Made by a program: the position numbers and the translations under genes. Below are positions 1-64,000 of a stretch of 64,000 bases of DNA, piece after piece. The notes beneath the pieces were generated by a model that ran no database searches, was not told the origin of the DNA, and saw only the letters and a program-made list of their open reading frames with translations. How positions within the stretch are numbered: position 1 is the first letter of the stretch; every line of letters starts with the position of its first letter. Source of the DNA: Cellvibrionales bacterium UBA1963 (lineage in GTDB: Bacteria > Pseudomonadota > Gammaproteobacteria > Pseudomonadales > UBA7434). The stretch is taken from contig DDED01000073.1 of assembly GCA_002336035.1 (NCBI GenBank), forward strand, positions 3,799 through 67,798, given 5' to 3'.

Positions 1-1723
1 TCGATAAAACATCGCTTGGGCGCCATACCATTTCTAATTCAAAGCCATGACCTGATTGCTTTAACGCATTGGAGGCTGGCGTTCCAAATTGCACATCAAT
101 CAAATCTTTAATCTTGTAGTAAAATACGTTAAGTTTTAGATCGAGATCGTAACTTGGCCGGTAATCAAAGGCAATTTCATACGTGTCAATCACTTCAGGG
201 GCTAAGTTAGCATTGCCAATTAAAGACGGATTATTTTGCGCATAAAGTTCGCCAAATGACGGGGCTCGAAAGGCTCGGCCATACAAAAATTTGGTGGTAA
301 GGTTATAGGCTGTTGACCAAACTAATGCCAACCGCGGATTAACTGAATCACCAAATTGGTTAAAAGTATCGTACCGTAATCCGGCAGTTAATTCCCAGTC
401 ATTAGCAAACCGCCATTCGTCTTGAATAGAAAAAGAATAATGCTCGCGATTTTTATCGGGTGCATAGACCTCCGCGGTACCCGTGACATCGACTAGTGAC
501 TCAAAATCCGAAGTCATAAAATTAGTGATCGCAAAGTTTTTCGTTTCACTGGCGGTAAATTGTTGATAGCGAAAGCCAAGGGAAAATCGCAAATTATGCT
601 CGGTATTGCCACGGTAATAAGAGACCAGCTCACCAGAATAATTTTTTTGAAAGCCGCTGGGGTTGCCAAGCATGCCTTCAGAGAATTCAGCAGTAACAAG
701 ACCTGCTTCAGAGGGAAATTCAACTTTAGATCCAGGTGGCCGCAACATAAAGGTCGTGTCAGAATTGATGAAGGTCGCATCTAATTTTCCTTGTAACGAC
801 CAGTCATTATTTAACGGCCAGTCTTTAGTCGAGAAACTAGCACCTGAAAAATCGATTTTATCGGTGCCGATCGGATCCAGTGACTGAAAGCCTCCGGTAC
901 CTAAGCCCGCATTCGCAAGGTGCCAAGAAAAAAGATCCAGCCCCCATGAATCGGCACTGATCTTGATTTTGCTATTTATTAATTCGTGGTTTGTTGCCAT
1001 AGAACCAGGTGCCAGTGAAGCCTGTGAATTTAAATCCTGACCTTGATTAAACACACCGATTGCCTGAGATTGCGCATCCTCACTGATCACCCGATCTGTA
1101 TCGCCGTCAGTTTTCACGTGCTGAAAGGAAGCCGAGACTTGTAAATCACCAATATGCCCACTGCTATTGAGCCAAACTTCCCGTGAGCCAAACGATCCCG
1201 AGCTCGTCCCTACTTCATTGCCCGATTGATGCTGGGCAGTTTTCGTGGTGACGCTGATCACCCCCGCAAAGGCATCGGCACCGTAAACGGCTGAACCAGG
1301 CCCGCGAATGACTTCAATGCGCTCAATATTCGCAACTGGCAGTAAATAGTTGGGCGGACGGGCCCCCGAAAACAATTGATCAACGCGCACACCGTCAATG
1401 AGCAATAGCACTTGGGGGTTTTGACCCGTGTGAATGCCGCGTATCGAATAAATAGCATCTTGTCGATTAAACGATGCTGATACGTGTAAGCCAGGCACCA
1501 TTTCTAATGCTTGATCCAGCGTTTTAGCGCCACTGGTTTTGATGTCTCGAGCGGTGATGACCGTCGCAACAGAGGGTGCAAAGCGAACTTCTTTTGCGGT
1601 GCCTGTCGCAATAGTGATCAACTCGTCTTCATCATAAAGACCCACCAGATCATCGCCTACTTGCGCGAAACTCGCAAAACTGAAGAGTAAGAACATGAGA
1701 GTAATATACGTTGGATTTTGCAT
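1..1723 (-). CDS. TonB-dependent outer-membrane receptor (N-terminal ~574 aa; the gene runs off the left edge)
   Basis: Absent from the ORF track because it has no stop in the window. My translation from the ATG (complement of 1721-1723) gives MQNPTYITLMFLLFSFASFAQV (signal peptide), then plug-domain motifs ...VATVITARDIKTSGAKTLDQALEMVPGLHV...IRGPGSAVYGADAFAGVISVTTK. Barrel-type strands follow (RAFRAPSFGELY, NANLAPEVIDTYEIAFDY). The frame stays open to position 1. Confidence 0.85.
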   Translation of the reverse strand, partial: MQNPTYITLMFLLFSFASFAQVGDDLVGLYDEDELITIATGTAKEVRFAPSVATVITARDIKTSGAKTLDQALEMVPGLHVSASFNRQDAIYSIRGIHTGQNPQVLLLIDGVRVDQLFSGARPPNYLLPVANIERIEVIRGPGSAVYGADAFAGVISVTTKTAQHQSGNEVGTSSGSFGSREVWLNSSGHIGDLQVSASFQHVKTDGDTDRVISEDAQSQAIGVFNQGQDLNSQASLAPGSMATNHELINSKIKISADSWGLDLFSWHLANAGLGTGGFQSLDPIGTDKIDFSGASFSTKDWPLNNDWSLQGKLDATFINSDTTFMLRPPGSKVEFPSEAGLVTAEFSEGMLGNPSGFQKNYSGELVSYYRGNTEHNLRFSLGFRYQQFTASETKNFAITNFMTSDFESLVDVTGTAEVYAPDKNREHYSFSIQDEWRFANDWELTAGLRYDTFNQFGDSVNPRLALVWSTAYNLTTKFLYGRAFRAPSFGELYAQNNPSLIGNANLAPEVIDTYEIAFDYRPSYDLDLKLNVFYYKIKDLIDVQFGTPASNALKQSGHGFELEMVWRPSDVLS

Positions 1724-1773
1724 GGCAGTGGTCTCGTTAAACCCTTAAAGAAATATTTTTTTATATGCCAAAA

Positions 1774-1788
1774 TGATAAAAATCATCA
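1774..1788. promoter_or_regulatory. Fur-box-like palindrome upstream of the TonB-dependent receptor
   Basis: TGATAAAAATCATCA matches the 7-1-7 Fur consensus TGATAATNATTATCA at 12 of 14 specified positions. It lies 51-65 nt upstream of the receptor ATG and overlaps a plausible minus-strand promoter (TGATGA-17 nt-TATAAA). Confidence 0.45.
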
Positions 1789-1990
1789 TTCCCAAAAGCG
1801 GCCAGTGACACATAGTTCATGGCTATCGCTTCAAAAAGAGAATGCTCACCGCAATAAGGACCCTCTTCGAAATAAATTATAGGCTATTTTTAAGATTTCA
1901 CACTGCAAGATATAATACGCGATGGTTCAACGTAAACATTCTAAAACGGGAATTTTTTCCTATTTAGATCAATAAGATAAGTGACTGGAC

Positions 1991-3889
1991 TTAAGGCAGC
2001 TTGGCGAATTCAACACCGTGCTTGGCCTCTTGTAAAACTTCTAATCGGGTTTTCATTGGCGGCATTTCTTCGCCATCGATTATAAAATCGAGTAACATTG
2101 GGCCTGAAGGTGACTTAAAATCAGCCGGATCAATATCACTAAAATCCTCCCAACATTCAATTCTATGCGCTTTTACGCCCATGGCTTGAGCCATTTCAGC
2201 AAAGTTAACTGGGGGCAGCTCTGCCCCAATTTCCTCAGCCTTGTTCATTCGCTGGCCGTGTTTGACCATGCCATAAGCTTGGTCGTTCAAAATCACATAA
2301 ATAACAGGAAGTTGGTGCTCAATCGCCACCGTGATTTCTTGCCCAGACATCAGATAGGAACCATCACCCGTGATACAAACGACGGGCGCATGACGGTTTC
2401 CAAAAGCAGCGCCAATCACGGCACCAATAGCCCACCCCATCGCACCGAAGCCCATCGCGATATAAAACGAGTTTGCATTCGGAAGGTGCATGTAATGGGT
2501 CGCCCAGCTCCACGCGTTACCCGTATCGACAAAATATCGGCTGTTAGGGGCGCACTTTTCGGTCAAAGCAGCCATTAAGCGTTGCGGTTTTATGGGCAAG
2601 TCTTGACTCAGTAATTTTTCTGGCTCAAAAATCTCTATCTCAGCCGGTATCAACTGCGCCATGAACTGCTGACTGGAACGAGACGGTTGAAGCACATCAA
2701 GGCTTGCATGCGGGTAGGCTAAGTACTTGGGATCAAGCCCTGCAATCAATTTTGCAAATAAGGTATGCAAATTGCCGTAAACATGGAGATAAGCCATGGG
2801 CGACCGATCAAAACTCGCGACCGAGGACGCAATGTGCACAAGGCGATCATTCAATAACGCCTGCGTGTCCCAGCCGGCGGTATCTAACTCATTAAAACTA
2901 GTACCTACCGCTAAAACTAAATCAACGCCATCATCAATTAGTGCTCGCCGAGCACTTTCATGTCCAGCAAAACCAAACACACCGCAGTAGCGAGGGTGGC
3001 CTGAGCCCAACCAGCGCTTTCCTGCCGGAGAAGTCACGATATTGGCTTCAATTAAATCGGCAAAATGTAAAATTTGATCGGCCGCATCGCCACAATCTTC
3101 ACCTATAAAAAGGGTTATTTTACGAGCATTATGTCGTGTTTTTTCAACGGCGTTCAACAACGCTTGGTAACTTGAATCATCAACCGCAATAGGCTCTCTT
3201 AACAAAGTCGCCACATTAAAACTAGCGGCAGCATTCGGCACGGGCATCGATAAAATGTCAGCCGGAATACTCAAATGGACAGGGCCACGAGGGCGTCGAA
3301 AGGCCGTTGATAAGGCCGTGAATAATTTACCTTCTAATTGATCAGGATGCGAGACCAGTGAACTGTAGCGCGTACAGTGATCGAAAATAGACACTATGTC
3401 GACTAAATCACTCGACGACTCTTGAAACCCCCGCTGACCAAAGCTTGGCAACGCGGTTTGAGGCGTAATAACTAACATTGGCACGCGATCGACATAGGCA
3501 TTGGCAACGCCCGTCAATAAATTAGTGGCGCCAGGACCCGTGGTCGAGCAACAGACACCCAGTCGACCGGTTGATCGCGCATAACCGTCGGCCATAAACG
3601 CAGCGCCCGTCTCATGCCGAGCCACCACCATTTTTGGACCTGACAATGAGCGAGGCGTTTTGCGCTCAAGCGCACGGGAATGATGAACCGCTGCCTGAGG
3701 GATTTCGCCTTTGTGGCGCCGCGCTAAGGCATCAAAGAGGCCTTCGATAGCGCCACCGGGTATACCAAAAACATACTCAACATCGATTTGACTGAGGTAA
3801 TCAACAATCAAATCGGCATAAGTAAACGCAGGAGTGGCCGGGTTACCTGACGCTTGTTTTTTTTCAATAATCTTTTCTATTTCAGACAC
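1991..3889 (-). CDS. Thiamine-diphosphate enzyme, acetolactate-synthase large-subunit-like
   Basis: 632 aa. N-terminal ThDP-pyrimidine domain (VFGIPGGAIEGLFDAL...RHETGAAFMADGYAR...TTGPGATNLLTGVANAY) and C-terminal GDGS...N ThDP-binding motif (ITGDGSYLMSGQEITVA...ILNDQAYGMV). No small-subunit gene is adjacent. Confidence 0.8.
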   Translation of the reverse strand: MSEIEKIIEKKQASGNPATPAFTYADLIVDYLSQIDVEYVFGIPGGAIEGLFDALARRHKGEIPQAAVHHSRALERKTPRSLSGPKMVVARHETGAAFMADGYARSTGRLGVCCSTTGPGATNLLTGVANAYVDRVPMLVITPQTALPSFGQRGFQESSSDLVDIVSIFDHCTRYSSLVSHPDQLEGKLFTALSTAFRRPRGPVHLSIPADILSMPVPNAAASFNVATLLREPIAVDDSSYQALLNAVEKTRHNARKITLFIGEDCGDAADQILHFADLIEANIVTSPAGKRWLGSGHPRYCGVFGFAGHESARRALIDDGVDLVLAVGTSFNELDTAGWDTQALLNDRLVHIASSVASFDRSPMAYLHVYGNLHTLFAKLIAGLDPKYLAYPHASLDVLQPSRSSQQFMAQLIPAEIEIFEPEKLLSQDLPIKPQRLMAALTEKCAPNSRYFVDTGNAWSWATHYMHLPNANSFYIAMGFGAMGWAIGAVIGAAFGNRHAPVVCITGDGSYLMSGQEITVAIEHQLPVIYVILNDQAYGMVKHGQRMNKAEEIGAELPPVNFAEMAQAMGVKAHRIECWEDFSDIDPADFKSPSGPMLLDFIIDGEEMPPMKTRLEVLQEAKHGVEFAKLP

Positions 3890-4217
3890 TTAATGTCCCT
3901 TAAGCTTGAATAAAAGCTGGCGAAATACATTTGAAACACCTTTTGTTGACCGCTCTATATATTTCAAAGAGTAATATTCCGTGCTTTACCTACTATACGA
4001 ACTATTTTTACAGCCTTACCTTCATTTTGTCATGTAAATTATTGGTTTTAATGAATTATTTACAAAGGTGCTAAAAATTAAACAAATATTGCCTGCAAAT
4101 TACTGAATATCTGCCAAACTTAATATTCACGGTAACGATTTTTATAGCATGAGTAATACAGGCACACAATTTGCTTGGTCGCCAATAACGGTTTACTGCT
4201 AGGGATAATGCAAGCCA

Positions 4218-5243
4218 TTGATTCATATAAAGACAACTAATCAACCGCTCTGCCAATCGAGTAAACACGCGCTGCACCTCTTATTACAACGTGCAGCTTG
4301 CCTGATTCTGTTCGTCATAATTAGCTCTGTTAGCCGTGCCAACGATACCCTTGCAGCCAGCACCTTTCATAGCAACGCTACCAACGACACTCCGATAAAA
4401 ACCCTGCTCATCATGCCCACAGTGACGGGCATGGCTAAAGCGGTCTATGCGGATGTGGCTAAGGGCATTGCGTCTAATCACGACCTTGATATTTCTACGC
4501 TAATGGTCGATAAAGAATCATCCATTGGGATGGTCGAACAGCACATCCTCAAGCATAAAAGTGAACTAGTGATTGCGCTCGGCAATACCAGTTATCACTT
4601 AGCCAAATTATTGCCCATGGACACACTCGTCATTGCTGGAGGGATTACTGGAAATCAGTCATTTAGACCTACGCTTAGTTTATCCAGCGATCCTGAAGCG
4701 GCGTTAAAAGAACTTAAACGCGTCGCGCCTCACATAGAAGATGTCATGCTTGTGTATAACGAGTCACTAAATGGTTGGTGGTTTGATCAAGCACAAAAAA
4801 TAGCCCCAAAGTATGGTTTTACAGTCATTGGTTACAACGCTACAAATATAAAGGTAGGGGTTCAATCATACAAACAGTTATTAGATGATGCCAAGCCGAA
4901 CACTTCAGCTGTCTGGCTGCCACTAAGAAATATAGTGCCATCCAAAACCATACTTCCTATGTTACTCCAACGTGCATGGAGTAAAAAGCTTGCCGTTTTT
5001 TCTAATAACCCATCACACACTAAACTCGGTGGCTTAATGGCAATCTATCCTGAACATCAAAAAATGGGTGGCCAACTTGCGGCTTTTGCTTCCGACCACT
5101 TTAACGGTAAAACCCATGACACTATTGTTGGAACAGAAGATCTTCGTGTTGCTATAAATTTACGAACCAGTTCACATATTGGCATTCGATTAAGCACAGC
5201 AGATCGAGCAGAATTTGACAAAGTATTTCCGACACAACGTTAG
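4218..5243 (+). CDS. Periplasmic substrate-binding-like protein (ABC_sub_bind-type), probable partner of the downstream kinase
   Basis: 341 aa with a TTG start. Signal-peptide-like segment LLLQRAACLILFVIISSVSRA|ND. The overall pattern resembles periplasmic binding proteins that pair with sensor kinases. The stop is 13 nt before the kinase start. Confidence 0.5.
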   Translation: MIHIKTTNQPLCQSSKHALHLLLQRAACLILFVIISSVSRANDTLAASTFHSNATNDTPIKTLLIMPTVTGMAKAVYADVAKGIASNHDLDISTLMVDKESSIGMVEQHILKHKSELVIALGNTSYHLAKLLPMDTLVIAGGITGNQSFRPTLSLSSDPEAALKELKRVAPHIEDVMLVYNESLNGWWFDQAQKIAPKYGFTVIGYNATNIKVGVQSYKQLLDDAKPNTSAVWLPLRNIVPSKTILPMLLQRAWSKKLAVFSNNPSHTKLGGLMAIYPEHQKMGGQLAAFASDHFNGKTHDTIVGTEDLRVAINLRTSSHIGIRLSTADRAEFDKVFPTQR

Positions 5244-5256
5244 TCAAGGAGGATAA

Positions 5257-6876
5257 ATGAATCGCATACAATCAATTACTGCCTCCTTACATCGACGAAA
5301 AAAAAGAGAGAACGTCAAACCTGAAAGCTTTCAAAAAAAGCTTTTTATCAACTTTGCCATTACTGGCTTTATTATCGCTATTGCCGCTGCATTTGCCTAT
5401 TCCTATATTGCCAGCAATATGATTGCTAAGTTTTATGAGCGCGAGGGCTTGCAGGCTACCGAGCACTTCGCCCAACTCAGTGAGCTCGCGTTAATTTATG
5501 AAAGCGGTGAAAATGCAAAAGAAGCGGCGCTAGCCACCTTAAACTACCCTAGCGTTAAGCATGTTGCAGTAATCAGCGACAGCAATATTGTCCTCTTAGA
5601 CAAGGGTGAAACTACCGAGGAAATACTCTCATCACTGGAAAAAAATGACTGGCAAAATAAGACTGCAAAAATTTTTTCTAGCGGCCAAACAACATGGCAA
5701 ATTGCTGCACCGGTTTTCACATCCTATAATGAAGATGACAGTAGCTTTGGCCTTAATAATGAAGGTATCGAAGAAATATACCTGGGCTATGTTGCCTTAC
5801 AAATTGATACGTCTGAATTACGTGACTTTCAACTATTACTATTTATTCGAAACCTTGGCCTTGGTTTAGGCTACGGTCTCGTATTCGCATCGCTATTAAT
5901 TCTTACCTTGCGGCGGCTATTAAAGCCAATGAATAAGCTTACTAAAGTGATGGAGCAAACGTCAGACGGAATCTATAAAATTTCTGATATTGATGACAAC
6001 GCATCCAAAGAAATCATTAAAGTTGCCGAAGTTTACAACCAAATGATTTCTAACCTAGCAGAACGCGATCAGAAATTGCGTAGCCAGAAAAATCTACTTA
6101 AAACAGAGGTCGCTTTAAGAACGAGTGAGTTAGTCCAAGCAAGAGATGCTGCTCTCGAGGCAAACCAGCACAAAACAGAGTTTCTTGCCAATGTCACCCA
6201 TGAACTTCGTACGCCGCTACAAAGCATTATTGGCTATTCAGAGGTTGTTAAAGAATTAATGCTTGATGAGGGTGTGATGAACACGCAAAAAGACCTCGAT
6301 AAAATCACTCATAACGCCGACCACTTGTTAAGTTTAATTAATTCGATTTTAGACATTTCTAAAATCGAAGCAGGAAAAATGGAGCTGAATAATCAACACA
6401 TAAATATTAATGAATTATTAAAAACAGTGGCTGATACCATTGCACCACTCATCGAAAAAAATAATAACCAATTAATTATTGATGCCGAAAGCATCCAGCA
6501 AGATATTTATATTGATCAGAAGAAATTATTTCAAGTGTTATTGAACTTACTGAGCAATGCCGCTAAATTTACTCAGCAAGGCTCCATTCAATTACTAGCG
6601 AAAATTGATCGGAATGCACTCACCATCGATGTCATCGACAGCGGCATTGGAATTAGCCCAGAGCAACAAGCCATTATTTTTGAGCCCTTTAGACAGATTG
6701 ATGGCAGTGAAACGAGAAAGTTTGTGGGCACTGGGCTCGGCCTCTCGATAGCCATGCACTTTGCTCAATTAATTGGCGGCACTATTAGTCTGACTAGCCA
6801 GGTAGGAGAAGGGTCATGCTTCCAATTGGCACTACCTATAACCCAGCAATTACCGATCACTTCAGCAGCAAATTAA
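5257..6876 (+). CDS. Sensor histidine kinase (2 TM helices, periplasmic domain, HAMP, HisKA, HATPase_c)
   Basis: 539 aa. H-box FLANVTHELRTPLQSIIGYSE, N-box LLNLLSNAAKFT, G-boxes DSGIGI and GTGLGLSI. No receiver domain and no response-regulator gene nearby. Confidence 0.9.
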   Translation: MNRIQSITASLHRRKKRENVKPESFQKKLFINFAITGFIIAIAAAFAYSYIASNMIAKFYEREGLQATEHFAQLSELALIYESGENAKEAALATLNYPSVKHVAVISDSNIVLLDKGETTEEILSSLEKNDWQNKTAKIFSSGQTTWQIAAPVFTSYNEDDSSFGLNNEGIEEIYLGYVALQIDTSELRDFQLLLFIRNLGLGLGYGLVFASLLILTLRRLLKPMNKLTKVMEQTSDGIYKISDIDDNASKEIIKVAEVYNQMISNLAERDQKLRSQKNLLKTEVALRTSELVQARDAALEANQHKTEFLANVTHELRTPLQSIIGYSEVVKELMLDEGVMNTQKDLDKITHNADHLLSLINSILDISKIEAGKMELNNQHININELLKTVADTIAPLIEKNNNQLIIDAESIQQDIYIDQKKLFQVLLNLLSNAAKFTQQGSIQLLAKIDRNALTIDVIDSGIGISPEQQAIIFEPFRQIDGSETRKFVGTGLGLSIAMHFAQLIGGTISLTSQVGEGSCFQLALPITQQLPITSAAN

Positions 6877-6878
6877 CG

Positions 6879-7610
6879 TCACTGCTTTTTTATTCCTGGC
6901 CAAAAAAGACTAATAAACCAAACCCAAAATGAGTTGCCTTCCAATACCATACGATCAATCTGATCGTATTCTTTTATATGCTCTAGCGGGTCAGCAAAAA
7001 AATCACCGCGCGTCTTAAACCCTTGCTCGGGATCAAGGTCACGCACTTTAACAGCTGGGTTGCCCGCCACAATCGTATTCGAGGGTACATTTTTTGTCAC
7101 CACTGAACCCGCAGCAACAATACTATTTTTACCAATATGGACACCTTTTAAAACAGTGGCATGATCACCAATCCACACATTATCTTCTATAACTACAGGC
7201 TTACTAGCTTGATCGCGACTCATACGGTCATAAATACCGTGCCAATCAGAGTCAGTTATATACGCGCCATTGGCGAACATACAACTTTCACCAATTGTGA
7301 TCTTATTTGCTGCGCTCATCCTGACACCCGGTGATATCATGACGTAACGACCGATGATGATCTCGCCTTCACCTTCACTTACGCCCCAAACGCCGATAGA
7401 AACATGGCGATCAGGCTCAGCGACTATCGTTGCGCAATCACCTAAAGAAATACCATCACCATTGATTTTTATATGCCACGGACGCATAAAAGTGCCAAAT
7501 TGTCCTAAAGATTTAAATCGAGGTCGCAAAAAGTATTCAGCATACCCACTGCGTAATCTTAAGTAGGTCTTTTTAATCCAATAAGGTCGATAATCTTTCT
7601 GCATTATCAC
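6879..7610 (-). CDS. Hexapeptide-repeat (LbH) acyl/acetyltransferase
   Basis: 243 aa. Left-handed beta-helix repeats ([48 protein letters not shown]). Confidence 0.75.
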   Translation of the reverse strand: [243 protein letters not shown]

Positions 7611-7738
7611 GGTCCCCAGCGTATTTACTTCGACTTAACTCTCAAGCCATCAATATCTAATGGTATACTATGCCATAATATAAACCATTAAATAAACATG
7701 CTGGCGATTGTTTATTATGACCGACTGCAGCCATTAAT

Positions 7739-8428
7739 ATGGAATACTCTTCAAAAAGTGTTAACAGCAACCAAGCTGGACCTCATGAAAAGGTCGGTGA
7801 GATTGTATTGAAACACTGGCATTCTGAGTTTAAGCGGCCCATCGCAGAACACAATTATCTGGCCTACCAAAAAGCAAAAGCATCGATAAATAGATCCTCG
7901 ATTATATTTGATTCAGGCTGTGGGAACGGCAACAGCACGGCAAATTTAGCCGCACAATACCCTGACTCTTTTATCATTGGTATTGATAAATCCCTGTCTC
8001 GACTGACGAGGAATACCGATAACTGGCATCGATCAGGCCAAGACAAAAACTTTATTTTAGTAAGGGCTGACCTAATTGACTTTTGGCGTTTAGCTGCAGA
8101 TGACAATATAAAGTTACTGCGTCACTTTATACTCTACCCGAACCCATGGCCAAAAAAACAACACGTTAAACGACGCTGGCACACATCGCCAATGCTTAAA
8201 ACGATCATGTCTTTAGGCGGTCAGCTTGAAGTACGAAGTAATTGGCCTGTCTACATCGACGAATTTTCGTCCGCATTATCAATATTTCATTTCTGTAGCC
8301 AAAAGAAAATACTAACATTGGATTTCGCACAATGCCTGTCTGACTTTGAAAAAAAATATCATCAAAGTAATCACACACTTTGGCAGTTAACCGCTGATCT
8401 AAGTATTGACAGTCATCACCATGCTTAA
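7739..8428 (+). CDS. TrmB-like SAM-dependent methyltransferase (tRNA m7G46 methyltransferase family)
   Basis: 229 aa. SAM motif FDSGCGNGNS plus the family motif YPNPWPKKQHVKRRW. Confidence 0.6.
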   Translation: MEYSSKSVNSNQAGPHEKVGEIVLKHWHSEFKRPIAEHNYLAYQKAKASINRSSIIFDSGCGNGNSTANLAAQYPDSFIIGIDKSLSRLTRNTDNWHRSGQDKNFILVRADLIDFWRLAADDNIKLLRHFILYPNPWPKKQHVKRRWHTSPMLKTIMSLGGQLEVRSNWPVYIDEFSSALSIFHFCSQKKILTLDFAQCLSDFEKKYHQSNHTLWQLTADLSIDSHHHA

Positions 8429-8485
8429 CAACATTAGTTGGGCATTAAAGCCAGACCTTGCACCTTCATTATATGGAGATCTTAA

Positions 8486-9304
8486 ATGACTAATCATCCG
8501 CCACTTCCTTCAGACGCTGAATTTGCAAGTGAAAAAATAAAAACGTGGGAATGCATTTTAACTGAGGCTAAAAAAGAAGCCGATGCCGAACATTTATTGG
8601 CCAGTTTCTTATATAAAACTATTCTCGATCATGACGATTTCTCATCGGCCTTATCTTTTCATTTATCTAACTTACTGTGCAATACCACGGCTTCTGCTTA
8701 CTCGTTACAAGAAATAATTAACGAGTCATACGGTAACGACAGCACTATCATTGACGCGGCTTTTAGCGATATTTTAGCCATTCGAAATCGCGATTCTGCA
8801 TGCAGCGAATGTGGCACGCCTTTTTTGTATTACAAAGGGTTTCATGCGCTACAAGCTTTTCGTGTCGCAAATTGGCTGTGGCATCAGCAACGCCGCGAGT
8901 TTGCACTATTTTTACAAAGCCGAATTTCGACCTGTTTTAGTGTGGATATTCACCCAGCTGCCACTGTAGGTTATGGCCTAATGCTTGACCATGCAACAGG
9001 CATTGTCATTGGGGAAACCAGTGTTATCGGTGATAATGTTTCGATTATGCAATCTGTGACGCTTGGCGGTACGGGTAAAGAAACCAAAGATCGTCATCCA
9101 AAAATAGGCGCTGGCGTGTTAATCGGTGCCGGCAGTAAAATCTTAGGGAACATACATATCGGCGAGGGTGCAAAAGTCGGCGCAGGCAGTGTTGTGCTAA
9201 ACGATGTCCCTGCGCACTCAATGGTGACTGGCGTGCCGGCGGTAGTGATCGGTCAGCCCGATGAGCAAATGCCGTCATTATCAATGAACCAAAATCTCAA
9301 TTAG
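8486..9304 (+). CDS. cysE: Serine O-acetyltransferase
   Basis: 272 aa. SATase N-terminal helical domain followed by hexapeptide repeats (IHPAATVGYGLMLDHATGIVIGETSVIGDNVSIMQSVTLGGTGKE..DRHPKIGAGVLIGAGSKILGNI). Confidence 0.85.
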   Translation: MTNHPPLPSDAEFASEKIKTWECILTEAKKEADAEHLLASFLYKTILDHDDFSSALSFHLSNLLCNTTASAYSLQEIINESYGNDSTIIDAAFSDILAIRNRDSACSECGTPFLYYKGFHALQAFRVANWLWHQQRREFALFLQSRISTCFSVDIHPAATVGYGLMLDHATGIVIGETSVIGDNVSIMQSVTLGGTGKETKDRHPKIGAGVLIGAGSKILGNIHIGEGAKVGAGSVVLNDVPAHSMVTGVPAVVIGQPDEQMPSLSMNQNLN

Positions 9305-9323
9305 GCAACGACAGTAAAAAATA

Positions 9324-10397
9324 CTAAAGGTGATAGCTCGGAGAAAACTTTTTTACCGCGGCAATAAACGCCGCTGCATGTTCGGGGTCAACATCGGGAG
9401 TAATACCATGACCCAGATTAAAAATATGGCCATCACCTGGACCATGTTGACCATAAGACGTTAAGAGTCGCTTAACTTCTTGTTCGATGACAGGAATAGG
9501 TGCGAGTAAAATGCTGGGGTCCATATTGCCTTGTAAAGCAACTTTATTCCCGATCTGAGCCTTTGCTGCACCGAGATCGACCGTCCAATCAAGACCCACG
9601 GCATGACAACCGCATTCACTGATTGCGTCTAGCCATGGCCCGCCACCTTTGGTAAATGCAATAACTGGAACCACACTTCCATCCGGTCGGTCAGTGTTTA
9701 GTCCCTGAATGATTTTCTGAATATAAGCCAGTGAAAACTCTAAGTAACTGGCATGGCTCAGAACACCGCCCCAGGTATCAAATATTTGCACAACTTGCGC
9801 ACCGGCCTCAATCTGCGCATTCAAATAATCAGTAACAACTATGGCTAACTTATCTAACAATAGATGCATCGCGATTGGATTGCCGTACAGTAATCGCTTA
9901 ATTTTTTTGAACTCACGGGTTGAGCCACCTTCAACCATGTAAGTTGCTAGGGTCCATGGACTTCCAGTAAAACCAATTAAAGGCACTGAACCATCTAAAA
10001 CTTGACGAATCATCGACACCGCGTCCATCACGTATTGCAAATCGCCAAGCACGTCGATCGGCAAATTCTCAATAGCTGCTTGCGAACTGAGCGGGCGTTC
10101 GAATTTAGGCCCTTCTCCCTCGGCAAAATACAACCCGAGCCCCATTGCATCAGGTATGGTTAAAATATCAGAAAATAAAATAGCTGCGTCGAGAGGGAAT
10201 CTTGCCAAGGGCTGTAAAGTCACTTCCGTCGCCAACTCTGTGTTTTTGCATAGCGATAAGAAATCACCCGCTTTAGCTCGCGTTTCTCGGTACTCTGGCA
10301 AATAGCGTCCGGCTTGTCGCATCAGCCATACGGGCGTCTCATCAACCGGTTGACGAAGTAGAGCTTTGATAAAACGATCATTTTTTAATGCTGCCAT
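9324..10397 (-). CDS. hemE: Uroporphyrinogen decarboxylase
   Basis: 357 aa. N-terminus [32 protein letters not shown] is the canonical HemE signature. Confidence 0.95.
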
Positions 10398-10637
10398 GGA
10401 AGTTCACTGGGTAAAAAAAGTGTTAGCTTAATATACATCACCTCAATAACGCTTTTATGCTTTGGGTTATTGACGTAATCCGTTTCTTTTTCAGTATTCA
10501 TCGGCCAGGCTCAGCAATTCAATCAGCAAGCACTTGGCCAACACCACAAACCACACTCGCTGCATGAATACAGACATAAAAATAGCTGGCTTACTCTAAT
10601 AAAGCAAATAACTCGCGGCTATATTTATTCACTCATT

Positions 10638-12302
10638 TTACTCTCGTTCAGCATTAATAACAGCACTAAATCGCTGCATATCTGACTGAATACTGGCAAT
10701 GTTACGCGGCCAAGGTCTCAGGCGCTGCAGGCCTCCTGACAGTGTTTCAATGGCTTGTTTTGCCTCATCACGGCCTAAATAAGGGCCGCTGACCACAACA
10801 AACCACGGTTTATCACTATAACGAGTTTCATACACAACTAAAGGCAGCTGTTCGGCATATTCCTCAACCAACTGCACAGCTCGTTTAAGGTTATGGGTCC
10901 CAAAAATTTGCAGGGCATAACCTGTATCTGGCCAATCAGCTATCGTTAATCGTTTGCTAGTCGCTTCAAAACGATCACTATTATTGGTTAAAACTTTGCC
11001 TTCAGCATTACCTTTAGCACGCTCTAAACGGATGTCTTCGGATAAACGTTCTCCAGACGGTGTCAAGTCTGCCGTGGGTGGCTTTTCATTCACCGCGCCA
11101 TTTTGTGCATTTATTGGCGGCTCAGCCATTATGGGTATGCCTTGGGTAAGTGCGTCTAAGCTCGCCCTGACACTATCAGCAGTCTTGGACGAAGAAGGGC
11201 TGTTGCCAACAGCAATCTGCCCCTGATCGTCACGCGGTATGGCACCACTGTTTGCCTCTTTGATCGTAATATCACTACTGCCCACTAAGACAATTGGCTC
11301 CACACTGAAAGGCAACGGTTTATCTACCTCCGAGTTGTAAGTGAAGACGATCACGGCTGTTAGTAAGATCAATACAATTGCGTGGCCCAATGGAAATGGC
11401 TTACGTGAAACCGGTTGATTATCTTTTCCTGCCATCAACATGCTGCGCACCACTTGATGCAATTGCCTCACACTACCCTGACTCCGATATGTTAAGGCCT
11501 GCAACTGCATTTGACTGAGTGGAAAATCGTGTTTAAATCCTACCGCTTCCAGACGATAAAGAACATATTCGTAAACCTCTGACTGATTAAAAGGCGTCAG
11601 TTCGATGCGATTAATCAATAAATTGTGCGTTTCTGCGGCGGCATCCAATAAACTCAGTGCTGGCTGTTGCCCGACTAAAATAGCCGCTAACTGACCCTCT
11701 GCCGCTGCTATTAGCGTAAATACTGAGGCTAACGCCTCGTGACCTAAGTCTTCAATATTATCAATACAAATAAGGGATTGTCGCTCAATCGCCGTATTAC
11801 TCTCAAAAAACGCCAGCAAACTTTGACCCAATAACTCAACATTGATCATGTTGTCATTATCGATATCAATGCCTAAGCCTGCGGCAAGTCTGGTAAAAAC
11901 TTGCGCTGTGGTCATCATTAATTCGGCTCGAATGCTTGCAATATCGACATCACCTTTTAATTCACGCACAGCAGCACTCAAGGTTGCCGTTTTGCCAGCA
12001 CCGGAAGGACCCGTAAGAAAGACAGGCGTGCTGCCATAACGTGAGTAATGCAATAATGATTGAACTGCTTGCTGGCGGCCTGAGCCTGGATAAAATAAAC
12101 CGCTATTATCCTGATCAGAAAAAGGGTCTCGCTCAAACTGATATCTAGTTAGGTAGGCGTTAAATTGAGCACGCTTTTTTTCATCTCTGTACATTTCAGA
12201 TGCTGCTGGTGATGTGGCAGGGATAGCATTACCCGAACCGGAGGAGCGACGTTGATGCAAGTCAACTTGTGCGTCAGATTCTCTATTTATTTTCATCACC
12301 AT
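10638..12302 (-). CDS. ExeA-like AAA+ ATPase, TM segment and C-terminal SPOR domain (DamX-position gene)
   Basis: 554 aa. Walker A GPSGAGKT, a central TM (HAIVLILLTAVIVFTY) and a C-terminal SPOR-like domain (GYALQIFGTHNLKRAVQLV...WFVVVSGPYLGRDEAKQAI). It lies directly downstream of aroB. Confidence 0.75.
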   Translation of the reverse strand: MVMKINRESDAQVDLHQRRSSGSGNAIPATSPAASEMYRDEKKRAQFNAYLTRYQFERDPFSDQDNSGLFYPGSGRQQAVQSLLHYSRYGSTPVFLTGPSGAGKTATLSAAVRELKGDVDIASIRAELMMTTAQVFTRLAAGLGIDIDNDNMINVELLGQSLLAFFESNTAIERQSLICIDNIEDLGHEALASVFTLIAAAEGQLAAILVGQQPALSLLDAAAETHNLLINRIELTPFNQSEVYEYVLYRLEAVGFKHDFPLSQMQLQALTYRSQGSVRQLHQVVRSMLMAGKDNQPVSRKPFPLGHAIVLILLTAVIVFTYNSEVDKPLPFSVEPIVLVGSSDITIKEANSGAIPRDDQGQIAVGNSPSSSKTADSVRASLDALTQGIPIMAEPPINAQNGAVNEKPPTADLTPSGERLSEDIRLERAKGNAEGKVLTNNSDRFEATSKRLTIADWPDTGYALQIFGTHNLKRAVQLVEEYAEQLPLVVYETRYSDKPWFVVVSGPYLGRDEAKQAIETLSGGLQRLRPWPRNIASIQSDMQRFSAVINAERE

Positions 12303-12326
12303 AGAACCAACAGCCAGGAATTATTC

Positions 12327-13415
12327 TTACAAATACTGCTGTAAGGTTTGTTTAAGTAAATCAGTATCAAAATCATTACTGATAAAAGCTTCGCCTATCG
12401 CGCGCAGCAGTACTAAGCGTAACTGACCATCAAGAACTTTTTTGTCCATGCCCATTAACGCCATCATCGCATCGGTATCAGGTAAATTATCAGGTGCTGA
12501 GACGGGTAACCCAGCCGCGGCGATCAAACCAATCGCCCGTCTAAGCTCCGATGCTTTGATGAGCCCTAACCGCATGGAAAGATCGAGGGCCATGATCATC
12601 CCAAAGCCGACAGCTTCACCGTGAAGCCACGTCTTGTATTGGGTGGCTGTCTCAATTGCGTGACCAAATGTATGACCTAAATTAAGAATCGCGCGGATAC
12701 CGCCTTCACGTTCATCTGCTGCTACCACCTTGGCTTTATTTTCACAAGATCGTGCAATAGCGTATTGCAAAACCGCTTGATTCCGGGCCATTAGAGCCGC
12801 TATGTTGTCCTCAAGCCAAACGAAGAAATCAGCGTCACAAATCAAACCGTACTTGATCACCTCCGCTAAACCGGCTTGATACTCACGCGAAGGCAGGGTT
12901 GACAGTGTATCAGTATCAATTAACACCGACGCGGGCTGGTGAAATGCACCGATCATATTCTTACCTAAAGCATGATTCACCCCTGTTTTACCGCCAACGG
13001 ATGAGTCAACTTGGGCAAGCAGCGTTGTAGGTATCTGGATAAACCTAACCCCTCGCTGGTAACATGCAGCAGCGAAACCTGTCATGTCCCCAACAACACC
13101 GCCACCCAGGGCAATCAATGTTGTGCTTCGATTATGGCGCTGATTCAAAAGCGCCTCAAATACGCGCTCAACCGTTGCCAGTTTTTTGTATTGTTCGCCA
13201 TCGGGCAAGATAATGGAATGCGCACTCGGCATTTTAGCGAGCAGTGGCTCTAAGTACAACGGTGCAATCGTTTCATTAGTGACGACCATTAGCTGGCCAG
13301 AGCCAATATGCTGCCGTAACAGGGCGTCGTCTTTTAATAGTCCCTCACCGATGGTGATGGGATAACTTCGCTCGGCCAAGTCGACTTGAAGAGTGATAGA
13401 TGTCACGTTGATCAA
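12327..13415 (-). CDS. aroB: 3-dehydroquinate synthase
   Basis: 362 aa. Motifs [40 protein letters not shown]. Confidence 0.95.
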
Positions 13416-13568
13416 CCTTTCTCAATGAATATGTGCCATTTAACCATTAACAACGGTAAAATCAAAATATGCGCGATCTTTAAAGAGCTATTTGATCCAT
13501 CCATTGGCCTCTCATCGATTGACCAAACGAGAGCAGACCTTCATCTCAGTGCAGCATTAGGGGGCCAT

Positions 13569-14123
13569 TCATTGTGGCGTGTGACGCGAATTTTTGTTGC
13601 TGCTGTGCAGTAATTCAAGCTCTTTAACAATAGACTGTGCGGTTAAGCGGGGCTTATTATTTTCAGTTGCACAGATAATATCAGCCACTTCTTTATACAA
13701 AGGCTCGCGGATTGTCATCAACGCCTTAAGTGTCTGCTCTGGATCTCCATGATTAAGAAGCGGTCGAGAGCGATCGTTACCCGTCCGTTTGAGCTGCTGA
13801 TTCACACTGGCCTGCAAAAAAACTGAGGTGCCAGACTGGCTTAATAAATGCCTATTATCTTCTCGAACAACAATACCGCCACCTGTAGCAATGACCGCAG
13901 GCGATGCCTGACATATATCACATAACACTTTATGCTCACGATCGCGAAAGCCTTGCTCCCCTTCAACATCAAATATCCAAGGGATATCTGCGCCGCTGCG
14001 CTCTTCTATCTCATGGTCGGTATCAATAAAAGGCAATTGCAATGCATTCGCTAAATAACGCCCAATAGTTGTTTTACCAGCCCCCATTGGACCTATCAGG
14101 AAAATTCTCGTTACGACTGTCAT
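13569..14123 (-). CDS. aroK: Shikimate kinase
   Basis: 184 aa. IFLIGPMGAGKTTIGRYLA...FIDTDHEIE...ATGGG. Confidence 0.95.
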   Translation of the reverse strand: MTVVTRIFLIGPMGAGKTTIGRYLANALQLPFIDTDHEIEERSGADIPWIFDVEGEQGFRDREHKVLCDICQASPAVIATGGGIVVREDNRHLLSQSGTSVFLQASVNQQLKRTGNDRSRPLLNHGDPEQTLKALMTIREPLYKEVADIICATENNKPRLTAQSIVKELELLHSSNKNSRHTPQ

Positions 14124-14186
14124 AAAGCACCGAATTACTTTTGCTAGCTGGTTAAAAGTAGCTATTTATAGCACAAGGCAACTGAA

Positions 14187-15968
14187 TTAGTCTAACACGC
14201 GATCAGTTAATATTTTAGGTGTTATAAAAATAAGTAGCTCATTTTTTTGGTGGCCAACGATGGTTCGTTTAAACAACCGTCCTAGTAAGGGAATATCGCC
14301 TAATAATGGCACTTTGGTCTCTTGCTCCAATTCACTTTCTCTAAATATACCACCTAATACAATTGTCTTGCCGTTGTCGACTAAGGCCTGAGTCCGTATC
14401 TCATTTTTTAAAATAATTGGTACTTGTGAATTATTCTCTCCATAGACTTTATCTTCACTGCGCGAGTCTTGCTTAATCACCAAGTCCAGTATTAACCGAT
14501 TATCAGCGGTGATGGTAGGCCTAACGTTTAAACTTAACACGGCCTCTCTAAACTTGATTGTGGATCGACCACTAGCAGAAGATTCTACATAGGGAATCTC
14601 TTCACCTGATTTTATTTCAGCCTCTTGCTTATCACCAGTGATGATCCTTGGTTGTGAAATAATCTCTCCTCGACCTTCTGCAGCAATAGCGCTTAGTTCA
14701 GCGTTGAGGGCAAAATTATCACTGAGAAAGCCAACCGCAATAGTCTGGGGTTGGCCGATAGCCTCACTCACACCAAGATCAACAAAATTGGCCTCGGGAA
14801 AGCGAAGACTTGCATTACCATTGGCAAAATCGAAGACACTAGTAAGATCATCACCCGAGCCTGACGGGTTAGACAATGACTCAAGACTGCCACCGATACC
14901 AAAGCGATCCCCAGTGCCTTGTTGAGCCGCACCACCGCCCCAGCGAACCCCAATTTGCTGATCAAAGCTATCATTGGCCACAACAATTCTCGCCTCAACC
15001 ATAACCTGCCTAAGGGGAATGTCTATCTGTTCAATAAGCTCGCGAAAGGTAGCTATATTATCTGTTGTATCAGTGACCAAAAGTGCGTTGGTTCTCTGAT
15101 CGACAACTATTCTTCCTCGCGATGATAGAAATGGTGCACTGTCGCTGCCAACGTCAGCGTACGGTTCTAAACTAGCTTGATCACCCAACAATGAATAAAT
15201 GTCATTTGCTGTTGCGTAACGAATGTGTATTATTTCTGTATGCAATGGTGACAAATTCTCTAGCTGCTGACGAGACTCAATTGCCTGTAACTCTCGCTCA
15301 GCAATTTCATTAGCTGGCGCCACCATTAACACATTTCCAACACGGTGCTGGCCAAGGCCTTTGGTTTTTAAGATCAATGCTAAGGCTTGATCCCATGGCA
15401 CATCTTTTAATCTTAAGGTGATGCTACCAGTGACAGAATCTGATGTTACTAAGTTCAAGTCAGTAAAATCTGCAATAATTTGCAGAACAGAGCGAACCTG
15501 AATATCTTGGAAATTCAATGATAAGGGGTCGCCGCTATAAATTGGCTCTATTGTATCGCTCATACCAATATCATTTTTATTTTCAAGAGTAAGTGTAAAT
15601 TGATGCAGAGAAAAAACCGAAGTTAAGGTCGTTGGCGACTCAGTGAAAATTTCAATATTTATGCGGTCATCGACCCTTTTAACGAAAAAATTATTCGCAA
15701 CTGTGTTAAAGTCTTGAACGTTATAATTGTTTGCAAGGCCTTCTTTAAGCTCCGTTGAAGGAAAATCTAAAACAATCGAATATTGATTAACAACAATAGA
15801 AGGCTTCATCACTCGATCAAAAAAGGTAACCACTAAGCTCGGGGTGCCATTGCTTCCCAATTGAAAATTAAGATCTGTTATCTGTCCCGCCTGCACATTC
15901 GATAGTAGAAGGCAGAGAAAGCAAGATAAAAATTGACCCGATACCCGTTTATAAATGCTAATTATCAT
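14187..15968 (-). CDS. pilQ: Type IV pilus secretin
   Basis: 593 aa. AMIN-like N-terminus, then the secretin N-domain (VRSVLQIIADFTDLNLV) and C-terminal secretin core (VPLLGDIPLLGRLF...ELLIFITPKI). Confidence 0.95.
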   Translation of the reverse strand: MIISIYKRVSGQFLSCFLCLLLSNVQAGQITDLNFQLGSNGTPSLVVTFFDRVMKPSIVVNQYSIVLDFPSTELKEGLANNYNVQDFNTVANNFFVKRVDDRINIEIFTESPTTLTSVFSLHQFTLTLENKNDIGMSDTIEPIYSGDPLSLNFQDIQVRSVLQIIADFTDLNLVTSDSVTGSITLRLKDVPWDQALALILKTKGLGQHRVGNVLMVAPANEIAERELQAIESRQQLENLSPLHTEIIHIRYATANDIYSLLGDQASLEPYADVGSDSAPFLSSRGRIVVDQRTNALLVTDTTDNIATFRELIEQIDIPLRQVMVEARIVVANDSFDQQIGVRWGGGAAQQGTGDRFGIGGSLESLSNPSGSGDDLTSVFDFANGNASLRFPEANFVDLGVSEAIGQPQTIAVGFLSDNFALNAELSAIAAEGRGEIISQPRIITGDKQEAEIKSGEEIPYVESSASGRSTIKFREAVLSLNVRPTITADNRLILDLVIKQDSRSEDKVYGENNSQVPIILKNEIRTQALVDNGKTIVLGGIFRESELEQETKVPLLGDIPLLGRLFKRTIVGHQKNELLIFITPKILTDRVLD

Positions 15969-16489
15969 TGTTTAATTACCTGCATTTTTATTGTCCTCAC
16001 TCGATTAGCCCAAGTGTTTTGGCCATTACTAATTATTTCATTAACTTGTAAATACTCATTACTTACATCCGTGACACGGCCATGATTTCGCCCAATAAAT
16101 TGACCCTTTTTTACCTTATGTATTTGGCCGTTACTGGTCATTAATAAAGCCCATTGAATAGAAAATTGACTGATCGTTCCAACCATAGTCATCTTCTCGA
16201 TTTGAATACTTTCTAAGTAATGCTTAGCCCTGTTAAAATCTGGCTTAACCATATCCTGCTCATTATGCGATAGGTTTTTTTCAGGCAGAGAATCAATTGC
16301 AGGCGTAAAAGGCGACCGATAACTAGCAACATCGTATTTAAAAGAGTGATAGCTTTCGGACTTAGGGATATCGATAACTGTTGGTACTGCATCACGACTC
16401 ACTGCGTCAATGAATGCAGCCAAATCTTGATGGTTGTTGCCACCACAAGAAGACAAGAAAACAACCACACAAAGAATAACGCTCCTCAT
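15965..16489 (-). CDS. pilP: Type IV pilus assembly lipoprotein PilP
   Basis: Lipobox MRSVILCVVVFLSSC. I moved the start to the ATG at 16489 (track ORF starts at 16525). Position in pilMNOPQ. Confidence 0.85.
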   Translation of the reverse strand: MRSVILCVVVFLSSCGGNNHQDLAAFIDAVSRDAVPTVIDIPKSESYHSFKYDVASYRSPFTPAIDSLPEKNLSHNEQDMVKPDFNRAKHYLESIQIEKMTMVGTISQFSIQWALLMTSNGQIHKVKKGQFIGRNHGRVTDVSNEYLQVNEIISNGQNTWANRVRTIKMQVIKQ

Positions 16490-16490
16490 G

Positions 16491-17141
16491 TCAACCACCT
16501 GCCATTGCAGAATTTTTTTCAGCAATTTTATAACGGTATGTTTTTGCTAAAATAGTCATCGAAAGCTGGTCAGAACTGTTATCTTCTAAAGATATATCAA
16601 AGTCATGTAGCGTAACAATTCGCGGCAAACTTGAAACTCCACTAACAAAAGCCGCCAAGTCATGATACGAACCTGAAACGTCGATCATAATGGGAAGCTC
16701 AATGAAGAAATCTTTAGGTATTTCATCTTTTAACTCAATTTTTTTGAACACTAAACCGTTATTTACACCCGCATGAGTTATATCTTCAAGCAACGCGGGA
16801 ACTTCAGTCTCTGAGGGAAGCTGGCCAATCAGTCCTTCAAAAATAGTTTGCATTTGAAGGACTTGTTGTTTTAACTTTGTTAGATCAGCAGCCTCTGCGT
16901 ATTTTTTCTGATAATCAATTTTAAGACTTAACTCTTTATTTTTTTCAAAAAGTAATAAGTCAATTTTTTCTTTTAACACTAAAAAACCTGAGGCAGATAA
17001 ACAAATTATAAAAAAAATTGACAGCACCGAGACTCTCAGACCTTTAGGCCAAGAACTAAGGTCATACCAATCAATTGCAGCCATATCAAAATGCCGCAAA
17101 TTTTTTACCCAAATTTGAATCGATAAGAATTGTACTTTCAT
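16491..17141 (-). CDS. pilO: Type IV pilus assembly protein PilO
   Basis: 216 aa. ...PSETEVPALLEDITHAGVNNGL...YHDLAAFVSGVSSLPRIVTLHDF matches the PilO signature. ATGA overlap with pilN. Confidence 0.9.
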   Translation of the reverse strand: MKVQFLSIQIWVKNLRHFDMAAIDWYDLSSWPKGLRVSVLSIFFIICLSASGFLVLKEKIDLLLFEKNKELSLKIDYQKKYAEAADLTKLKQQVLQMQTIFEGLIGQLPSETEVPALLEDITHAGVNNGLVFKKIELKDEIPKDFFIELPIMIDVSGSYHDLAAFVSGVSSLPRIVTLHDFDISLEDNSSDQLSMTILAKTYRYKIAEKNSAMAGG

Positions 17142-17707
17142 GAATCAGGCTCATCTGGCTGATTATTAATTTGATGAACATCAACCTCGAGAACAAAACG
17201 TTTTAAAGGTTGTTGTTGGTCGCTCTCAACGATGGATAGAAGCTCAGCCCCTTGCAGCCACGGTGAGGCGTCTAGCCTTCTCATTAATGAAGAGACCTGA
17301 CCATTGACTGAAGCCAAACCCACGATTGTTAACATCTGTTGCTGCCTTGATAAATTCGTGTAATAAACACCCTCTGGCAACGTTTTAACCAGCTGATCAA
17401 ACACATGAACAACCATAGGTCGATAGCCTTGCAAGGATTGTATAACCTCCATTCGAAAATCTAATTGTTCACGTTGAATCGATATACTTTTAATCTGATT
17501 TATTTTTTTATCTAAAAGTGATACGTGAGTTAATAAATAACCATTTCGTGATACTTGCTTTGATATACGACGCTCAACGTCATAAAACGCTAGCATGCAA
17601 CTGATCATTGATAAAATAAAACATATCACTAGATTTCTTAAGAAATCTTTTCTGACTTTTTCACGGGCATTTTCACGCCACGGTAATAAGTTAATCGTTA
17701 TTGACAC
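17138..17707 (-). CDS. pilN: Type IV pilus assembly protein PilN
   Basis: INLLPWRE motif near the N-terminus. Likely GTG start at 17707, overlapping the pilM stop by 10 nt (track ORF starts at 17734). Confidence 0.85.
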   Translation of the reverse strand: MSITINLLPWRENAREKVRKDFLRNLVICFILSMISCMLAFYDVERRISKQVSRNGYLLTHVSLLDKKINQIKSISIQREQLDFRMEVIQSLQGYRPMVVHVFDQLVKTLPEGVYYTNLSRQQQMLTIVGLASVNGQVSSLMRRLDASPWLQGAELLSIVESDQQQPLKRFVLEVDVHQINNQPDEPDS

Positions 17708-18816
17708 GACAGGCCTCGCATCGCAAGTCCGCATGCAACCATCGACAATGAACCGTTATCGTTTATTGCATGACAGTCTACTGACTCAGCCACTTGCATA
17801 TGAGCCAGTGGATTCGCAACGCTGGTTGGTATTTTAAGCCAATCACCTAGCCAAATTGAAAGCTCGTTAATAGACAAAAAATTACCTGCTAATATAATAC
17901 GGTCAATTTGTTCGTGCTGACTTGAAGACATGAAAAATTGCAAGGCAGCTTGTATGTGCAGAGCAATTTTTTCTTTGTCTTCATTTTTATTATCTTCACC
18001 GACTAATTGAAGCAGTTCATTTTCAGCGCTTTTTACTTTATCGTCTATGGCTCGATCGGTTTCGTTATCATTGACAACGAAAGACCCTTCTTTATGAAAA
18101 ACAGCCGTCTCACCTTTTATCACCGTCAGAGATAAGCCAGAATTACGCTCAAATAAAGCAATGATTTCATTACTTTTGTAGGCATGGTTTTTTTTAATCA
18201 AGGAAAAGGCACGTTCAATATTGTAAATCTTAATATCAACAATGACAGGGTCTAAGCCAATTTTTGTAAGTATATCGACTCTTTCATCAATCATTTCTTT
18301 TCGGCATGCTGCCAATAATATTTCACTGTCTTTATTACCGCCGGTATTGATTGTTGCAAAGTCTATCGACACATCATCCAGCGGATAAGGAATATACTTG
18401 TCTGCATCAGCAAATATTTTTGCTTCCAGATAATCGTCATTCAGATTGGCTGGCATATAAATCGTTTTAGTAATAACTGAAGACCCTGAAACAGCTATTG
18501 CAACTTTTTTGGTTCGAGTGTTTGCCTCTTCAATTAAACTTAATAGCTGCTCGCAAACAATATCAGGATTTTTTATTGCCCCATTCACAATGGCGTTCAT
18601 TGGTAATTTTTTAATTGCATAACTTATGACTGTCAAATCTTGACCGTCTGCATCTAACTCAACCAGCACTATAAACTGGTCATTTATATCGATACCCAGT
18701 AAAGAAGGCGTCTTCCGCAGATTTTTTACCGCACGTTTAATGCCATATGAATTAATAGTGTCTTGTAACGATTGCATTACTATTTTTAAGTTATTGATAT
18801 ACTTCACCATCGTCAC
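17698..18816 (-). CDS. pilM: Type IV pilus assembly ATPase-fold protein PilM
   Basis: 372 aa. Actin-like fold pattern (LLGIDINDQFIVLVEL...) and position in the cluster. The true start may be the internal Met at 18777. Confidence 0.9.
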   Translation of the reverse strand: MTMVKYINNLKIVMQSLQDTINSYGIKRAVKNLRKTPSLLGIDINDQFIVLVELDADGQDLTVISYAIKKLPMNAIVNGAIKNPDIVCEQLLSLIEEANTRTKKVAIAVSGSSVITKTIYMPANLNDDYLEAKIFADADKYIPYPLDDVSIDFATINTGGNKDSEILLAACRKEMIDERVDILTKIGLDPVIVDIKIYNIERAFSLIKKNHAYKSNEIIALFERNSGLSLTVIKGETAVFHKEGSFVVNDNETDRAIDDKVKSAENELLQLVGEDNKNEDKEKIALHIQAALQFFMSSSQHEQIDRIILAGNFLSINELSIWLGDWLKIPTSVANPLAHMQVAESVDCHAINDNGSLSMVACGLAMRGLSCQ

Positions 18817-18981
18817 CCTCCTCTGTTCGTGAATAATTCGCCAAGTTGTTAGATAATGGCTTGCTTTGGAACGTTATTTGCACTTATTTCTGCGATTCGC
18901 TTTTTTTACTTGTTTTCTTCGCTTTCTTTTCGCTATCCTGTCCAATTAATAATTTGTGTCCCCAAGGTCAAACAGACAAAT

Positions 18982-21504
18982 ATGCAAGCACGAAAGTCCA
19001 CATTAAAAACTCTTTTTACATTGATCCTGTTAGTCGCTCTATCTGGCGTCATCATTGTCTGTGCAACATATTTATATCTTAGCCCGAAGTTACCGTCAGT
19101 CGATGTGCTGCAAGAGGCAAAATTTCAAGTACCTTTGCGAATCTATTCACAAAATGGAAAATTAATGGGAGAGTTTGGAGAAAAGCTAAGAACTCCAATA
19201 AAAAAAGAACAAGTGCCCTCTCAATTTATCAACGCTATTTTGTCAGCGGAGGACGATAGATTTTTACAACATCAAGGTGTCGACATGGCAGGATTGTTGC
19301 GAGCCGCATTGCAACTCTTCGCATCTGGTAAGATTCAAAGTGGCGGTAGCACTATTACCATGCAAGTTGCTCGCAATTTTTTCCTTAGCAGTGAGAAAAC
19401 TTTTTTACGGAAATTCAACGAGATTTTTTTGGCCATACAAATAGAACAAAGCCTGTCTAAAGATCAAATTCTTGAGCTTTATATGAATAAAATTTATTTA
19501 GGCAAACGCGCTTATGGAGTTCAAGCTGCGGCACAGGTCTATTATGGGAAGCCGATTAATGAGCTAAATCTAGCGCAATTAGCAATGATTGCCGGCTTAC
19601 CAAAAGCGCCTTCGGCTTATAACCCCATCAACAACCCTCAGCGAGCATTAATACGTCGCAATTGGATTCTAGGCAGGATGAACAAGCTAGGTTTTATATC
19701 CGAGGAGGAGCAGACACTATCTACCTCACAACCAGTCACTGCTCGCTATCATGGCACCACTCTTGAATTAGAGGCCGGTCATGCTGCGGAAATAGCACGT
19801 AATCTTGCAGTAGAAAAACTGGGACGTAATGCGTATACCGATGGCTTTACCATTAAAACAACTATTAATAGTCACCAGCAAATACTGGCTCAACAAGCCG
19901 TCGAAAACGGCTTATACAACTATGATCTAAGGCATGGCCACCGCGGACCTGAGCAAACGTTTCCTTTGGATCAGCGCGAGCAATGGCCATCAATGATCAA
20001 TCAATTACAGACGATCAACGGTCTACGGCCAGCAGTAATCATATCTTTCTCTAACACGCCAAAGCCACCTCAAGCAGTGTCAAACGATGCCCCAGAGCTC
20101 CATAACAATGAAGAACAGTCACCGTCAATTAACCCTCAGAATTACGTACATTTACTCCTTCCTGACAACCAAAATATTGTCTTTCTTTGGAATAAAAAAA
20201 CCAACCCTTTACGAGTCTACATCACAGAAAATAAACGCGGCCCAACGGTAAATAATCTTGCAGAATTATTTAAGCCCGGAGATGTGATCCGAATAAAAAC
20301 CTCGTCTAAAAGCCAAGATTTATTCATAACGCAAATTCCTGATGTCAGCGCCAGTTTAATTGCTATACAACCAAATGAAGGCGCAATTAGCGCATTAATT
20401 GGTGGCTTTGATTTCAGATCAAGTAAGTTTAATCGTGCTACTCAAGCCCATCGCCAAACTGGCTCAAACCTGAAGCCTTTCATATACGCAGCCGCCCTCG
20501 AAAGTGGTTTCACCGCTGCCACTCTTATTAATGATGCTCCCATTGTATTCTCAGATCAACAACTCGAAAGTGATTGGCGACCTCAAAATTCAGGCGGTAC
20601 TTTTTCTGGGCCAACAACCATTCGTCAAGCTTTGTATAAATCTAAAAACTTAGTTTCAATTCGCTTACTGCAAGAGCTGGGTATTGGCAACGCAATACGC
20701 TACTTAGATCGTTTTACGTTCAATGATAGGCCGCTACCAAGAGACTTATCACTAGCATTAGGAAGTTATGCCATGACACCGCTGCAACTAGCCACTGCTT
20801 ATTCAAGCATTGCAAATGGTGGCTACAAAGTAACGCCGTATCTTGTTGATGAGATCCTTGACAGAGATGGAAAAGTGATTTTTAAATCGCCTAGAGTCAA
20901 CACTTGCATCGACTGCTTCAATACACGAATATCAGCCAATGTTGACAACCAAGAATTCAAAGAGGCCGATTCTCTTGACGCTTTATTGAGTGAGAAAGTG
21001 AAGTCCGGTGAGCCAGCTAAAAGAATTATGGATGCACGAGTGGTGTACATTATCGATAGTATTTTAAAAGACGCTATTCAGAAAGGAACAGCAAGAAAAG
21101 CCAAGGTTTTAGGTCGCTCCGATTTGGCAGGAAAAACCGGCACCACAAACGGTCCTACCGATGCCTGGTTTTCTGGCTACCATCCTGATTTAGTCGTCAC
21201 CACATGGCTAGGATTTGATAATAATCAAAATATTGGTACCCGTGAGTATGGTGGCTCAGCAGCTTTGCCTATATGGATAGACTTTATGCGAGGCAATCTC
21301 GACAAGCTTGACCAAACCACAGCTATTCGGCCTAGCGGTATGGTATCCGTGAAGATCGACAGTGAGTCTGGTCTTATAGCAAATGAGCTGTCAAAAAATA
21401 CCCGCTTTGAACTGTTCCTCGAAGAACACTCTCCACAACCAACGTCCACCATATTGCGCGCATCGAAACCTAAAGAAATGCGAATCAATGAAGAATTATT
21501 TTAG
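18982..21504 (+). CDS. mrcA: Penicillin-binding protein 1A (bifunctional transglycosylase/transpeptidase)
   Basis: GT51 motifs (SAEDDRFLQHQGVD, GGSTITMQVARN), transpeptidase SxxK (TGSNLKPF) and KTGT. Start placed at the ATG at 18982 (MQARKSTLKT + TM); the track ORF extends upstream to 18856. Divergent from pilM, as in Pseudomonas. Confidence 0.92.
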   Translation: MQARKSTLKTLFTLILLVALSGVIIVCATYLYLSPKLPSVDVLQEAKFQVPLRIYSQNGKLMGEFGEKLRTPIKKEQVPSQFINAILSAEDDRFLQHQGVDMAGLLRAALQLFASGKIQSGGSTITMQVARNFFLSSEKTFLRKFNEIFLAIQIEQSLSKDQILELYMNKIYLGKRAYGVQAAAQVYYGKPINELNLAQLAMIAGLPKAPSAYNPINNPQRALIRRNWILGRMNKLGFISEEEQTLSTSQPVTARYHGTTLELEAGHAAEIARNLAVEKLGRNAYTDGFTIKTTINSHQQILAQQAVENGLYNYDLRHGHRGPEQTFPLDQREQWPSMINQLQTINGLRPAVIISFSNTPKPPQAVSNDAPELHNNEEQSPSINPQNYVHLLLPDNQNIVFLWNKKTNPLRVYITENKRGPTVNNLAELFKPGDVIRIKTSSKSQDLFITQIPDVSASLIAIQPNEGAISALIGGFDFRSSKFNRATQAHRQTGSNLKPFIYAAALESGFTAATLINDAPIVFSDQQLESDWRPQNSGGTFSGPTTIRQALYKSKNLVSIRLLQELGIGNAIRYLDRFTFNDRPLPRDLSLALGSYAMTPLQLATAYSSIANGGYKVTPYLVDEILDRDGKVIFKSPRVNTCIDCFNTRISANVDNQEFKEADSLDALLSEKVKSGEPAKRIMDARVVYIIDSILKDAIQKGTARKAKVLGRSDLAGKTGTTNGPTDAWFSGYHPDLVVTTWLGFDNNQNIGTREYGGSAALPIWIDFMRGNLDKLDQTTAIRPSGMVSVKIDSESGLIANELSKNTRFELFLEEHSPQPTSTILRASKPKEMRINEELF

Positions 21505-22760
21505 CGATATTTTTTTTCATCAAACGGTAGTTGTGCGACACCGCTTTCAACTGCAGCCTTAGCAACAGCCGCAGATACTCTATGTAATAGGCGTGGATCG
21601 AGTGGTTTTGGAATAATATACTCTTTACCGAAACTGAGTTCTTTCAAACCACAAGCTTGAGCTACCGCGACAGGAACAGCCTCTCTAGCCAGATCTTTTA
21701 ATGCATGCACTGCGGCAATTTTCATTGCTTCATTAATTTGCCGCGCTCTAACGTCAAGCGCACCCCTAAAAATATAGGGAAAGCCCAGTACGTTATTCAC
21801 TTGGTTAGGTAAATCAGAACGGCCCGTCGCCATAATAATATCGTCGCGAGTCGCATGTGCGATGGCAGGTGCAATTTCCGGATCAGGATTTGAACAAGCA
21901 AAAATAACGGGGTTAGCGGCCATTGTCAAAAGCATCTCTGCAGCCAGTAAGTTCGAGCCTGAAAGTCCAATAAATACATCGGCATTAACGCATGCATCAC
22001 TCAATGTACGTGCCTCTGTCTCTATCGCAAACTCAGCTTTAAATTCATTCACTTCAGCTCTACCTTGATAGATAACACCTAAGCGATCAAGCATAATAAT
22101 ATTTTGGGCTTCGGCGCCTAAACTAATCAGTAACCGCATTCCTGCGATAGCCGCAGAGCCCGCGCCAAGGCAAACTATTTTAGCATTTGCAAGCGTTTTA
22201 CCTTGTAAATCAAGCGCATTAATTAATGCTGCAGCTGTGACAATTGCAGTCCCATGCTGATCATCATGAAAAACAGGTATATCGCACATAGCCTGCAACC
22301 GTCTTTCAATATCAAAACACTCAGGCGCCTTTATATCTTCAAGATTTATGCCACCAAAGGTTTTTGAAATATTCCTTACTGTCTCAATAAAACTTTCTGT
22401 GTCATTGGTATCAACTTCAATATCTATGGAATCAATTTTACCGAAGCGCTTAAATAATAAGGCCTTACCTTCCATTACAGGCTTACTTGCGAGCGCCCCC
22501 AAATTACCCAATCCAAGGATAGCGCTGCCATTACTGATCACTGCAACAAAATTACCTTTGATGGTGTAATCGTAGGCCCGTTCAGGATTTTCAGCAATCG
22601 CTCTTACTGGTTCAGCGACGCCTGGACTGTAGGCTAGGGCAAGATCATCTTGTGTCTCTGCCGAGGTAGTTAAAGCAATTGAGATTTTGCCTGGCTCAGG
22701 AAGAGCATGATAATCCAAGGCAGTCTGCTTAGGCGTGTCTTTAGAAAAGCGAGTTGTCAT
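21501..22760 (-). CDS. maeB: NAD(P)-dependent malic enzyme (short form, no PTA-like domain)
   Basis: ALDYHALPEPGKISI...LALAYSPGVAEP...VAVISNGSAILGLGNLG...NLEDIKAPECF. Start moved to the ATG at 22760. Confidence 0.88.
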   Translation of the reverse strand: MTTRFSKDTPKQTALDYHALPEPGKISIALTTSAETQDDLALAYSPGVAEPVRAIAENPERAYDYTIKGNFVAVISNGSAILGLGNLGALASKPVMEGKALLFKRFGKIDSIDIEVDTNDTESFIETVRNISKTFGGINLEDIKAPECFDIERRLQAMCDIPVFHDDQHGTAIVTAAALINALDLQGKTLANAKIVCLGAGSAAIAGMRLLISLGAEAQNIIMLDRLGVIYQGRAEVNEFKAEFAIETEARTLSDACVNADVFIGLSGSNLLAAEMLLTMAANPVIFACSNPDPEIAPAIAHATRDDIIMATGRSDLPNQVNNVLGFPYIFRGALDVRARQINEAMKIAAVHALKDLAREAVPVAVAQACGLKELSFGKEYIIPKPLDPRLLHRVSAAVAKAAVESGVAQLPFDEKKYR

Positions 22761-22990
22761 AATAAACCAAAAGAAGCTAATAAAATTGCTGCCCCATAAA
22801 TAAGAATGGGGAGACAAACTTATTCAGGCACAAAACGAACACACAGATTAAGGGTCTTATGCAACTATAAAAAGAAAAAGGTTGGGCAATTTGATGGATT
22901 ACTGTTATTCAGACAAGGTGGAGGCTAATAAATGACGTTTTTTATCAGTGGCTTATGAGGTCTGAGCGACTATGCCAGCAACACAGAACT

Positions 22991-23016
22991 GTCACTGACC
23001 GCAAGTGGCCAGTGAC
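22991..23016 (-). terminator. Possible intrinsic terminator hairpin after the L31 gene
   Basis: On the minus strand, GUCACUGGCC-ACUUGC-GGUCAGUGAC forms a 10-bp stem with one G.U pair, 14 nt after the stop. The downstream U-tract is weak (AGUUCUGUGUU). Confidence 0.35.
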
Positions 23017-23029
23017 ATCAGCACGCTCG

Positions 23030-23287
23030 CTACTTCTTAGTCGAGCGATTGCCAAAGCGTTTGTTAAAGCGGTCAACACGGCCACCGGTATCCAATATTT
23101 TTTGCTGACCGGTATAAAATGGGTGGGAGGCAGACGAAGTATCTACCGTACAGTAGGGATAGGTTTCACCATCCTTCCATTCTATTGTTTGGCTGGTTTT
23201 TAATGTTGAACGAGTCACAAAATATTCATCGACACTCGTGTCATGGAAAATAACAGTTTGGTATTCTGGATGTATATCAGCTTTCAT
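23030..23287 (-). CDS. rpmE2: Ribosomal protein L31, type B (Cys-less, zinc-independent form)
   Basis: [23 protein letters not shown]...[29 protein letters not shown]. It lacks the CxxC...CxxC knuckle of type A. AAGGA RBS before the ATG at 23287 (track ORF extends to 23383). Confidence 0.9.
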
Positions 23288-23664
23288 GGATTGTCCTTGA
23301 TCAGTGTGGGATACCGCTCTCCGATTCACTAGCAAACCCACTATTGGGAGGTCAGCAACCGGTACCGTATCAACTTGCATCATTTAAAGAGCGCGAGATT
23401 CTACCAGAATCAAGCCAGCAAGCAAGTGAATTGGCCCGCATACACCGCTGTTATTTTGATCACTTTGTAGACTCTTGCCCGCTGAAACAAAAAAAAGCAT
23501 GCCAGGTCGCGCATAAAAATAAATAAACATTTAAAAACATAAGCTTAGCATTAACCTGAGTGATAAGTGATCGAAGCGAAATTTCTTGCTTCAACAGTTC
23601 GAGCCTATTAGGCCGAAACAGAGTAAACTTAAGCACAGACAAAACGACGCAACGATTATTCTTG

Positions 23665-25929
23665 ATGGCCCAGGATTCCAACCCCTCGATGAGTACCGCC
23701 CCCGCACAGATTATTCAAGTTGTGATTGCTTCTCCACTGCGGCAACACTTCGATTATTTGCCCGCTGCGGGTCAAATCGCTGAAAATTATCCAGTCGGGA
23801 GTCGCGTGCAGGTCCCTTTTGGGCGAAGGAATATGACCGGCGTAGTGATTGGCCATTCCGCCTTATCGACAATTGCAGCGGATAAACTGAAAACCATTAA
23901 ACAGTCACTCGATAGTTTTGCCCTTCTCAATCATGACATGCTGGCACTGGGTCGATGGATGAGCCAATATTACCACCACCCGCTGGGTGATACCGTTCTT
24001 AATTTATTGCCCAATACACTTCGTAAAGGCGGGCTTTATGACGCTTATACTCAGCAGTACTGGCAAATTACTCAACACGGCTCAGGGCTCAATGAAGAAG
24101 CAATAAACCGAGCGCCTAAACAGCAGTCATTGCTTAATCGACTGCGCGAACAGGCAACGAATAACGACAGCCATGCCGCCATTTCTGAACAACAACTAAA
24201 AGCCGAAGGACACTCTCGCCCTACCGCTCTGGCATTAGAAAAAAAAGCCTTAATCACCCGCTCTTCTCAAGGCTATTACCCCTCAGATTGCCAAAGTTTA
24301 CTGCTTGGTCAGGGCGATGACATACGGCCCACATTAAACACCGAGCAAATTGATGCCAATCAGTTAATTGACCACAGTCTTGGCAGCTTTGAGACTCTTT
24401 TGCTTGAAGGAATTACTGGCAGCGGTAAAACTGAAGTGTATTTACGCGCGATTGAAAAAGTATTAGCGCAGCAACAACAAGCGATGGTGCTGGTGCCTGA
24501 AATTGGGTTAACCCCTCAAACGATTCAACGGTTTGTTGCTCGTTTTAGCGTATCGATTGCTATTTTTCATTCAGGCTTAAACGATCGTGAGCGGCTTGCC
24601 GCCTGGACAGCCAGCAAAGAAGGTAAAGCAAGCATTATTATAGGAACGCGCTCTGCAGTGTTCACACCCACCCAAAATCTAGGCATTATTATTATTGATG
24701 AAGAACACGACAATTCCTACAAACAACAAGACGGTATCCGCTACTCAGCACGTGATGTGGCCATTATTTTAGCTCAAAAACAAAAAATACCCGTTATTCT
24801 CGGTTCCGCCACGCCATCACTAGAGACCTATGCTAACGTCAAGGCTAACAAATACGGGCATATAGTTCTTAAAAACCGAGCAGGTAACGCTAAACCGCCC
24901 AAGATTGAGCTTGTCGATATCCGGCGGTTAGCATTGCACCAAGGCTTTAGTGATCAGTCAATTAGTGCTATTAACCAGACGCTTGCTGAGGGTAAGCAGG
25001 CTATGGTGTTTGTGAATCGACGCGGCTTTGCGCCTCTATTGATGTGCCATGATTGCGGCTGGCAAGCACAGTGCGGCCAATGCGATGCTCGGCTCACACT
25101 CCATCAACGACCTGAAAATCTTCGCTGTCATCACTGCGACTTTAGAACAGCAGTGCCAAGCCACTGTCAGCAATGCCAATCAAACAACTTATTAAAAGTA
25201 GGTCAAGGCACCCAGCGGAGCGCCGAGACGTTAGCTGATTTATTTCCTCGGCATGAGATTATTCGTATTGACCGCGACAGCACACAAGGCAAGAAAGCCA
25301 TGGGAGCTCAAATCGAGGCCATTAATCGCGGTCATCCAGCAATACTTGTTGGCACTCAAATGCTCGCCAAAGGCCACCACTTCGCTGCACTCAGCTTGGT
25401 TGTGATATTAGACATTGACCAAGGGCTTTATAGCCCCGACTTTCGAAGTGCTGAAAAAACCTTGCAACTGCTGACCCAAGTAGCCGGCCGTGCAGGCCGA
25501 AGTGACACAATGGGTCGCGTGTTAATTCAAACTCATCTGCCTGATCATCCCCTGCTGATGAGTTGGCAACAGCACAGCTATCAAGGCATTAAAGCAACAT
25601 TAATGGCCGAGCGGGAACTGTATTCATTACCGCCTTTTACTCATATGGCCATATTGCGGGCAGACAGTCTAAAGCCCCAACAAGCCATGCAAGCCCTTAA
25701 TGACCTATTACGTGATCATAATGCAAATAACTACTGCCAAATCTTAGGACCATTAGCGACCATTATGGAAAAACGTGCAGGCAGACATCGCGCCCAGCTG
25801 GTCATAAAATCACAGCAGCGCAAAGCGCTTCATGGCACAGTTAAACAATTTATTCAGCAGCTTGAAGCAATGAAATTGCCCAGCGGTTTCCGCTGGGGGG
25901 TTGATATTGATCCGCAAGATGTTATCTAA
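23665..25929 (+). CDS. priA: Primosomal replication protein N' (helicase PriA)
   Basis: Walker A GITGSGKTEVY, DEEHD box, Cys-rich zinc region (CHDCGWQAQCGQCDARLTLH...CHHCDF..CQQC). The start is uncertain (ATG 23665 or 23689; track ORF starts at 23560). Confidence 0.92.
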   Translation: MAQDSNPSMSTAPAQIIQVVIASPLRQHFDYLPAAGQIAENYPVGSRVQVPFGRRNMTGVVIGHSALSTIAADKLKTIKQSLDSFALLNHDMLALGRWMSQYYHHPLGDTVLNLLPNTLRKGGLYDAYTQQYWQITQHGSGLNEEAINRAPKQQSLLNRLREQATNNDSHAAISEQQLKAEGHSRPTALALEKKALITRSSQGYYPSDCQSLLLGQGDDIRPTLNTEQIDANQLIDHSLGSFETLLLEGITGSGKTEVYLRAIEKVLAQQQQAMVLVPEIGLTPQTIQRFVARFSVSIAIFHSGLNDRERLAAWTASKEGKASIIIGTRSAVFTPTQNLGIIIIDEEHDNSYKQQDGIRYSARDVAIILAQKQKIPVILGSATPSLETYANVKANKYGHIVLKNRAGNAKPPKIELVDIRRLALHQGFSDQSISAINQTLAEGKQAMVFVNRRGFAPLLMCHDCGWQAQCGQCDARLTLHQRPENLRCHHCDFRTAVPSHCQQCQSNNLLKVGQGTQRSAETLADLFPRHEIIRIDRDSTQGKKAMGAQIEAINRGHPAILVGTQMLAKGHHFAALSLVVILDIDQGLYSPDFRSAEKTLQLLTQVAGRAGRSDTMGRVLIQTHLPDHPLLMSWQQHSYQGIKATLMAERELYSLPPFTHMAILRADSLKPQQAMQALNDLLRDHNANNYCQILGPLATIMEKRAGRHRAQLVIKSQQRKALHGTVKQFIQQLEAMKLPSGFRWGVDIDPQDVI

Positions 25930-26072
25930 GCACACGTCGACCTTGTCGGATGAGATAGGACTGGCCATAATGGCTAAGCCGATACGTTGATGCCACACTA
26001 CGGGCGGCGCTTTTAAGACGCTAAGACACTGATTCATCCAGCGTCGCCATAAAATCTGAGACCACTGCATAC

Positions 26073-27779
26073 ATGAAAGACATTATCCAACAACTCATTC
26101 AACAGGCCATTGAAGGCTTGATCAGCAATAAAACACTGCCGCCGGTCACCCTTCCTAGCATAAAAGTTGAGCGCACTCGCGATCCCAGTCACGGTGATTT
26201 GGCCTGTAATATTGCCTTGGCGCTAGCAAAATCTAGCGGTTTGGCGCCTCGAGAACTGGCCACATTAATTTGCGAAAACCTTCCCGCTAATCAACTGATT
26301 TTAAGCACCGAAATTGCCGGCCCCGGTTTTATCAATTTTTTCTTAGCAAAAACTGCAAAAACCGACGTGGTTCTGCAGATACTCGAACAAGCAGCATGTT
26401 TTGGCCATAACCAACAGGGCCATGACGAAGCAGGCAAGCCTCGCAACGCTCAGGTCGAGTTTGTCTCTGCTAACCCAACTGGACCGCTGCATGTCGGACA
26501 TGGTAGAGGAGCGGCTGTTGGCGATAGTATTTGCCGTCTCCTCAGCGCCAGCGGTTGGAATGTGACCCGTGAGTTTTATTATAATGATGCGGGTCAACAA
26601 ATTAATAATTTAGCCACCTCGGTGCAATTGCGCTGTCAGGGTGTTGGCCCTGATGACTCTCAATGGCCAGAAGACGGGTATCGTGGCGAATACATTGTAG
26701 AATTAGCTGCTGACTACATGGCGGGTAAACCGATAAACGGAGCGCTGGCATTGGCCGAGGCTAATAATAGTGCTGCAATTCGTGATTATGCGGTGGCTTA
26801 TTTGCGTAATGAGCAAGATATCGATCTTAAGGCATTTCGGGTTGGCTTCGATGTCTACTCATTAGAGTCAGCTCTTTACAGTGAGGGAAAAGTCGATTCG
26901 ACGGTAGCAGCATTGATCGCTAACGGTTTTACCTATGAAGCTGATGGTGCATTGTGGTTAAAAACGACTGATTTTGGCGATGACAAGGACCGAGTCATGC
27001 GTAAGTCAGACGGTAGCTATACTTATTTTGTTCCCGACGTCGCTTATCATTTAGGGAAATGGCAACGCGGTTTTAAAACGGTAATTAACGAGCAAGGTGC
27101 TGACCATCACAGCACAATCACACGTGTTAGGGCTGGTTTACAAGCTTTAAATGTTGGCATTCCCAAAGGTTGGCCTGACTATGTCTTGCATCAAATGGTC
27201 ACTGTAATGCGCGATGGTGTAGAAGTAAAAATCTCTAAACGTGCAGGTAGCTATGTAACCTTAAGTGACTTAATTGAACAAGTAGGCTGTGATGCAACAC
27301 GTTACTTTTTAGTTGCACGACGAGCAGACTCACAATTAACATTTGATATTGATTTGGCGTTACAAAAAAGCAACGATAACCCTGTTTTTTATATCCAATA
27401 CGCGCACGCTAGAGTCTGCAGTGTGATGCGGCAGGCGGTTGAAAAATGGAAGCCTTTTGATTTGACCATAGGAAAAGAACATCTAAATTTGCTGACTAGC
27501 GATGCCGAACTGGCGTTACTGAAAACTCTAGCTGCCTATCCAGACTGTGTGGCGAGCAGTGCACGGGACTTCGCACCGCATAACGTAGCAAGCTACCTGC
27601 GTGACCTGGCCGCTAATCTTCATGCCTGGTATGCCAGCGGCTCACAACAAAAGGAATGGCAATTATTAGTCGCTGACGACACACTACGCAACGCCCGATT
27701 AACATTGGCCGAAGCCAGTCGCCAGGTGATCGAAAATGGCTTAGAATTACTCGGCGTTAGCGCACCTGAAAAAATGTAA
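26073..27779 (+). CDS. argS: Arginyl-tRNA synthetase
   Basis: 568 aa. HIGH-type motif [16 protein letters not shown]. The C-terminal anticodon-binding domain ends ...GVSAPEKM. Confidence 0.95.
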
Positions 27780-27853
27780 AATGATGCATTTATTAAATCT
27801 AGATCCAGCCTTATCCATTCGGTTTTCGGATCCAGCCAAGGGCACTCTCTAAT

Positions 27854-28402
27854 ATGGTTAATAAAAAAAACAACGCAAAACCCAAAAAAAATCGCCCACG
27901 CGATCAAGCCGCACTCTCCAATCTACGCGTCTCATCAACCATTATTATTGCTCTTATATTTGCCTTAGGATTGTATTTTATCAGTACGATAGAAATTGAC
28001 AGCAGCAAAATTAAAGAGCCATCCAGCGATAAAAATATTCCGACACAAGAAGAGTCACTAAACCATAAAAAACAAGCGTTTACTTTTTATGATAAATTTA
28101 AACAAAATGCCGTCGAGATCAAAAAATTAAACGTCAACAAAAACCTTAGCAACGATAAACAAGAGACCGTTTACCTCGTTCAAGCAGGCTCTTTTCAAAC
28201 AGAAGAGCAAGCTGAGCAACGGTTAGTTGAGTTAACGTTACTGGGATTTGAACCTGACATTCATGCAAGTGTCAATGTATCAGGAAACCGGTGGCACCGA
28301 GTCACTGTTGGGCCTTACACGTCACGCCGCGAAGTGACTGCAGCTCAGTCAATATTAATGGCTAACAACCTTGAAACGATGGTAAGAGAAGAAACACGAT
28401 AA
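27854..28402 (+). CDS. SPOR-domain membrane protein (FtsN-like)
   Basis: 182 aa. Basic N-terminus, TM (IIIALIFALGLYFI) and C-terminal SPOR (VYLVQAGSFQTEEQAEQRLVELTLLGFEPDI...WHRVTVGPYTSRREVTAAQ). Confidence 0.8.
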   Translation: MVNKKNNAKPKKNRPRDQAALSNLRVSSTIIIALIFALGLYFISTIEIDSSKIKEPSSDKNIPTQEESLNHKKQAFTFYDKFKQNAVEIKKLNVNKNLSNDKQETVYLVQAGSFQTEEQAEQRLVELTLLGFEPDIHASVNVSGNRWHRVTVGPYTSRREVTAAQSILMANNLETMVREETR

Positions 28403-28443
28403 CCTACGGTACAATGAAAAAATAAACATTAAAGGTGTTACTA

Positions 28444-28986
28444 ATGGAGCAATACAGGGGAACCACAATTTTATCGGTACGCCGCAATGGTCATGTCGTC
28501 ATCGGTGGCGACGGACAAGTATCAATGGGCAACACCATCATGAAAGGCAATGCTCGAAAAGTCAGGCGCCTTTATCGTGGTGGCGTTATTGCAGGATTCG
28601 CTGGCGGCACAGCCGATGCCTTTGCATTATTTGAACGTTTTGAAGCCCAACTCGAAAAGTATCAAGGCCACCTAACCAGAGCCGCAGTCGAGCTTGCTAA
28701 AGACTGGCGAACCGATCGCTCACTAAGACGACTGGAAGCACTTTTAGCGGTTGCTGACGCTAAAACCTCACTCATAATTACAGGCAATGGCGATGTCATT
28801 GAGCCCGAAGACAGCTTAATTGCGATCGGCTCAGGTGGGCCTTTTGCTCAGAGCGCCGCTCGGGCATTGCTCGACAATACTGAGCTTAGTGCAGAAGATA
28901 TCGTCAAAAAAGGACTGGCGATTGCTGGAGATATTTGTATTTATACAAACCATAACCAAACTATTGAAAGCTTAGAAACTAATTAG
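28444..28986 (+). CDS. hslV: ATP-dependent protease subunit HslV
   Basis: ...[38 protein letters not shown]... The ATG at 28444 leaves a 6-residue MEQYRG extension before the catalytic Thr. Confidence 0.93.
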
Positions 28987-29028
28987 TAACAAATTATAAT
29001 CCCGTAAATGATGAGGTTAATCAGATAA

Positions 29029-30345
29029 ATGTCGATGACACCAAGAGAAATTGTACACGAACTTGATAGGCACATTGTTGGCCAAAGCGCTGCGAAACGA
29101 GCAGTTTCAATCGCATTACGTAACCGCTGGCGAAGAATGCAATTAGCCGAAGATTTTCGTGGCGAGATCACACCGAAGAATATACTCATGATTGGCCCTA
29201 CAGGCGTCGGCAAAACTGAAATTGCTCGCCGACTTGCCAAACTAGCAAATGCACCATTCATTAAGATTGAAGCCACAAAATTCACTGAAGTCGGTTATGT
29301 CGGACGAGACGTTGAATCTATTATTCGAGACCTTGTAGATGTAGCAATTAAAAACCATCGGGAAAGCGCCGTAGCAAAAGTGGATCATCGAGCTTGCGAA
29401 GCAGCTGAAGAACGTATTTTAGATGCGCTACTACCCTCGGCAAGAGACATTGATGAAAGCGAAAAGCAGACTCAAACCCGTCAATTATTTCGAAAAAAAT
29501 TGCGCGAAGGTGAACTTGACGATAAGGAAATCAATATTGAACTTATCGATTCACCTGTAGGTATTGAAATAATGGCCCCCCCAGGCATGGAAGACATGAC
29601 TAATCAGTTGCAGGGCATGTTTTCAAATTTCTCTAAGGACAAAAAAATCACCCGCAAACTCATGGTCAAAGATGCTTTAAAACAACTAAAGGATGAGGAG
29701 GCCAATAAACTTATCAACCAAGACGAGCTAAAAGCCGACGCCATCCAAGCTGCAGAACAAACTGGTATTGTGTTTATTGATGAGATTGATAAAGTCGCAA
29801 AACGCCAGGAAGTCGGTGGCGGAGATGTTTCTCGCGAAGGTGTGCAGCGCGATCTTTTACCTTTAATCGAAGGAAGTACAATTAGCACTAAACATGGCTC
29901 CATTAAAACTGACCACATTCTATTTATTGCTTCTGGCGCTTTTCATTTGTCAAAACCTTCCGATTTGATTCCTGAGTTGCAGGGCCGCTTGCCTATTCGA
30001 GTTGAACTCGACCCCTTATCTGCCGATGATTTTGAAAAGATATTAACCGAACCTCACGCGTCGTTGACCGAGCAGTATCAGGCACTATTAGAGACAGAAG
30101 GATTGCGTCTTGAATTCACGCCAGACGGCATTGCTAGCATTGCGCAAACTGCATGGCAAGTTAATGAAAAAACTGAAAATATTGGCGCACGTAGGTTGCA
30201 TACGATTCTGGAAAGGCTGCTAGAAAGCGCGTCTTTTGAAGCCAGCGATCTTGGTGGCCAGCGTATCATAGTTGATCAAAAATACGTTGACCAGCAACTG
30301 CAAGCACTCGCAGCCGATGAAGATCTAAGCCGGTTTATTTTATAA
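29029..30345 (+). CDS. hslU: ATP-dependent protease ATPase subunit HslU
   Basis: 438 aa. [21 protein letters not shown], Walker [16 protein letters not shown], Walker [11 protein letters not shown]. Confidence 0.96.
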
Positions 30346-30380
30346 ATAATAGCAGCTCTAATTTTTCAAATGAGTCAGTC

Positions 30381-30752
30381 GTGAAACCACAGAAAATTCA
30401 ATTACACAAAATTTCTAAACAGCTCGAGTTAGTGTTCAACACTAATCAGCGATATTTACTCAGCGCTGAATACCTCAGGGTTCTCTCGCCTTCAGCAGAA
30501 GTCAGAGGACACCACCCAAACCAAGCAACTCTCCAGTTTGGAAAAAAAGACATTGGCATCACATCAATTGCCAGTGTTGGCAACTACGCCATACAGATTT
30601 TTTTTGATGACCAGCACGACAGTGGCATTTATTCGTGGGAATACTTACATCAATTATGCGTCAAGCATGATGACTACTGGCAAAGCTATCTTGCTCAGCT
30701 AAAACGATCAAATAAATGCCGCGAAGCCAATGTCGACATTATTAAATTTTAG
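30381..30752 (+). CDS. DUF971 (gamma-butyrobetaine-hydroxylase-like N-terminal domain) protein
   Basis: 123 aa with a GTG start. Pattern ...LSAEYLRVLSPSAEVRGH...YAIQIFFDDQHDSGIYSWEYL, located after hslU as in Pseudomonas. Confidence 0.7.
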   Translation: MKPQKIQLHKISKQLELVFNTNQRYLLSAEYLRVLSPSAEVRGHHPNQATLQFGKKDIGITSIASVGNYAIQIFFDDQHDSGIYSWEYLHQLCVKHDDYWQSYLAQLKRSNKCREANVDIIKF

Positions 30753-30774
30753 CTACCTACTTACCTTTGATAAG

Positions 30775-31278
30775 CTATTTTTTCATGCGCGAAGAAAAAT
30801 CCCAAGCCGTTAACCATTTAGGTGAAATTTGCAAAACATATTCATCCTCACTGCGGCTTAACAGCCATTTTGCAAGATAAGCATCTGGTTCAACCGCATA
30901 TCTTTTGAAGAGTTGATTCAGTAACAGCTCAGCATTGCCTAACGCCATGCTAACGACGCCCTGACCGCGGACGCCACTATAAGGCATGCTGTCAGCGGCC
31001 ACCTCAAAACCACATTTTTCATTCAGTAAAAATCGCTTAGCTACCAGAGAAGATCGATGAATAGCACAAAAGAAACAATCATGCTGATAGATAAACCATA
31101 ATGATGACACTAAGGGGAATCCGTCTGAGCCCACGCTCGAAATTCTTAAAGGTATTTTGCTCTGCGATAAAAAAATTTCTATTTCCGTCAGGGTCATTTG
31201 ACTAGACGGCTTGACTAAAAAAGGTTGATCAGTCATTAAAATACCCATTCTTAAACACGTTTGTATTGCCTGAATCAT
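30775..31278 (-). CDS. Pyridoxamine-5'-phosphate-oxidase-like (split-barrel FMN-binding) family protein
   Basis: About 150-167 aa. Pattern ...LRISSVGSDGFPLVSSLWFIY....VRGQGV. resembles the PNPOx-like family. Start uncertain. Confidence 0.45.
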   Translation of the reverse strand: MIQAIQTCLRMGILMTDQPFLVKPSSQMTLTEIEIFLSQSKIPLRISSVGSDGFPLVSSLWFIYQHDCFFCAIHRSSLVAKRFLLNEKCGFEVAADSMPYSGVRGQGVVSMALGNAELLLNQLFKRYAVEPDAYLAKWLLSRSEDEYVLQISPKWLTAWDFSSRMKK

Positions 31279-31407
31279 ACAATTCTTAATAAAACTAAAC
31301 TATCATAAATGTAAGGCATGAAGGCCAGACTGTATACTATATTCATTTAATACGTATTTTTTGTCTTTAAAAACTCGCCACATCAAGACCCATTAAAAGG
31401 AAAAAAA

Positions 31408-31797
31408 ATGAACACAATCGTTAATATCTTATTTGCAGTAGCCATGATGCCTATTATTTTAAATTTTATCAGCCACTATTTTAAACACAAAGAGTTTGGC
31501 GTGGTCGATAACAATAATCCGCGTCAACAAGCTGCTGGACTGAGCGGCGCTGGTAGTAGAAGCATCGCGGCTCAACAAAATGCTTGGGAAGCCTTGCCGT
31601 TGTTTTCTGCTGCTATTTTAGGTGCTTATTTAATGGGCGCAAGTGCCGATCAAATGCTACTCCCTGCCTATATTTTTCTTGGCATGCGGGTAGCACACGC
31701 TATTTGCTATTTGGCTGATTTAGCAATTTTACGCTCAATCGTCTGGATAATCGGCCTAATCAGCTGCATCTGGATTCTCCAGCTAGGCGCTGGATAA
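31408..31797 (+). CDS. MAPEG-family membrane protein
   Basis: 129 aa, 3-4 TM helices. R-Q..A..NAWEALPLF and LRVAHAICY motifs typical of MAPEG. Confidence 0.65.
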   Translation: MNTIVNILFAVAMMPIILNFISHYFKHKEFGVVDNNNPRQQAAGLSGAGSRSIAAQQNAWEALPLFSAAILGAYLMGASADQMLLPAYIFLGMRVAHAICYLADLAILRSIVWIIGLISCIWILQLGAG

Positions 31798-31946
31798 GCG
31801 CATTTCTTTATAACTGATCACTGGATGACAGTGGCCTCCTGGCAGGCTGGTCTATTTTCTTAGCCGCTAGGAGAGTACAATATTACCTCATAGGCTGGCC
31901 AAGCTTTAATGAATATTGTTTTAGTCCGGCTAAGAAAGAGGTAACG

Positions 31947-32735
31947 ATGGATAACCAACACCCTGAAACTGATGCATCGGTTGATTCTAATGAATCCACC
32001 ACTACTCATTTTGGCTTTCAGCAAGTCGATAAAGACAAAAAAGCAGGGTTAGTCGGGCAGGTTTTTACTTCCGTTGCAAGTCGCTATGACATTATGAATG
32101 ATTTGATGTCAGCTGGCATCCATCGGCTCTGGAAACGTTTTACCATTGAAGTGTCAGCTGTTCGTCAAGGGCATCGAGTGCTTGACCTGGCGGGAGGCAC
32201 TGGCGATCTGGCGGCTAAATTTAGTCGCTTAGTTGGTGATGAAGGCGAGGTTATCTTATCTGATATCAACCAATCGATGCTAGCAACAGGGCGAGACAAA
32301 CAAACTGATTTAGGCAATACAGATAATATTAGCTATGTTCTTGGTGATGCGCAATATCTGCCGTTTCAATCAGACTACTTTGACTGTGTCACAATTGGCT
32401 TTGGCCTTCGCAACGTCACCGATAAAGACCTAGCCTTACGCTCTATTTTGCGCGTACTGAAACCAGGTGGACGTTTATTAGTATTGGAATTCTCAACGCC
32501 TACGAATCCTTTATTATCAAAAATTTATGACGGTTACTCCTTTAAATTACTTCCTAAAATTGGCAAATTAATCGCCCAAGATGAAGAAAGCTATCGCTAT
32601 CTTGCTGAATCGATTCGAATGCACCCTGATCAGGAAACACTGAACGATATGTTGGAAGATGCCGGTTTTGTTAATTGTGAATATCATAATATGACTGGTG
32701 GTATCGTGGCAGTCCATAAGGGCATAAAGGCATAA
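31947..32735 (+). CDS. ubiE: Ubiquinone/menaquinone C-methyltransferase
   Basis: 262 aa. TTHFGFQQV....K...[37 protein letters not shown]. Confidence 0.95.
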
Positions 32736-32750
32736 ACGGGTCACTATCAC

Positions 32751-33383
32751 ATGAAAATAGATCCAACACTGATAGCCGCAAGTTGCGCAGCACTCGAGCA
32801 AGCGATCAACCGCAGCCTTCTTCTTGATCCCTGTAGTCAAGAGAAACTGGCTAATTATACTGGCCGTATTATTAAACTACGGTGTACTAAGCCAGAGATC
32901 ACCCTTTATTTTCGTATCGACTCAACCATTAGAGTACTTCAATATTTTGAGGGCGATGCAGACGCAGGCATTCAAGGCAGTCAAGCTGATTGGTTAGCTT
33001 TACTTACAGCAGAAGATTTGGCTTCAGCATTGATAAATGGCAAGCTCGTCATCCATGGCGACACTCAATTATTTATGTCGTTAAAAAATATCGCTGAGGA
33101 CATTGAACTTGACTGGGAAGGCCAGCTTGCCAAGTTTGTTGGTGATATTCCTGCTCACTTAACCGGTAAAGCCGTAAATGCTATAAGTAATTTTAGTCAG
33201 CAAGCAAAGCAAACAGCCAAGCGAACGCTCGAAGACTTTCTTCATGAAGAAGCACGTATCCTACCAGCAAAAATCGAAAGCGAAAATTTTTACCAACGCT
33301 TAAGAGATTTAGAAATGAAACTTGACCGCATTGAAGCAAAAATTAAACGACAACAGAAAAAAAATACACCGCATTCATCATGA
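32751..33383 (+). CDS. ubiJ: Ubiquinone biosynthesis accessory factor UbiJ (SCP2 domain)
   Basis: 210 aa between ubiE and ubiB. SCP2-like N-terminal domain plus a C-terminal coiled-coil. Confidence 0.8.
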   Translation: MKIDPTLIAASCAALEQAINRSLLLDPCSQEKLANYTGRIIKLRCTKPEITLYFRIDSTIRVLQYFEGDADAGIQGSQADWLALLTAEDLASALINGKLVIHGDTQLFMSLKNIAEDIELDWEGQLAKFVGDIPAHLTGKAVNAISNFSQQAKQTAKRTLEDFLHEEARILPAKIESENFYQRLRDLEMKLDRIEAKIKRQQKKNTPHSS

Positions 33384-34939
33384 AAAAAATTATTCGTATC
33401 ATCGTTATCTTTCGTATCATTCTTCGGTATCGTATTGATAATTTAGTGCCCCAAAAAAACCTTAAGACGCCTGTTAAGCTCCTGCTGAAATTTTTTAATC
33501 TACTAGGCAGCCGCCCTGAAAGTCGTGCGGCTAGACTGAGAATGGCACTGCAGGATCTCGGCCCCGTGTTTGTTAAATTTGGGCAGCTACTGTCAACCCG
33601 AAGAGATTTATTAGCGCCTGATATTGCTGACGAACTGGCGCTACTGCAAGATCAGGTACCTGCATTTGATAGCAAGACATCTGTCGCTATTATAGAGGCT
33701 GCATTGCAACAGTCAGTCAGTCATGCTTTTAATGATTTTACAGTCGAACCTCTAGCCTCAGCCTCAGTTGCACAGGTTCATGCAGCGACCCTTCATGACG
33801 GTAGAGAGGTAGTTGTTAAGGTTATTCGTCCTGGTATTGAAAACGTTATCGCCAAAGATATTGCATTATTGTTTTTAATCGCTCACTTGGTTGAAAAATT
33901 CTCTCTTGACGGAAAACGCATGCGCCTCAGTGAAGTGGTGAGTGACTACGAACATACCATTTTTGATGAGCTTGATTTAAAACGTGAAGCGGCTAATTGT
34001 GCACAACTCAAACGTAACTTCGAAGCCACTGAAGAACTCAGTAAATTATTATTTATTCCAGCTATTATTTGGGATCTTAGCACTGTCGACATCATGGTAG
34101 TTGAACGTATTTATGGTATTCCCGTTGCCAACATTGATGCCCTCAAGGCTAACAACACCAATTTAAAAGCGCTAGCTGAAAATGGGGTTCAAATATTTTT
34201 CACTCAGGTTTTTGAACACAATTTTTTTCATGCCGATATGCACCCAGGTAATATTTTTGTCTCTAGGGAAAATCCTGAATCGCCCCGCTATATTGGAATT
34301 GACTGCGCTATTATGGGTTCCTTGTCAGATTTCGACCGTTATTACCTCGGCCGCAATCTTCTGGCTGTATTTAATCGTGACTATGCCCTAGTTGCTAAAT
34401 TGCATATTGAATCAGGCTGGGTCCCAGCAGGCACCAATCAATATGCTTTTGAAGGCATGATTAGAAGTGCCTGTGAGCCTATTTTTGAAAAGCCGCTGGC
34501 TGAGATCTCATTTGGGACTTTACTCATTTATTTATTTCAAGTGGCCAGAAGATTCGGTATGCAAGTGCAGCCTTCACTGGTATTACTTCAAAAAACTTTA
34601 CTTAATATTGAAGGCTTGGGAAGACAACTCTACCCCGAGTTGGACTTATGGGCCACCGCTCACCCTTATCTTGAAAAGTGGATGGCTGAATATTACTCAC
34701 CCAAAAGACTCTTTAAAGAGTTTAAAAATCAATCACCTGCACTGCTTGAAGCACTCCCAGGTCTACCCGATTTGTTGTTGAGGCAATTGCATCAAGCCGG
34801 CAGTCACAGCGTTTCATCGCTGGAATTAAAAGCCAGTATTGATCAAATTGAATCGCAACTGAGAAAACAACGAATATTTCACACTGTTATAGCTATTTTT
34901 GCGGTGGTGGGTGCGTTGACTTACGTTCTCGCGAACTGA
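33380..34939 (+). CDS. ubiB: Ubiquinone biosynthesis regulatory kinase-like protein UbiB
   Basis: 519 aa. LGPVFVKFGQLLSTRRDLL, ASIAQVH-type motif (ASVAQVHAATL), HADMHPGNIF, C-terminal TM. ATGA overlap with ubiJ. Confidence 0.95.
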   Translation: MKKIIRIIVIFRIILRYRIDNLVPQKNLKTPVKLLLKFFNLLGSRPESRAARLRMALQDLGPVFVKFGQLLSTRRDLLAPDIADELALLQDQVPAFDSKTSVAIIEAALQQSVSHAFNDFTVEPLASASVAQVHAATLHDGREVVVKVIRPGIENVIAKDIALLFLIAHLVEKFSLDGKRMRLSEVVSDYEHTIFDELDLKREAANCAQLKRNFEATEELSKLLFIPAIIWDLSTVDIMVVERIYGIPVANIDALKANNTNLKALAENGVQIFFTQVFEHNFFHADMHPGNIFVSRENPESPRYIGIDCAIMGSLSDFDRYYLGRNLLAVFNRDYALVAKLHIESGWVPAGTNQYAFEGMIRSACEPIFEKPLAEISFGTLLIYLFQVARRFGMQVQPSLVLLQKTLLNIEGLGRQLYPELDLWATAHPYLEKWMAEYYSPKRLFKEFKNQSPALLEALPGLPDLLLRQLHQAGSHSVSSLELKASIDQIESQLRKQRIFHTVIAIFAVVGALTYVLAN

Positions 34940-35039
34940 AGAAATCTGCGAAAAGTGTTAGTCACTATTATCTAATGGAGGAATCTGTGATTTAATAGCA
35001 ACACTTTTAACTGAAACCACTATTTTGATTAATCTTGCT

Positions 35040-35444
35040 ATGAACAAATCAACCAGTTTGCTTGTTGGCCGTATCAACTGGAACAGCCAAGGTCTAATTC
35101 CTGCCATTGCTCAAGATGCACAGAGTAATAAAGTGTTAATGCTGGCGTGGATGAATGCTGATGCATTAAATGCTAGCGTTGAGCGTGGTGAGGCGGTTTA
35201 TTGGTCTCGCTCGCGGCAAAGGCTATGGCATAAAGGCGAATCATCAGGTCATACACAGCAAATAATTGACATTAGACTTGATTGTGACGCCGATACATTG
35301 TTGCTAATCGTCAAGCAAAATGGCGGTATTGCTTGCCATACGGGTCGCGAAAGTTGCCTGTACCAGCAATTTTCAACACAGCAAGGTGACTGGGTCTCCG
35401 TTGACCCAGTGATTAAAGATCCAAAAACTATTTATGCTGTGTAA
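35040..35444 (+). CDS. hisI: Phosphoribosyl-AMP cyclohydrolase
   Basis: GLIPAIAQDAQSNKVLMLAWMNADAL...YWSRSRQRLWHKGESSGH.Q....RLDCDADTLL. Confidence 0.93.
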   Translation: MNKSTSLLVGRINWNSQGLIPAIAQDAQSNKVLMLAWMNADALNASVERGEAVYWSRSRQRLWHKGESSGHTQQIIDIRLDCDADTLLLIVKQNGGIACHTGRESCLYQQFSTQQGDWVSVDPVIKDPKTIYAV

Positions 35445-35477
35445 ATGCGGCATAACCCTTCGATTTAGAGCAAAACT

Positions 35478-35831
35478 ATGAGTGATATCTTGCAACAACT
35501 TAGCGAACTAATCGACCAGCGAAAAGGCGCTTCGATTGAAGATTCATACGTTGCGCAATTGCATGCCAAGGGACTGAATAAAATACTTGAAAAAGTTGGC
35601 GAGGAGGCGACTGAAGTCATCCTAGCGGCTAAGGATTGTAAACAGATTACAACCGAAGGTGATTCATTAGGGGCAAAACAAGCACTCATAAAAGAAACGG
35701 CCGACCTTTGGTTTCATAGTCTTGTTATGCTGACACACTTTGACTGCAGCGCTAATGACGTATTAATTGAACTTGAACGCAGGGAAGGTATCTCGGGAAT
35801 TGCTGAAAAAGCTTCACGCAACAAAACGTAA
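35478..35831 (+). CDS. hisE: Phosphoribosyl-ATP pyrophosphatase
   Basis: 117 aa. [31 protein letters not shown]...[13 protein letters not shown]. Confidence 0.93.
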
Positions 35832-35881
35832 ATGAAAACGACGACACTAAAGATCTACAATTCAATCACAGGAGAAATGCA

Positions 35882-36091
35882 ATGGGTCTTAGCGGTATAA
35901 GTATTTGGCAGTTATTAATAGTCTTAGCCATCGTAGTAATGATCTTTGGCACTAAGCGATTAAAAAATATCGGCGGTGATGTAGGCAGTGCCATTAAGGG
36001 GTTCAAAAAGTCGATGGCAGATGAACCCACAAGCACCGCCAGTGATGATGAAGCAGCTGCTGAGCAAACACTCGAAAAAGATGATAAGTAG
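35882..36091 (+). CDS. tatA: Sec-independent translocase TatA
   Basis: 69 aa. [36 protein letters not shown]. Confidence 0.93.
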
Positions 36092-36104
36092 TTAGGTTTC
36101 AGTA

Positions 36105-36440
36105 ATGGACATCGGTCTGCAAGAATTGTTGGTAGTTGGCGTCTTAGCGTTGATCATTCTAGGTCCTGAGAGGCTACCTGTCGCATTAAAAAACATCATG
36201 GTTTGGGTCAGTAAAATTAAAAGTAGTTTTAACTCCATTAAAAAAGAATTTGAGAGCGAACTGGACCTCGATGGCATTCAACAACAGATTCATAATGAAA
36301 AAATTCTTAAGGAGCTCGGAGAACCACTTGAACAGCTTGAAGAAAATGCCAGAAAACTTCAACAATCACTGATCGATTTAGAAACACCTAGTAATAATTT
36401 AACAGCGGAAGTAGTTGATTCTACTGAGTCTAATACATAA
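36105..36440 (+). CDS. tatB: Sec-independent translocase TatB
   Basis: 111 aa. MDIGLQELLVVGVLALIILGPERLPVA. Confidence 0.9.
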   Translation: MDIGLQELLVVGVLALIILGPERLPVALKNIMVWVSKIKSSFNSIKKEFESELDLDGIQQQIHNEKILKELGEPLEQLEENARKLQQSLIDLETPSNNLTAEVVDSTESNT

Positions 36441-36458
36441 AAAATACTCTATACTCAA

Positions 36459-37247
36459 ATGGCCTTTATGTCTTTAAAACCTGACACCCAAACCAATAAG
36501 GGAAATGATTCTGATCAAGAGCAGCCTTTAGTTCAGCACTTGCTTGAGCTGCGAGCACGACTGCTAAAGAGCATCGCAGCGATTGCGATAGGCTTTGTAT
36601 GTTTGGCTTTTTTTTCTAATGACTTATACAGCTTTTTTTCAGCACCTATTCAAGCACTACTGCCCGCTGGCAGCTCAATGATTGCGACCGATGTAGCCTC
36701 GCCATTCTTTGCTCCTTTTAAATTAACTGTGTTTTTAGCTCTCCTTTTAGCCATGCCATACGTGCTATTTCAAATATGGTCTTTTATTGCACCAGGCCTT
36801 TATGAAAAAGAAAAAAAACTGGCTACTCCACTTTTTGTTAGTTCTGTACTGTTATTTTATTTAGGTATTGCCTTCTGCTATTACATTGTTTTTCCTCTCG
36901 TTTTTGGATTTTTTACCAGCGTCGCACCTGTCGGAATTAGCGTAACGCCCGATATTAATAGCTACCTGAATTTTATTTTAAAATTGTTTTTTGCTTTTGG
37001 CTTGGCGTTTGAAATTCCTGTTGCAACGGTTATCCTTGTAAGCACAGGTATAACAAGCCATTCATCATTGGCAAAGAAACGTCCTTATATCATAGTCTGT
37101 TGTTTTGTTTTTGGTATGTTACTCACGCCGCCTGATGTGATTTCTCAATCACTGTTAGCAATACCTACATGGCTTTTATTCGAATTTGGTTTGGCATTGA
37201 GCCGCATGGTGACCGTCAAACAACAATTTAACCAACAAGAGAATTAA
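36459..37247 (+). CDS. tatC: Sec-independent translocase TatC
   Basis: 262 aa. LVQHLLELRARLLKS, six TM helices, ...LTPPDVISQ. Confidence 0.95.
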   Translation: MAFMSLKPDTQTNKGNDSDQEQPLVQHLLELRARLLKSIAAIAIGFVCLAFFSNDLYSFFSAPIQALLPAGSSMIATDVASPFFAPFKLTVFLALLLAMPYVLFQIWSFIAPGLYEKEKKLATPLFVSSVLLFYLGIAFCYYIVFPLVFGFFTSVAPVGISVTPDINSYLNFILKLFFAFGLAFEIPVATVILVSTGITSHSSLAKKRPYIIVCCFVFGMLLTPPDVISQSLLAIPTWLLFEFGLALSRMVTVKQQFNQQEN

Positions 37248-37255
37248 TCATTATT

Positions 37256-37882
37256 ATGTCATTTACAAAAAAAAATCTACCTGTTGATGTTGATGCAATA
37301 AAAGGTTTCCTGGCTGATGATGAGGGCGAAGCGTTGTTCGAAGCTGCCTTAAACACTGCAGGGTTAGGACCCTGCTTAGAAGTCGGCAGTTACTGCGGTA
37401 AGTCGACCGTTTATCTGGGAGCCGCTTGCCAACAGAAAAATAGCATTGTCTATGCTATTGATCACCACCGTGGTTCAGAGGAGCATCAACTGGGCGAGGA
37501 ATACCATGACAGTGATTTATTTGATGAGCAAGCACAACTGATGGATACCTTTAAAGAATTCAGACGGATAATGCGAAAAGCAAATCTTGAAGATACCGTG
37601 ATACCCATTGTTGCCGCTTCGAAATTAGCATCGACACACTGGTCAACTCCACTTGGCATGGTATTTATTGATGGAGGCCACAGCTTGGACGCTGCAATGG
37701 CTGATTATCGCGCTTGGGCCGGTCATGTTTCAATAGGTGGTATTTTAGCGATACACGATATTTTTCCTGATCCAACTAAAGGCGGTCAAGCACCGTATAC
37801 TATTTGGAGGCTGGCAAGGGCATCTGGTTTATTTGAAGAATTGCCAACCGTGAATACGCTTGGCTTATTTAAAAGGATCTAA
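37256..37882 (+). CDS. Class I SAM-dependent methyltransferase (Methyltransf_24/O-MT-like)
   Basis: 208 aa. LEVGSYCGKSTVYLG...VYAIDHH...VFIDGGHS. Starts 9 nt after tatC. Its stop codon overlaps the stop of the convergent gene. Confidence 0.7.
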   Translation: MSFTKKNLPVDVDAIKGFLADDEGEALFEAALNTAGLGPCLEVGSYCGKSTVYLGAACQQKNSIVYAIDHHRGSEEHQLGEEYHDSDLFDEQAQLMDTFKEFRRIMRKANLEDTVIPIVAASKLASTHWSTPLGMVFIDGGHSLDAAMADYRAWAGHVSIGGILAIHDIFPDPTKGGQAPYTIWRLARASGLFEELPTVNTLGLFKRI

Positions 37883-38949
37883 CCGTTACCTATGGACTCA
37901 TCCGATGAGGCGTCTAATAATTCTACGCTGGTAAATAATTTTGCGGCAGCGGTGTGCTCTGTCAATGCGTCTGCCGCTAAGAGAATCGCGCCAGCGGTCC
38001 ACGTTGGTTTTTCATCAGGCCAAAGTAAATCTTGAGCAAATTGATAGCCAGTCCAATAAGAGCCATCATCTAACTGCCATTGGTGCAAATAACTATAGAG
38101 TTCAATCGCACGTGCATGATCGCCAGCTGCGAGTAGAGCCATGGTTAACTCACACGATTCAGCAACAGTAACCCAAGGTTCATCAGAAACGCAACGACAA
38201 CCCATCCCTTGCTCAACAAACTCACCCCAGCGCGCTTGTAAATGCTGACTTGCTTGTGATTTCGGCACTACGCCACATAAGACTGGATAGAACCAATCCA
38301 TGGAGTAGCGGGCCTTACTCTCCCAGGTTCGATCAAAGCGATGAGGCTTATTTCTTAACGCCTGGCCTAACTTTTCTCTGGCAGAAAGCCATTGCGGCCG
38401 TGGTGACTTCATTACAACAGCAATGTTATGCGCGCATTCAAGACTTTTATAAATAGAACTACAACCCGTAACTAAAGCGTCTTCTTTTGACTTGCCGTCA
38501 CAGTCAACGGCCCAATTGATATCGCCTTCAGCTTGCTGTTCAGCAATCACAAATTGCATAGCCTTTTCAACCACTGGCCACATCTTTATTAAGAATTCTC
38601 GTCGTTGACTGATTAAATAATGGTGCCAAACACCTGTTGCAATATAAGCAACAAAATTTGTTTCTCGCCGCTCGCTATTTTCTACAACATCATCTTTATA
38701 AGCGGCCCACCAACTACCGTCAGCTAATTGCTGACTGGCAAGCCAATAATAGGCCCGTTCGGCGTTAATGAAATCACCCCCGATACTAAGACCCATTGCA
38801 GATTCAACATGGTCCCAAGGATCACAATAACCGTTTTCAAACCAGGGGATGGCGCCACTGGCTAATTGCACTTGGCGAATATATTCAACCGTCGGTGAAA
38901 AAAAGGCTTCAGGGAAAATACCTTTAGATAAATACAGCCCACTCATCAT
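37879..38949 (-). CDS. alpha/alpha-toroid protein (prenyltransferase/squalene-oxidase-repeat-like or six-hairpin glycosidase-like)
   Basis: 356 aa. Repeated ..Q..DGSWW / DGSYW.. helical-hairpin motifs (LASQQLADGSWWAAY, HQWQLDDGSYWTGY). The family cannot be settled by eye. Confidence 0.5.
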   Translation of the reverse strand: MMSGLYLSKGIFPEAFFSPTVEYIRQVQLASGAIPWFENGYCDPWDHVESAMGLSIGGDFINAERAYYWLASQQLADGSWWAAYKDDVVENSERRETNFVAYIATGVWHHYLISQRREFLIKMWPVVEKAMQFVIAEQQAEGDINWAVDCDGKSKEDALVTGCSSIYKSLECAHNIAVVMKSPRPQWLSAREKLGQALRNKPHRFDRTWESKARYSMDWFYPVLCGVVPKSQASQHLQARWGEFVEQGMGCRCVSDEPWVTVAESCELTMALLAAGDHARAIELYSYLHQWQLDDGSYWTGYQFAQDLLWPDEKPTWTAGAILLAADALTEHTAAAKLFTSVELLDASSDESIGNG

Positions 38950-38966
38950 TCAAAATCTCTCATCAA

Positions 38967-39686
38967 CTAACCAGCGGACTTCGGTTTATAAAAATACATA
39001 ACAATACTTTTACCCATAATAGGATTGAGTAAAGTCTCTAAGGTGCGAGTTAACCACGGCCGCTGCATTAAGTCCCATACCAATAGTTTATGATAAAGTT
39101 TAATGAGTCGCGATTGTTCTTGTGAATTCCAAAATATGCATTTAAGCCACCAAAAAGGAGAGTGTAATGCATGGGCCCAATGCCTGTGGTAATAACTGAA
39201 ACCACGTTGCTCTATTTGCGCACGCAAGTGTGCAGCATTAAATATACGCAGGTGACCACCCTCCACTTCATGGTAAGCACTGCTGAAGTGCCAACAAATC
39301 CGTTCAGGCCACGCTCTAGGCACGCTGGCGATAAACGTGCCTCCAGGCACCAGTATTCGTTCAACCTCGGTTAATACCGATTCATAATCTGGAATATGTT
39401 CTAATACTTCTGAGCATATTATGACATCAAAGGTATTATCTGCGAAGGGAAGTAACAGAGCATTAGCTACGGACAAGCCGAAACTTTTCTCAGGGTTTTC
39501 GGCTTGATAAAAATCACCGAACTTATTAGCCGTGGTTTTTAAATCATTAAAACCTAGATCAACGCCTATCGCTTGAATATTCTTTTCTAAATAGGCAGCA
39601 ATAACATGCCGTCCCTCACCACAACCTAGGTCTAATAATTTATCGCCGTCGGATAATGAGATATGTTGAAAATCAACCGTTTGCAT
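38967..39686 (-). CDS. Class I SAM-dependent methyltransferase (Methyltransf_11-like)
   Basis: LLDLGCGEGRH...VIICSEVLEHIPD...LVPGGTF. Start set to the ATG at 39686, which overlaps the upstream GT4 stop by 14 nt (track ORF starts at 39740). Confidence 0.8.
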   Translation of the reverse strand: MQTVDFQHISLSDGDKLLDLGCGEGRHVIAAYLEKNIQAIGVDLGFNDLKTTANKFGDFYQAENPEKSFGLSVANALLLPFADNTFDVIICSEVLEHIPDYESVLTEVERILVPGGTFIASVPRAWPERICWHFSSAYHEVEGGHLRIFNAAHLRAQIEQRGFSYYHRHWAHALHSPFWWLKCIFWNSQEQSRLIKLYHKLLVWDLMQRPWLTRTLETLLNPIMGKSIVMYFYKPKSAG

Positions 39687-41130
39687 GTTCAACCTTTGGC
39701 TGCTCAGCAGCAACAATGTCGGCCTTAGGCTGAGCATCAATAATTTGGCAGTACATCACCGATATTTGGTCTGCAGCCAACTGCCATGAAAAATTATTTT
39801 CAATACGTTTACGCCCTAACTGGCCATATTGCTCACGCGCCTTTGGGTTGCTCAGTAACTTTTCGATAGCAGCAGCAATAGCATCAGCATCTTTAACTGC
39901 AACGGTCAATCCTGCCTGACCTACGACCTCTGGCAATGCGCCCCCGTCTGTTGCAATCACAGGTACGCCGCAAGCCATTGCCTCTCCAGCAGGTAATCCA
40001 AAGCCTTCATAAATAGAGGGCACTACCGCTATGCTGGATTTAGCATAATGCTCAACCATCGCCGATGTGCTAATGCCGTGTACAAACTTTATCTTGTCGC
40101 CAATGCCGAGTTGAGCAATTAACGTTTCTGTTTCTCCGCCTATCTTAGGTTTGCTAACCAGCAACAAATGAAGCTCAGGATATTTTTTAGTGAGCTGAGA
40201 AAACGCTAATAATAAAAACCTTAGGCCCTTGAGCGGTTGGTCAGCCGAAGCCGTTGCCATAATCTGCCATCGATCACGTTCTGTATTGGCTAGCGGCTTA
40301 AATTCATCGGTATCAATACCGTTATATATTAGTTTAATATTTTCTTGTTTTAAATTAAATGACTGAATAATATCAGCGTACGATCGCTCTGAAACAGTCA
40401 CAATGTTATTCAATTGCGCAGCGACTTTTTTTTGCATGGTTAAAAATGAATGCCAACGCCGTATTAATATTTTCTCCCACCAATGATCACTAGCATTGAG
40501 TGCAATTTGTAAGTCACTGGTAATCGGATGATGAATGGTGGTTAGTAAACAAAATCCATCACGCTGGATTTTTAACATATCCCAGCCCAAGCATTGGTTA
40601 TCATGAATAATATCGTAGTCATCTCTGTGCGCTGTTAAATATTGATAGAGACGTCGCGAAAAACAATAAGGCTCGCCAAAGCCGCCGGTTAATTTACTCA
40701 ACCATTCAATAATATTTGTGAGCGACACTACATGGCGAGGACGCACCGAAAGTAAACCATTGGTAAAAAGATCAAGCCCGGGAAGCTTAATGAGCTTAAC
40801 GCGTTTATCAAGTTCAGGGTAAGGTTGACCGGATATGACATCGACGGAATGTCCAGCCTCAACCAATGCTTTACTGAGGTACTTGATGTAGATTCCCTGT
40901 CCGCCGCCAAATGGCGCACTTCTATATCCTGAAATACAAATTTTGAGTGGCCGTGTACCTTCTTTCTCGGCGGTATTGGTGGCAAGATCGCCAGTTCGTT
41001 GTTGTCGAATGCTGTCAATCAGCGAACGGTCTCCATCGCTGAACAGTGACAACTGCTGTTCACCTAGCAGCGTTTCGCCTTCTCCTGAAACAGAGGATAA
41101 TTGTGGTTCATTTTGCGCGTTTAATGCCAT
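39673..41130 (-). CDS. Glycosyltransferase family 4 (GT-B) with a ~65-aa N-terminal extension
   Basis: 485 aa. C-terminal EGFGLPAGEAMACGVPVIATDGGALPEVV motif (the E-x7-E region of GT4). Confidence 0.85.
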   Translation of the reverse strand: MALNAQNEPQLSSVSGEGETLLGEQQLSLFSDGDRSLIDSIRQQRTGDLATNTAEKEGTRPLKICISGYRSAPFGGGQGIYIKYLSKALVEAGHSVDVISGQPYPELDKRVKLIKLPGLDLFTNGLLSVRPRHVVSLTNIIEWLSKLTGGFGEPYCFSRRLYQYLTAHRDDYDIIHDNQCLGWDMLKIQRDGFCLLTTIHHPITSDLQIALNASDHWWEKILIRRWHSFLTMQKKVAAQLNNIVTVSERSYADIIQSFNLKQENIKLIYNGIDTDEFKPLANTERDRWQIMATASADQPLKGLRFLLLAFSQLTKKYPELHLLLVSKPKIGGETETLIAQLGIGDKIKFVHGISTSAMVEHYAKSSIAVVPSIYEGFGLPAGEAMACGVPVIATDGGALPEVVGQAGLTVAVKDADAIAAAIEKLLSNPKAREQYGQLGRKRIENNFSWQLAADQISVMYCQIIDAQPKADIVAAEQPKVEHANG

Positions 41131-41492
41131 AGCTTTTATTTGCTTCTGATTCGATTAATTAATCACACCCTGTCAAGCAGATGCTGGTTTTAAGTCATCA
41201 ATAATAATGATCACACCGCTCAAACACTTTGCCAAACTATGCATGAGTCAGTTCGTCGGACTGCCGTTAAATAAGACAGCATTAGAAAAGTGAAACCCAC
41301 CATGAGTAAAAAAGCGTATTTTCTTATAAAGCACTTGAACAGTCTAGGGTAAGCGACTATTTATTAAACAATTGTTAGCTGAAAATCGCAAATAAATGAC
41401 GACAATGGGCAAACTTGATCAAAAAAACACGGAGATAATGCTCATACTTCTATGATTAACTTACGATAGTAAGCGCAAACTAACTAGAAAGG

Positions 41493-43238
41493 CTACTTGT
41501 TCGTAAAATCGCGTAACACCATACGGGAGTATAAACCGCTACTTAGCATTAATTGCTCATGGCTTCCCTGTTCGACGATTTTACCATCATCCAATACGAG
41601 GATGTGGTCCGCATTCTCTATAGTTGATAAACGGTGCGCGATAACAATAGTCGTGCGATCCTGCATTAACCGGTCTAGGGCTGCTTGCACCCTTACCTCT
41701 GATTCGTTATCTAACGCAGACGTGGCCTCATCTAAAATTAATAATCGTGCGTCCGACAAGACCGCTCGCGCTATCGCTAAACGCTGCCGTTGTCCGCCTG
41801 ATAGCATGGCACCATTATCACCAACCACAGTGTCATAACCGTGGGGGAGATCAGCGATAAATTCATCAGCATTCGCTGCTTTTGCAGCAGCGACAATCTC
41901 TGACTCTGTCGCACCCTTAGCACCATAAGCAATATTGTGCTTAATCGAATCGTTAAACATGATGACCTGCTGCGAAACCATGGCAATGCTCCTTCGCAAG
42001 AAAGATAACCGATAGTCACCGATAGCGATATCATCAACGCGAATCTCACCCTCAGAGGGCAAATAGAAACGGGTAATTAAATTTACCAGCGTCGATTTCC
42101 CGCCGCCAGAGCGACCGACAATAGCTAACGTTTTGCCTGCCTCAAGCTGAAAATCAATGCCTTTTAGGGCCAACTGTTCGTCGTTATACGCAAAACTGAC
42201 TTCATTAAACGACAACTTACCCATCAGATCGATGTTATCAATATACCCATCATCTCGCTCTTTTTCTTTATCTATATGCTTGAACACCTCTTGGGCCGCT
42301 ACAGCGGCCTCAAGCAATTGCGGGTACACTGAACTCAAACTCCGAATCGGTTTCGGCAGTAAGCCTACCGCTGTCACATAAGCGACGAGTTCGGCTGAAT
42401 CCATTGATCCACGAGATAACAACACGATATACATGATCAAAGCCATCACTACGATAACGATTACTTGCATAAAAGGGGTATAAATGGCCGTAAACTTCGC
42501 TAGCTTTAAGCTGAGTCCCTTAGCTAGATTGCTGACTTCAAAGAATCTATCTTTTTCATGGGCTTCATTAGCAGAGGATTTGACTTGCCGTATGGCGGTA
42601 AAAGTTTCTGCAGTGACGTGGTTTAATTCACCGATTGATGACTGAATACCATGCCCCAGAAGTTTAACTTTTTTTGATATCCAAACCACCGCTAAGGCCA
42701 CTGGAGGACCAAGCAATAAAAAGGTTATGGTAAGTGATGCACTTTGATACAGAAGGTAACTAAGAAGCGCGATCACGGTTAATCCCTCACGGCCAATTGT
42801 TTTCAATGACTGAGTGGTTGCCGTAGTCATGAGGCTTGAATTATAAGTAAAGAGCGACAATAAGCGGCCACTTTTATTATCGTCAAAGAACCTTAAGGGT
42901 AAAGAAACGATATTTTGAAACAGATCACAACGTACGCTATGCACTATGTTCAAACCGGCCTTGCTCATGTAATAACTACCCAAATAACTGCCCACACCGC
43001 GCACCAGTGCTATAAAGACGCAAAATAGGGGTATAACGTAGAGGCTATTTACATATTCTCCGTCTAGGGCGCGAACAAAGGCTTCCATCAACATAGCAAA
43101 AGCCGGCTGTGACGCTGCAAATAAACCATAGCCTATAAAAGCCAGTAAAAAGCTAAGGCTTTGCATGCGGGCATAGATGACGAATCGACTTAAAAAGGAC
43201 GTCAAATTGCTGTGTAAAGGTGGATTATTTTTAGTCAC
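41493..43238 (-). CDS. msbA: Lipid A export ABC transporter (permease/ATPase)
   Basis: 581 aa. Six-TM domain, Walker A GRSGGGKST, signature LSGGQRQRLAIARA, Walker B LLILDEATSALD. Adjacent to LPS core genes. Confidence 0.88.
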   Translation of the reverse strand: MTKNNPPLHSNLTSFLSRFVIYARMQSLSFLLAFIGYGLFAASQPAFAMLMEAFVRALDGEYVNSLYVIPLFCVFIALVRGVGSYLGSYYMSKAGLNIVHSVRCDLFQNIVSLPLRFFDDNKSGRLLSLFTYNSSLMTTATTQSLKTIGREGLTVIALLSYLLYQSASLTITFLLLGPPVALAVVWISKKVKLLGHGIQSSIGELNHVTAETFTAIRQVKSSANEAHEKDRFFEVSNLAKGLSLKLAKFTAIYTPFMQVIVIVVMALIMYIVLLSRGSMDSAELVAYVTAVGLLPKPIRSLSSVYPQLLEAAVAAQEVFKHIDKEKERDDGYIDNIDLMGKLSFNEVSFAYNDEQLALKGIDFQLEAGKTLAIVGRSGGGKSTLVNLITRFYLPSEGEIRVDDIAIGDYRLSFLRRSIAMVSQQVIMFNDSIKHNIAYGAKGATESEIVAAAKAANADEFIADLPHGYDTVVGDNGAMLSGGQRQRLAIARAVLSDARLLILDEATSALDNESEVRVQAALDRLMQDRTTIVIAHRLSTIENADHILVLDDGKIVEQGSHEQLMLSSGLYSRMVLRDFTNK

Positions 43239-43434
43239 AATAAAGGCTATGTAGGCTACTCAATGATTCAGAAATACGATGCTCGACAACAACATCAAAT
43301 CATATAATATAATGCAAAGAAAAGTCCAAAATACCTTTTTTGAGCCAAACAATTACACAATGATGCGCAATATTTTTCGCGATAATCAGCGAATGAGCGG
43401 CATACTAAAAAATTGCTGTGCTATGGAGTAATAA

Positions 43435-44394
43435 TTGAACAATAATAACCAAACCGATCGCGAAACCTTACTCCCTATCGTACCGAACCTCGCTAATCTC
43501 CAAATGCAGCACCAATTAATAAAAGACACACTCTACCCCATGCTGGCCGGTAATCCTGTAGCCCACTTGGATTTTCCTTGCTACCTTAACATTGGAGATT
43601 TGCTCATTGATGCCGGTATTTCCCAATTCATTTTAGATCATAAAATAGAATGTTTAGGCCGCTATTGTGCTTTAGAAACTCGCTTCTTTCAGCGTGATCG
43701 ATTCCCTGTCGAGACTACGCTACTGCTTCAAGGAGGTGGAAATTTTGGTGACTTGTACCCACTGCACAACAACTTTAGAAAACTCGTACTTGAACAGTAC
43801 CCAGAAAATAACATTATATTTCTACCGCAAAGCGTGCACTATAGAAATGATAATCATTTCTATAGTGACGCCGAGGCTTTTAATAGACACGCTAAGTTAT
43901 TAATTTGTGCTCGAGACCAAGTCAGCTATGACTATTTAGCACAACGAATAACTACGGATAAATTGTGCTTACTTCCTGATATGGCTCTTTGTATCGTCGA
44001 CATTCTGGCCAAAAGAAAGCCTGGAATTGAAAAAAAGCTAATCTTTAGGCGACGCGACATCGAAGTAAGTCAAGAGGCTTTGCGCGGTGAAAATCTTATC
44101 GGCAGCTTTGATTGGGAAGACATTATAACCGAGAAGGAAAAAAAACAAATGCGGCGGTATGCAAGCTTACTGAGAAAATCAAAGTGGCGATTGATTCGAA
44201 ATATAGTTATCTATAAACATCGGATGCTTCGCGATCAATTAATTCAGCGCGCCGTACAACATTTCCTTAAATACAATGCCGTCGACACAGACAGACTTCA
44301 TGGACTGATATTGGCACAACTGCTTAATAGATCTGTTATTATGCGTGACAACAGCTATAATAAATTATCGAATTACGTTGAAACTTGGCTTTAA
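43435..44394 (+). CDS. Polysaccharide pyruvyl-transferase-family protein
   Basis: 319 aa. GGAG RBS followed by a TTG start. YLNIGDLLI...LLLQGGGNFGDLY pattern typical of the PS_pyruv_trans family. Confidence 0.55.
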   Translation: MNNNNQTDRETLLPIVPNLANLQMQHQLIKDTLYPMLAGNPVAHLDFPCYLNIGDLLIDAGISQFILDHKIECLGRYCALETRFFQRDRFPVETTLLLQGGGNFGDLYPLHNNFRKLVLEQYPENNIIFLPQSVHYRNDNHFYSDAEAFNRHAKLLICARDQVSYDYLAQRITTDKLCLLPDMALCIVDILAKRKPGIEKKLIFRRRDIEVSQEALRGENLIGSFDWEDIITEKEKKQMRRYASLLRKSKWRLIRNIVIYKHRMLRDQLIQRAVQHFLKYNAVDTDRLHGLILAQLLNRSVIMRDNSYNKLSNYVETWL

Positions 44395-44491
44395 GCAACC
44401 AATTAAAAACGATGATGCAATCCATTTTTAACAAGTAAACGGTTATATCGAATTAAATAGTTTTTTGATGGTGTAAAAAGGGTCAAACGTA

Positions 44492-45313
44492 TTGAAAATA
44501 AGTATTATCTTCACGACTTATAACTCCCCTTCTTGGTTGCAAAAAGTTCTTTGGGGTTTAGATCAGCAGACTGATAACAACTTTGAAATTGTCATCGCCG
44601 ACGATGGGTCAACCACTGAAACACAACACGTTATCGATAAATTCCAGTCGATATCGTCTATTCCAATTAAGCATATCTGGCAAGAAGATAATGGCTTTCA
44701 AAAATGCAGCGTACTTAATAAAGCGATTATAGCGTCCAACGGCGAATACCTCATTTTTACTGACGGCGACTGTATCCCCAGAAAGGACTTTATTGCAGTC
44801 CATCGCGCCTATGCAGAGCCAGGATATTTTTTATCAGGCGGTTACTTAAAATTACCGCTGATGTTGAGTCAAGATATCACTCAGAAAAACATCCAAGATG
44901 GCGTCTGCTTTAATAAACACTGGTTAATCAAAAGGGGGTTAAAAAAATCGCATAAACTATGGAAACTTAATCGTTCAAGTATTATCAACCGTCTTTTGAA
45001 TCATCTTACCCCTACTAAAAAAACATGGAATGGTCACAACGCCTCTTGCTTCAAGAAAGAAGTGATCGCAATTAATGGCTTTGATGAGAGAATGCAGTAT
45101 GGCGGTCAAGATCGTGAGTTTGGTAGCCGCCTAAAGAATTTAGGCTTGAAAGCCAAGCAAATTCGTTATAGCGCTATATGCATCCATCTCGATCATTCTA
45201 AATCTTATGAGAATACGGCCTCATGGGAAAAGAATCACAGTATTCGAAAAGCATCGATTAAAAATCGCGTGATAGAAACGCCAGCGGGTATAAAAAAAGC
45301 AAACAATTTTTAA
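44492..45313 (+). CDS. Glycosyltransferase family 2
   Basis: 273 aa. ISIIFTTYNSPSWL...EIVIADDGST...LIFTDGDCIP, C-terminal GFDERMQYGGQDREFG. Confidence 0.85.
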   Translation: MKISIIFTTYNSPSWLQKVLWGLDQQTDNNFEIVIADDGSTTETQHVIDKFQSISSIPIKHIWQEDNGFQKCSVLNKAIIASNGEYLIFTDGDCIPRKDFIAVHRAYAEPGYFLSGGYLKLPLMLSQDITQKNIQDGVCFNKHWLIKRGLKKSHKLWKLNRSSIINRLLNHLTPTKKTWNGHNASCFKKEVIAINGFDERMQYGGQDREFGSRLKNLGLKAKQIRYSAICIHLDHSKSYENTASWEKNHSIRKASIKNRVIETPAGIKKANNF

Positions 45314-45386
45314 AAGCGAATCACGAATGCCTAGTAAGAGCATATACCTCGGCAATACAATTAAAATACTTAAATAGAATAATCGC

Positions 45387-46226
45387 TTAAGAGCAGTCTG
45401 GATTAATCTTATAATGGTCGCAAATAGCTTGCCACTGAAGGCGGTTACCGTCTTCCTGTATATTCGTTTTGGCAAGGGCACCTCTCTTCGCACCGATAAT
45501 AGGAACAGGTTTTTCTGCCGGATTGGATGATCGCTTAACGGAGACCCCATTCAGCAAGCTCATGGCTTTAAACCAAAGGTCGTCAGCGTTAGGCGATAAA
45601 TGCATGTATAGGTCTTGGTTTATTGTATCGCAATGCATTACACCAATTGGGTATAAAACACCACCATAACCAATAGGCAAAAAATTTGGTGAGGAAATAT
45701 TTGCAGTTTGAATTGAGGGCCAGTCTGTGTAGGGCAAAAGTTCATTGCTTAGTGCGCGTATTTCTCGGCACTCATGGGCGATTATGCTAAGAGGGTACTG
45801 TAGATGGTCTTCGTACAATCGCTGCAACCACTTTTCATGATACATCGCATCATCGTCGCATGTCACAATAACATTGCTACTAAATTCTTGTAATGAAAAG
45901 ATGAGTTTTCTGTGTGGGCATTGTTGATCTCGAAACCTTATCTCAAAAATTTCACCTTCTAACTGCAAAAGTGACTTGGGCAATTTCACTTTTAAAGAAT
46001 GGTTTAACCACAAAATAATTTTAGAAGGTAAATAACTTTGTGAGAGCAAACTTTTAATGACTAAATGTAGGCCGCCTAAGCGAGGCTCAATTGAAGTCAA
46101 AGAGACTACACAGTCAACATTCACCCTATCGTCAGCAATGAAAGTATATCTTTTAAGCTTATAAGCCCGGATAAATGAGGGGAGGTATTCTTTAATCTTC
46201 ACTCCCAGCTCCTTTCTCTTCCACAA
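45387..46226 (-). CDS. Putative glycosyltransferase (GT-A-like, DDD motif)
   Basis: 279 aa. VVSLTSIEPRL..L...I.SLL.Q...P.KIILWL and VTCDDDAMY. The track start is a TTG and the true start is uncertain. Confidence 0.5.
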   Translation of the reverse strand: MWKRKELGVKIKEYLPSFIRAYKLKRYTFIADDRVNVDCVVSLTSIEPRLGGLHLVIKSLLSQSYLPSKIILWLNHSLKVKLPKSLLQLEGEIFEIRFRDQQCPHRKLIFSLQEFSSNVIVTCDDDAMYHEKWLQRLYEDHLQYPLSIIAHECREIRALSNELLPYTDWPSIQTANISSPNFLPIGYGGVLYPIGVMHCDTINQDLYMHLSPNADDLWFKAMSLLNGVSVKRSSNPAEKPVPIIGAKRGALAKTNIQEDGNRLQWQAICDHYKINPDCS

Positions 46227-46647
46227 TTCGCATTCATTGAATGAAGCCCAAAATATACTGTTGATACGTCGAATACATCTTAACAGTATGTTTCTCTAAA
46301 GTATGTTCGGTAATACTGTCCATATTGATAAAAAAATCACATGTAGGCTCCCTGATTAAAAATTGAATTTTAAGGCATATTAAACAGAACGACTCGGTGA
46401 AATTGAATTTTATGAAACACCTGACCTATGTTAGCAACTATTGATAATTTACCTTGATAATAGCAAATATTGTATTTTAAAAACACCAACATGTCACAGA
46501 CTTACCGTGAAAAATTCATATGGATTTTTAACAAGAAAAACTAGCGACATCACTTGCTAGCAATATTAATCATCAAGATACAATGAAGAGACAATCTGTT
46601 TTAATGGGAGAAAATTAATGAGCAAAGGTTTAATTGTTACAGCGAAT

Positions 46648-47616
46648 CTAATTCTTATACGCACTGACTAACCCTTTCAGAGCAGAATTAATTTGAACGA
46701 TGCGTAAAATGCTCTTCAAGTCATACACACGATTATTTATAAGGCCAAGCAAAGATATTTCCCACATCTCTATTTGCCTCTTTAAATCATCAATCACAAG
46801 TATTGTCAAAGTAAAATCGTCACTGCTTAATTCTCTTGCCGCTTGATGCACTGTTTTAATTAATAGCTTAAAGTATGATTTTTTTTGAGACTTAGTCATA
46901 GCATAGCACCCTAGTTGATTGACACTATTAAACCATTCTTTATATGATCCTGATTCATATTTTGATTGAGCGACTCCATCTGATCGAATATTATAAAAAT
47001 ATACATTTTTATTTATCAACACCATTTTTGTTGCTTTAGCAGCGACTGAAGCCATAAAAATTAAATCTTCAGCCATTCTCACACCAACGGGAAAAGAAAT
47101 GCCATTCAGTGCTGATTTCAAAAAAATCTTACCCCATGAATGACCTCTTATTTGGTTATGTTTAAGTAACTCTGTGAAAATAGTCTCATCTAAGTATATC
47201 TTTTCTTTATTAACATTATACGAGGCAGGAAAACATATACCGTTTTTGCACAGCTCATTGTTGCCCTTGACGATATCTGCGTTATGAAAAATAGCGGCAT
47301 TGAACAACGTACGTAATGCGTTACTGGGCAAGAGGTCATCGGGGTCAAAAAAAATTATGTATTGTCCTGTTGCTTTAATCATGCCAATATTGCGCGTAGC
47401 AGATACGCCTTTATTAACGGAGTTTTGAATTAAGGTTATTTTATTACTGTGACGTTCATAGAGATGAGTACAGACATTAATGCTATTGTCTGTACTGCTA
47501 TCATCGACAAGTATTATCTCGTATTCACCAATGAAATCCTGATCAATCAGACTTTTTATACTCTTTAATAAATAACGATCGACATTATACACTGGAACGA
47601 TAATGCTAATATCCAT
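46648..47616 (-). CDS. Glycosyltransferase family 2
   Basis: 322 aa. MDISIIVPVYNVDRYL...EIILVDDSSTDNS...YIIFFDPDD. Confidence 0.88.
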   Translation of the reverse strand: MDISIIVPVYNVDRYLLKSIKSLIDQDFIGEYEIILVDDSSTDNSINVCTHLYERHSNKITLIQNSVNKGVSATRNIGMIKATGQYIIFFDPDDLLPSNALRTLFNAAIFHNADIVKGNNELCKNGICFPASYNVNKEKIYLDETIFTELLKHNQIRGHSWGKIFLKSALNGISFPVGVRMAEDLIFMASVAAKATKMVLINKNVYFYNIRSDGVAQSKYESGSYKEWFNSVNQLGCYAMTKSQKKSYFKLLIKTVHQAARELSSDDFTLTILVIDDLKRQIEMWEISLLGLINNRVYDLKSILRIVQINSALKGLVSAYKN

Positions 47617-47675
47617 AAACCACCTGAATTTGAAAAGTCAAAAGCTTAATAAACCAACAGGATAATCTAGAGACA

Positions 47676-48512
47676 TTATTCTGATAATAGACCTTTTGTA
47701 ACGGATTTTATTAATTCGGCTCTTTTAGAAAACACACCAAACTCACCTTTTCTATTGCGCAAGATTCGATTTACTTCCCTCAAGTAATAGTATATCGATT
47801 TATACTGCCCAAATACTCTCCGTATGATAACACCCTTTGAGTACGAATTATTATTACTAATGACTGTACCTGTTGAATCATCTGGGTGAATGTTTACGCA
47901 AATTGAATGATGTAAAACACGACCGCCAGCACGCTGAATGTCAGCTATAAGAACGGACTCTTCACCCATTGTAATTTTATTGTCACCTACGCCCATGTCT
48001 TCACGAAAAGAGATTTTTTTTTCTTTTAGATAGTGCACATCAATAATCATTTCAAATGAAGCATATCGTAAAATATTTTTTCCGCTCACAGGCGACAAGT
48101 CAATGGGGTATGAGGCCCTTTTATTACCTGATGCAGTAAGCGATTCATAGGTGTGACAGGCAATATTTACCCCGTGTAATGTATTCAAAATCTTTAGAAT
48201 ACATTGTGGGGTGAATACAAGGTCATCGTCCATAACCCACATGTAACGTGTACTTATAGCCTCAATTGCTATATTTCTGCTTTTTGTAACACCTATAGAA
48301 GTATCCCTTATATAACCAATATTAGGATGCTCCTTTATGGTTTTCATGACTGAATAACTGTCGTTACATAAATTTATATTCTTCGGGGTCTGGTGAATAA
48401 TCAAAAATTTTATTTGATTCGACTCAGCATTATCTAATGAATTATAAACATTTAGAGCACCCTTAATACGATTACCAAATGTTGAGCATGCAATGGTTAA
48501 ATCCTGGCTCAT
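47676..48512 (-). CDS. Putative GT-A-fold glycosyltransferase
   Basis: 278 aa. LTIACSTFGNR..., VTKSRNIAI...YMWVMDDDLVF (DxD). Confidence 0.55.
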   Translation of the reverse strand: MSQDLTIACSTFGNRIKGALNVYNSLDNAESNQIKFLIIHQTPKNINLCNDSYSVMKTIKEHPNIGYIRDTSIGVTKSRNIAIEAISTRYMWVMDDDLVFTPQCILKILNTLHGVNIACHTYESLTASGNKRASYPIDLSPVSGKNILRYASFEMIIDVHYLKEKKISFREDMGVGDNKITMGEESVLIADIQRAGGRVLHHSICVNIHPDDSTGTVISNNNSYSKGVIIRRVFGQYKSIYYYLREVNRILRNRKGEFGVFSKRAELIKSVTKGLLSE

Positions 48513-48735
48513 TTCAGCAGCCTATTTAAATGCTTTTTAGTCATAAAAAATCTCTTCATAAAAAAACTGCTTTTTATTTAGCAAAAATTAAAAAAGGCCT
48601 ATATTCTTTTTTCTATAAAATGGGTGACAACCATACACTCTGTTATTAAAAATAACGCTCAAATTAAAATTTTCAAAACCGATCGATTAGACCTAAGTTG
48701 TTCGCTTTGACATTATAACTAACTATTTACTGATG

Positions 48736-48774
48736 GTATTCAAGATATTACATGAAGAGTAATATCTTGAATAC
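48736..48774. repeat. Perfect 16-bp inverted repeat with a 7-nt spacer
   Basis: GTATTCAAGATATTAC-atgaaga-GTAATATCTTGAATAC, read directly from the sequence. It lies mid-way in the 585-bp divergent spacer between 48512 and 49098. Confidence 0.9.
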
Positions 48775-49097
48775 ATGACTATGACATAAACCATACAGCA
48801 TGTTATAAAGGAAAAAGACTATACTATCAAAAAATTACCATCTAACGCACAATTATATTTTTATTTTCACGTATAAGTGAAGTTTAAATATTCAATATTG
48901 ACAGTATAGATACAGATTTTTTACAGACGTGATTTTATATTAATGGTTATTCAGTACTTATAAGAGATTTTTAAAGTAGATAAGATTTTCTTCTATATTT
49001 TATTATATGTCGGCTTCATTTTGAAAGTTAGCAATTCAACCATTTATCGATAAAGCACCATACTGCTATTTCCCAACCGAAAGAGACGATATAGAAT

Positions 49098-49931
49098 ATG
49101 ACAGCGCACACAAACGGTAATATAAAGTTATCTTTTTGCTCAACAATCATGAATAGGCGTGAATCGCTAAAACAAACGTTACTCGCCAATCTTGAGATGA
49201 TTGCTCATTACAACGGAATAGCCGAATTAAATCTGATTAATTTTATCAAAGATAAAGAAGGTCAAAAAATACATGATTGGATATTAAACTTAGGGACTCG
49301 CCATCATTTCAACTACTTTGTTTGTACTGAAATGAATTTTTGGCACGCCTCTACTGCAAAAAATACCAGTCATATGGTCGCGTCAGGTTCGCTTCTAATC
49401 AATTTAGATTGCGATAATTTTATATCAAAAAATGCCCTCGATCAGTTAGCATCTTTTTCGAGCAGTCAACTCAGCAATACAATTTATCTTGGCTATACAG
49501 GCACGGTAGAGCGAAATTATTGCCCATTAAGAAACAAGAATCTCAAAGTAAAGTATAAATTTAAATCTAAAAAACCTTTTGACGGCTCTTTCGGTCTTAT
49601 GGGTTTTCCTTCACACCTATACAAAAAGATTGGTGGTTATGATGAGCAATTACCGCCAATGGGCGGCCAAGATAAAAATCTTTTTTTGCGCGCTATTGCT
49701 GCAAAACCAGAAATAATGGTTGTCCACATACCTTCTTTTCATGACCCTATACAAAACACAAAAAATGACGGCCTTATTAATATTGGCATTCCCAATTATC
49801 ATTGGAAAAAAAATGAACGAAGCGCTTATAAAAGGACTAAATATGTTCTTAGAAAGGATTTATTGCAGGCAAATATCGATAAAACTATAGGGCTTAATGT
49901 GATTAATGGCTACGCTTATGAATGTGATTGA
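49098..49931 (+). CDS. Putative GT-A-fold glycosyltransferase (galactosyltransferase-like C-terminal region)
   Basis: 277 aa. KLSFCSTIMNRRESL, LINLDCDNF (DxD), IGGYDEQLPPMGGQDKNL resembling the Glyco_transf_7C pattern. Confidence 0.55.
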   Translation: MTAHTNGNIKLSFCSTIMNRRESLKQTLLANLEMIAHYNGIAELNLINFIKDKEGQKIHDWILNLGTRHHFNYFVCTEMNFWHASTAKNTSHMVASGSLLINLDCDNFISKNALDQLASFSSSQLSNTIYLGYTGTVERNYCPLRNKNLKVKYKFKSKKPFDGSFGLMGFPSHLYKKIGGYDEQLPPMGGQDKNLFLRAIAAKPEIMVVHIPSFHDPIQNTKNDGLINIGIPNYHWKKNERSAYKRTKYVLRKDLLQANIDKTIGLNVINGYAYECD

Positions 49932-50520
49932 AATCATGGCGCAAGGCTTCTAGGTTCACCATTAATAAAAGTTGACGTAACGTAAAATATTAGTAGTGTC
50001 AATTGTCCTTACTACTTTGAGATTATATACAGAAACATTACCCTGCCTTTTCACCTTTGATATGACAATCCAAATATATATAGCGTCAAAAATAATGATA
50101 TATAGCTTTAAGGCTACCCTTATCAACCGCCCCTATTAACCACGTGCTAACGCCTACGGTTGTACGTGTAAGTAGTTATGCTCATTCACCTTGACTATAA
50201 AAATTCGTGAGTATCCAGAAATGATTTTATCTACTCTATCCGCATCAAAGACATACTAATAAAAAAAGCACTTGCAATGAGTTTTGCGGCCGTCGCGAGT
50301 TTTGTTAGCGCTTAACTTGAATTTGAAACAGGGCCTCTTACCGATAAAAATTATGATTTTAACGGTGACTTTGTCTTGTGTGTATGACTTCAGGTATGTG
50401 CGACTTAACTGTCCAGTGACACTGTAAATTCATGTAAAAAATAATGATCGATGAATTACTTAAAATAACATCATTGTTATGCTGATTAAAATTTTATTGT
50501 GCCACCAATAGGAAGCAAAT

Positions 50521-51288
50521 ATGGATCTTGATAAAAGACTGCCAATTTACGTCTTGACCATAGAGCCACCAACCGGACTGCGACGAGTACACTGTGAAAA
50601 ACTCTTTTCCAAACTTAATTTACATTTTAATTTTGTCAATGGAATTAAAAGTGGCAACTCAGAAGTCAAATATATATATTCAAAAACAAAAAATATATTT
50701 TTCTCAAAGCGAAATCTTACGACGTCTGAAATAGCTTGTTATTTTGGATTTAGAAAAATATGGCAGGCATTTCTCGATACCGGTCAACCGGTATGCTTAA
50801 TAGCCGAAGATGATATCAATATTATCAATGAAGATGATTTTAAGAACGTTATCATTCATGCTCAAGATAACGCAGCATGGGACATACTTAAATTATTCGA
50901 CTTTAAACCTAAGAAAATTCTTAATCGAGAGAGTTGGAACTCTCTTACAATTGCTGATTACAAATACCCCTCTTCAGGATGTGTTGCTTATCTAATTACG
51001 AGAAAAGCAGCTCAAAAATTGCTTTTACGTAAAAAAATATACCGCGCAGTTGATGAGGACTTTTCACATTGCTGGGAGTTTGGCTTACGAGTTAGATCGG
51101 TAAGTCCCAATCCTGTCACCGAAAACAGTGACGGCCTTGGTGGTTCATATATTGAGAAAGACAGATTATTAGAGAAAGGAAGTGTTTATATGGTACGAAG
51201 TATTTGGGGAATTTTTCTGCAAATGAGAAAACAGATATTGGGATTTTTTTATAGGAGAAAATTAGCGTCACATCAAAAAATCGTGTAA
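50521..51288 (+). CDS. Glycosyltransferase family 25 (LOS/LPS beta-glycosyltransferase type)
   Basis: 255 aa. IYVLTIEP...RR......L...NLHFNFVNG..., LTTSEIACYFGFRKIW, LIAEDDI. Confidence 0.75.
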   Translation: MDLDKRLPIYVLTIEPPTGLRRVHCEKLFSKLNLHFNFVNGIKSGNSEVKYIYSKTKNIFFSKRNLTTSEIACYFGFRKIWQAFLDTGQPVCLIAEDDINIINEDDFKNVIIHAQDNAAWDILKLFDFKPKKILNRESWNSLTIADYKYPSSGCVAYLITRKAAQKLLLRKKIYRAVDEDFSHCWEFGLRVRSVSPNPVTENSDGLGGSYIEKDRLLEKGSVYMVRSIWGIFLQMRKQILGFFYRRKLASHQKIV

Positions 51289-51326
51289 TAAATACTGACA
51301 TCTCCTCAAAGAATTTAATTAACATA

Positions 51327-52048
51327 TTACCCTCTTAAAGCCATTATTTCTCTTTTCATCCCCTCAATTAATTCTTGAGTAGTTATATCTACAGCTATTA
51401 GGGACTCATAGCCATTTTTTGTACTCCCCCATAACTGATGTGCATAAACAGGATCAGTGCCTGAGTAATATTCACCGGTATGATGTATCGGCAAAAAAAA
51501 TGGCTTGGTAAGATCGTGGCTGTCTCGGAAAAGGAAATCAATTTTGTCAGCAATTTAGGACCAGTAACCTCCCAAGCCTTATTTTTTTTGTATTTCCAGT
51601 GCATAAAATTATATTTATAAGCAATGTGTTTTTTACTTAATAAAAAATTCATTATTCTTTTGGCATCTTTTGAACCGATCTCACAACCCACTATACCATT
51701 GCTGATTAAGCCCTTCCTAACCGTTTCGTTTTCATAGCTTGCAAAAAAACTACAATCACTGAGCCAATCTGGAAGTGTAGCTAAAGAAATTAAATCTGCA
51801 TCTACCGTGTAACCGCCATATTTAGCTAAAATTTCCCAACGCATAAGATCAGCAACCCCACATAACTGATCTGAATCCCACATCTCCTTCATTAAATCCT
51901 TCAATTTCCAGTCATGAAAATGAAACTCATTATTCCTCCATATTATAATTTCCCAGCCAGGATGATTGACTTTCCATGTGTCGATTACTATATCCGGGCA
52001 ATTACTCTCATCGCCTACCCAAACAAAATTTAGTTTCTTAGGTATCAT
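51327..52048 (-). pseudogene. DXD-motif sugar-binding glycosyltransferase (Gly_transf_sug/capsule-synthesis-like), frameshifted in an A8/T8 tract
   Basis: The track ORF 51398..52060 ends in the implausible tail ...ILPSHFFCRYIIPVNITQALILFMHISYGGVQKMAMSP. After the T8 run (complement of 51493-51500) the adjacent frame reads LPIHHTGEYYSGTDPVYAHQLWGSTKNGYESLIAVDITTQELIEGMKREIMALRG*, with its stop at 51327-51329. One extra T would fuse the two parts into a 240-aa protein counted from the ATG at 52048. Confidence 0.7.
51493..51500. repeat. A8 homopolymer (T8 on the coding strand) at the frameshift point
   Basis: Counted directly: gc-aaaaaaaa-tgg at 51491-51503. Confidence 0.95.
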
Positions 52049-52328
52049 TACTTTACCCACTGATTGCTTTAATCTGTAATGTTATAATATTGTTATATAC
52101 GGCCATGGTAATTTAATAATTTCATAGCCTTACAAATTTTTAGTAAATTTATGTAAAATAAATATCAGTTACCTCAACCAAAACACATGCGTTTGCTATT
52201 CTTATGTAGAATTTTTTTTTTGAAATTATGGTTGCTTTTTGATGTTGCAGTTCACTAGGTTTTTATATACAAAACACCCTGCCAACAATTTACCATCGTT
52301 AGATTTGTTCGCCGGTTTATATAAATTA

Positions 52329-52733
52329 ATGATTAAAACATCTTGTGAGTGTCAGAATATAAAAGTTGAATGCGATTCTAAATTGCTATCTCGCATTGCA
52401 AGACAGTGTAATTGTAATTATTGTAAAGCGAGCCAAGCTGAATATCTAAGTGATTCAGATTCAAATGTGACATTTGAAATTACAGATTTCGAAAGCTATC
52501 GGCTTTCACAGAATGGGTATCCAATCGCAAAGCTTCATGAGTGTAATAATTATGGTGTAATATTGGTAACATTTAAAGTTGAAGGGCAGCTGTACTGTGT
52601 TATTAATGCTAAAGCTTTGCGAGTCAACGGTTACACGCTAGATGGTACATTAAAGGATTACAGTAATGAATCAAATGAACAAAGGCTATCTCGGCGTAAA
52701 AACAATTGGTTTAAAGCCGTTCAAGTCACATAA
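52329..52733 (+). CDS. GFA/CENP-V-family Cys-rich protein (glutathione-dependent formaldehyde-activating-enzyme-like)
   Basis: CxC...CxCxxC pattern (SCECQNIKVE...QCNCNYCKAS). Start set to the ATG at 52329, giving 134 aa; the track ORF starts at 52239. Confidence 0.4.
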   Translation: MIKTSCECQNIKVECDSKLLSRIARQCNCNYCKASQAEYLSDSDSNVTFEITDFESYRLSQNGYPIAKLHECNNYGVILVTFKVEGQLYCVINAKALRVNGYTLDGTLKDYSNESNEQRLSRRKNNWFKAVQVT

Positions 52734-52897
52734 AGGTCTAAGACTGCCGGACACTGCATACTTTTTTGACACCACATATTGAGCAAAGGAATGTTTACTT
52801 AGATAAATACGTCGCTTTAATCGCGTTCTGATACCAAAAAAAATCAGCTACCCGCGGAATTTACATTTCATAACAACCAACTTCTTTAGGAGTTATT

Positions 52898-54151
52898 TTG
52901 GTACGAGCGCCCTACTTTCATTCCAATGTAAATTATTCTAAGGCAGGATATTTTTTTCTTCTGATTTTTTCTTTTTTAGCCTTTTCAGGTATTAGTCCTG
53001 CACTAGAAAGAATTTCATTTTTTATTTTGTTGTGCATTACATTAGCCAACTTCAATCGTTTTAGCTTTAAAAAGATTAATCCGATTCTTTTATTAAGCTT
53101 CACTTGGTTTATATACATATGGCTTAATACTTTTTTTCATCTTGCTGTAAACGATTTTTTAGTATTTTCTGATAGAGCAACTCTCTTGAATCGAGGGAAA
53201 GATTGGTCATTGATCGCCTTTTTCCCAATTGTGTCGCTGTTTCTGAATAGCGATCAACGCAGAAGTACTTTTATTTTATTTGCCGGAATTGGATTGCTCG
53301 CTTCAATCATATTATCATTCAAAAATTTAAATATTGTTGATTTTTTTCATATCCAAGCGCGCTATGGATCCACGCACTCCATTAATCACTTTGCCTTATT
53401 TATCGGAACCGCATTAATTGGCGCTGTTGTATTTGGCTCTCAACTTCTTGAAAAAAATAAGTATGGATTTTTTTTATCCATATTAGTCGCTTCTTTTTCT
53501 ACTTTTCTTTTAGTTAAAACCCAATCAAGAATGTCATGGTTGGCAATTTCATTCGTCATGATTTTCATTTTTCTTATGTTTTATTTTTTTAAAAAAAAGG
53601 GCTCAAAAAAACCATCAATTATCAATTTTGCTTTTATTCTGCTACCCTGTTTTTTTGTGATTTTGTTTTCACAATCTATTTTAGAGTATCGGCTTAGCGC
53701 CAAAGAGCCAGTCATTCGACATGGCATTGTCTCGGCAGATCATTCTATCAATGGCCGTGTTGAATTATTCAAATTTGGTTATGAAAAATGGCTTGAAAAG
53801 CCATTTTTTGGACATGGGCCCATAGATTCTAAAATCTTAATCTCCCAATCAGGTAGCAATTATATAAGTGAGCTATGGCACTTACATAATACTTATCTTG
53901 AAGTCATAGTTTGCTGGGGCATTGTTGGGCTTGTTTTATGTGCAATCACAATATTTTTACTCCTGAAATCTGTTTTTTTAAGCTTGCTCAGAAATGAGGC
54001 CTCACCGATACACTGCTTATTCTTTTTATCATCGATATTATATTGGTTACTCTGGCTAGTAGCAGAGTTTAATATTTATCGGGATACTGGACAATATTAT
54101 TGGCTAATGTTAGCCGGATTAGGCTATAGTATTTATCAAAAAAATAATTGA
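52898..54151 (+). CDS. waaL: O-antigen ligase family protein (Wzy_C domain)
   Basis: 417 aa, about 10-12 TM helices. AGGAG RBS followed by a TTG start. A periplasmic loop followed by WHLHNTYLEVIVCWGIVGL, typical of the ligase family. Confidence 0.75.
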   Translation: MVRAPYFHSNVNYSKAGYFFLLIFSFLAFSGISPALERISFFILLCITLANFNRFSFKKINPILLLSFTWFIYIWLNTFFHLAVNDFLVFSDRATLLNRGKDWSLIAFFPIVSLFLNSDQRRSTFILFAGIGLLASIILSFKNLNIVDFFHIQARYGSTHSINHFALFIGTALIGAVVFGSQLLEKNKYGFFLSILVASFSTFLLVKTQSRMSWLAISFVMIFIFLMFYFFKKKGSKKPSIINFAFILLPCFFVILFSQSILEYRLSAKEPVIRHGIVSADHSINGRVELFKFGYEKWLEKPFFGHGPIDSKILISQSGSNYISELWHLHNTYLEVIVCWGIVGLVLCAITIFLLLKSVFLSLLRNEASPIHCLFFLSSILYWLLWLVAEFNIYRDTGQYYWLMLAGLGYSIYQKNN

Positions 54152-54287
54152 TGCCCGTTTTTCTCTGCTCATTACTTTCTTATAAATTGATAAAACTTCT
54201 TCCCCAAAAATGCGATAATCCAGAAGAATGTAATTATTTTTTATTTATTTTTCAGGATCATTACTTATTCCACTGTAACATTGATTT

Positions 54288-55346
54288 ATGAATAATGAGC
54301 CCTCTAACCATATCAAGCTTATTCTTGGCAACGCCAACAAACGCTTTTCTGGCGTTACCTCGACCATGCTGCAAGTATTAAGCCGTCAAGAAAAACTCAC
54401 TCAAGTGACTGTACTGGGTAAACATTTTTTACCCGAGCACATCCAAGCAATGAACTTTTTTGCTTTAGCGAGGCTTTGCTATAAGCCCTTGCCGAACGGC
54501 CAATGGCGTGTTTTTCATGCGCGCCGCAACGATGAGATGATCCAGGCACTGCTGTTAAAGTGGGTGTTTCGCGCGAAATTAAAAATTGCTTTTACTTCTA
54601 CCGCTCAACGGCATCATAGCCGGTTGACGAAATTTTTAATGCGACAGATGGATTCGATTATATCGACCTGCTCGGCTGCGGCCAGCTATCTCGATGCACC
54701 GCCGGATATTATCATCCCCCACGGTATCGATACTCACACTTTTTTTCCCGCTGAGAATAGAGAAGACTGCTGGAGGGAACTGGGCTTACCAGGTAGGTAC
54801 GGCATCGGTATTTTTGGTCGTATTCGCCCACAAAAGGGCTTAGACCGTTTAATTGACGCCGTCATACCGCTACTTCCCAACCAGCCTGATTTTACCGTTG
54901 TGATTACCGGCCAAATTCAACGCCAAGACCAAGCTTATTTCGACCAGCAAATGCAAAAAATCAAACAAGCGGGGCTTGAAAAGCAGGTTCACTATTTAGG
55001 CGAACTGCCTTTTTCTGACATGCCGAAGGTGATACGTTCTATGACTTTAGTCGCCGCATTAAGTCGAAATGAAGGTTTCGGACTCACTGTCATCGAAGCC
55101 ATGGCCAGTGGCGCTGCCGTCATCGCCAGTGATGCCGGTGCCTGGCCCGATATTATTCGCCAAGGCGTCGATGGCTACTCTGTAAGCGGCAACCAACAAG
55201 CCATCAATAGCACATTAAAAAGTCTGTTAGATTCACCACAATTATTGCTTGAAATGGGCGCAGAAGCACGTCAACATGCCGAGCAACATTACAGCATCGA
55301 TCGAGAAGCGCAGCAGTTAACTGATCATTTATTGTCTCTACAGTGA
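54288..55346 (+). CDS. Glycosyltransferase family 4 (LPS core)
   Basis: 352 aa. GRIRPQKG...SRNEGFGLTVIEAMASGAAVIASDAGAWPDII. Confidence 0.85.
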   Translation: MNNEPSNHIKLILGNANKRFSGVTSTMLQVLSRQEKLTQVTVLGKHFLPEHIQAMNFFALARLCYKPLPNGQWRVFHARRNDEMIQALLLKWVFRAKLKIAFTSTAQRHHSRLTKFLMRQMDSIISTCSAAASYLDAPPDIIIPHGIDTHTFFPAENREDCWRELGLPGRYGIGIFGRIRPQKGLDRLIDAVIPLLPNQPDFTVVITGQIQRQDQAYFDQQMQKIKQAGLEKQVHYLGELPFSDMPKVIRSMTLVAALSRNEGFGLTVIEAMASGAAVIASDAGAWPDIIRQGVDGYSVSGNQQAINSTLKSLLDSPQLLLEMGAEARQHAEQHYSIDREAQQLTDHLLSLQ

Positions 55347-55408
55347 TTTGCATCGGTCATTAACCTACAGTTTCTTGGCATTCATTCAGCGTGTTTCGAT
55401 TACATTAA

Positions 55409-56338
55409 TTGAGGTCAGATAAGATTTCACCTACGCCAACACATTCTTCCCTATACCATCCGCGGCATTGGTTTAGCTGGTTGGCTATTTTTATGGTGCG
55501 GCTAATCACTTGCTTACCGTTTGGCGTTCAAAAAAAAATCGGTACCGCTTTAGCTTATACCGTATTATTTGTTAGCGCCAAGCGTCGGCATATTGTTCAA
55601 ACGAATGTTCGTCTTTGCTTTCCAGAACTGAGCGATTCAGAGCAGCGAGCGTTCGTGCGTGATATTTTTATCGCCAACAGCATTGGCTTTTTCGAAATCG
55701 CCTCTGCTTGGTGGGCCAACCCAAACTCCTTAGCCGATCGCTTTACTGTTGAGGGCCTCGAACATATTGAAGCCGCTAAAAAAGACGGGCATGGGGTATT
55801 ACTAATCAGTGGTCATTTTGTTCACCTAGACCTCTGTGGCATCTTTATCAACCATGTTACGCCGATTGATGTGGTCTATCGACCTAATAACAACCCCGTA
55901 ATGGAACAGGTGATTACCCAAGGCCGGCAACGTTTTTTTGATGCTGTGCTTGACCGATCGAATGTGCGCACCATAGTTAAACGCTTACGGGCAGGAAAAA
56001 CCGTGTGGTATTCGCCCGATCAAGACTTTGGTCGAAAACATGTTGTGTTTGCGCCGTTCTTTGGCGTCAATGCAGCCACCATTACGGCGCCTGCGCGCCT
56101 GCTCGCTATGGGTAACGCGAAAGCGGTGGGAGCAAGCTTTTATCGGGATAATGTCAGCAACCAATACCGGCTGACTTTTCACCCCATTGACCCCAGCTTT
56201 CCAAGCGGCGATGACTTCCAAGATTCCTTGCTAATTAATCGCTTACTTGAAGATTGGATCCGCCAACAGCCGGACCAGTATATGTGGGTTCATCGCCGTT
56301 TCAAAACCCGACCAGAAGGCGAAAGTTCACTGTATTAA
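55409..56338 (+). CDS. lpxL: Lipid A biosynthesis lauroyl/late acyltransferase
   Basis: 309 aa. LYHPRHWFSWL, SGHFVHLD (HX4D), YMWVHRRFKTRPEG; close in pattern to E. coli LpxL. TTG start. Confidence 0.88.
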   Translation: MRSDKISPTPTHSSLYHPRHWFSWLAIFMVRLITCLPFGVQKKIGTALAYTVLFVSAKRRHIVQTNVRLCFPELSDSEQRAFVRDIFIANSIGFFEIASAWWANPNSLADRFTVEGLEHIEAAKKDGHGVLLISGHFVHLDLCGIFINHVTPIDVVYRPNNNPVMEQVITQGRQRFFDAVLDRSNVRTIVKRLRAGKTVWYSPDQDFGRKHVVFAPFFGVNAATITAPARLLAMGNAKAVGASFYRDNVSNQYRLTFHPIDPSFPSGDDFQDSLLINRLLEDWIRQQPDQYMWVHRRFKTRPEGESSLY

Positions 56339-56440
56339 CCTTTTTTGGGCCTATCTTTGTTGGGCTAGGGATGGGCAAGACAGCGTTTCTTTCATATAAT
56401 AAATGATTGCTTCAGCATAGATTTTTCTAGGATCAAAACC

Positions 56441-57520
56441 ATGAGTCATTACCGTATCAGCCCAGATGTTATGCCTACTTTGGCGGGCTTCTCTCTACCT
56501 GAAGAGCTTGGCTTCGGAGAGGTCAAGGTTCCCATCATGTACCGAGCCGATTACGCTAACGGCGAGTGGCAACCCGCTCAACTCACACCCTATGGCAATA
56601 TTGAAATAGACCCAGCCGCCAAAGTATTGCACTACGCCCAAGAAGTTTTTGAAGGTTTGAAGGCTTACCGCGTGGGCAGTCAACGCGCCAATTTTTTTCG
56701 TCCGCTAGAAAACCTCAAGCGCATTAATCGCTCTGCAGAGCGAATGTGTATGATCGATATTCCAGAATCTATCTGGATGGACGGCATTAGCTTAATGACG
56801 GCTTACAGTGAACCGTTTATTCCTAACGGATCGGGAAAGTCGCTTTACTTACGGCCGTTCTTAATCGGTACTAAATCCAATCTAGGCATGGGAATATCAG
56901 ACAGTTTCACCTTTATGGTCATTGCTAGCCCGTCAACGATTTACCATGCCGGCCATATGAAGATTCAAATTGAACGCGAGGCCTGCCGTGCTGCTCGCGG
57001 CGGCACAGGCGCCGCTAAAACGGGTGGTAACTATGCCGCAGCGCTACAATCGGCACAACAGGTTCAGCGTCGCGGCTATGACCAGTCACTCTGGTTAGAC
57101 CCTGTAGAAATGAAATACATTGAAGAGCTATCTGGGATGAATTTCTTTATTCTGCAAAACGGTGAATTGCATACCCCTATACTCAACGGCTCATTCTTAG
57201 CGGGTATTACGCGCGACTCGTTAATCACTTTAGCCAACCACAAAGGCATTACCGTCATCGAACGCGATATTGCTATTCAAGAAGTCCTAAACGGTATTGA
57301 AACCGGCGCAGTGAGTGAAATCTTTGCCTGTGGAACCGCAGCGATAGTCAGTCCCGTCAGCGTAATCGCTGATGCCGATGGCAGCACTTATAATGTTGCC
57401 AATGTTGATCAATTAGCCGCTGACTTACGCCAATCACTGCTGGCCATTCAGGAAGGCCGTGAAGCTGACCCCTTTTCATGGACATCCACAGTTAAAGAAG
57501 CCTACTATCCAAACGTTTAA
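56441..57520 (+). CDS. ilvE: Branched-chain amino acid aminotransferase (long, class IV)
   Basis: 359 aa. LHYAQEVFEGLKAYR, YLRPF, GGTGAAKTGGNYAA, GITRDS. Confidence 0.9.
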   Translation: MSHYRISPDVMPTLAGFSLPEELGFGEVKVPIMYRADYANGEWQPAQLTPYGNIEIDPAAKVLHYAQEVFEGLKAYRVGSQRANFFRPLENLKRINRSAERMCMIDIPESIWMDGISLMTAYSEPFIPNGSGKSLYLRPFLIGTKSNLGMGISDSFTFMVIASPSTIYHAGHMKIQIEREACRAARGGTGAAKTGGNYAAALQSAQQVQRRGYDQSLWLDPVEMKYIEELSGMNFFILQNGELHTPILNGSFLAGITRDSLITLANHKGITVIERDIAIQEVLNGIETGAVSEIFACGTAAIVSPVSVIADADGSTYNVANVDQLAADLRQSLLAIQEGREADPFSWTSTVKEAYYPNV

Positions 57521-57569
57521 CTCACTCGGCTATTGCTCACCGTTAAGCTTGATTAAATGAGGTTAGAGA

Positions 57570-58073
57570 ATGACTGTTAAAACCGACATCACTGACTCGC
57601 TACTATCCATCCATCAACGCTTAACGCAGTTAGAAGCCGTTAATGCGATTAAAACCTTAAAAGCCACTTATCTGATGGCCTGCGACACCAAAGATCCGAC
57701 ACTGATGCGCGACTGCTTTGTTAACGATAAACTAGTGATAGATTACGGGCCCGTCGGTCAATTCAATCATCGCGAACAATTGGTTGAAATTTTCACTGAA
57801 ATCGGTTGCCACTCTCACATGCTGGAAAGCCACCATGGCCACAATCCCATCATTGAACTCATTGATGATCATTACGCCAAAGGGAGTTGGGAACTGGCCT
57901 ACCAAGTGCTGAATAGCCGTGAAAAAACACTCACACAAATCGCCATGATTTACCGTGACGAATACCGCTGCGTCAACGGCGAATGGAAGATAAGTATGAC
58001 GGTCACACAGACACTCTCAACCTTAGTGTACGACATTAGCAGTGAACAGCCTGTGCTGGTGCATGCAGCCTAG
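57570..58073 (+). CDS. SnoaL-like / NTF2-fold protein
   Basis: 167 aa. LEAVNAIKTLKATYLMACDTKD...F..D...DYGP pattern, typical of SnoaL_4-type proteins. Confidence 0.55.
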   Translation: MTVKTDITDSLLSIHQRLTQLEAVNAIKTLKATYLMACDTKDPTLMRDCFVNDKLVIDYGPVGQFNHREQLVEIFTEIGCHSHMLESHHGHNPIIELIDDHYAKGSWELAYQVLNSREKTLTQIAMIYRDEYRCVNGEWKISMTVTQTLSTLVYDISSEQPVLVHAA

Positions 58074-58082
58074 CGTATTAAG

Positions 58083-60470
58083 TTATTGGGTTGCTGTTCT
58101 GTGACGATAAGCGCCTAAAGCCAATAATGGCATCAGTAACCAAAAGAGGCCCCCTGCAGCCATGGCGGGTACGCGTCGGGCAAGGGGTTCATCCGAAAGG
58201 CTGAAGGCCTCAATAGAAGCCATCACTTTATCTCTATCGCTAGCATCTTGATAATCACCACCAAAGGCTTGCTCTACCGCATTGGTAAAACCGTCGCCGT
58301 CAATATCGCTATCGCACGCATCACCCAAACTATCGGCATCAAGATTGGCTTGGTCAGCATTAGCCATATCAACACAATTATCTAAACTATTAAGTACCGT
58401 ATCACCATCATTGTCTTGATCGATAGTAATCGTGATCGTTTGTTCTGTAGTGCCGCCCTTATCATCTGTCACCAAAACAATAAAAGTATCAACACCTAAA
58501 TAACGCTCATTGGCTCGATAAAACCAAGTGCCACTGAACAAATTAATGGTCGCTGTACCATAAGTCGGCTTTTCTGATATTGTAAAATAGCTACCATCCG
58601 TTAGGCCATTGACATCGGTAGCCAGCAAAGTTCCTCCTGCGGACGAGCCAAGCGCAATTGTATCGGAGACTGCCCCTGTAATAATAGACGGTGACTGGTG
58701 ACTTTTTAACTTGAATTCTTTTTGGGTGAAGACATATACCGCGCCTTTTTCTCTGTCATCCAATTTAGCGCCAATTAACAATGTGTCCTGGCTAATCGCA
58801 ACAGCTGAAACAAAAAAATATTTTTTATTCACCGTTAATTTTTGAGATTCCTGCCATTGACCTGCTTTATCTTTAGTAAAAATATAGGCACTATCAGCCG
58901 ACGCTATCAAGGCTTTATCTCCATAAAGATCAATTGATTTTCCAAAATCAGAAGCTGTTCTGTGTTGGATGGATTGAACCTCTCGCCATTGCCCATTGTG
59001 GCCCTTATGGAAAATATAAACTATGGGTCCTATAAAAAGTTTATGTGCTGTTATAAAAACAGTATCGCCTTCAATCGCAACCGAATAACCAAAATCATTG
59101 GTGTTACTGGGCGAGTCAATGGTCTGCTCTATAAGCCACTGGCCACTCAGACCCTTATGAAAGACATAGACTACGCCGCTATTCGTTGGGCCGCTTGCGC
59201 TGACAATCAATGTATCACCATCTGCCGCAATAGCACGACTAAAATTATCACCTACCAAACCGGTGATCGAACTGATCTTCTGCGTCTCGTTCCATTGCTG
59301 ATCACCGTCTTGATTAAAAACAGACACCGCGCCAGAATAACCAGCACTGAAGATAAAAGGCTCTTTAACCGCGCCAACGAACGCAATGTTTTCAGCAAGT
59401 GACACCGAGCGACCAAAACCCTTCATCTCAAGATCAATACTTAGAGGGCGCAATTGACCGTTTTCTTTCCACCGACCCTGAACGTCTTTACTAAACAAAT
59501 ACACCGAACCAGAATCATCAATCCTCGAACTATTTACGGCACCAATTAAAACGCGATCATTCTCAATCGCTACTGAGGCTCCAAATTGGTCATAGGACAC
59601 GCCATCATTGGCAGTTATGATGTGATCCTGGCTATGATATACATTAAGAATACTCGTATGGGTTTGTCCGTGACTGTTACTGCCCCAACACACGACACCG
59701 GTTTCGTCGATAGCGCAAGTATGATTGTGACCGGCAGAAATTTCATCAGGTTTCGATAATTCAGGGACACTGCTTTGACCGTTAACATTATTTCCCCAAC
59801 AGACGACACCACTGTCATCTAATGCGCAAGTATGAAAGCCACCGGCAGAAACGCTGCGGGGATTAGATAACGTGGGCGGTGTCGCTTGGCCTCTATCATT
59901 GCCGCCCCAACACACCACACCGGTATCGTCCAATGCACAACTATGATAAAAACCGGCGGTTAACTTAATAGGGTTTGAGAGCAAAGGCGCGTTTGTTTGG
60001 CCGTCGTGGTTATAGCCCCAGCATTGCACTTGTCCCTCATCAATCGCACAACTATGATAATAACCCACACTGACCTGGCTCGGGCTGACCAAATCGGGCG
60101 GGTTGGCTTGACCGCTATAATTAGATCCCCAGCAATGCACACCAACCGTATCGATCGCACAACTATGGTATTGACCAGCAGCAACTTGAGTGGGGTTTAA
60201 TAACGAAGGCGACGATGTCTGACCATCATTATTAGTCCCCCAACAAACCACACCGGTGTCATCTAATGCACAACTATGGTAACCACCGGTTGATAGTAGA
60301 CGAGGGGTTTGTAAATGAGGAGCTTCATTAAGGCCATCGCGAGTCTCGCCCCAGCACAACGAACGTAATTCACCCATCGCACAACTACTGTTATAACCGG
60401 CACTTAAAAAGGGTTCGGCAAAAACAGCGCTTGCCATGCAGCCTATAACGATAACAATGAATAACCTCAT
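58083..60470 (-). CDS. Secreted/anchored double-propeller protein: 7 short RCC1-like repeats, ~6 FG-GAP-like repeats, a cadherin/Ig-like domain, TSP type-3 repeats and a C-terminal anchor tail
   Basis: 795 aa. Signal peptide MRLFIVIVIGCMASAVFA|EP. A 38-aa repeat YHSCALDDTGVVCWG.N..GQ occurs 7 times. FG.SVAI.GDT.LIGA...G.VYVF occurs about 6 times. DNCVDMANADQANLDADSLGDACDSDIDGDGF. Tail RRVPAMAAGGLFWLLMPLLALGAYRHRTATQ. Confidence 0.8.
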   Translation of the reverse strand: MRLFIVIVIGCMASAVFAEPFLSAGYNSSCAMGELRSLCWGETRDGLNEAPHLQTPRLLSTGGYHSCALDDTGVVCWGTNNDGQTSSPSLLNPTQVAAGQYHSCAIDTVGVHCWGSNYSGQANPPDLVSPSQVSVGYYHSCAIDEGQVQCWGYNHDGQTNAPLLSNPIKLTAGFYHSCALDDTGVVCWGGNDRGQATPPTLSNPRSVSAGGFHTCALDDSGVVCWGNNVNGQSSVPELSKPDEISAGHNHTCAIDETGVVCWGSNSHGQTHTSILNVYHSQDHIITANDGVSYDQFGASVAIENDRVLIGAVNSSRIDDSGSVYLFSKDVQGRWKENGQLRPLSIDLEMKGFGRSVSLAENIAFVGAVKEPFIFSAGYSGAVSVFNQDGDQQWNETQKISSITGLVGDNFSRAIAADGDTLIVSASGPTNSGVVYVFHKGLSGQWLIEQTIDSPSNTNDFGYSVAIEGDTVFITAHKLFIGPIVYIFHKGHNGQWREVQSIQHRTASDFGKSIDLYGDKALIASADSAYIFTKDKAGQWQESQKLTVNKKYFFVSAVAISQDTLLIGAKLDDREKGAVYVFTQKEFKLKSHQSPSIITGAVSDTIALGSSAGGTLLATDVNGLTDGSYFTISEKPTYGTATINLFSGTWFYRANERYLGVDTFIVLVTDDKGGTTEQTITITIDQDNDGDTVLNSLDNCVDMANADQANLDADSLGDACDSDIDGDGFTNAVEQAFGGDYQDASDRDKVMASIEAFSLSDEPLARRVPAMAAGGLFWLLMPLLALGAYRHRTATQ
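59655..60401 (-). repeat. Seven tandem ~114-bp coding repeats (RCC1-like blades)
   Basis: The periodicity is seen in the protein: the CWG motif recurs at aa ~39, 76, 113, 150, 187, 224, 261. The DNA copies have diverged. Coordinates are approximate. Confidence 0.7.
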
Positions 60471-62521
60471 TGTTTTACCCTTAGCCTTACTGCTTTCATC
60501 CGGAACAAAGCAACTAATGTCAGTGATACAGCTAAGCCAGCCAAGCCAAGCCAGCCCATTAGAGGAACGTTCTTTGCCGTTGTTTCTAAGTTACTGTAGC
60601 GCTCAAGCGCTCGTTGAAGCACATCAATGTCATCCTTATCGCGAGGATCGGTCTCAAATTTATTTTCAATGTTATTTGAAAAGCCATCGCCGTCAATATC
60701 GATATCACAGGCATCACCACGATGATCCGCGTCAATATCGATCTGAGCATGATTTTTTATAGCGGGGCAATTATCGTAGGCATTATCTATGCCGTCTTGA
60801 TCATCATCTGAAGGCACTAAAGGCCGAGCGTCATCACCGTCAGCAATACCGTCATCATCGGTGTCACGATCATAAGGGTCTGCGCCAGCCATTAATTCAT
60901 CACCATTATTCAAACCGTCTTCATCGTAGTCCTGCCGAGCGCTTACTGTGATAATAATAGTCACGCACTGAGTATTATTATCCTCATCGGTCACGCATGC
61001 TCGAACTTGGTACTTTCCATCTGCTAACGTGAGGTTTATCGCACGACTATTATCCGTTTCGGGCGTATAATTGTTAGTTCCTACACGCCGATAGGACCAA
61101 TTAATTGTGCGAATTACACCGTCTTCTTTATCTTGAGCTTTAGCGCTAAAAGGTTGATCGACACTTAAATAATCAAAGTCTTCTTCTGGTGCAGTGATTG
61201 TGATTGTGGGCAAGGTATTTTGTGTCACATTGACACTAAAACGTTCAACCCCTGTATTACCATCACTATCAGTTGCCGTGATTGTGATGTATGACTGACC
61301 TGACGCATTCGCTAACGGTGTGAGCGACAAGACTCTCAAAATATCATCGGTGCGACTTTGTCCGTCGAAAGTCCCCGATATAACCAATTGACTATTGGGA
61401 ATAAGGGCTTCATTCGAAGAGCGAGCAATTAAACCCATTTCAAAGGTACTACTCAACCCATGATTTAATGCATTGTCATTATCAAATATTGAAAATGACA
61501 CTTTACCAACAGAACCGCTCAATAAATCTAAAGGGGCAATTCGACTCAATACTGGTTTATCCCCCGCGCCATGCGTTAACCAGCCTATATCTGCTAATAA
61601 TCCTTTTGCTAAACCGATGCTGTTATAAAGCACGCCAGAAGAAATCGCTGGCTCCATTAATTCATTGGGCGATAAGAAAGAGCTAAAGTGCGCACCAGAA
61701 CTGCCTGACTGGTAATTGTTAGGTGCGTAAATACGCGGGTGTCGGAAACCATCAAACTGATTAAAACCAGAAACGAGTTGCTCACTGCCGTCACGAACAT
61801 TATCACCAGACCAGCAAACGTGTGGCGCATTAATGAGTGAATCTTTTCGTTGACTTGCATTCATGTCAGACCAGAGTAATGGCTGATCATGATCATGATC
61901 ATGAACTAAAGAGGAGTAAATGTCGGGTACATCGTAAAACCATGTCCCATTTTCGAAAGAGAATTTAAAAGCAAAACCGAGTCCATGAATAATTTCGTGC
62001 AGAATTATATTCAGCAAACTGTACTTGTTTGAGGGCACGCTACCAAACCCATAGTACCAAGCAGTGCCACTATTAAAATCCATAAAAAAGTCACTTATAT
62101 TAGGCGACCTGTCTTCTTTTAAATATTGATTAGCCAATGGCGCAAGGTAAAATGTTTTGTCTCTCGGGAATTCGGGTAAACCAGAAAAGCCACCGTAACT
62201 GCCTGCTTGGGCTAACGTATTGCCGGAGAGGGGAATGAATTTAGCATTGATATCAATATCAATGCGGATATTGATAATACTGGCAATGATGTCCGCTGCG
62301 TAGTCAAACACCAACGCTCTCTGCTGACCAATGGTTGACCCTGAATTTCCGTCAATAGCCGATGCTGGCGTTTGATCATTAAACCCCTCATTAGGATTAT
62401 CAAGATTAATAACATTGACCTTGCCCGCTAAAGCGAATGAAGGTGTTAAAAACAAACAAACACCAAACACAATGGCGATAAATTCGTTATAAAATGAACA
62501 AGCCTTTACCGTATTAATCAC
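60467..62521 (-). CDS. Secreted/anchored HExxH zinc metalloprotease (leishmanolysin-like pattern) with Ig-like domains, TSP type-3 repeats and a C-terminal anchor tail
   Basis: 684 aa. Signal peptide ...VCLFLTPSFALA|GK. HEIIHGLGF at 61985-61999 (HEIIH). Downstream GAHFSS...NELMEP. DNCPAIKNHAQIDIDADHRGDACDIDIDGDGF. Tail KNVPLMGWLGLAGLAVSLTLVALFRMKAVRLRVKQ. GTGA and ATGA overlaps with the neighbouring genes. Confidence 0.75.
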   Translation of the reverse strand: MINTVKACSFYNEFIAIVFGVCLFLTPSFALAGKVNVINLDNPNEGFNDQTPASAIDGNSGSTIGQQRALVFDYAADIIASIINIRIDIDINAKFIPLSGNTLAQAGSYGGFSGLPEFPRDKTFYLAPLANQYLKEDRSPNISDFFMDFNSGTAWYYGFGSVPSNKYSLLNIILHEIIHGLGFAFKFSFENGTWFYDVPDIYSSLVHDHDHDQPLLWSDMNASQRKDSLINAPHVCWSGDNVRDGSEQLVSGFNQFDGFRHPRIYAPNNYQSGSSGAHFSSFLSPNELMEPAISSGVLYNSIGLAKGLLADIGWLTHGAGDKPVLSRIAPLDLLSGSVGKVSFSIFDNDNALNHGLSSTFEMGLIARSSNEALIPNSQLVISGTFDGQSRTDDILRVLSLTPLANASGQSYITITATDSDGNTGVERFSVNVTQNTLPTITITAPEEDFDYLSVDQPFSAKAQDKEDGVIRTINWSYRRVGTNNYTPETDNSRAINLTLADGKYQVRACVTDEDNNTQCVTIIITVSARQDYDEDGLNNGDELMAGADPYDRDTDDDGIADGDDARPLVPSDDDQDGIDNAYDNCPAIKNHAQIDIDADHRGDACDIDIDGDGFSNNIENKFETDPRDKDDIDVLQRALERYSNLETTAKNVPLMGWLGLAGLAVSLTLVALFRMKAVRLRVKQ

Positions 62522-62988
62522 GGCTCAATCATCGGTAATGGACTTGTAATATCGATGATAATATTTTTACCGTCTTTATTAACCAAGCCAAGCGGCACCG
62601 AAAAATATCTTTTTTCATGCTGATAACTCATGCCTCCACCCATAGGCATTTTATTCACAACGAAATCTGAAGGGTTTAAGAGTGAATTAATCTTTCTTCT
62701 TTCTTCATTACTAACCTGTGCGTCAAGCAGTTCTTTCATGTTAAGGTCGACCATCGCTGCTGGCTGCGAGTCATTCACCGTCGCGAGTGCGGATTCATCG
62801 TGTCCAAGCTTGGCATCAACATCGGTTCGTTGGCCATTATCATTCTGCGGGGGAAGCCGAGCAGGCTGATTGCTCTTATTGATATTTTCTTTCTCCTGTT
62901 CACTCATTTTTTTTTCTGACACCACCCAAAAATAAGATCCAACGCATACAATATACACCGCCGCGATTATCAAAAAACTATTTTTCAT
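62518..62988 (-). CDS. Small N-terminally anchored protein of unknown function (first gene of the operon)
   Basis: 156 aa. N-terminal hydrophobic segment FLIIAAVYIVCVGSYFWVV, a low-complexity charged linker and a C-terminal ~60-aa region with no motif I recognise. Confidence 0.55.
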   Translation of the reverse strand: MKNSFLIIAAVYIVCVGSYFWVVSEKKMSEQEKENINKSNQPARLPPQNDNGQRTDVDAKLGHDESALATVNDSQPAAMVDLNMKELLDAQVSNEERRKINSLLNPSDFVVNKMPMGGGMSYQHEKRYFSVPLGLVNKDGKNIIIDITSPLPMIEP

Positions 62989-63548
62989 GGCCAGAACAAC
63001 TCCTATTCATTGCCTCCTTTTCAACACTATGCCGTAAAGTCGACCGCTCTACTGAACGAGCCCCTCGTCCATTTTTATGGCATTGAAAAGTAAAAAAAGC
63101 CACATTTTCAGAGCAACGTATTGATTCAACATAGAGTGGATTAAGGCTCTATGTGATGACTTAACGTTGTGGGCTATTAACTATTTGATGGCGTGTGAGC
63201 CTGCCTACGATCAGCAGTTACACTGCATGATGGCGCAGAATATTTACCCTCAACCACAAAGACTGTCTTAGCATTACGGTATGATAAATTGGTTGTGCAA
63301 ACGTATTGCATCTGAAAGCCTTCTCTGAATCAGAGATCTGCACTCATGAAGATGTTCCAAGATCAGACCACGCTAAATGGATTTTTAGTTATCAATTATC
63401 GGGGTTATTGTTTAACTGCAATAAAATGCATTTCTTTGCAGTGAATGATTCTGTAATCACCAAAGACAATAATCATTAATGCATAAACCATAATCCAACA
63501 GGTCGCACAAGTCACGGTGCTACGGCGACCTTTAACGTTAATTTACAT

Positions 63549-63572
63549 TTTTTATTTTTATTTTTATTTTTA
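63549..63572. repeat. (TTTTTA)x4 tandem repeat
   Basis: Read directly from the sequence. It lies in the 716-bp non-coding region between 62988 and 63705. Confidence 0.9.
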
Positions 63573-63704
63573 TTAAGAATAATTTTGGCGTGGTTTTGAT
63601 TCACGATCATCAATTTTTACACGGCGTCGATACAGAATGATGGCCCGCATCGCATTATGATTAAGTGATACGTCAGCTTTTTTAACGCGAACAAAAACAC
63701 ACTG

Positions 63705-64000
63705 TTATATCGATACCGCTAACACTCGATGCAACTCATCTTTAGTGGTAAGACCGCGGCTTATTTTTTCTTTGCCTGCATCGACTAAGCTTTGCATGCC
63801 GTTCAAGACCGCCTGCTGCTTAAATGCAGCCAAGTCAAAAGGCAGCGTAATGCATGCTTTAATTTTATTGTTACAGTCTAAAATTTCATAAATACCTTCA
63901 CGGCCTAAATAACCGCTATTTCGGCAGCATTTACACCCTACTGATGTTGCAGCATTAGTAGGCTCACTGCTTGTTGTATGGTGGTTGCTGTTAACGTTCT
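63705..64000 (-). CDS. GspE/PilB-family secretion ATPase, C-terminal 97 aa (the gene continues past the right edge)
   Basis: Not in the ORF track. My translation of the minus strand (frame from 63998) gives ...SVGCKCCRNSGYLGREGIYEILDCNNKIKACI...AVLNGMQSLVDAGKEKISRGLTTKDELHRVLAVSI*. The C..C..GY.GR.GIYE motif and the G.TT..E..RV ending are typical of T2SS/T4P ATPases. Confidence 0.7.
   Translation of the reverse strand, partial: NVNSNHHTTSSEPTNAATSVGCKCCRNSGYLGREGIYEILDCNNKIKACITLPFDLAAFKQQAVLNGMQSLVDAGKEKISRGLTTKDELHRVLAVSI

Follow-up and report, generated by a model that had tools for sequence, protein, structure and literature searches.

A naturally segregating T8/T9 frameshift in a putative LPS-core glycosyltransferase gene of a marine gammaproteobacterium

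In the stretch of DNA analysed here (64,000 nucleotides, hereafter the window), the minus strand at 51327-52048 encodes a DXD glycosyltransferase of GT32 type whose reading frame is shifted at a coding-strand run of eight Ts (T8). Intact alleles with nine Ts (T9) occur in near-identical wild strains, and T8/T9 is a naturally segregating polymorphism. We suggest that T8 is probably a real, slippage-generated loss-of-function allele that segregates in nature, in a surface-glycan gene that is dispensable and evolves under relaxed or diversifying selection. This reading draws on the lesion itself, the intact state, the population polymorphism, a nested decay of the gene and an excess of amino-acid polymorphism, all of which were observed.

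The plus-strand A8 at 51493-51500 corresponds, by direct reading, to T8 on the coding minus strand. As it stands, the zero frame runs from an ATG at 52048 (GTG 52060 is an alternative start) to a stop at 51398-51400, giving a product of 216 or 220 aa that ends in ...SHFFCRYIIPVNITQALILFMHISYGGVQKMAMSP; in the 216-aa form (51398..52048, minus strand) the last 31 aa are out of frame. Addition of one T yields ...SHFFLPIHHTGEYYSG...IMALRG, with a stop at 51327-51329 and a total of 240 aa. The gene is thus complete (51327..52048), its 240 aa being intact only with T9, and the preliminary description, which had placed a frameshift in the A8/T8 run of a glycosyltransferase gene, was right: the change is a -1 frameshift in the homopolymer. 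In the intact allele the codons CAT TTT TTT TTG specify H183 F184 F185 L186; in the mRNA of the T8 allele the zero frame reads U_UUU_UUU. The truncated product keeps W10 and D83-A-D85 and loses the segment with the conserved P187, H189, Y195, G197 and G199. The displaced C-terminal coding segment (51327..51492, minus strand), which specifies residues 186-240 of the intact protein, is open, is identical to that of the T9 allele and has zero SNPs in every T8 contig. A 55-aa ORF with a TTG start (51327-51494) was considered as an independent gene and rejected, as it is simply the displaced C-terminus. The gene contains a second homopolymer, a coding-strand A8 at 51582..51589 (minus strand, codons K154-N156), whose length is invariant in all eight contigs that cover it.

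The protein is predicted to be a GT32-like (Gly_transf_sug) DXD glycosyltransferase with a GT-A fold. Both Pfam matches exceed the gathering scores (PF04488 Gly_transf_sug, 27.6 bits against a cut-off of 23; PF05704 Caps_synth, 29.7 bits against 24.5), and many of the 190 homologues found are named GT family 32 or OCH1-like. AF2 models the restored protein with a GT-A fold (pLDDT 93.8, pTM 0.90), with which Foldseek matched SetA, YeGT, PaToxG, Och1, TcdA and LgtC; the matches 8x4k, 8ovt, 4mix and 9n3s were at probability 1.0. A profile search with the homologues recovered SetA at E = 1e-16 and TcdA at 1e-8, and the invariant W10 aligns with the N-terminal FxWxG region of TcdA and SetA. The earlier assignment as a DXD glycosyltransferase is therefore borne out by the above-threshold Pfam matches, the DXD motif and the fold model together. 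NCBIfam held no specific model for the GT32 protein, the neighbouring GT25 protein and ligase, or a nearby 164-aa ORF. A scan of GTDB genomes with the homologue alignment returned relatives at 40-46% identity only (Marinobacter and sphingomonads).

Among 35 aligned homologues D83-A-D85, W10 and H183 are invariant, and F184, F185, P187, H189, Y195, G197 and G199 are at least 90% conserved. At the site of the tract the homologues read ...PSHFFLPIHH..., and T9 is therefore the intact state; T6 was rejected as the intact state because the FF pair is conserved. When both frames were aligned to homologues, a check that had been proposed beforehand, the restored frame fitted and followed the conservation of the family, and none of the 35 aligned homologues ended like the 220-aa ORF. 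The C-terminus read with one additional T is accordingly the genuine one, as had been supposed. Furthermore, protein P0123 from MDSY01092912, a T9 contig, equals the restored 240-aa protein exactly.

The surroundings of the gene form an LPS-core cluster: on one side is a GT25 (LPS biosynthesis) glycosyltransferase gene, its convergent neighbour (50521..51288, plus strand), and on the other a WaaL-like O-antigen ligase (Wzy_C) gene (52898..54151, plus strand). GT25, GT32 and WaaL form a low-GC surface-glycan block. Beyond it, an LpxL/HtrB lipid A late acyltransferase gene (55409..56338, plus strand; TIGR02207, 318 bits against a cut-off of 297.8) anchors the neighbourhood as one of LPS biosynthesis. 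The LPS/LOS setting given in the preliminary description is thus correct, with GT25, WaaL-like ligase and LpxL genes adjoining. By gene context, namely the GT25, WaaL-like ligase, GT4 and LpxL neighbours on which an LPS-core role rests, the GT32 protein is presumably an LPS core/outer-core glycosyltransferase. Two intergenic gaps of ~590 nt (48513-49097 and 49932-50520) were checked for gene remnants and contained no ORF of more than 56 aa. The tract lies in exactly the class of gene in which contingency loci occur, an observation that counts against a merely segregating allele.

Contigs from ocean metagenomes that are 99.65-99.98% identical to the window carry one or the other tract length. 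T8 is present in eight sequences: the window, L002 (Tara ERR599122), L003 (ERZ856576), L004 (Logan SRR5321807), L085 (ERZ27286440), L086 (a TARA scaffold), L095 (JGI 3300020396) and L096 (CESI01270569). T9 is present in four: L001 (ERZ1694383), L087 (MDSY01092912), L088 (ERR13064787) and L093 (ERZ23498559). As an example of the divergence involved, L002 differs from the window by 22 SNPs in 20.6 kb. All contigs are population consensus sequences, in which heterogeneity within a clone is invisible. A scan of JGI metagenomes for further alleles gave only the MDSY01 contig already in the T9 set, and a look-up via the 163-aa protein next door, which is invariant, added a single contig, L104, in which the GT32 fragment (142 aa) stops well before codons 183-186.

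The 51493-51500 tract is the sole length difference in any compared contig; no other homopolymer of 8-10 nt varies. It is thus the one variable tract of ~13 long tracts, differing in length in 4 of 9 contigs, compared with 0 of ~45 tract-by-contig comparisons elsewhere (Fisher p = 4e-4). The control tracts included T9 at 48014-48022, A9 at 55530-55538 and T10 at 52212-52221; the last of these lies between the divergently oriented GT32 gene and 164-aa ORF and was invariant in length in 5 contigs. At the population level, the assembled contigs are neither uniformly 9 A nor uniformly 8 A at the site. A fixed pseudogene, which the preliminary description had held equally possible, does not agree with the intact T9 in four contigs and with further decay confined to L095, L096 and L085.

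As a piece of sequence the tract is unexceptional: it is a chance outcome of the protein sequence and of AT-rich codon usage. The window has 32 A/T runs of at least 8 nt, and an A/T run of at least 9 arises in 55% of synonymous-codon shuffles of the GT32 gene. A relative at 67% identity has CAT TTT TTT CTA, i.e. T7, and 72 genome homologues have T2-T8 at the H-F-F-L motif; the T9 tract is lineage-specific and not conserved in the closest relative. Synonymous shuffles revealed no homopolymer enrichment in the glycan cluster beyond that of the rest of the window. Two features do exceed chance: the window has just this one frameshifted gene, and among the related contigs no other homopolymer varies in length. 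Every homopolymer of the window was tried for a +/-1 change that would merge ORFs, and no other frameshifted gene was found in the 64 kb; two ORF-merging candidates, PilP/PilO and SCP2/UbiB, were rejected as ordinary gene boundaries. Nor is there a phasome signature within the 64 kb, i.e. a second variable tract or another gene split at a homopolymer. Of the earlier proposal of a candidate phase-variable switch, one part stands, since the frame toggles between T8 and T9 and the length is polymorphic; the other is weakened by a tract that is at chance level and lineage-specific and by a T8 sub-lineage that is decaying.

This decay lies nested within T8, in the sub-lineage of L095, L096 and L085 only. 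L095 and L096 have added W10C, at the invariant Trp, while L085 has W10C together with V21E, A103S, E106K and K157stop. In the other T8 sequences (the window, L002, L003, L004 and L086) the ORF is otherwise pristine and identical to the intact T9 protein, and the OFF state in these five is young or still reversible. The otherwise pristine alleles comprise these five T8 and two T9, as one T9 haplotype (L001 and L093, from two samples) carries H189N at a position that is at least 90% conserved. Population SNPs in the GT32 gene have a nonsynonymous to synonymous ratio of 8:2; there are 3 nonsynonymous and 0 synonymous SNPs in the GT25 gene, and 7 and 1 in the ligase gene. The ratio is 18:3 for GT25, GT32 and WaaL combined and 7:17 for the remaining genes of the region (p = 2e-4); this block is fast-evolving, which is best read as relaxed or diversifying selection on it.

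Tract state and flanking haplotype do not coincide. L087 (T9) has SNPs 50382 and 48779 in common with L002 (T8) and SNP 52081 in common with L085 (T8), and SNPs 50099, 48861 and 48796 are common to L087, L002 and L085 and absent from the window, itself T8. The tract fails the four-gamete test against SNP 52081, only ~590 bp away. Such a mismatch would fit repeated switching, which speaks against a simply segregating allele. The pair of SNPs 51761/51350 also fails this test, so that recombination or a chimeric consensus can explain the mismatch between tract and SNPs; since the linked SNPs point to one of these, recurrent slippage cannot be inferred.

In the reading we favour, the host would be an uncultured marine gammaproteobacterium (nearest named relatives Halieaceae) with the GT32 gene as an accessory member of its LPS core/outer-core cluster. 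The T9 run would have arisen simply from the conserved H-F-F-L being written in AT-rich codons, CAT TTT TTT TTG, and replication slippage may then have deleted one T to give T8. The product would keep the nucleotide-sugar-binding N-terminus and the DXD motif without the conserved last 54 residues; it is presumably inactive, and one sugar would then be missing from the LPS. Both alleles, the broken T8 and the intact T9, coexist in the global population, and in at least one T8 sub-lineage the gene has decayed further as a pseudogene. One slippage event could in principle reverse T8, and the tract would nevertheless not be a specialised, selected, high-frequency switch. Phage or grazer pressure might be the selective agent.

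One alternative is that a base was lost from the window in sequencing or assembly and that the gene is intact. Homopolymers are classic sites of error and the window is apparently a metagenome-derived consensus, its exact 216-aa product being encoded on NCBI, ENA and Logan contigs of up to 73 kb, and the preliminary description had held this equally possible. However, T8 was assembled independently in eight Illumina-era contigs from different projects and with different assemblers, and is linked to SNP haplotypes of its own (e.g. W10C and 52081), whereas the T9, A9 and T10 control tracts never vary in length between contigs. An error is effectively refuted. If the deletion is real, T8 need not be null: an extra U inserted by RNA polymerase, or a -1 ribosomal slip on U_UUU_UUU, would restore the protein with the exact wild-type H-F-F-L-P-I-H-H by either route, and T8 would be an allele of low expression, retained because it attenuates glycosylation. 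The zero-frame mRNA, CA U_UUU_UUU GCC, does contain a perfect X_XXY_YYZ heptamer at which a -1 shift or +1 U restores the frame, and the 165 nt downstream are open and unchanged in all T8 contigs, although zero SNPs in 165 nt carry no statistical weight at ~0.1% divergence. Transcription of A/T runs can insert a single extra nucleotide, and such insertions become exponentially more frequent as the run lengthens (PMC5574713); productive runs of 8 nt are known from some bacteria and from human apoB (PMC1088944), and leaky decoding has been demonstrated for the wbeL* A7 allele of V. cholerae (PMC3441752). Yet the run has no SD-like element upstream and no stimulatory RNA structure downstream, where the fold is weaker than that of shuffled sequences (z = +0.93 and +0.68). 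The split arrangement is not conserved, homologues and T9 alleles being single ORFs, and the disabling changes gathered by the T8 sub-lineage argue against selection on a rescued product. We regard this kind of leakiness as very improbable.

A true contingency locus deserves more weight, although we think it rather unlikely. T9 and T8 would flip at an appreciable rate in clonal populations by slipped-strand mispairing, turning one LPS sugar reversibly ON and OFF, with fluctuating phage or grazer selection maintaining the tract and the window representing an OFF phase. This would account for both tract lengths among strains that are at least 99.65% identical, for the failed four-gamete test against SNP 52081, for the only long homopolymer that varies, for T8 alleles that are mostly otherwise intact, and for the amino-acid polymorphism excess in the surrounding surface-glycan genes; the 8-9 nt poly-A tracts of wbeL and manA in V. 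cholerae are a precedent (PMC3441752). Against it, T9 is a short tract by the standard of dedicated switches and one that the protein sequence would yield by chance, and the closest relative has T7 followed by CTA. One T8 sub-lineage has gained a further five substitutions, a stop codon among them, and has not reverted, and H189N on the T9 haplotype of L001 and L093 means that even 'ON' alleles look unconstrained. The failure of the pair 51761/51350 shows that recombination or chimeric consensus is enough for the mosaic, and the cluster is without a second variable tract. A stronger form, in which phage-driven, frequency-dependent selection keeps a genuine contingency locus polymorphic worldwide and T8 leaks by +1 U transcriptional slippage or a -1 shift, making surface glycosylation graded instead of binary, strikes us as improbable; it would rest on the incongruence of tract and SNPs, the sole variable tract, the mostly intact T8 alleles and the amino-acid excess in GT25 and WaaL.

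If T8/T9 alters the LPS outer core, it would exemplify, with a single nucleotide, the standing variation that wild populations of marine bacterioplankton maintain at a receptor of phages or grazers. It raises the question of whether planktonic surface-glycan diversity persists through rapid, reversible switches or through a slower process of gene loss and recombination, and this is testable in existing read archives, as both alleles are recoverable from global ocean metagenomes. Annotators should mark the gene as a frameshifted allele that is polymorphic, rather than correct it silently or enter it as a short ORF.

The GT32 protein described here shares its GT-A fold, its DXD motif and the Trp of an N-terminal FxWVG with SetA (Legionella), YeGT (Yersinia), PaToxG (Photorhabdus), fungal Och1 and TcdA/TcdB. 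Compared with these, it is small (240 aa), stands alone and lies within an LPS cluster, and its identity to solved structures is only 12-24%.

Well-known LOS contingency loci include lgtA/C/D of Neisseria, lic2A and lgtC of Haemophilus, and wlaN and cgtB of Campylobacter. They have longer poly-G/C or 4-nt repeats, switch at 1e-2 to 1e-5, and occur as sets of many loci in one genome, with repeats conserved across strains of host-adapted bacteria. As in these loci, a frame-toggling simple repeat lies inside an LOS/LPS glycosyltransferase ORF and one surface sugar is concerned; the neighbouring gene even belongs to GT25, the family of the lic2A-type enzymes. Unlike them, there is a single T9 tract, no phasome signature in 64 kb and a free-living planktonic host.

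Slippage or -1 rescue at A/T runs is known from mxiE (T9) of Shigella, dnaX (A9) of Thermus, IS elements and poly-A genes of endosymbionts (Baranov et al. 2005, PMC1088944). Here too an 8-nt U run is found exactly where one extra U restores the conserved frame; in contrast to these cases, there is no stimulatory element, the split is not conserved, and intact single-ORF alleles coexist.

We conclude that T8/T9 is an on/off polymorphism of an already known kind, not a proven genetic switch, and that it resembles the variants of V. cholerae wbeL and manA. In V. cholerae O1 these O-antigen genes have poly-A tract variants (wbeL, A8; manA, A9; Seed et al. 2012, PMC3441752), and naturally occurring manA* A8 strains exist (PMC3441752). 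This aquatic A8/A9 precedent weakens the earlier view that such a tract would be notable in a marine gammaproteobacterium (PMC3441752). Selection by phage ICP1, the LPS phenotype and reversion of manA were demonstrated there by experiment, and the wbeL tract is 100% conserved across 37 strains (PMC3441752). By contrast, the tract described here is at chance level and absent from the nearest relative, with one OFF lineage decaying, and whereas the V. cholerae genes encode enzymes of the tetronate and perosamine pathways, the enzyme here is GT32-like and known from sequence alone. The likeness is nevertheless close: in both cases an aquatic gammaproteobacterium has an LPS gene with an A/T run of 8-9 nt in its ORF, a single-base deletion truncates the product, frameshifted alleles occur in nature, and leaky decoding of the shortened tract comes into consideration.

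The GT32 gene lies on the minus strand (51327-52048), and its coding strand carries a run of eight T residues at 51493-51500 (A8 on the plus strand). From the ATG at 52048 the zero frame encodes a well-formed protein as far as ...ILPSHFF, followed by 31 unrelated residues and a stop at 51398-51400; GTG 52060 is an alternative start, and homologue alignments begin at the MIPKK start. With one T added the reading continues as ...SHFFLPIHHTGEYYSG...IMALRG to a stop at 51327-51329, giving 240 amino acids in total. Deletion of two T also restores the frame, but removes one residue of the conserved FF pair, and was rejected as a repair. Direct reading of the minus strand (51327-52060) reproduced the coordinates, sequence and frame arithmetic of the preliminary description throughout.

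Pfam assigns the restored protein to PF04488 (Gly_transf_sug, DXD) and PF05704, with scores over the gathering threshold in both cases, and a database search returned 190 homologues, many labelled glycosyltransferase family 32 or OCH1-like. In an alignment of 35 homologues W10, D83-A-D85 and H183 are invariant and conservation reaches at least 90% at F184, F185, P187, H189, Y195, G197 and G199; the ending of the 216/220-aa ORF is found in none of the homologues. Since family conservation matches the restored frame, the +1 T reading is the true C-terminus, as had been proposed from the sequence. The family profile matches Legionella SetA (E = 1e-16) as well as TcdA/TcdB, and the confident AlphaFold model of the restored protein (pLDDT 93.8) has a predicted fold resembling the GT-A DXD transferases SetA, YeGT, PaToxG, Och1, TcdA and LgtC.

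The DNA comes from an uncultured gammaproteobacterium of the marine plankton; the window sequence is most likely a metagenome consensus. The best named matches of its ArgS (~65% identity) are in the Halieaceae (Halioglobus, Seongchinamella); many marine metagenome proteins are closer, and proteins identical to those of the window are found on contigs from Tara Oceans and other marine metagenomes. A scan of GTDB species representatives found no close genome with the GT32 gene.

Exact-protein and neighbour look-ups recovered related contigs, twelve of which (the window being counted in the T8 total) are 99.65-99.98% identical to the window. Eight sequences including the window are T8, the others being from Tara ERR599122 (L002), ERZ856576, Logan SRR5321807, ERZ27286440 (L085), a TARA scaffold (L086), JGI 3300020396 (L095) and CESI01270569 (L096). 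Four contigs are T9: MDSY01092912 (L087), whose product P0123 is identical to the restored window protein, ERR13064787, and ERZ1694383 (L001) and ERZ23498559 (L093), both with I188V, H189N and E234K. The tract is the only length difference from the window in all related contigs; T10 at 52212-52221, A9 at 55530-55538, T9 at 48014-48022, a second A8 within the gene and all other runs of at least 8 are invariant (differences in 4 of 9 comparisons at the tract vs 0 of ~45 elsewhere; Fisher p = 4e-4). Because T8 recurs across contigs and length differs nowhere but here, an assembly or sequencing artefact is excluded for practical purposes. The preliminary description had set a uniform T9, i.e. an assembly error, and a fixed pseudogene against its own reading; neither agrees with eight T8 sequences and four T9 contigs, the latter ruling out a universally fixed pseudogene.

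Several independent assemblies break shortly upstream of the GT32 gene or within its first codons (51988-52102): contig ends fall at 52102 (L085), 52098 (L087 and L095) and 52095 (L096), and the related contig L094 starts at 51988. Two contigs of ERZ27286440 overlap in this interval and differ at 52019 and 52081, indicating co-occurring strains in one sample. The minus strand has a weak sigma-70-like match at 52111-52084, with SNPs 52081 and 52095 in or adjoining it. The longest homopolymer of the window is the T10 run, which lies in the intergenic region separating the GT32 gene from a divergent 164-aa ORF and has the same length in all five contigs that cover it.

Neighbours of the GT32 gene include a convergent GT25 gene (50521-51288), a WaaL-like ligase (52898-54151), a GT4 gene and LpxL (score over the NCBIfam cut-off); upstream there are several GT2 genes together with a pyruvyl transferase and an ABC exporter. 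This context suggests a role for GT32 in the LPS core or outer core. For the 164-aa Cys-rich ORF (52239-52733, plus strand) that separates the GT32 gene from the ligase, neither Pfam nor NCBIfam gives a match; since it is present in all related contigs and its population SNPs are exclusively synonymous (N:S 0:3), it is a conserved LPS-cluster gene of unknown function. Genes in the block 46648-54151 have 33-36% GC, compared with 40-48% in flanking genes, as is typical for exchangeable surface-glycan islands. Within the glycosyltransferase cluster two intergenic gaps are unusually long (48513-49097 and 49932-50520, ~590 nt each); they contain no ORF above 56 aa, are rich in SNPs (5 and 3 sites, respectively) and may represent remnants of eroded genes or regulatory spacers. 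The wider context (15965-21504 and 58083-62521) holds a pilN/O/P cluster (type IV pilus) adjoining a PBP1A-like gene, and, on the minus strand, two very large ORFs of 795 and 684 aa that match RCC1, FG-GAP, WD40-like and TSP3 repeats and whose products are probably secreted or located at the cell surface.

GT32 carries 8 nonsynonymous and 2 synonymous population SNPs; N:S is 3:0 in GT25 and 7:1 in WaaL. For these three genes together (50521-54151; 33-36% GC) the ratio is 18:3, vs 7:17 in other genes at 41.4-62 kb (Fisher p = 2e-4), and the T9 haplotype shared by L001 and L093 has a substitution at the near-invariant H189. This pattern points to selection that is relaxed or diversifying across the entire outer LPS structure. 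The L001/L093 haplotype carries 9 nonsynonymous changes across GT25, GT32 and WaaL, with just 1 synonymous nearby. In L002, otherwise 99.9% identical, seven SNPs fall inside 47 bp (57683-57729) of a SnoaL-like gene (57570-58073), a cluster that resembles a short tract of recombination or gene conversion.

The preliminary description proposed a phase-variable LPS glycosyltransferase switch, currently off. The tract frameshift is real and both alleles exist, but several tests weigh against a dedicated switch, so that the proposal is partly supported. When synonymous codons were shuffled within the gene, with the protein sequence and 36% GC codon usage kept, 55% of shuffles had an A/T run of at least 9 and 88% one of at least 8; spelling H-F-F-L as CAT TTT TTT TTG is expected to yield T9 as a by-product, and the glycan cluster has no extra homopolymer enrichment relative to the rest of the window. 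The closest relative, L090 (67% identity), has T7 (CAT TTT TTT CTA), and 72 genome homologues have T2-T8 at the HFF motif; judged from these sequences, a long-maintained tract is absent. Marinobacter sp. SS5-14b (L009) and others carry in-frame PSHFFCPRH with T8 at the motif (CAT TTT TTT TGC CC), so that HFF yields T7-T8 runs repeatedly, even in 50-56% GC genomes. Furthermore, T8 is accompanied by W10C, at the invariant Trp, in L095 and L096, and by W10C, V21E, A103S, E106K and K157stop in L085. This nested series shows that T8 outlasted several further substitutions without reverting, and GT32 in this sub-lineage is a decaying pseudogene. On the other side, the OFF state is young or reversible in the five T8 alleles whose GT32 is otherwise pristine, and tract state does not track flanking SNP haplotypes, failing the four-gamete test with SNP 52081. 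However, the SNP pair 51761/51350 fails it as well, so that recombination or chimeric metagenome consensus occurs at this scale, and thus recurrent slippage is not inferable. We regard a true contingency locus as rather unlikely.

Leaky decoding could also keep the T8 allele functional. Its mRNA reads CA U_UUU_UUU GCC in the zero frame, slippery in the right frame, and insertion of one U in transcription or a -1 ribosomal slip would give the exact wild-type H-F-F-L-P-I-H-H protein. RNA polymerase single-base insertions in A/T runs rise exponentially with run length (PMC5574713), and some organisms show productive slippage on runs of 8-9 nt (PMC1088944). Against this, no stimulatory RNA structure was found 3' of the tract (fold z = +0.93, +0.68) and the split two-frame arrangement is not conserved in homologues; any rescue would be unprogrammed and low-level, and functionally relevant recoding is very improbable. 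We suggest, with reasonable though not strong confidence, that loss of one T by slippage would have created a loss-of-function allele, now segregating, of an LPS glycosyltransferase gene that is dispensable and belongs to a surface-glycan block where selection is relaxed or diversifying; in one sub-lineage the gene is decaying to a pseudogene.

The classical LOS contingency loci of Neisseria, Haemophilus and Campylobacter differ from the GT32 tract in repeat type, length, switching rate and number per genome. The closest precedent is wbeL/manA of Vibrio cholerae O1, where wbeL A8 and manA A9 drop one base under phage ICP1 pressure, truncating O-antigen enzymes; manA* (A8) alleles occur in 2 of 37 sequenced strains, and both manA reversion and leaky decoding of wbeL* were demonstrated (PMC3441752). 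According to those authors wbeL, if irreversible, would represent hypermutation and not phase variation (PMC3441752), a caveat that holds for the GT32 tract as well. To this the GT32 case adds direct ocean-metagenome evidence that T8 and T9 alleles coexist in one uncultured planktonic species.

Follow-up and report, generated by a model that had tools for sequence, protein, structure and literature searches.

Introduction

The closest described relatives of the protein tails analyzed here are families of C-terminal sorting signals. In IPTL-CTERM proteins (TIGR04174), whose signature is IPTLxxWG, a motif of the register [IV]-P-x-x-x-x-x-G precedes a helix and an R/K cluster; the surface S-layer protein of Methylomirabilis lanthanidiphila is one such protein (PMC8671808). 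In the PEP-CTERM/exosortase system (XrtA, EpsH; TIGR02595, PF07589), too, many secreted proteins of one genome that are otherwise unrelated bear a tripartite signal, and VPLPA-CTERM (TIGR03370) is a PEP-CTERM variant that starts with VP. The pairing of GlyGly-CTERM (TIGR03501) with rhombosortase was confirmed by Haft in 2023 (bioRxiv 10.1101/2023.06.07.544157), who also set out eight attributes of a tripartite C-terminal sorting signal. In MYXO-CTERM proteins such as MtsC (NF047638), a C-terminal sorting tail comes after TSP3 repeats. We found almost nothing in the literature on IPTL-CTERM, VPLPA-CTERM or XrtH, an exosortase that we take to be annotated as IPTLxxWG-CTERM-specific, and no experimental demonstration of cleavage for any IPTL-type tail.

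Results

Two neighboring proteins end in a common module

The window, the whole 64-kb stretch of DNA analyzed here, had been predicted to encode two otherwise unrelated neighbors, P1 and P2, with a common C-terminal module. Both ORFs are real, lie on the minus strand and have C-termini exactly as quoted in the original prediction. The interval it gave, 58086-60931, is right for P1, all of which it covers, and short for P2, of which it takes in just the last ~154 residues. The features are as follows.

58083..60470, minus strand: P1, 795 aa (ORF; domains by Pfam), comprising in order a signal peptide (MRLFIVIVIGCMASAVFA, then EP), six RCC1 repeats, five FG-GAP repeats, a Big_9 Ig domain, TSP3 repeats, a linker and a sorting-type tail
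58086..58424, minus strand: shared module of P1, residues 683-795 (BLASTP against P2), with Ca-binding repeats of the TSP3 type, then a short linker helix, then the tail
58086..58172, minus strand: P1 tail (sequence and class HMM), with motif VPAMAAGG, helix LFWLLMPLLALGAY and basic end RHRTATQ
60467..62521, minus strand: P2, 684 aa (ORF; NF038122 and TSP_3 matches), comprising in order a signal peptide, an LGF-type metalloprotease-like domain, Ig/PKD-like domains, TSP3 repeats, a linker and a sorting-type tail
60470..60817, minus strand: shared module of P2, residues 569-684 (BLASTP against P1), with TSP3 repeats, linker and tail
60470..60568, minus strand: P2 tail (sequence and class HMM), with motif (KN)VPLMGWLG, helix LAGLAVSLTLVALF and basic end RMKAVRLRVKQ
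61973..61999, minus strand: HEIIHGLGF, a putative zinc-binding motif in the LGF-type domain of P2, residues 175-183 (sequence)
62518..62988, minus strand: small membrane-anchored protein, 156 aa, overlapping the start of P2 by 4 nt

The gene for the 156-aa protein is the first of a three-gene operon with P2 and P1, and the P1 and P2 ORFs overlap by 4 nt. Small ORFs homologous to it sit directly upstream of P2 homologues in two other loci (L010 and L169), and the 156-aa protein is a conserved partner of P2-family genes. An adjoining glycosyltransferase cluster resembles LPS core/O-antigen genes.

P1 matches RCC1_2 (3.5e-44), FG-GAP_2 (8.5e-39), Big_9 and TSP_3 in Pfam, and its passenger, the part ahead of the C-terminal region, groups with a cluster of 21 among tail-bearing proteins. 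In P2, residues 139-185 give a weak match to NF038122 ("metallo_LGF") at 30 bits, below the cutoff of 80. Protease domains of the NF038122 type are often PEP-CTERM-tagged. Solved structures in the PDB include no relative of the P2 passenger or of its LGF-type metalloprotease-like domain; an ortholog of P2 in L010 is 45% identical over 666 aa. Both proteins have a signal-peptide-like N-terminus, as judged by a heuristic.

BLASTP aligns P1 with P2 over the C-terminal 109 residues alone (39% identity, E=6e-19), and the N-terminal parts are unrelated, which bears out the predicted sharing of a module between dissimilar neighbors. From its N-terminal side, the module runs from TSP3 repeats through a linker to VPxM, after which come a single hydrophobic helix and the basic end. 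The motif begins 29 aa from the C-terminus in P1 and 33 aa in P2, and V, P, M and G(+7) are kept in both. No other ORF of the window combines VPxM, a helix and a basic end.

The tails belong to a large class in marine relatives

The tail also occurs outside the window: in genomes and metagenomes of marine Cellvibrionales/Pseudomonadales, [VI]P[AM][MV]GG[IL]GLLALGLSMLGLGAVRLRKK is the end of over 100 distinct genes. Their consensus is [VI]-P-[AM]-[MV]-G-G-[IL]-G-LLALGLSMLGLGAV-R-x-R-[KR]-K. Across 168 loci, the tail is found on 145 ORFs, with 107 distinct tails. Among 150 profile-search matches listed, 143 are further representatives of 50%-identity clusters, and 76 of these have the tail. The profile-search total of 1156 matches is not the size of the class, because TSP3 columns in the profile drew in TSP3-rich giant proteins. 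Word-indexed homologue searches with the module or the tail gave mostly short fragments.

Among 97 non-identical ORFs, P and G(+7) are invariant (100% each), followed by V/I (99%), G(+4) (90%), A and M (78% each) and G(+5) (76%), and the motif starts 26-40 aa from the C-terminus (median 27). The basic end is R (81%), R (86%), K/R (91%), K (65%). Each helix position is 88-95% conserved across unrelated passengers; in the divergent P2-type lineage, conservation is highest immediately outside the helix, in [KR]N-VP-x-M-G, and the helix drifts. Paralogues whose passengers are 25% identical have tails that are 78-93% identical and encoded by mostly different codons, which indicates selection at the peptide level. 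Two nucleic-acid explanations were ruled out: a long DNA repeat behind the tail similarity, as nucleotide conservation ends with the 81-nt tail, and RNA structure behind codon uniformity (fold z-score -0.05).

We ranked 522 six-frame ORFs of the window with a class HMM built without window-type tails. P2 came first (E=4.4e-4) and P1 second (E=6.6e-3). As isolated tails, P2 scores 19.6 bits (shuffle maximum 10.6) and P1 18.3 (shuffle maximum 10.3), with 1000 shuffles each. An independent representative, P0189, has a tail near-identical to that of P1, and tails orthologous to that of P2, EKNVP[LMF]MG..., occur in P0001, P0002, P0120, P0127, P0136 and L010. In L010, the orthologous operon pairs a KNVPMMG tail with a canonical VPAMGG tail. 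Given these L010 tails and the HMM ranks of P2 and P1, we place the window tails in the class. Both are degenerate in the helix, and the basic cluster of P1 is weak (RHR), which counts against the explanation we prefer below.

Unrelated passengers carry the same signal

With the last 130 aa stripped, 2703 of 3570 passenger pairs (76%) are without similarity, and the passengers fall into 28 architectures. Their Pfam matches include S8 subtilase, GH10, deacetylase, CBM4/9, CBM5/12, pentapeptide, DUF285, FG-GAP and RCC1 domains, among others. TSP3 repeats lie just upstream of the tail in 75 of the 97 ORFs and are common to otherwise unrelated pairs. Homologues of the P2 passenger end instead in GlyGly-CTERM-like tails (for example GSGSSGGGNAAWLLITAIALLRRKR, from another lineage), in T9SS CTDs (PF18962, PF13860) or in dockerin-like ends.

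The original prediction of a recurrent tripartite sorting-type signal on unrelated secreted proteins holds up against all eight of Haft's attributes, each of which is seen in the tail class. The motif has a set position near the C-terminus, several members occur per genome and motif residues are conserved (attributes 1-3); up to four tail genes share a locus (L019, L060, L136, L147), and in the fragments examined a genome has at least seven (AM-377-L22 from L010 and L019; AB_MB238 from L025 and L060). The helix is strongly hydrophobic (attribute 4) and a basic cluster is terminal (attribute 5), weaker in P1 than in P2. By a heuristic count, most members have an N-terminal signal peptide (attribute 6), such N-termini being found in 64 of 83 tail ORFs versus 363 of 1501 control ORFs. 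Many pairs are alike in the signal region alone (attribute 7), with the caveat that TSP3 repeats are often shared as well, and the P2-passenger homologues exemplify relatives elsewhere that lack the signal or have a different one (attribute 8).

The class grades into IPTL-CTERM

Of the curated models, IPTL-CTERM TIGR04174 scores best for the class, matching 30 of 70 diverse tails. The class resembles that family in tripartite layout, length and register. Canonical tails reach 15.6-18 bits, below the cutoff of 20.5, which three tested variants, IPTLGHVG, IPVVSHVG and IPTMGGIG, exceed at 33.0, 26.4 and 22.2 bits; the first two share gene clusters with sub-threshold tails. The canonical motif VPAMGG(I/L)G differs from IPTLxxWG in having none of its T, L and W, a point against our preferred explanation. 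The class helix (GLLALGLSMLGLGAV) is far more uniform than that of IPTL-CTERM, and the hosts are uncultured marine Cellvibrionales/Pseudomonadales. Neither window tail is matched by TIGR04174 even at E<=10: in VPAMAAGG of P1 and VPLMGWLG of P2, only P(2) and G(8) of IPTLxxWG are kept, and the W of P2 comes one position early. The tail class thus overlaps the IPTL-CTERM family, and by the curated test the window tails are not members.

The NCBIfam model NF033207, "midcut-by-XrtH protein," touches 11 of the 70 tails. Given this model and these matches, a curated pairing of IPTL-type motifs with exosortase H already exists; it is purely computational.

Aligned to the tail profile, true PEP-CTERM proteins stay in register (VPEPASIGLLALGL versus VPAMGGIGLLALGL), but the class lacks Pro-Glu-Pro and no EPS-locus exosortase lies near the window genes. 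TIGR02595 and PF07589 gave no match to the window tails and one to the 70 class tails (E=0.58), with positive controls at 35.8 and 40.4 bits. TIGR03370 (cutoff 25.35 bits) matched neither the window tails nor any canonical VPAMGG tail and 2 of the 70 class tails (E~0.7), with a positive control at 48.8 bits. In L010, a VPAMG-tail gene overlaps the gene for a true VPLPA-CTERM protein (30.6 bits, cutoff 25.35), and L105 has a similar pairing; the two tail types thus occur together in single genomes.

GlyGly-CTERM proteins are alike in their marine gammaproteobacterial hosts, Gly-rich start and similar passengers; the class differs in a conserved V-P ahead of the glycines, and TIGR03501 (cutoff 15.5 bits) detected none of the 70 tails, with a synthetic positive control at 30 bits. 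Both window proteins match the MtsC model NF047638 through their TSP3 part, but the invariant Cys of MYXO-CTERM is absent from both tails, and the P1 tail scores 9.6 bits against TIGR03901, for which the cutoff is 20.

Most of what the original prediction said on known families held. The scan with curated CTERM models that it proposed detected neither window tail. Its naming of IPTL-CTERM as the closest known class agrees with the best, in-register match of the relatives, some of them above cutoff, and the kinship it saw with VPLPA-CTERM has a counterpart in the VPLPA-CTERM proteins directly beside such genes in two related loci. Its statement that IPTL-CTERM has no established dedicated enzyme was too strong, given NF033207.

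No sorting enzyme lies near the tail genes

As originally reported, the window contains no exosortase, rhombosortase or sortase; none of these, nor a CPBP protease, was found in its 64 kb or in the 9 kb past its end. The neighborhoods of P0046 and P0016 have no sorting enzyme, and across ~565 kb of tail-bearing loci we found no sorting enzyme of any kind, which counts against our preferred explanation. Because of this absence from the window and the ~565 kb, the XrtH-like exosortase invoked below is an inferred one only. All polytopic membrane ORFs close to tail genes were considered as candidates and rejected; they encode MFS/XylE-like, GPH, SSS and BCCT transporters, a K+ channel, DsbD, YccA and an undecaprenyl-diphosphatase, and one is a spurious antisense frame.

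Discussion

Judged by sequence, the tails form a class that has every sequence-based attribute of a sorting signal, grades into curated IPTL-CTERM and includes the two window tails. We think it probable that P1 and P2 are Sec-exported surface proteins whose last ~30 residues are divergent members of this large signal class restricted to uncultured marine Cellvibrionales/Pseudomonadales, a mostly sub-threshold IPTL-CTERM branch of the PEP-CTERM superfamily that is read by an XrtH-like exosortase.

That two short, hydrophobic, low-complexity C-termini should look alike by chance is refuted by the shared module (E=6e-19), by an orthologous operon elsewhere with the same tail type and by class HMM scores of 18-20 bits, where 1000 shuffles reached 10.6 at most. 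A plain, uncleaved membrane anchor deserves more attention. Here the helix would do no more than hold proteins that face the periplasm in the inner membrane, without a dedicated enzyme, which would fit the lack of a sorting enzyme near tail genes and the divergence of the window helices, as expected if hydrophobicity alone counted. We regard it as unlikely. The best-conserved part of the P2-type lineage, [KR]N-VP-x-M-G, lies outside the helix. Among unrelated passengers of the class, the helix sequence is 88-95% conserved at each position, with selection acting on the peptide. GH10, CBM and subtilase passengers act on extracellular polymers, homologues have surface or secretion devices in place of the tail (T9SS, GlyGly-CTERM-like or dockerin-like ends), and some variants exceed the curated IPTL-CTERM cutoff.

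Other readings keep the signal and change its reader. If the Gly-Gly after VPAM were functional, a rhomboid-family rhombosortase would cut at that site and attach an anchor of lipid type, with type II secretion to follow. Marine Gammaproteobacteria commonly have GlyGly-CTERM/rhombosortase, P2-passenger homologues of other lineages have GlyGly-CTERM-like tails, and G occupies +4 in 90% and +5 in 76% of tails, with AAGG in P1. Nevertheless, invariance is confined to P(+1) and G(+7) and does not extend to the GG pair, and P2-type tails have a single G at that site (VPLMGW). TIGR03501 found none of 70 tails despite its 30-bit control, IPTL-CTERM and PEP-CTERM-family models score best, and no rhombosortase appears in any locus examined; we consider this route quite improbable. 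Even less probable, in our estimation, is a reader from an undescribed enzyme family, neither exosortase nor rhombosortase. Orphan signals have a precedent in MYXO-CTERM before the myxosortases, the canonical tail falls under every curated cutoff and no enzyme is linked in ~565 kb. Against this, the tails grade continuously into above-cutoff IPTL-CTERM inside single gene clusters and PEP-CTERM proteins align in register, which favors an exosortase-type reader.

A more speculative version, which we doubt, sees in the VPAMGG tail more than a drifted IPTL-CTERM: it would mark a dedicated surface-display system in its own right, with an undescribed and unlinked enzyme. Abundant uncultured marine bacteria that degrade polysaccharides and proteins would use this system to anchor hydrolases, proteases and adhesin-like proteins through TSP3 spacers, and the tail would be a codon-frozen 81-nt cassette spread among genes by gene conversion.

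Under the exosortase reading that we prefer, the N-terminal signal peptide would carry each protein across the inner membrane, where the C-terminal helix would retain it with the basic cluster in the cytoplasm, as the positive-inside rule suggests. At the periplasmic face, [VI]Pxx..G would be read by a sorting enzyme that acts within the membrane and has its gene at another place in the genome, most likely an XrtH-type exosortase. By analogy with exosortase/archaeosortase systems, it would then cut off the helix and move the protein to an envelope anchor. The passenger would be displayed on the cell surface, kept at a distance by the Ca-binding TSP3 spacer.

Current annotation gives tail proteins no name beyond "thrombospondin type 3 repeat-containing" or "hypothetical." This naming hides one surface-sorting tag common to many enzymes and adhesin-like proteins of uncultured marine heterotrophs. 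Recognizing the tag would lead to a new or widened HMM and to cleaner surface-proteome prediction, which would take in passengers that matter for polymer turnover in the sea (GH10, CBM, subtilase and metalloprotease). The class is also a well-populated query for phylogenetic profiling of the IPTL-CTERM/XrtH pairing. What is new here is a large, mostly unrecognized branch of a known signal family, rather than a new kind of mechanism.

Two neighboring proteins share a C-terminal module

P1 and P2, two neighboring window ORFs, overlap by 4 nt, and a small ORF overlaps the start of P2; the three therefore form one operon:

58083-60470, minus: P1, ORF of 795 aa
60467-62521, minus: P2, ORF of 684 aa
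61973-61999, minus: HEIIHGLGF in P2 (residues 175-183), LGF-type metalloprotease-like
62518-62988, minus: small ORF of 156 aa, overlapping the P2 start

P1 combines a Big_9 Ig domain and TSP3 repeats with six RCC1 and five FG-GAP repeats. P2 carries Ig/PKD-like domains and TSP3 repeats and weakly resembles the NF038122 'LGF' metalloprotease family (30 bits; cutoff 80). Its HEIIHGLGF follows the HExxH..G of zinc proteases, but Phe replaces the third His of metzincins, and no relative of the protein was found among solved structures. In BLASTP the last 109 residues of P1 and P2 align (39% identity, E=6e-19) and the regions upstream are unrelated, bearing out the original observation of unrelated neighbors with a common end. 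The shared module runs from TSP3 repeats through a short linker, a motif (VPAMAAGG in P1, VPLMGWLG in P2) and a single hydrophobic helix to a basic end; the ORFs, C-termini and motif-helix-basic layout are exactly as first described. No other window ORF has such a tail.

In three lineages, a small membrane-anchored protein (156-172 aa) is always encoded directly upstream of, and overlapping, P2-family LGF-metalloprotease-like genes (window 62518-62988, minus; genomic loci L010, 4725-5243, and L169, 9490-9999). The L010 and window copies are 49% identical. The protein has a conserved C-terminal domain (RYFSV.I.L.D..GK.I.IDIT.PLPLL), belongs to no Pfam family and resembles the protease inhibitor BamI only weakly (E=0.063); it may serve the P2-type protease as a dedicated inhibitor or chaperone. 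A solitary MshE-type ATPase gene (MshEN and T2SSE domains; 63705-63998, minus) that extends past the window (L001 3822-5696) is oriented like the operon and lies some 700 bp upstream of it, outside any pilus or T2SS gene cluster.

The tail class is large and resembles a sorting signal

Scanning GTDB species genomes with the P1/P2 module identified an orthologous operon in Pseudomonadales bacterium AM-377-L22 (L010), in the order small ORF, P2 ortholog (45% identity over 666 aa; C-terminus KNVPMMGFLGL...RRRL) and FG-GAP protein (C-terminus RAVPAMGGIGLLALGLSMLGLGAVRLKKK). All fetched loci and a metagenome scan using the canonical tail yielded 145 tail-bearing ORFs with 107 distinct tails, so further proteins in related genomes and metagenomes do carry it. 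We also searched 1.84 billion cluster representatives exhaustively with a profile. Among the 150 matches listed, the tail ends 76 of 143 newly found representatives, a near-copy of the P1 tail occurs in P0189, and P2-type tails occur in P0120, P0127 and P0136. Where source genomes of tail genes are named, they are MAGs and SAGs of marine Cellvibrionales or Pseudomonadales, and the window DNA was found solely in marine assemblies, Tara Oceans among them.

We judged the class on the eight attributes of C-terminal sorting signals listed by Haft (bioRxiv 10.1101/2023.06.07.544157), and all eight were found. The median distance from motif start to C-terminus is 27 aa (attribute 1), and tail genes number up to 4 per locus and at least 7 per genome, counted on genome fragments only (2). 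Signature residues are V/I 99%, P 100%, A 78%, M 78%, G 90%, G 76%, I/L 86% and G 100% (3), and class tails have both helix and basic cluster (4 and 5). Heuristically, signal peptides occur in 64 of 83 tail ORFs versus 363 of 1501 control ORFs (6). Once the last 130 aa are removed, 76% of passenger pairs lack similarity (7); passengers fall into 28 architectures, with domains such as Peptidase_S8, GH10, polysaccharide deacetylase, CBM4/9, CBM5/12, pentapeptide repeats, DUF285, FG-GAP and RCC1. TSP3 repeats precede the tail in 75 of 97, a TSP3-plus-tail design like that of MYXO-CTERM MtsC. Homologues of the P2 passenger end instead in GlyGly-CTERM-like tails, T9SS C-terminal domains or dockerin-like ends (8). 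These sequence features indicate that the class behaves like a sorting signal, as proposed for P1 and P2.

The class is predicted to be a branch of IPTL-CTERM

P1 and P2, full-length or as bare tails, fell below the cutoff of every curated C-terminal sorting model (best: WGxxGxxG-CTERM, 11 bits, cutoff 24; MYXO-CTERM, 9.6 bits, cutoff 20). Every positive control, a synthetic consensus tail in each case, was detected (PEP-CTERM, 35.8 bits in NCBIfam and 40.4 in Pfam; VPLPA-CTERM, 48.8 bits; GlyGly-CTERM, 30 bits). IPTL-CTERM (TIGR04174) is the best match to class tails, in register, and matches 30 of 70 diverse tails (best E-value 5e-08); the NF033207 'midcut-by-XrtH protein' model touches 11 of the 70 and GlyGly-CTERM none.

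Scores of class tails against IPTL-CTERM (cutoff 20.5 bits)
IPTLGHVG... tail, L147: 33.0 bits
IPVVSHVG... tail, L136: 26.4 bits
IPTMGGIGLLALGLSMLGLGAARFRKK tail, L125: 22.2 bits
VPVLGG... tail: 19.5 bits
Canonical VPAMGG... tail: 15.6-18 bits
P1 and P2 tails, window: no match

IPTL-CTERM had been named among the closest classes for VPxM tails, and this assignment holds; the suggested search with CTERM models left P1 and P2 unmatched and carried three relatives' tails past the IPTL-CTERM cutoff. The above-cutoff L136 and L147 variants share gene clusters with sub-threshold tails, and true PEP-CTERM members align in register with the tail profile. Small secreted proteins with VPLPA-type tails adjoin VPAMG-tail genes at L010 808-1338 and L105 1013-1849, so these genomes carry two PEP-CTERM-superfamily flavors side by side. 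In L010 a true VPLPA-CTERM protein (30.6 bits versus 25.35) overlaps the VPAMG-tail gene; the L105 tail, read from sequence and unscored, follows the VPAMG-tail gene. Because of the best in-register model, the mixed clusters and the XrtH, PEP-CTERM and VPLPA links, we infer that the class is a lineage-specific branch of the IPTL-CTERM flavor within the PEP-CTERM superfamily, with most of its tails below threshold. A class HMM built without window-type tails ranks P2 first (E=4.4e-4) and P1 second (E=6.6e-3) among 522 window ORFs and scores their isolated tails at 19.6 and 18.3 bits (shuffle maximum 10.6), which places both among its divergent members. In the IPTL-CTERM literature, we found no experimental anchor beyond the Methylomirabilis S-layer protein that carries this signal (PMC8671808).

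Another conserved tail, VP[VA]T[GS]LIGLGVLA.AL..SG..NIRRA.K.G, ends proteins of ~570-584 aa (L010 2254-4008; L143, a 565-aa ORF) and goes undetected by every curated CTERM model; in the L010 copy the N-terminus is Tat-like (RRGVLKGAA).

Selection on the tail

Same-genome paralogues of the IPMVGG subclass have passengers ~25% identical and tails 78-93% identical, and they use the same codon at 10-30% of conserved residues in tails and 40-50% in passengers. Conservation of residues under differing codons shows peptide-level purifying selection on these tails; synonymous turnover in this subclass is normal. In the P2-type divergent lineage, the helix drifts and KNVPxMG is kept, which argues that the motif itself is functional.

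Codons are nearly frozen in the commonest subclass, NK[NQ]VPAMGGIG.... Across 62 different genes (L090-L168, L010-L060), nucleotide identity is 0.80-0.96 strictly inside 81 nt, with near-fixed ATA, TTA, TCG and AGG codons, and conservation is at background right before the V-P codons and past the stop. RNA structure does not account for this (z=-0.05). Recent expansion and gene conversion in one genus-level clade seem likely, since orthologues in L019, L020, L025 and L063 are 85-94% identical. At L171 5484-8920, an FG-GAP/Big_9/TSP3 tail gene lies in several short fragments beside a phage-type integrase island, an apparent pseudogenisation or set of assembly frameshifts.

Candidate sorting enzyme

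No sorting enzyme was found within the window or ~565 kb of tail-bearing loci. The window encodes housekeeping functions (pilMNOPQ, aroK/aroB, a PBP1A-type penicillin-binding protein, priA, argS, hslVU, ubiE/ubiB, hisIE, tatABC) and an LPS-core-type glycosyltransferase cluster. Polytopic membrane proteins in the window are limited to MAPEG, UbiB, TatC, a Wzy_C protein and an MsbA-like ABC transporter, all of kinds other than the exosortase, rhombosortase or sortase already said to be missing. Each polytopic ORF tested across the ~565 kb was a transporter or otherwise unrelated. 

XrtH is annotated in TIGRFAMs as IPTLxxWG-CTERM-specific. The 'midcut-by-XrtH' model in NCBIfam is the sole database evidence for an IPTL-type/XrtH pairing, and this computational pairing corrects the earlier statement that the nearest class had no established dedicated enzyme. 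Because the class grades into IPTL-CTERM, its tails would most likely be read by an XrtH-like exosortase encoded elsewhere. Among related systems, PEP-CTERM is reportedly cleaved by exosortases, and archaeosortase A reportedly removes PGF-CTERM with lipid attachment (Haft, bioRxiv 10.1101/2023.06.07.544157).

Other membrane proteins occur near tail genes. A 188-aa ORF with ~6 TM helices, seen once between two tail-bearing genes (L095 1422-1985), has no family match or recognisable catalytic motif. Also recurring are proteins of 500-583 aa in which four N-terminal TM helices accompany a long coiled-coil region (L110 4029-5777; L160 7678-9426; L112 1047-2537); they form two types, 26% identical to each other, and match nothing in NCBIfam. 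Within the window, positions 46001-54000 have a GC content of 0.33-0.35 versus 0.41-0.48 elsewhere and encode several GT2 and GT25 glycosyltransferases, a pyruvyl transferase and Wzy_C (O-antigen ligase/polymerase-type); this looks like an LPS core/O-antigen-type island, possibly horizontally acquired.

The mechanism is probably ordinary; what is new here, as judged from sequence, is a large, ecologically relevant and unannotated branch of the IPTL-type sorting signals, carried by uncultured marine Gammaproteobacteria and represented in the window by two degenerate members.
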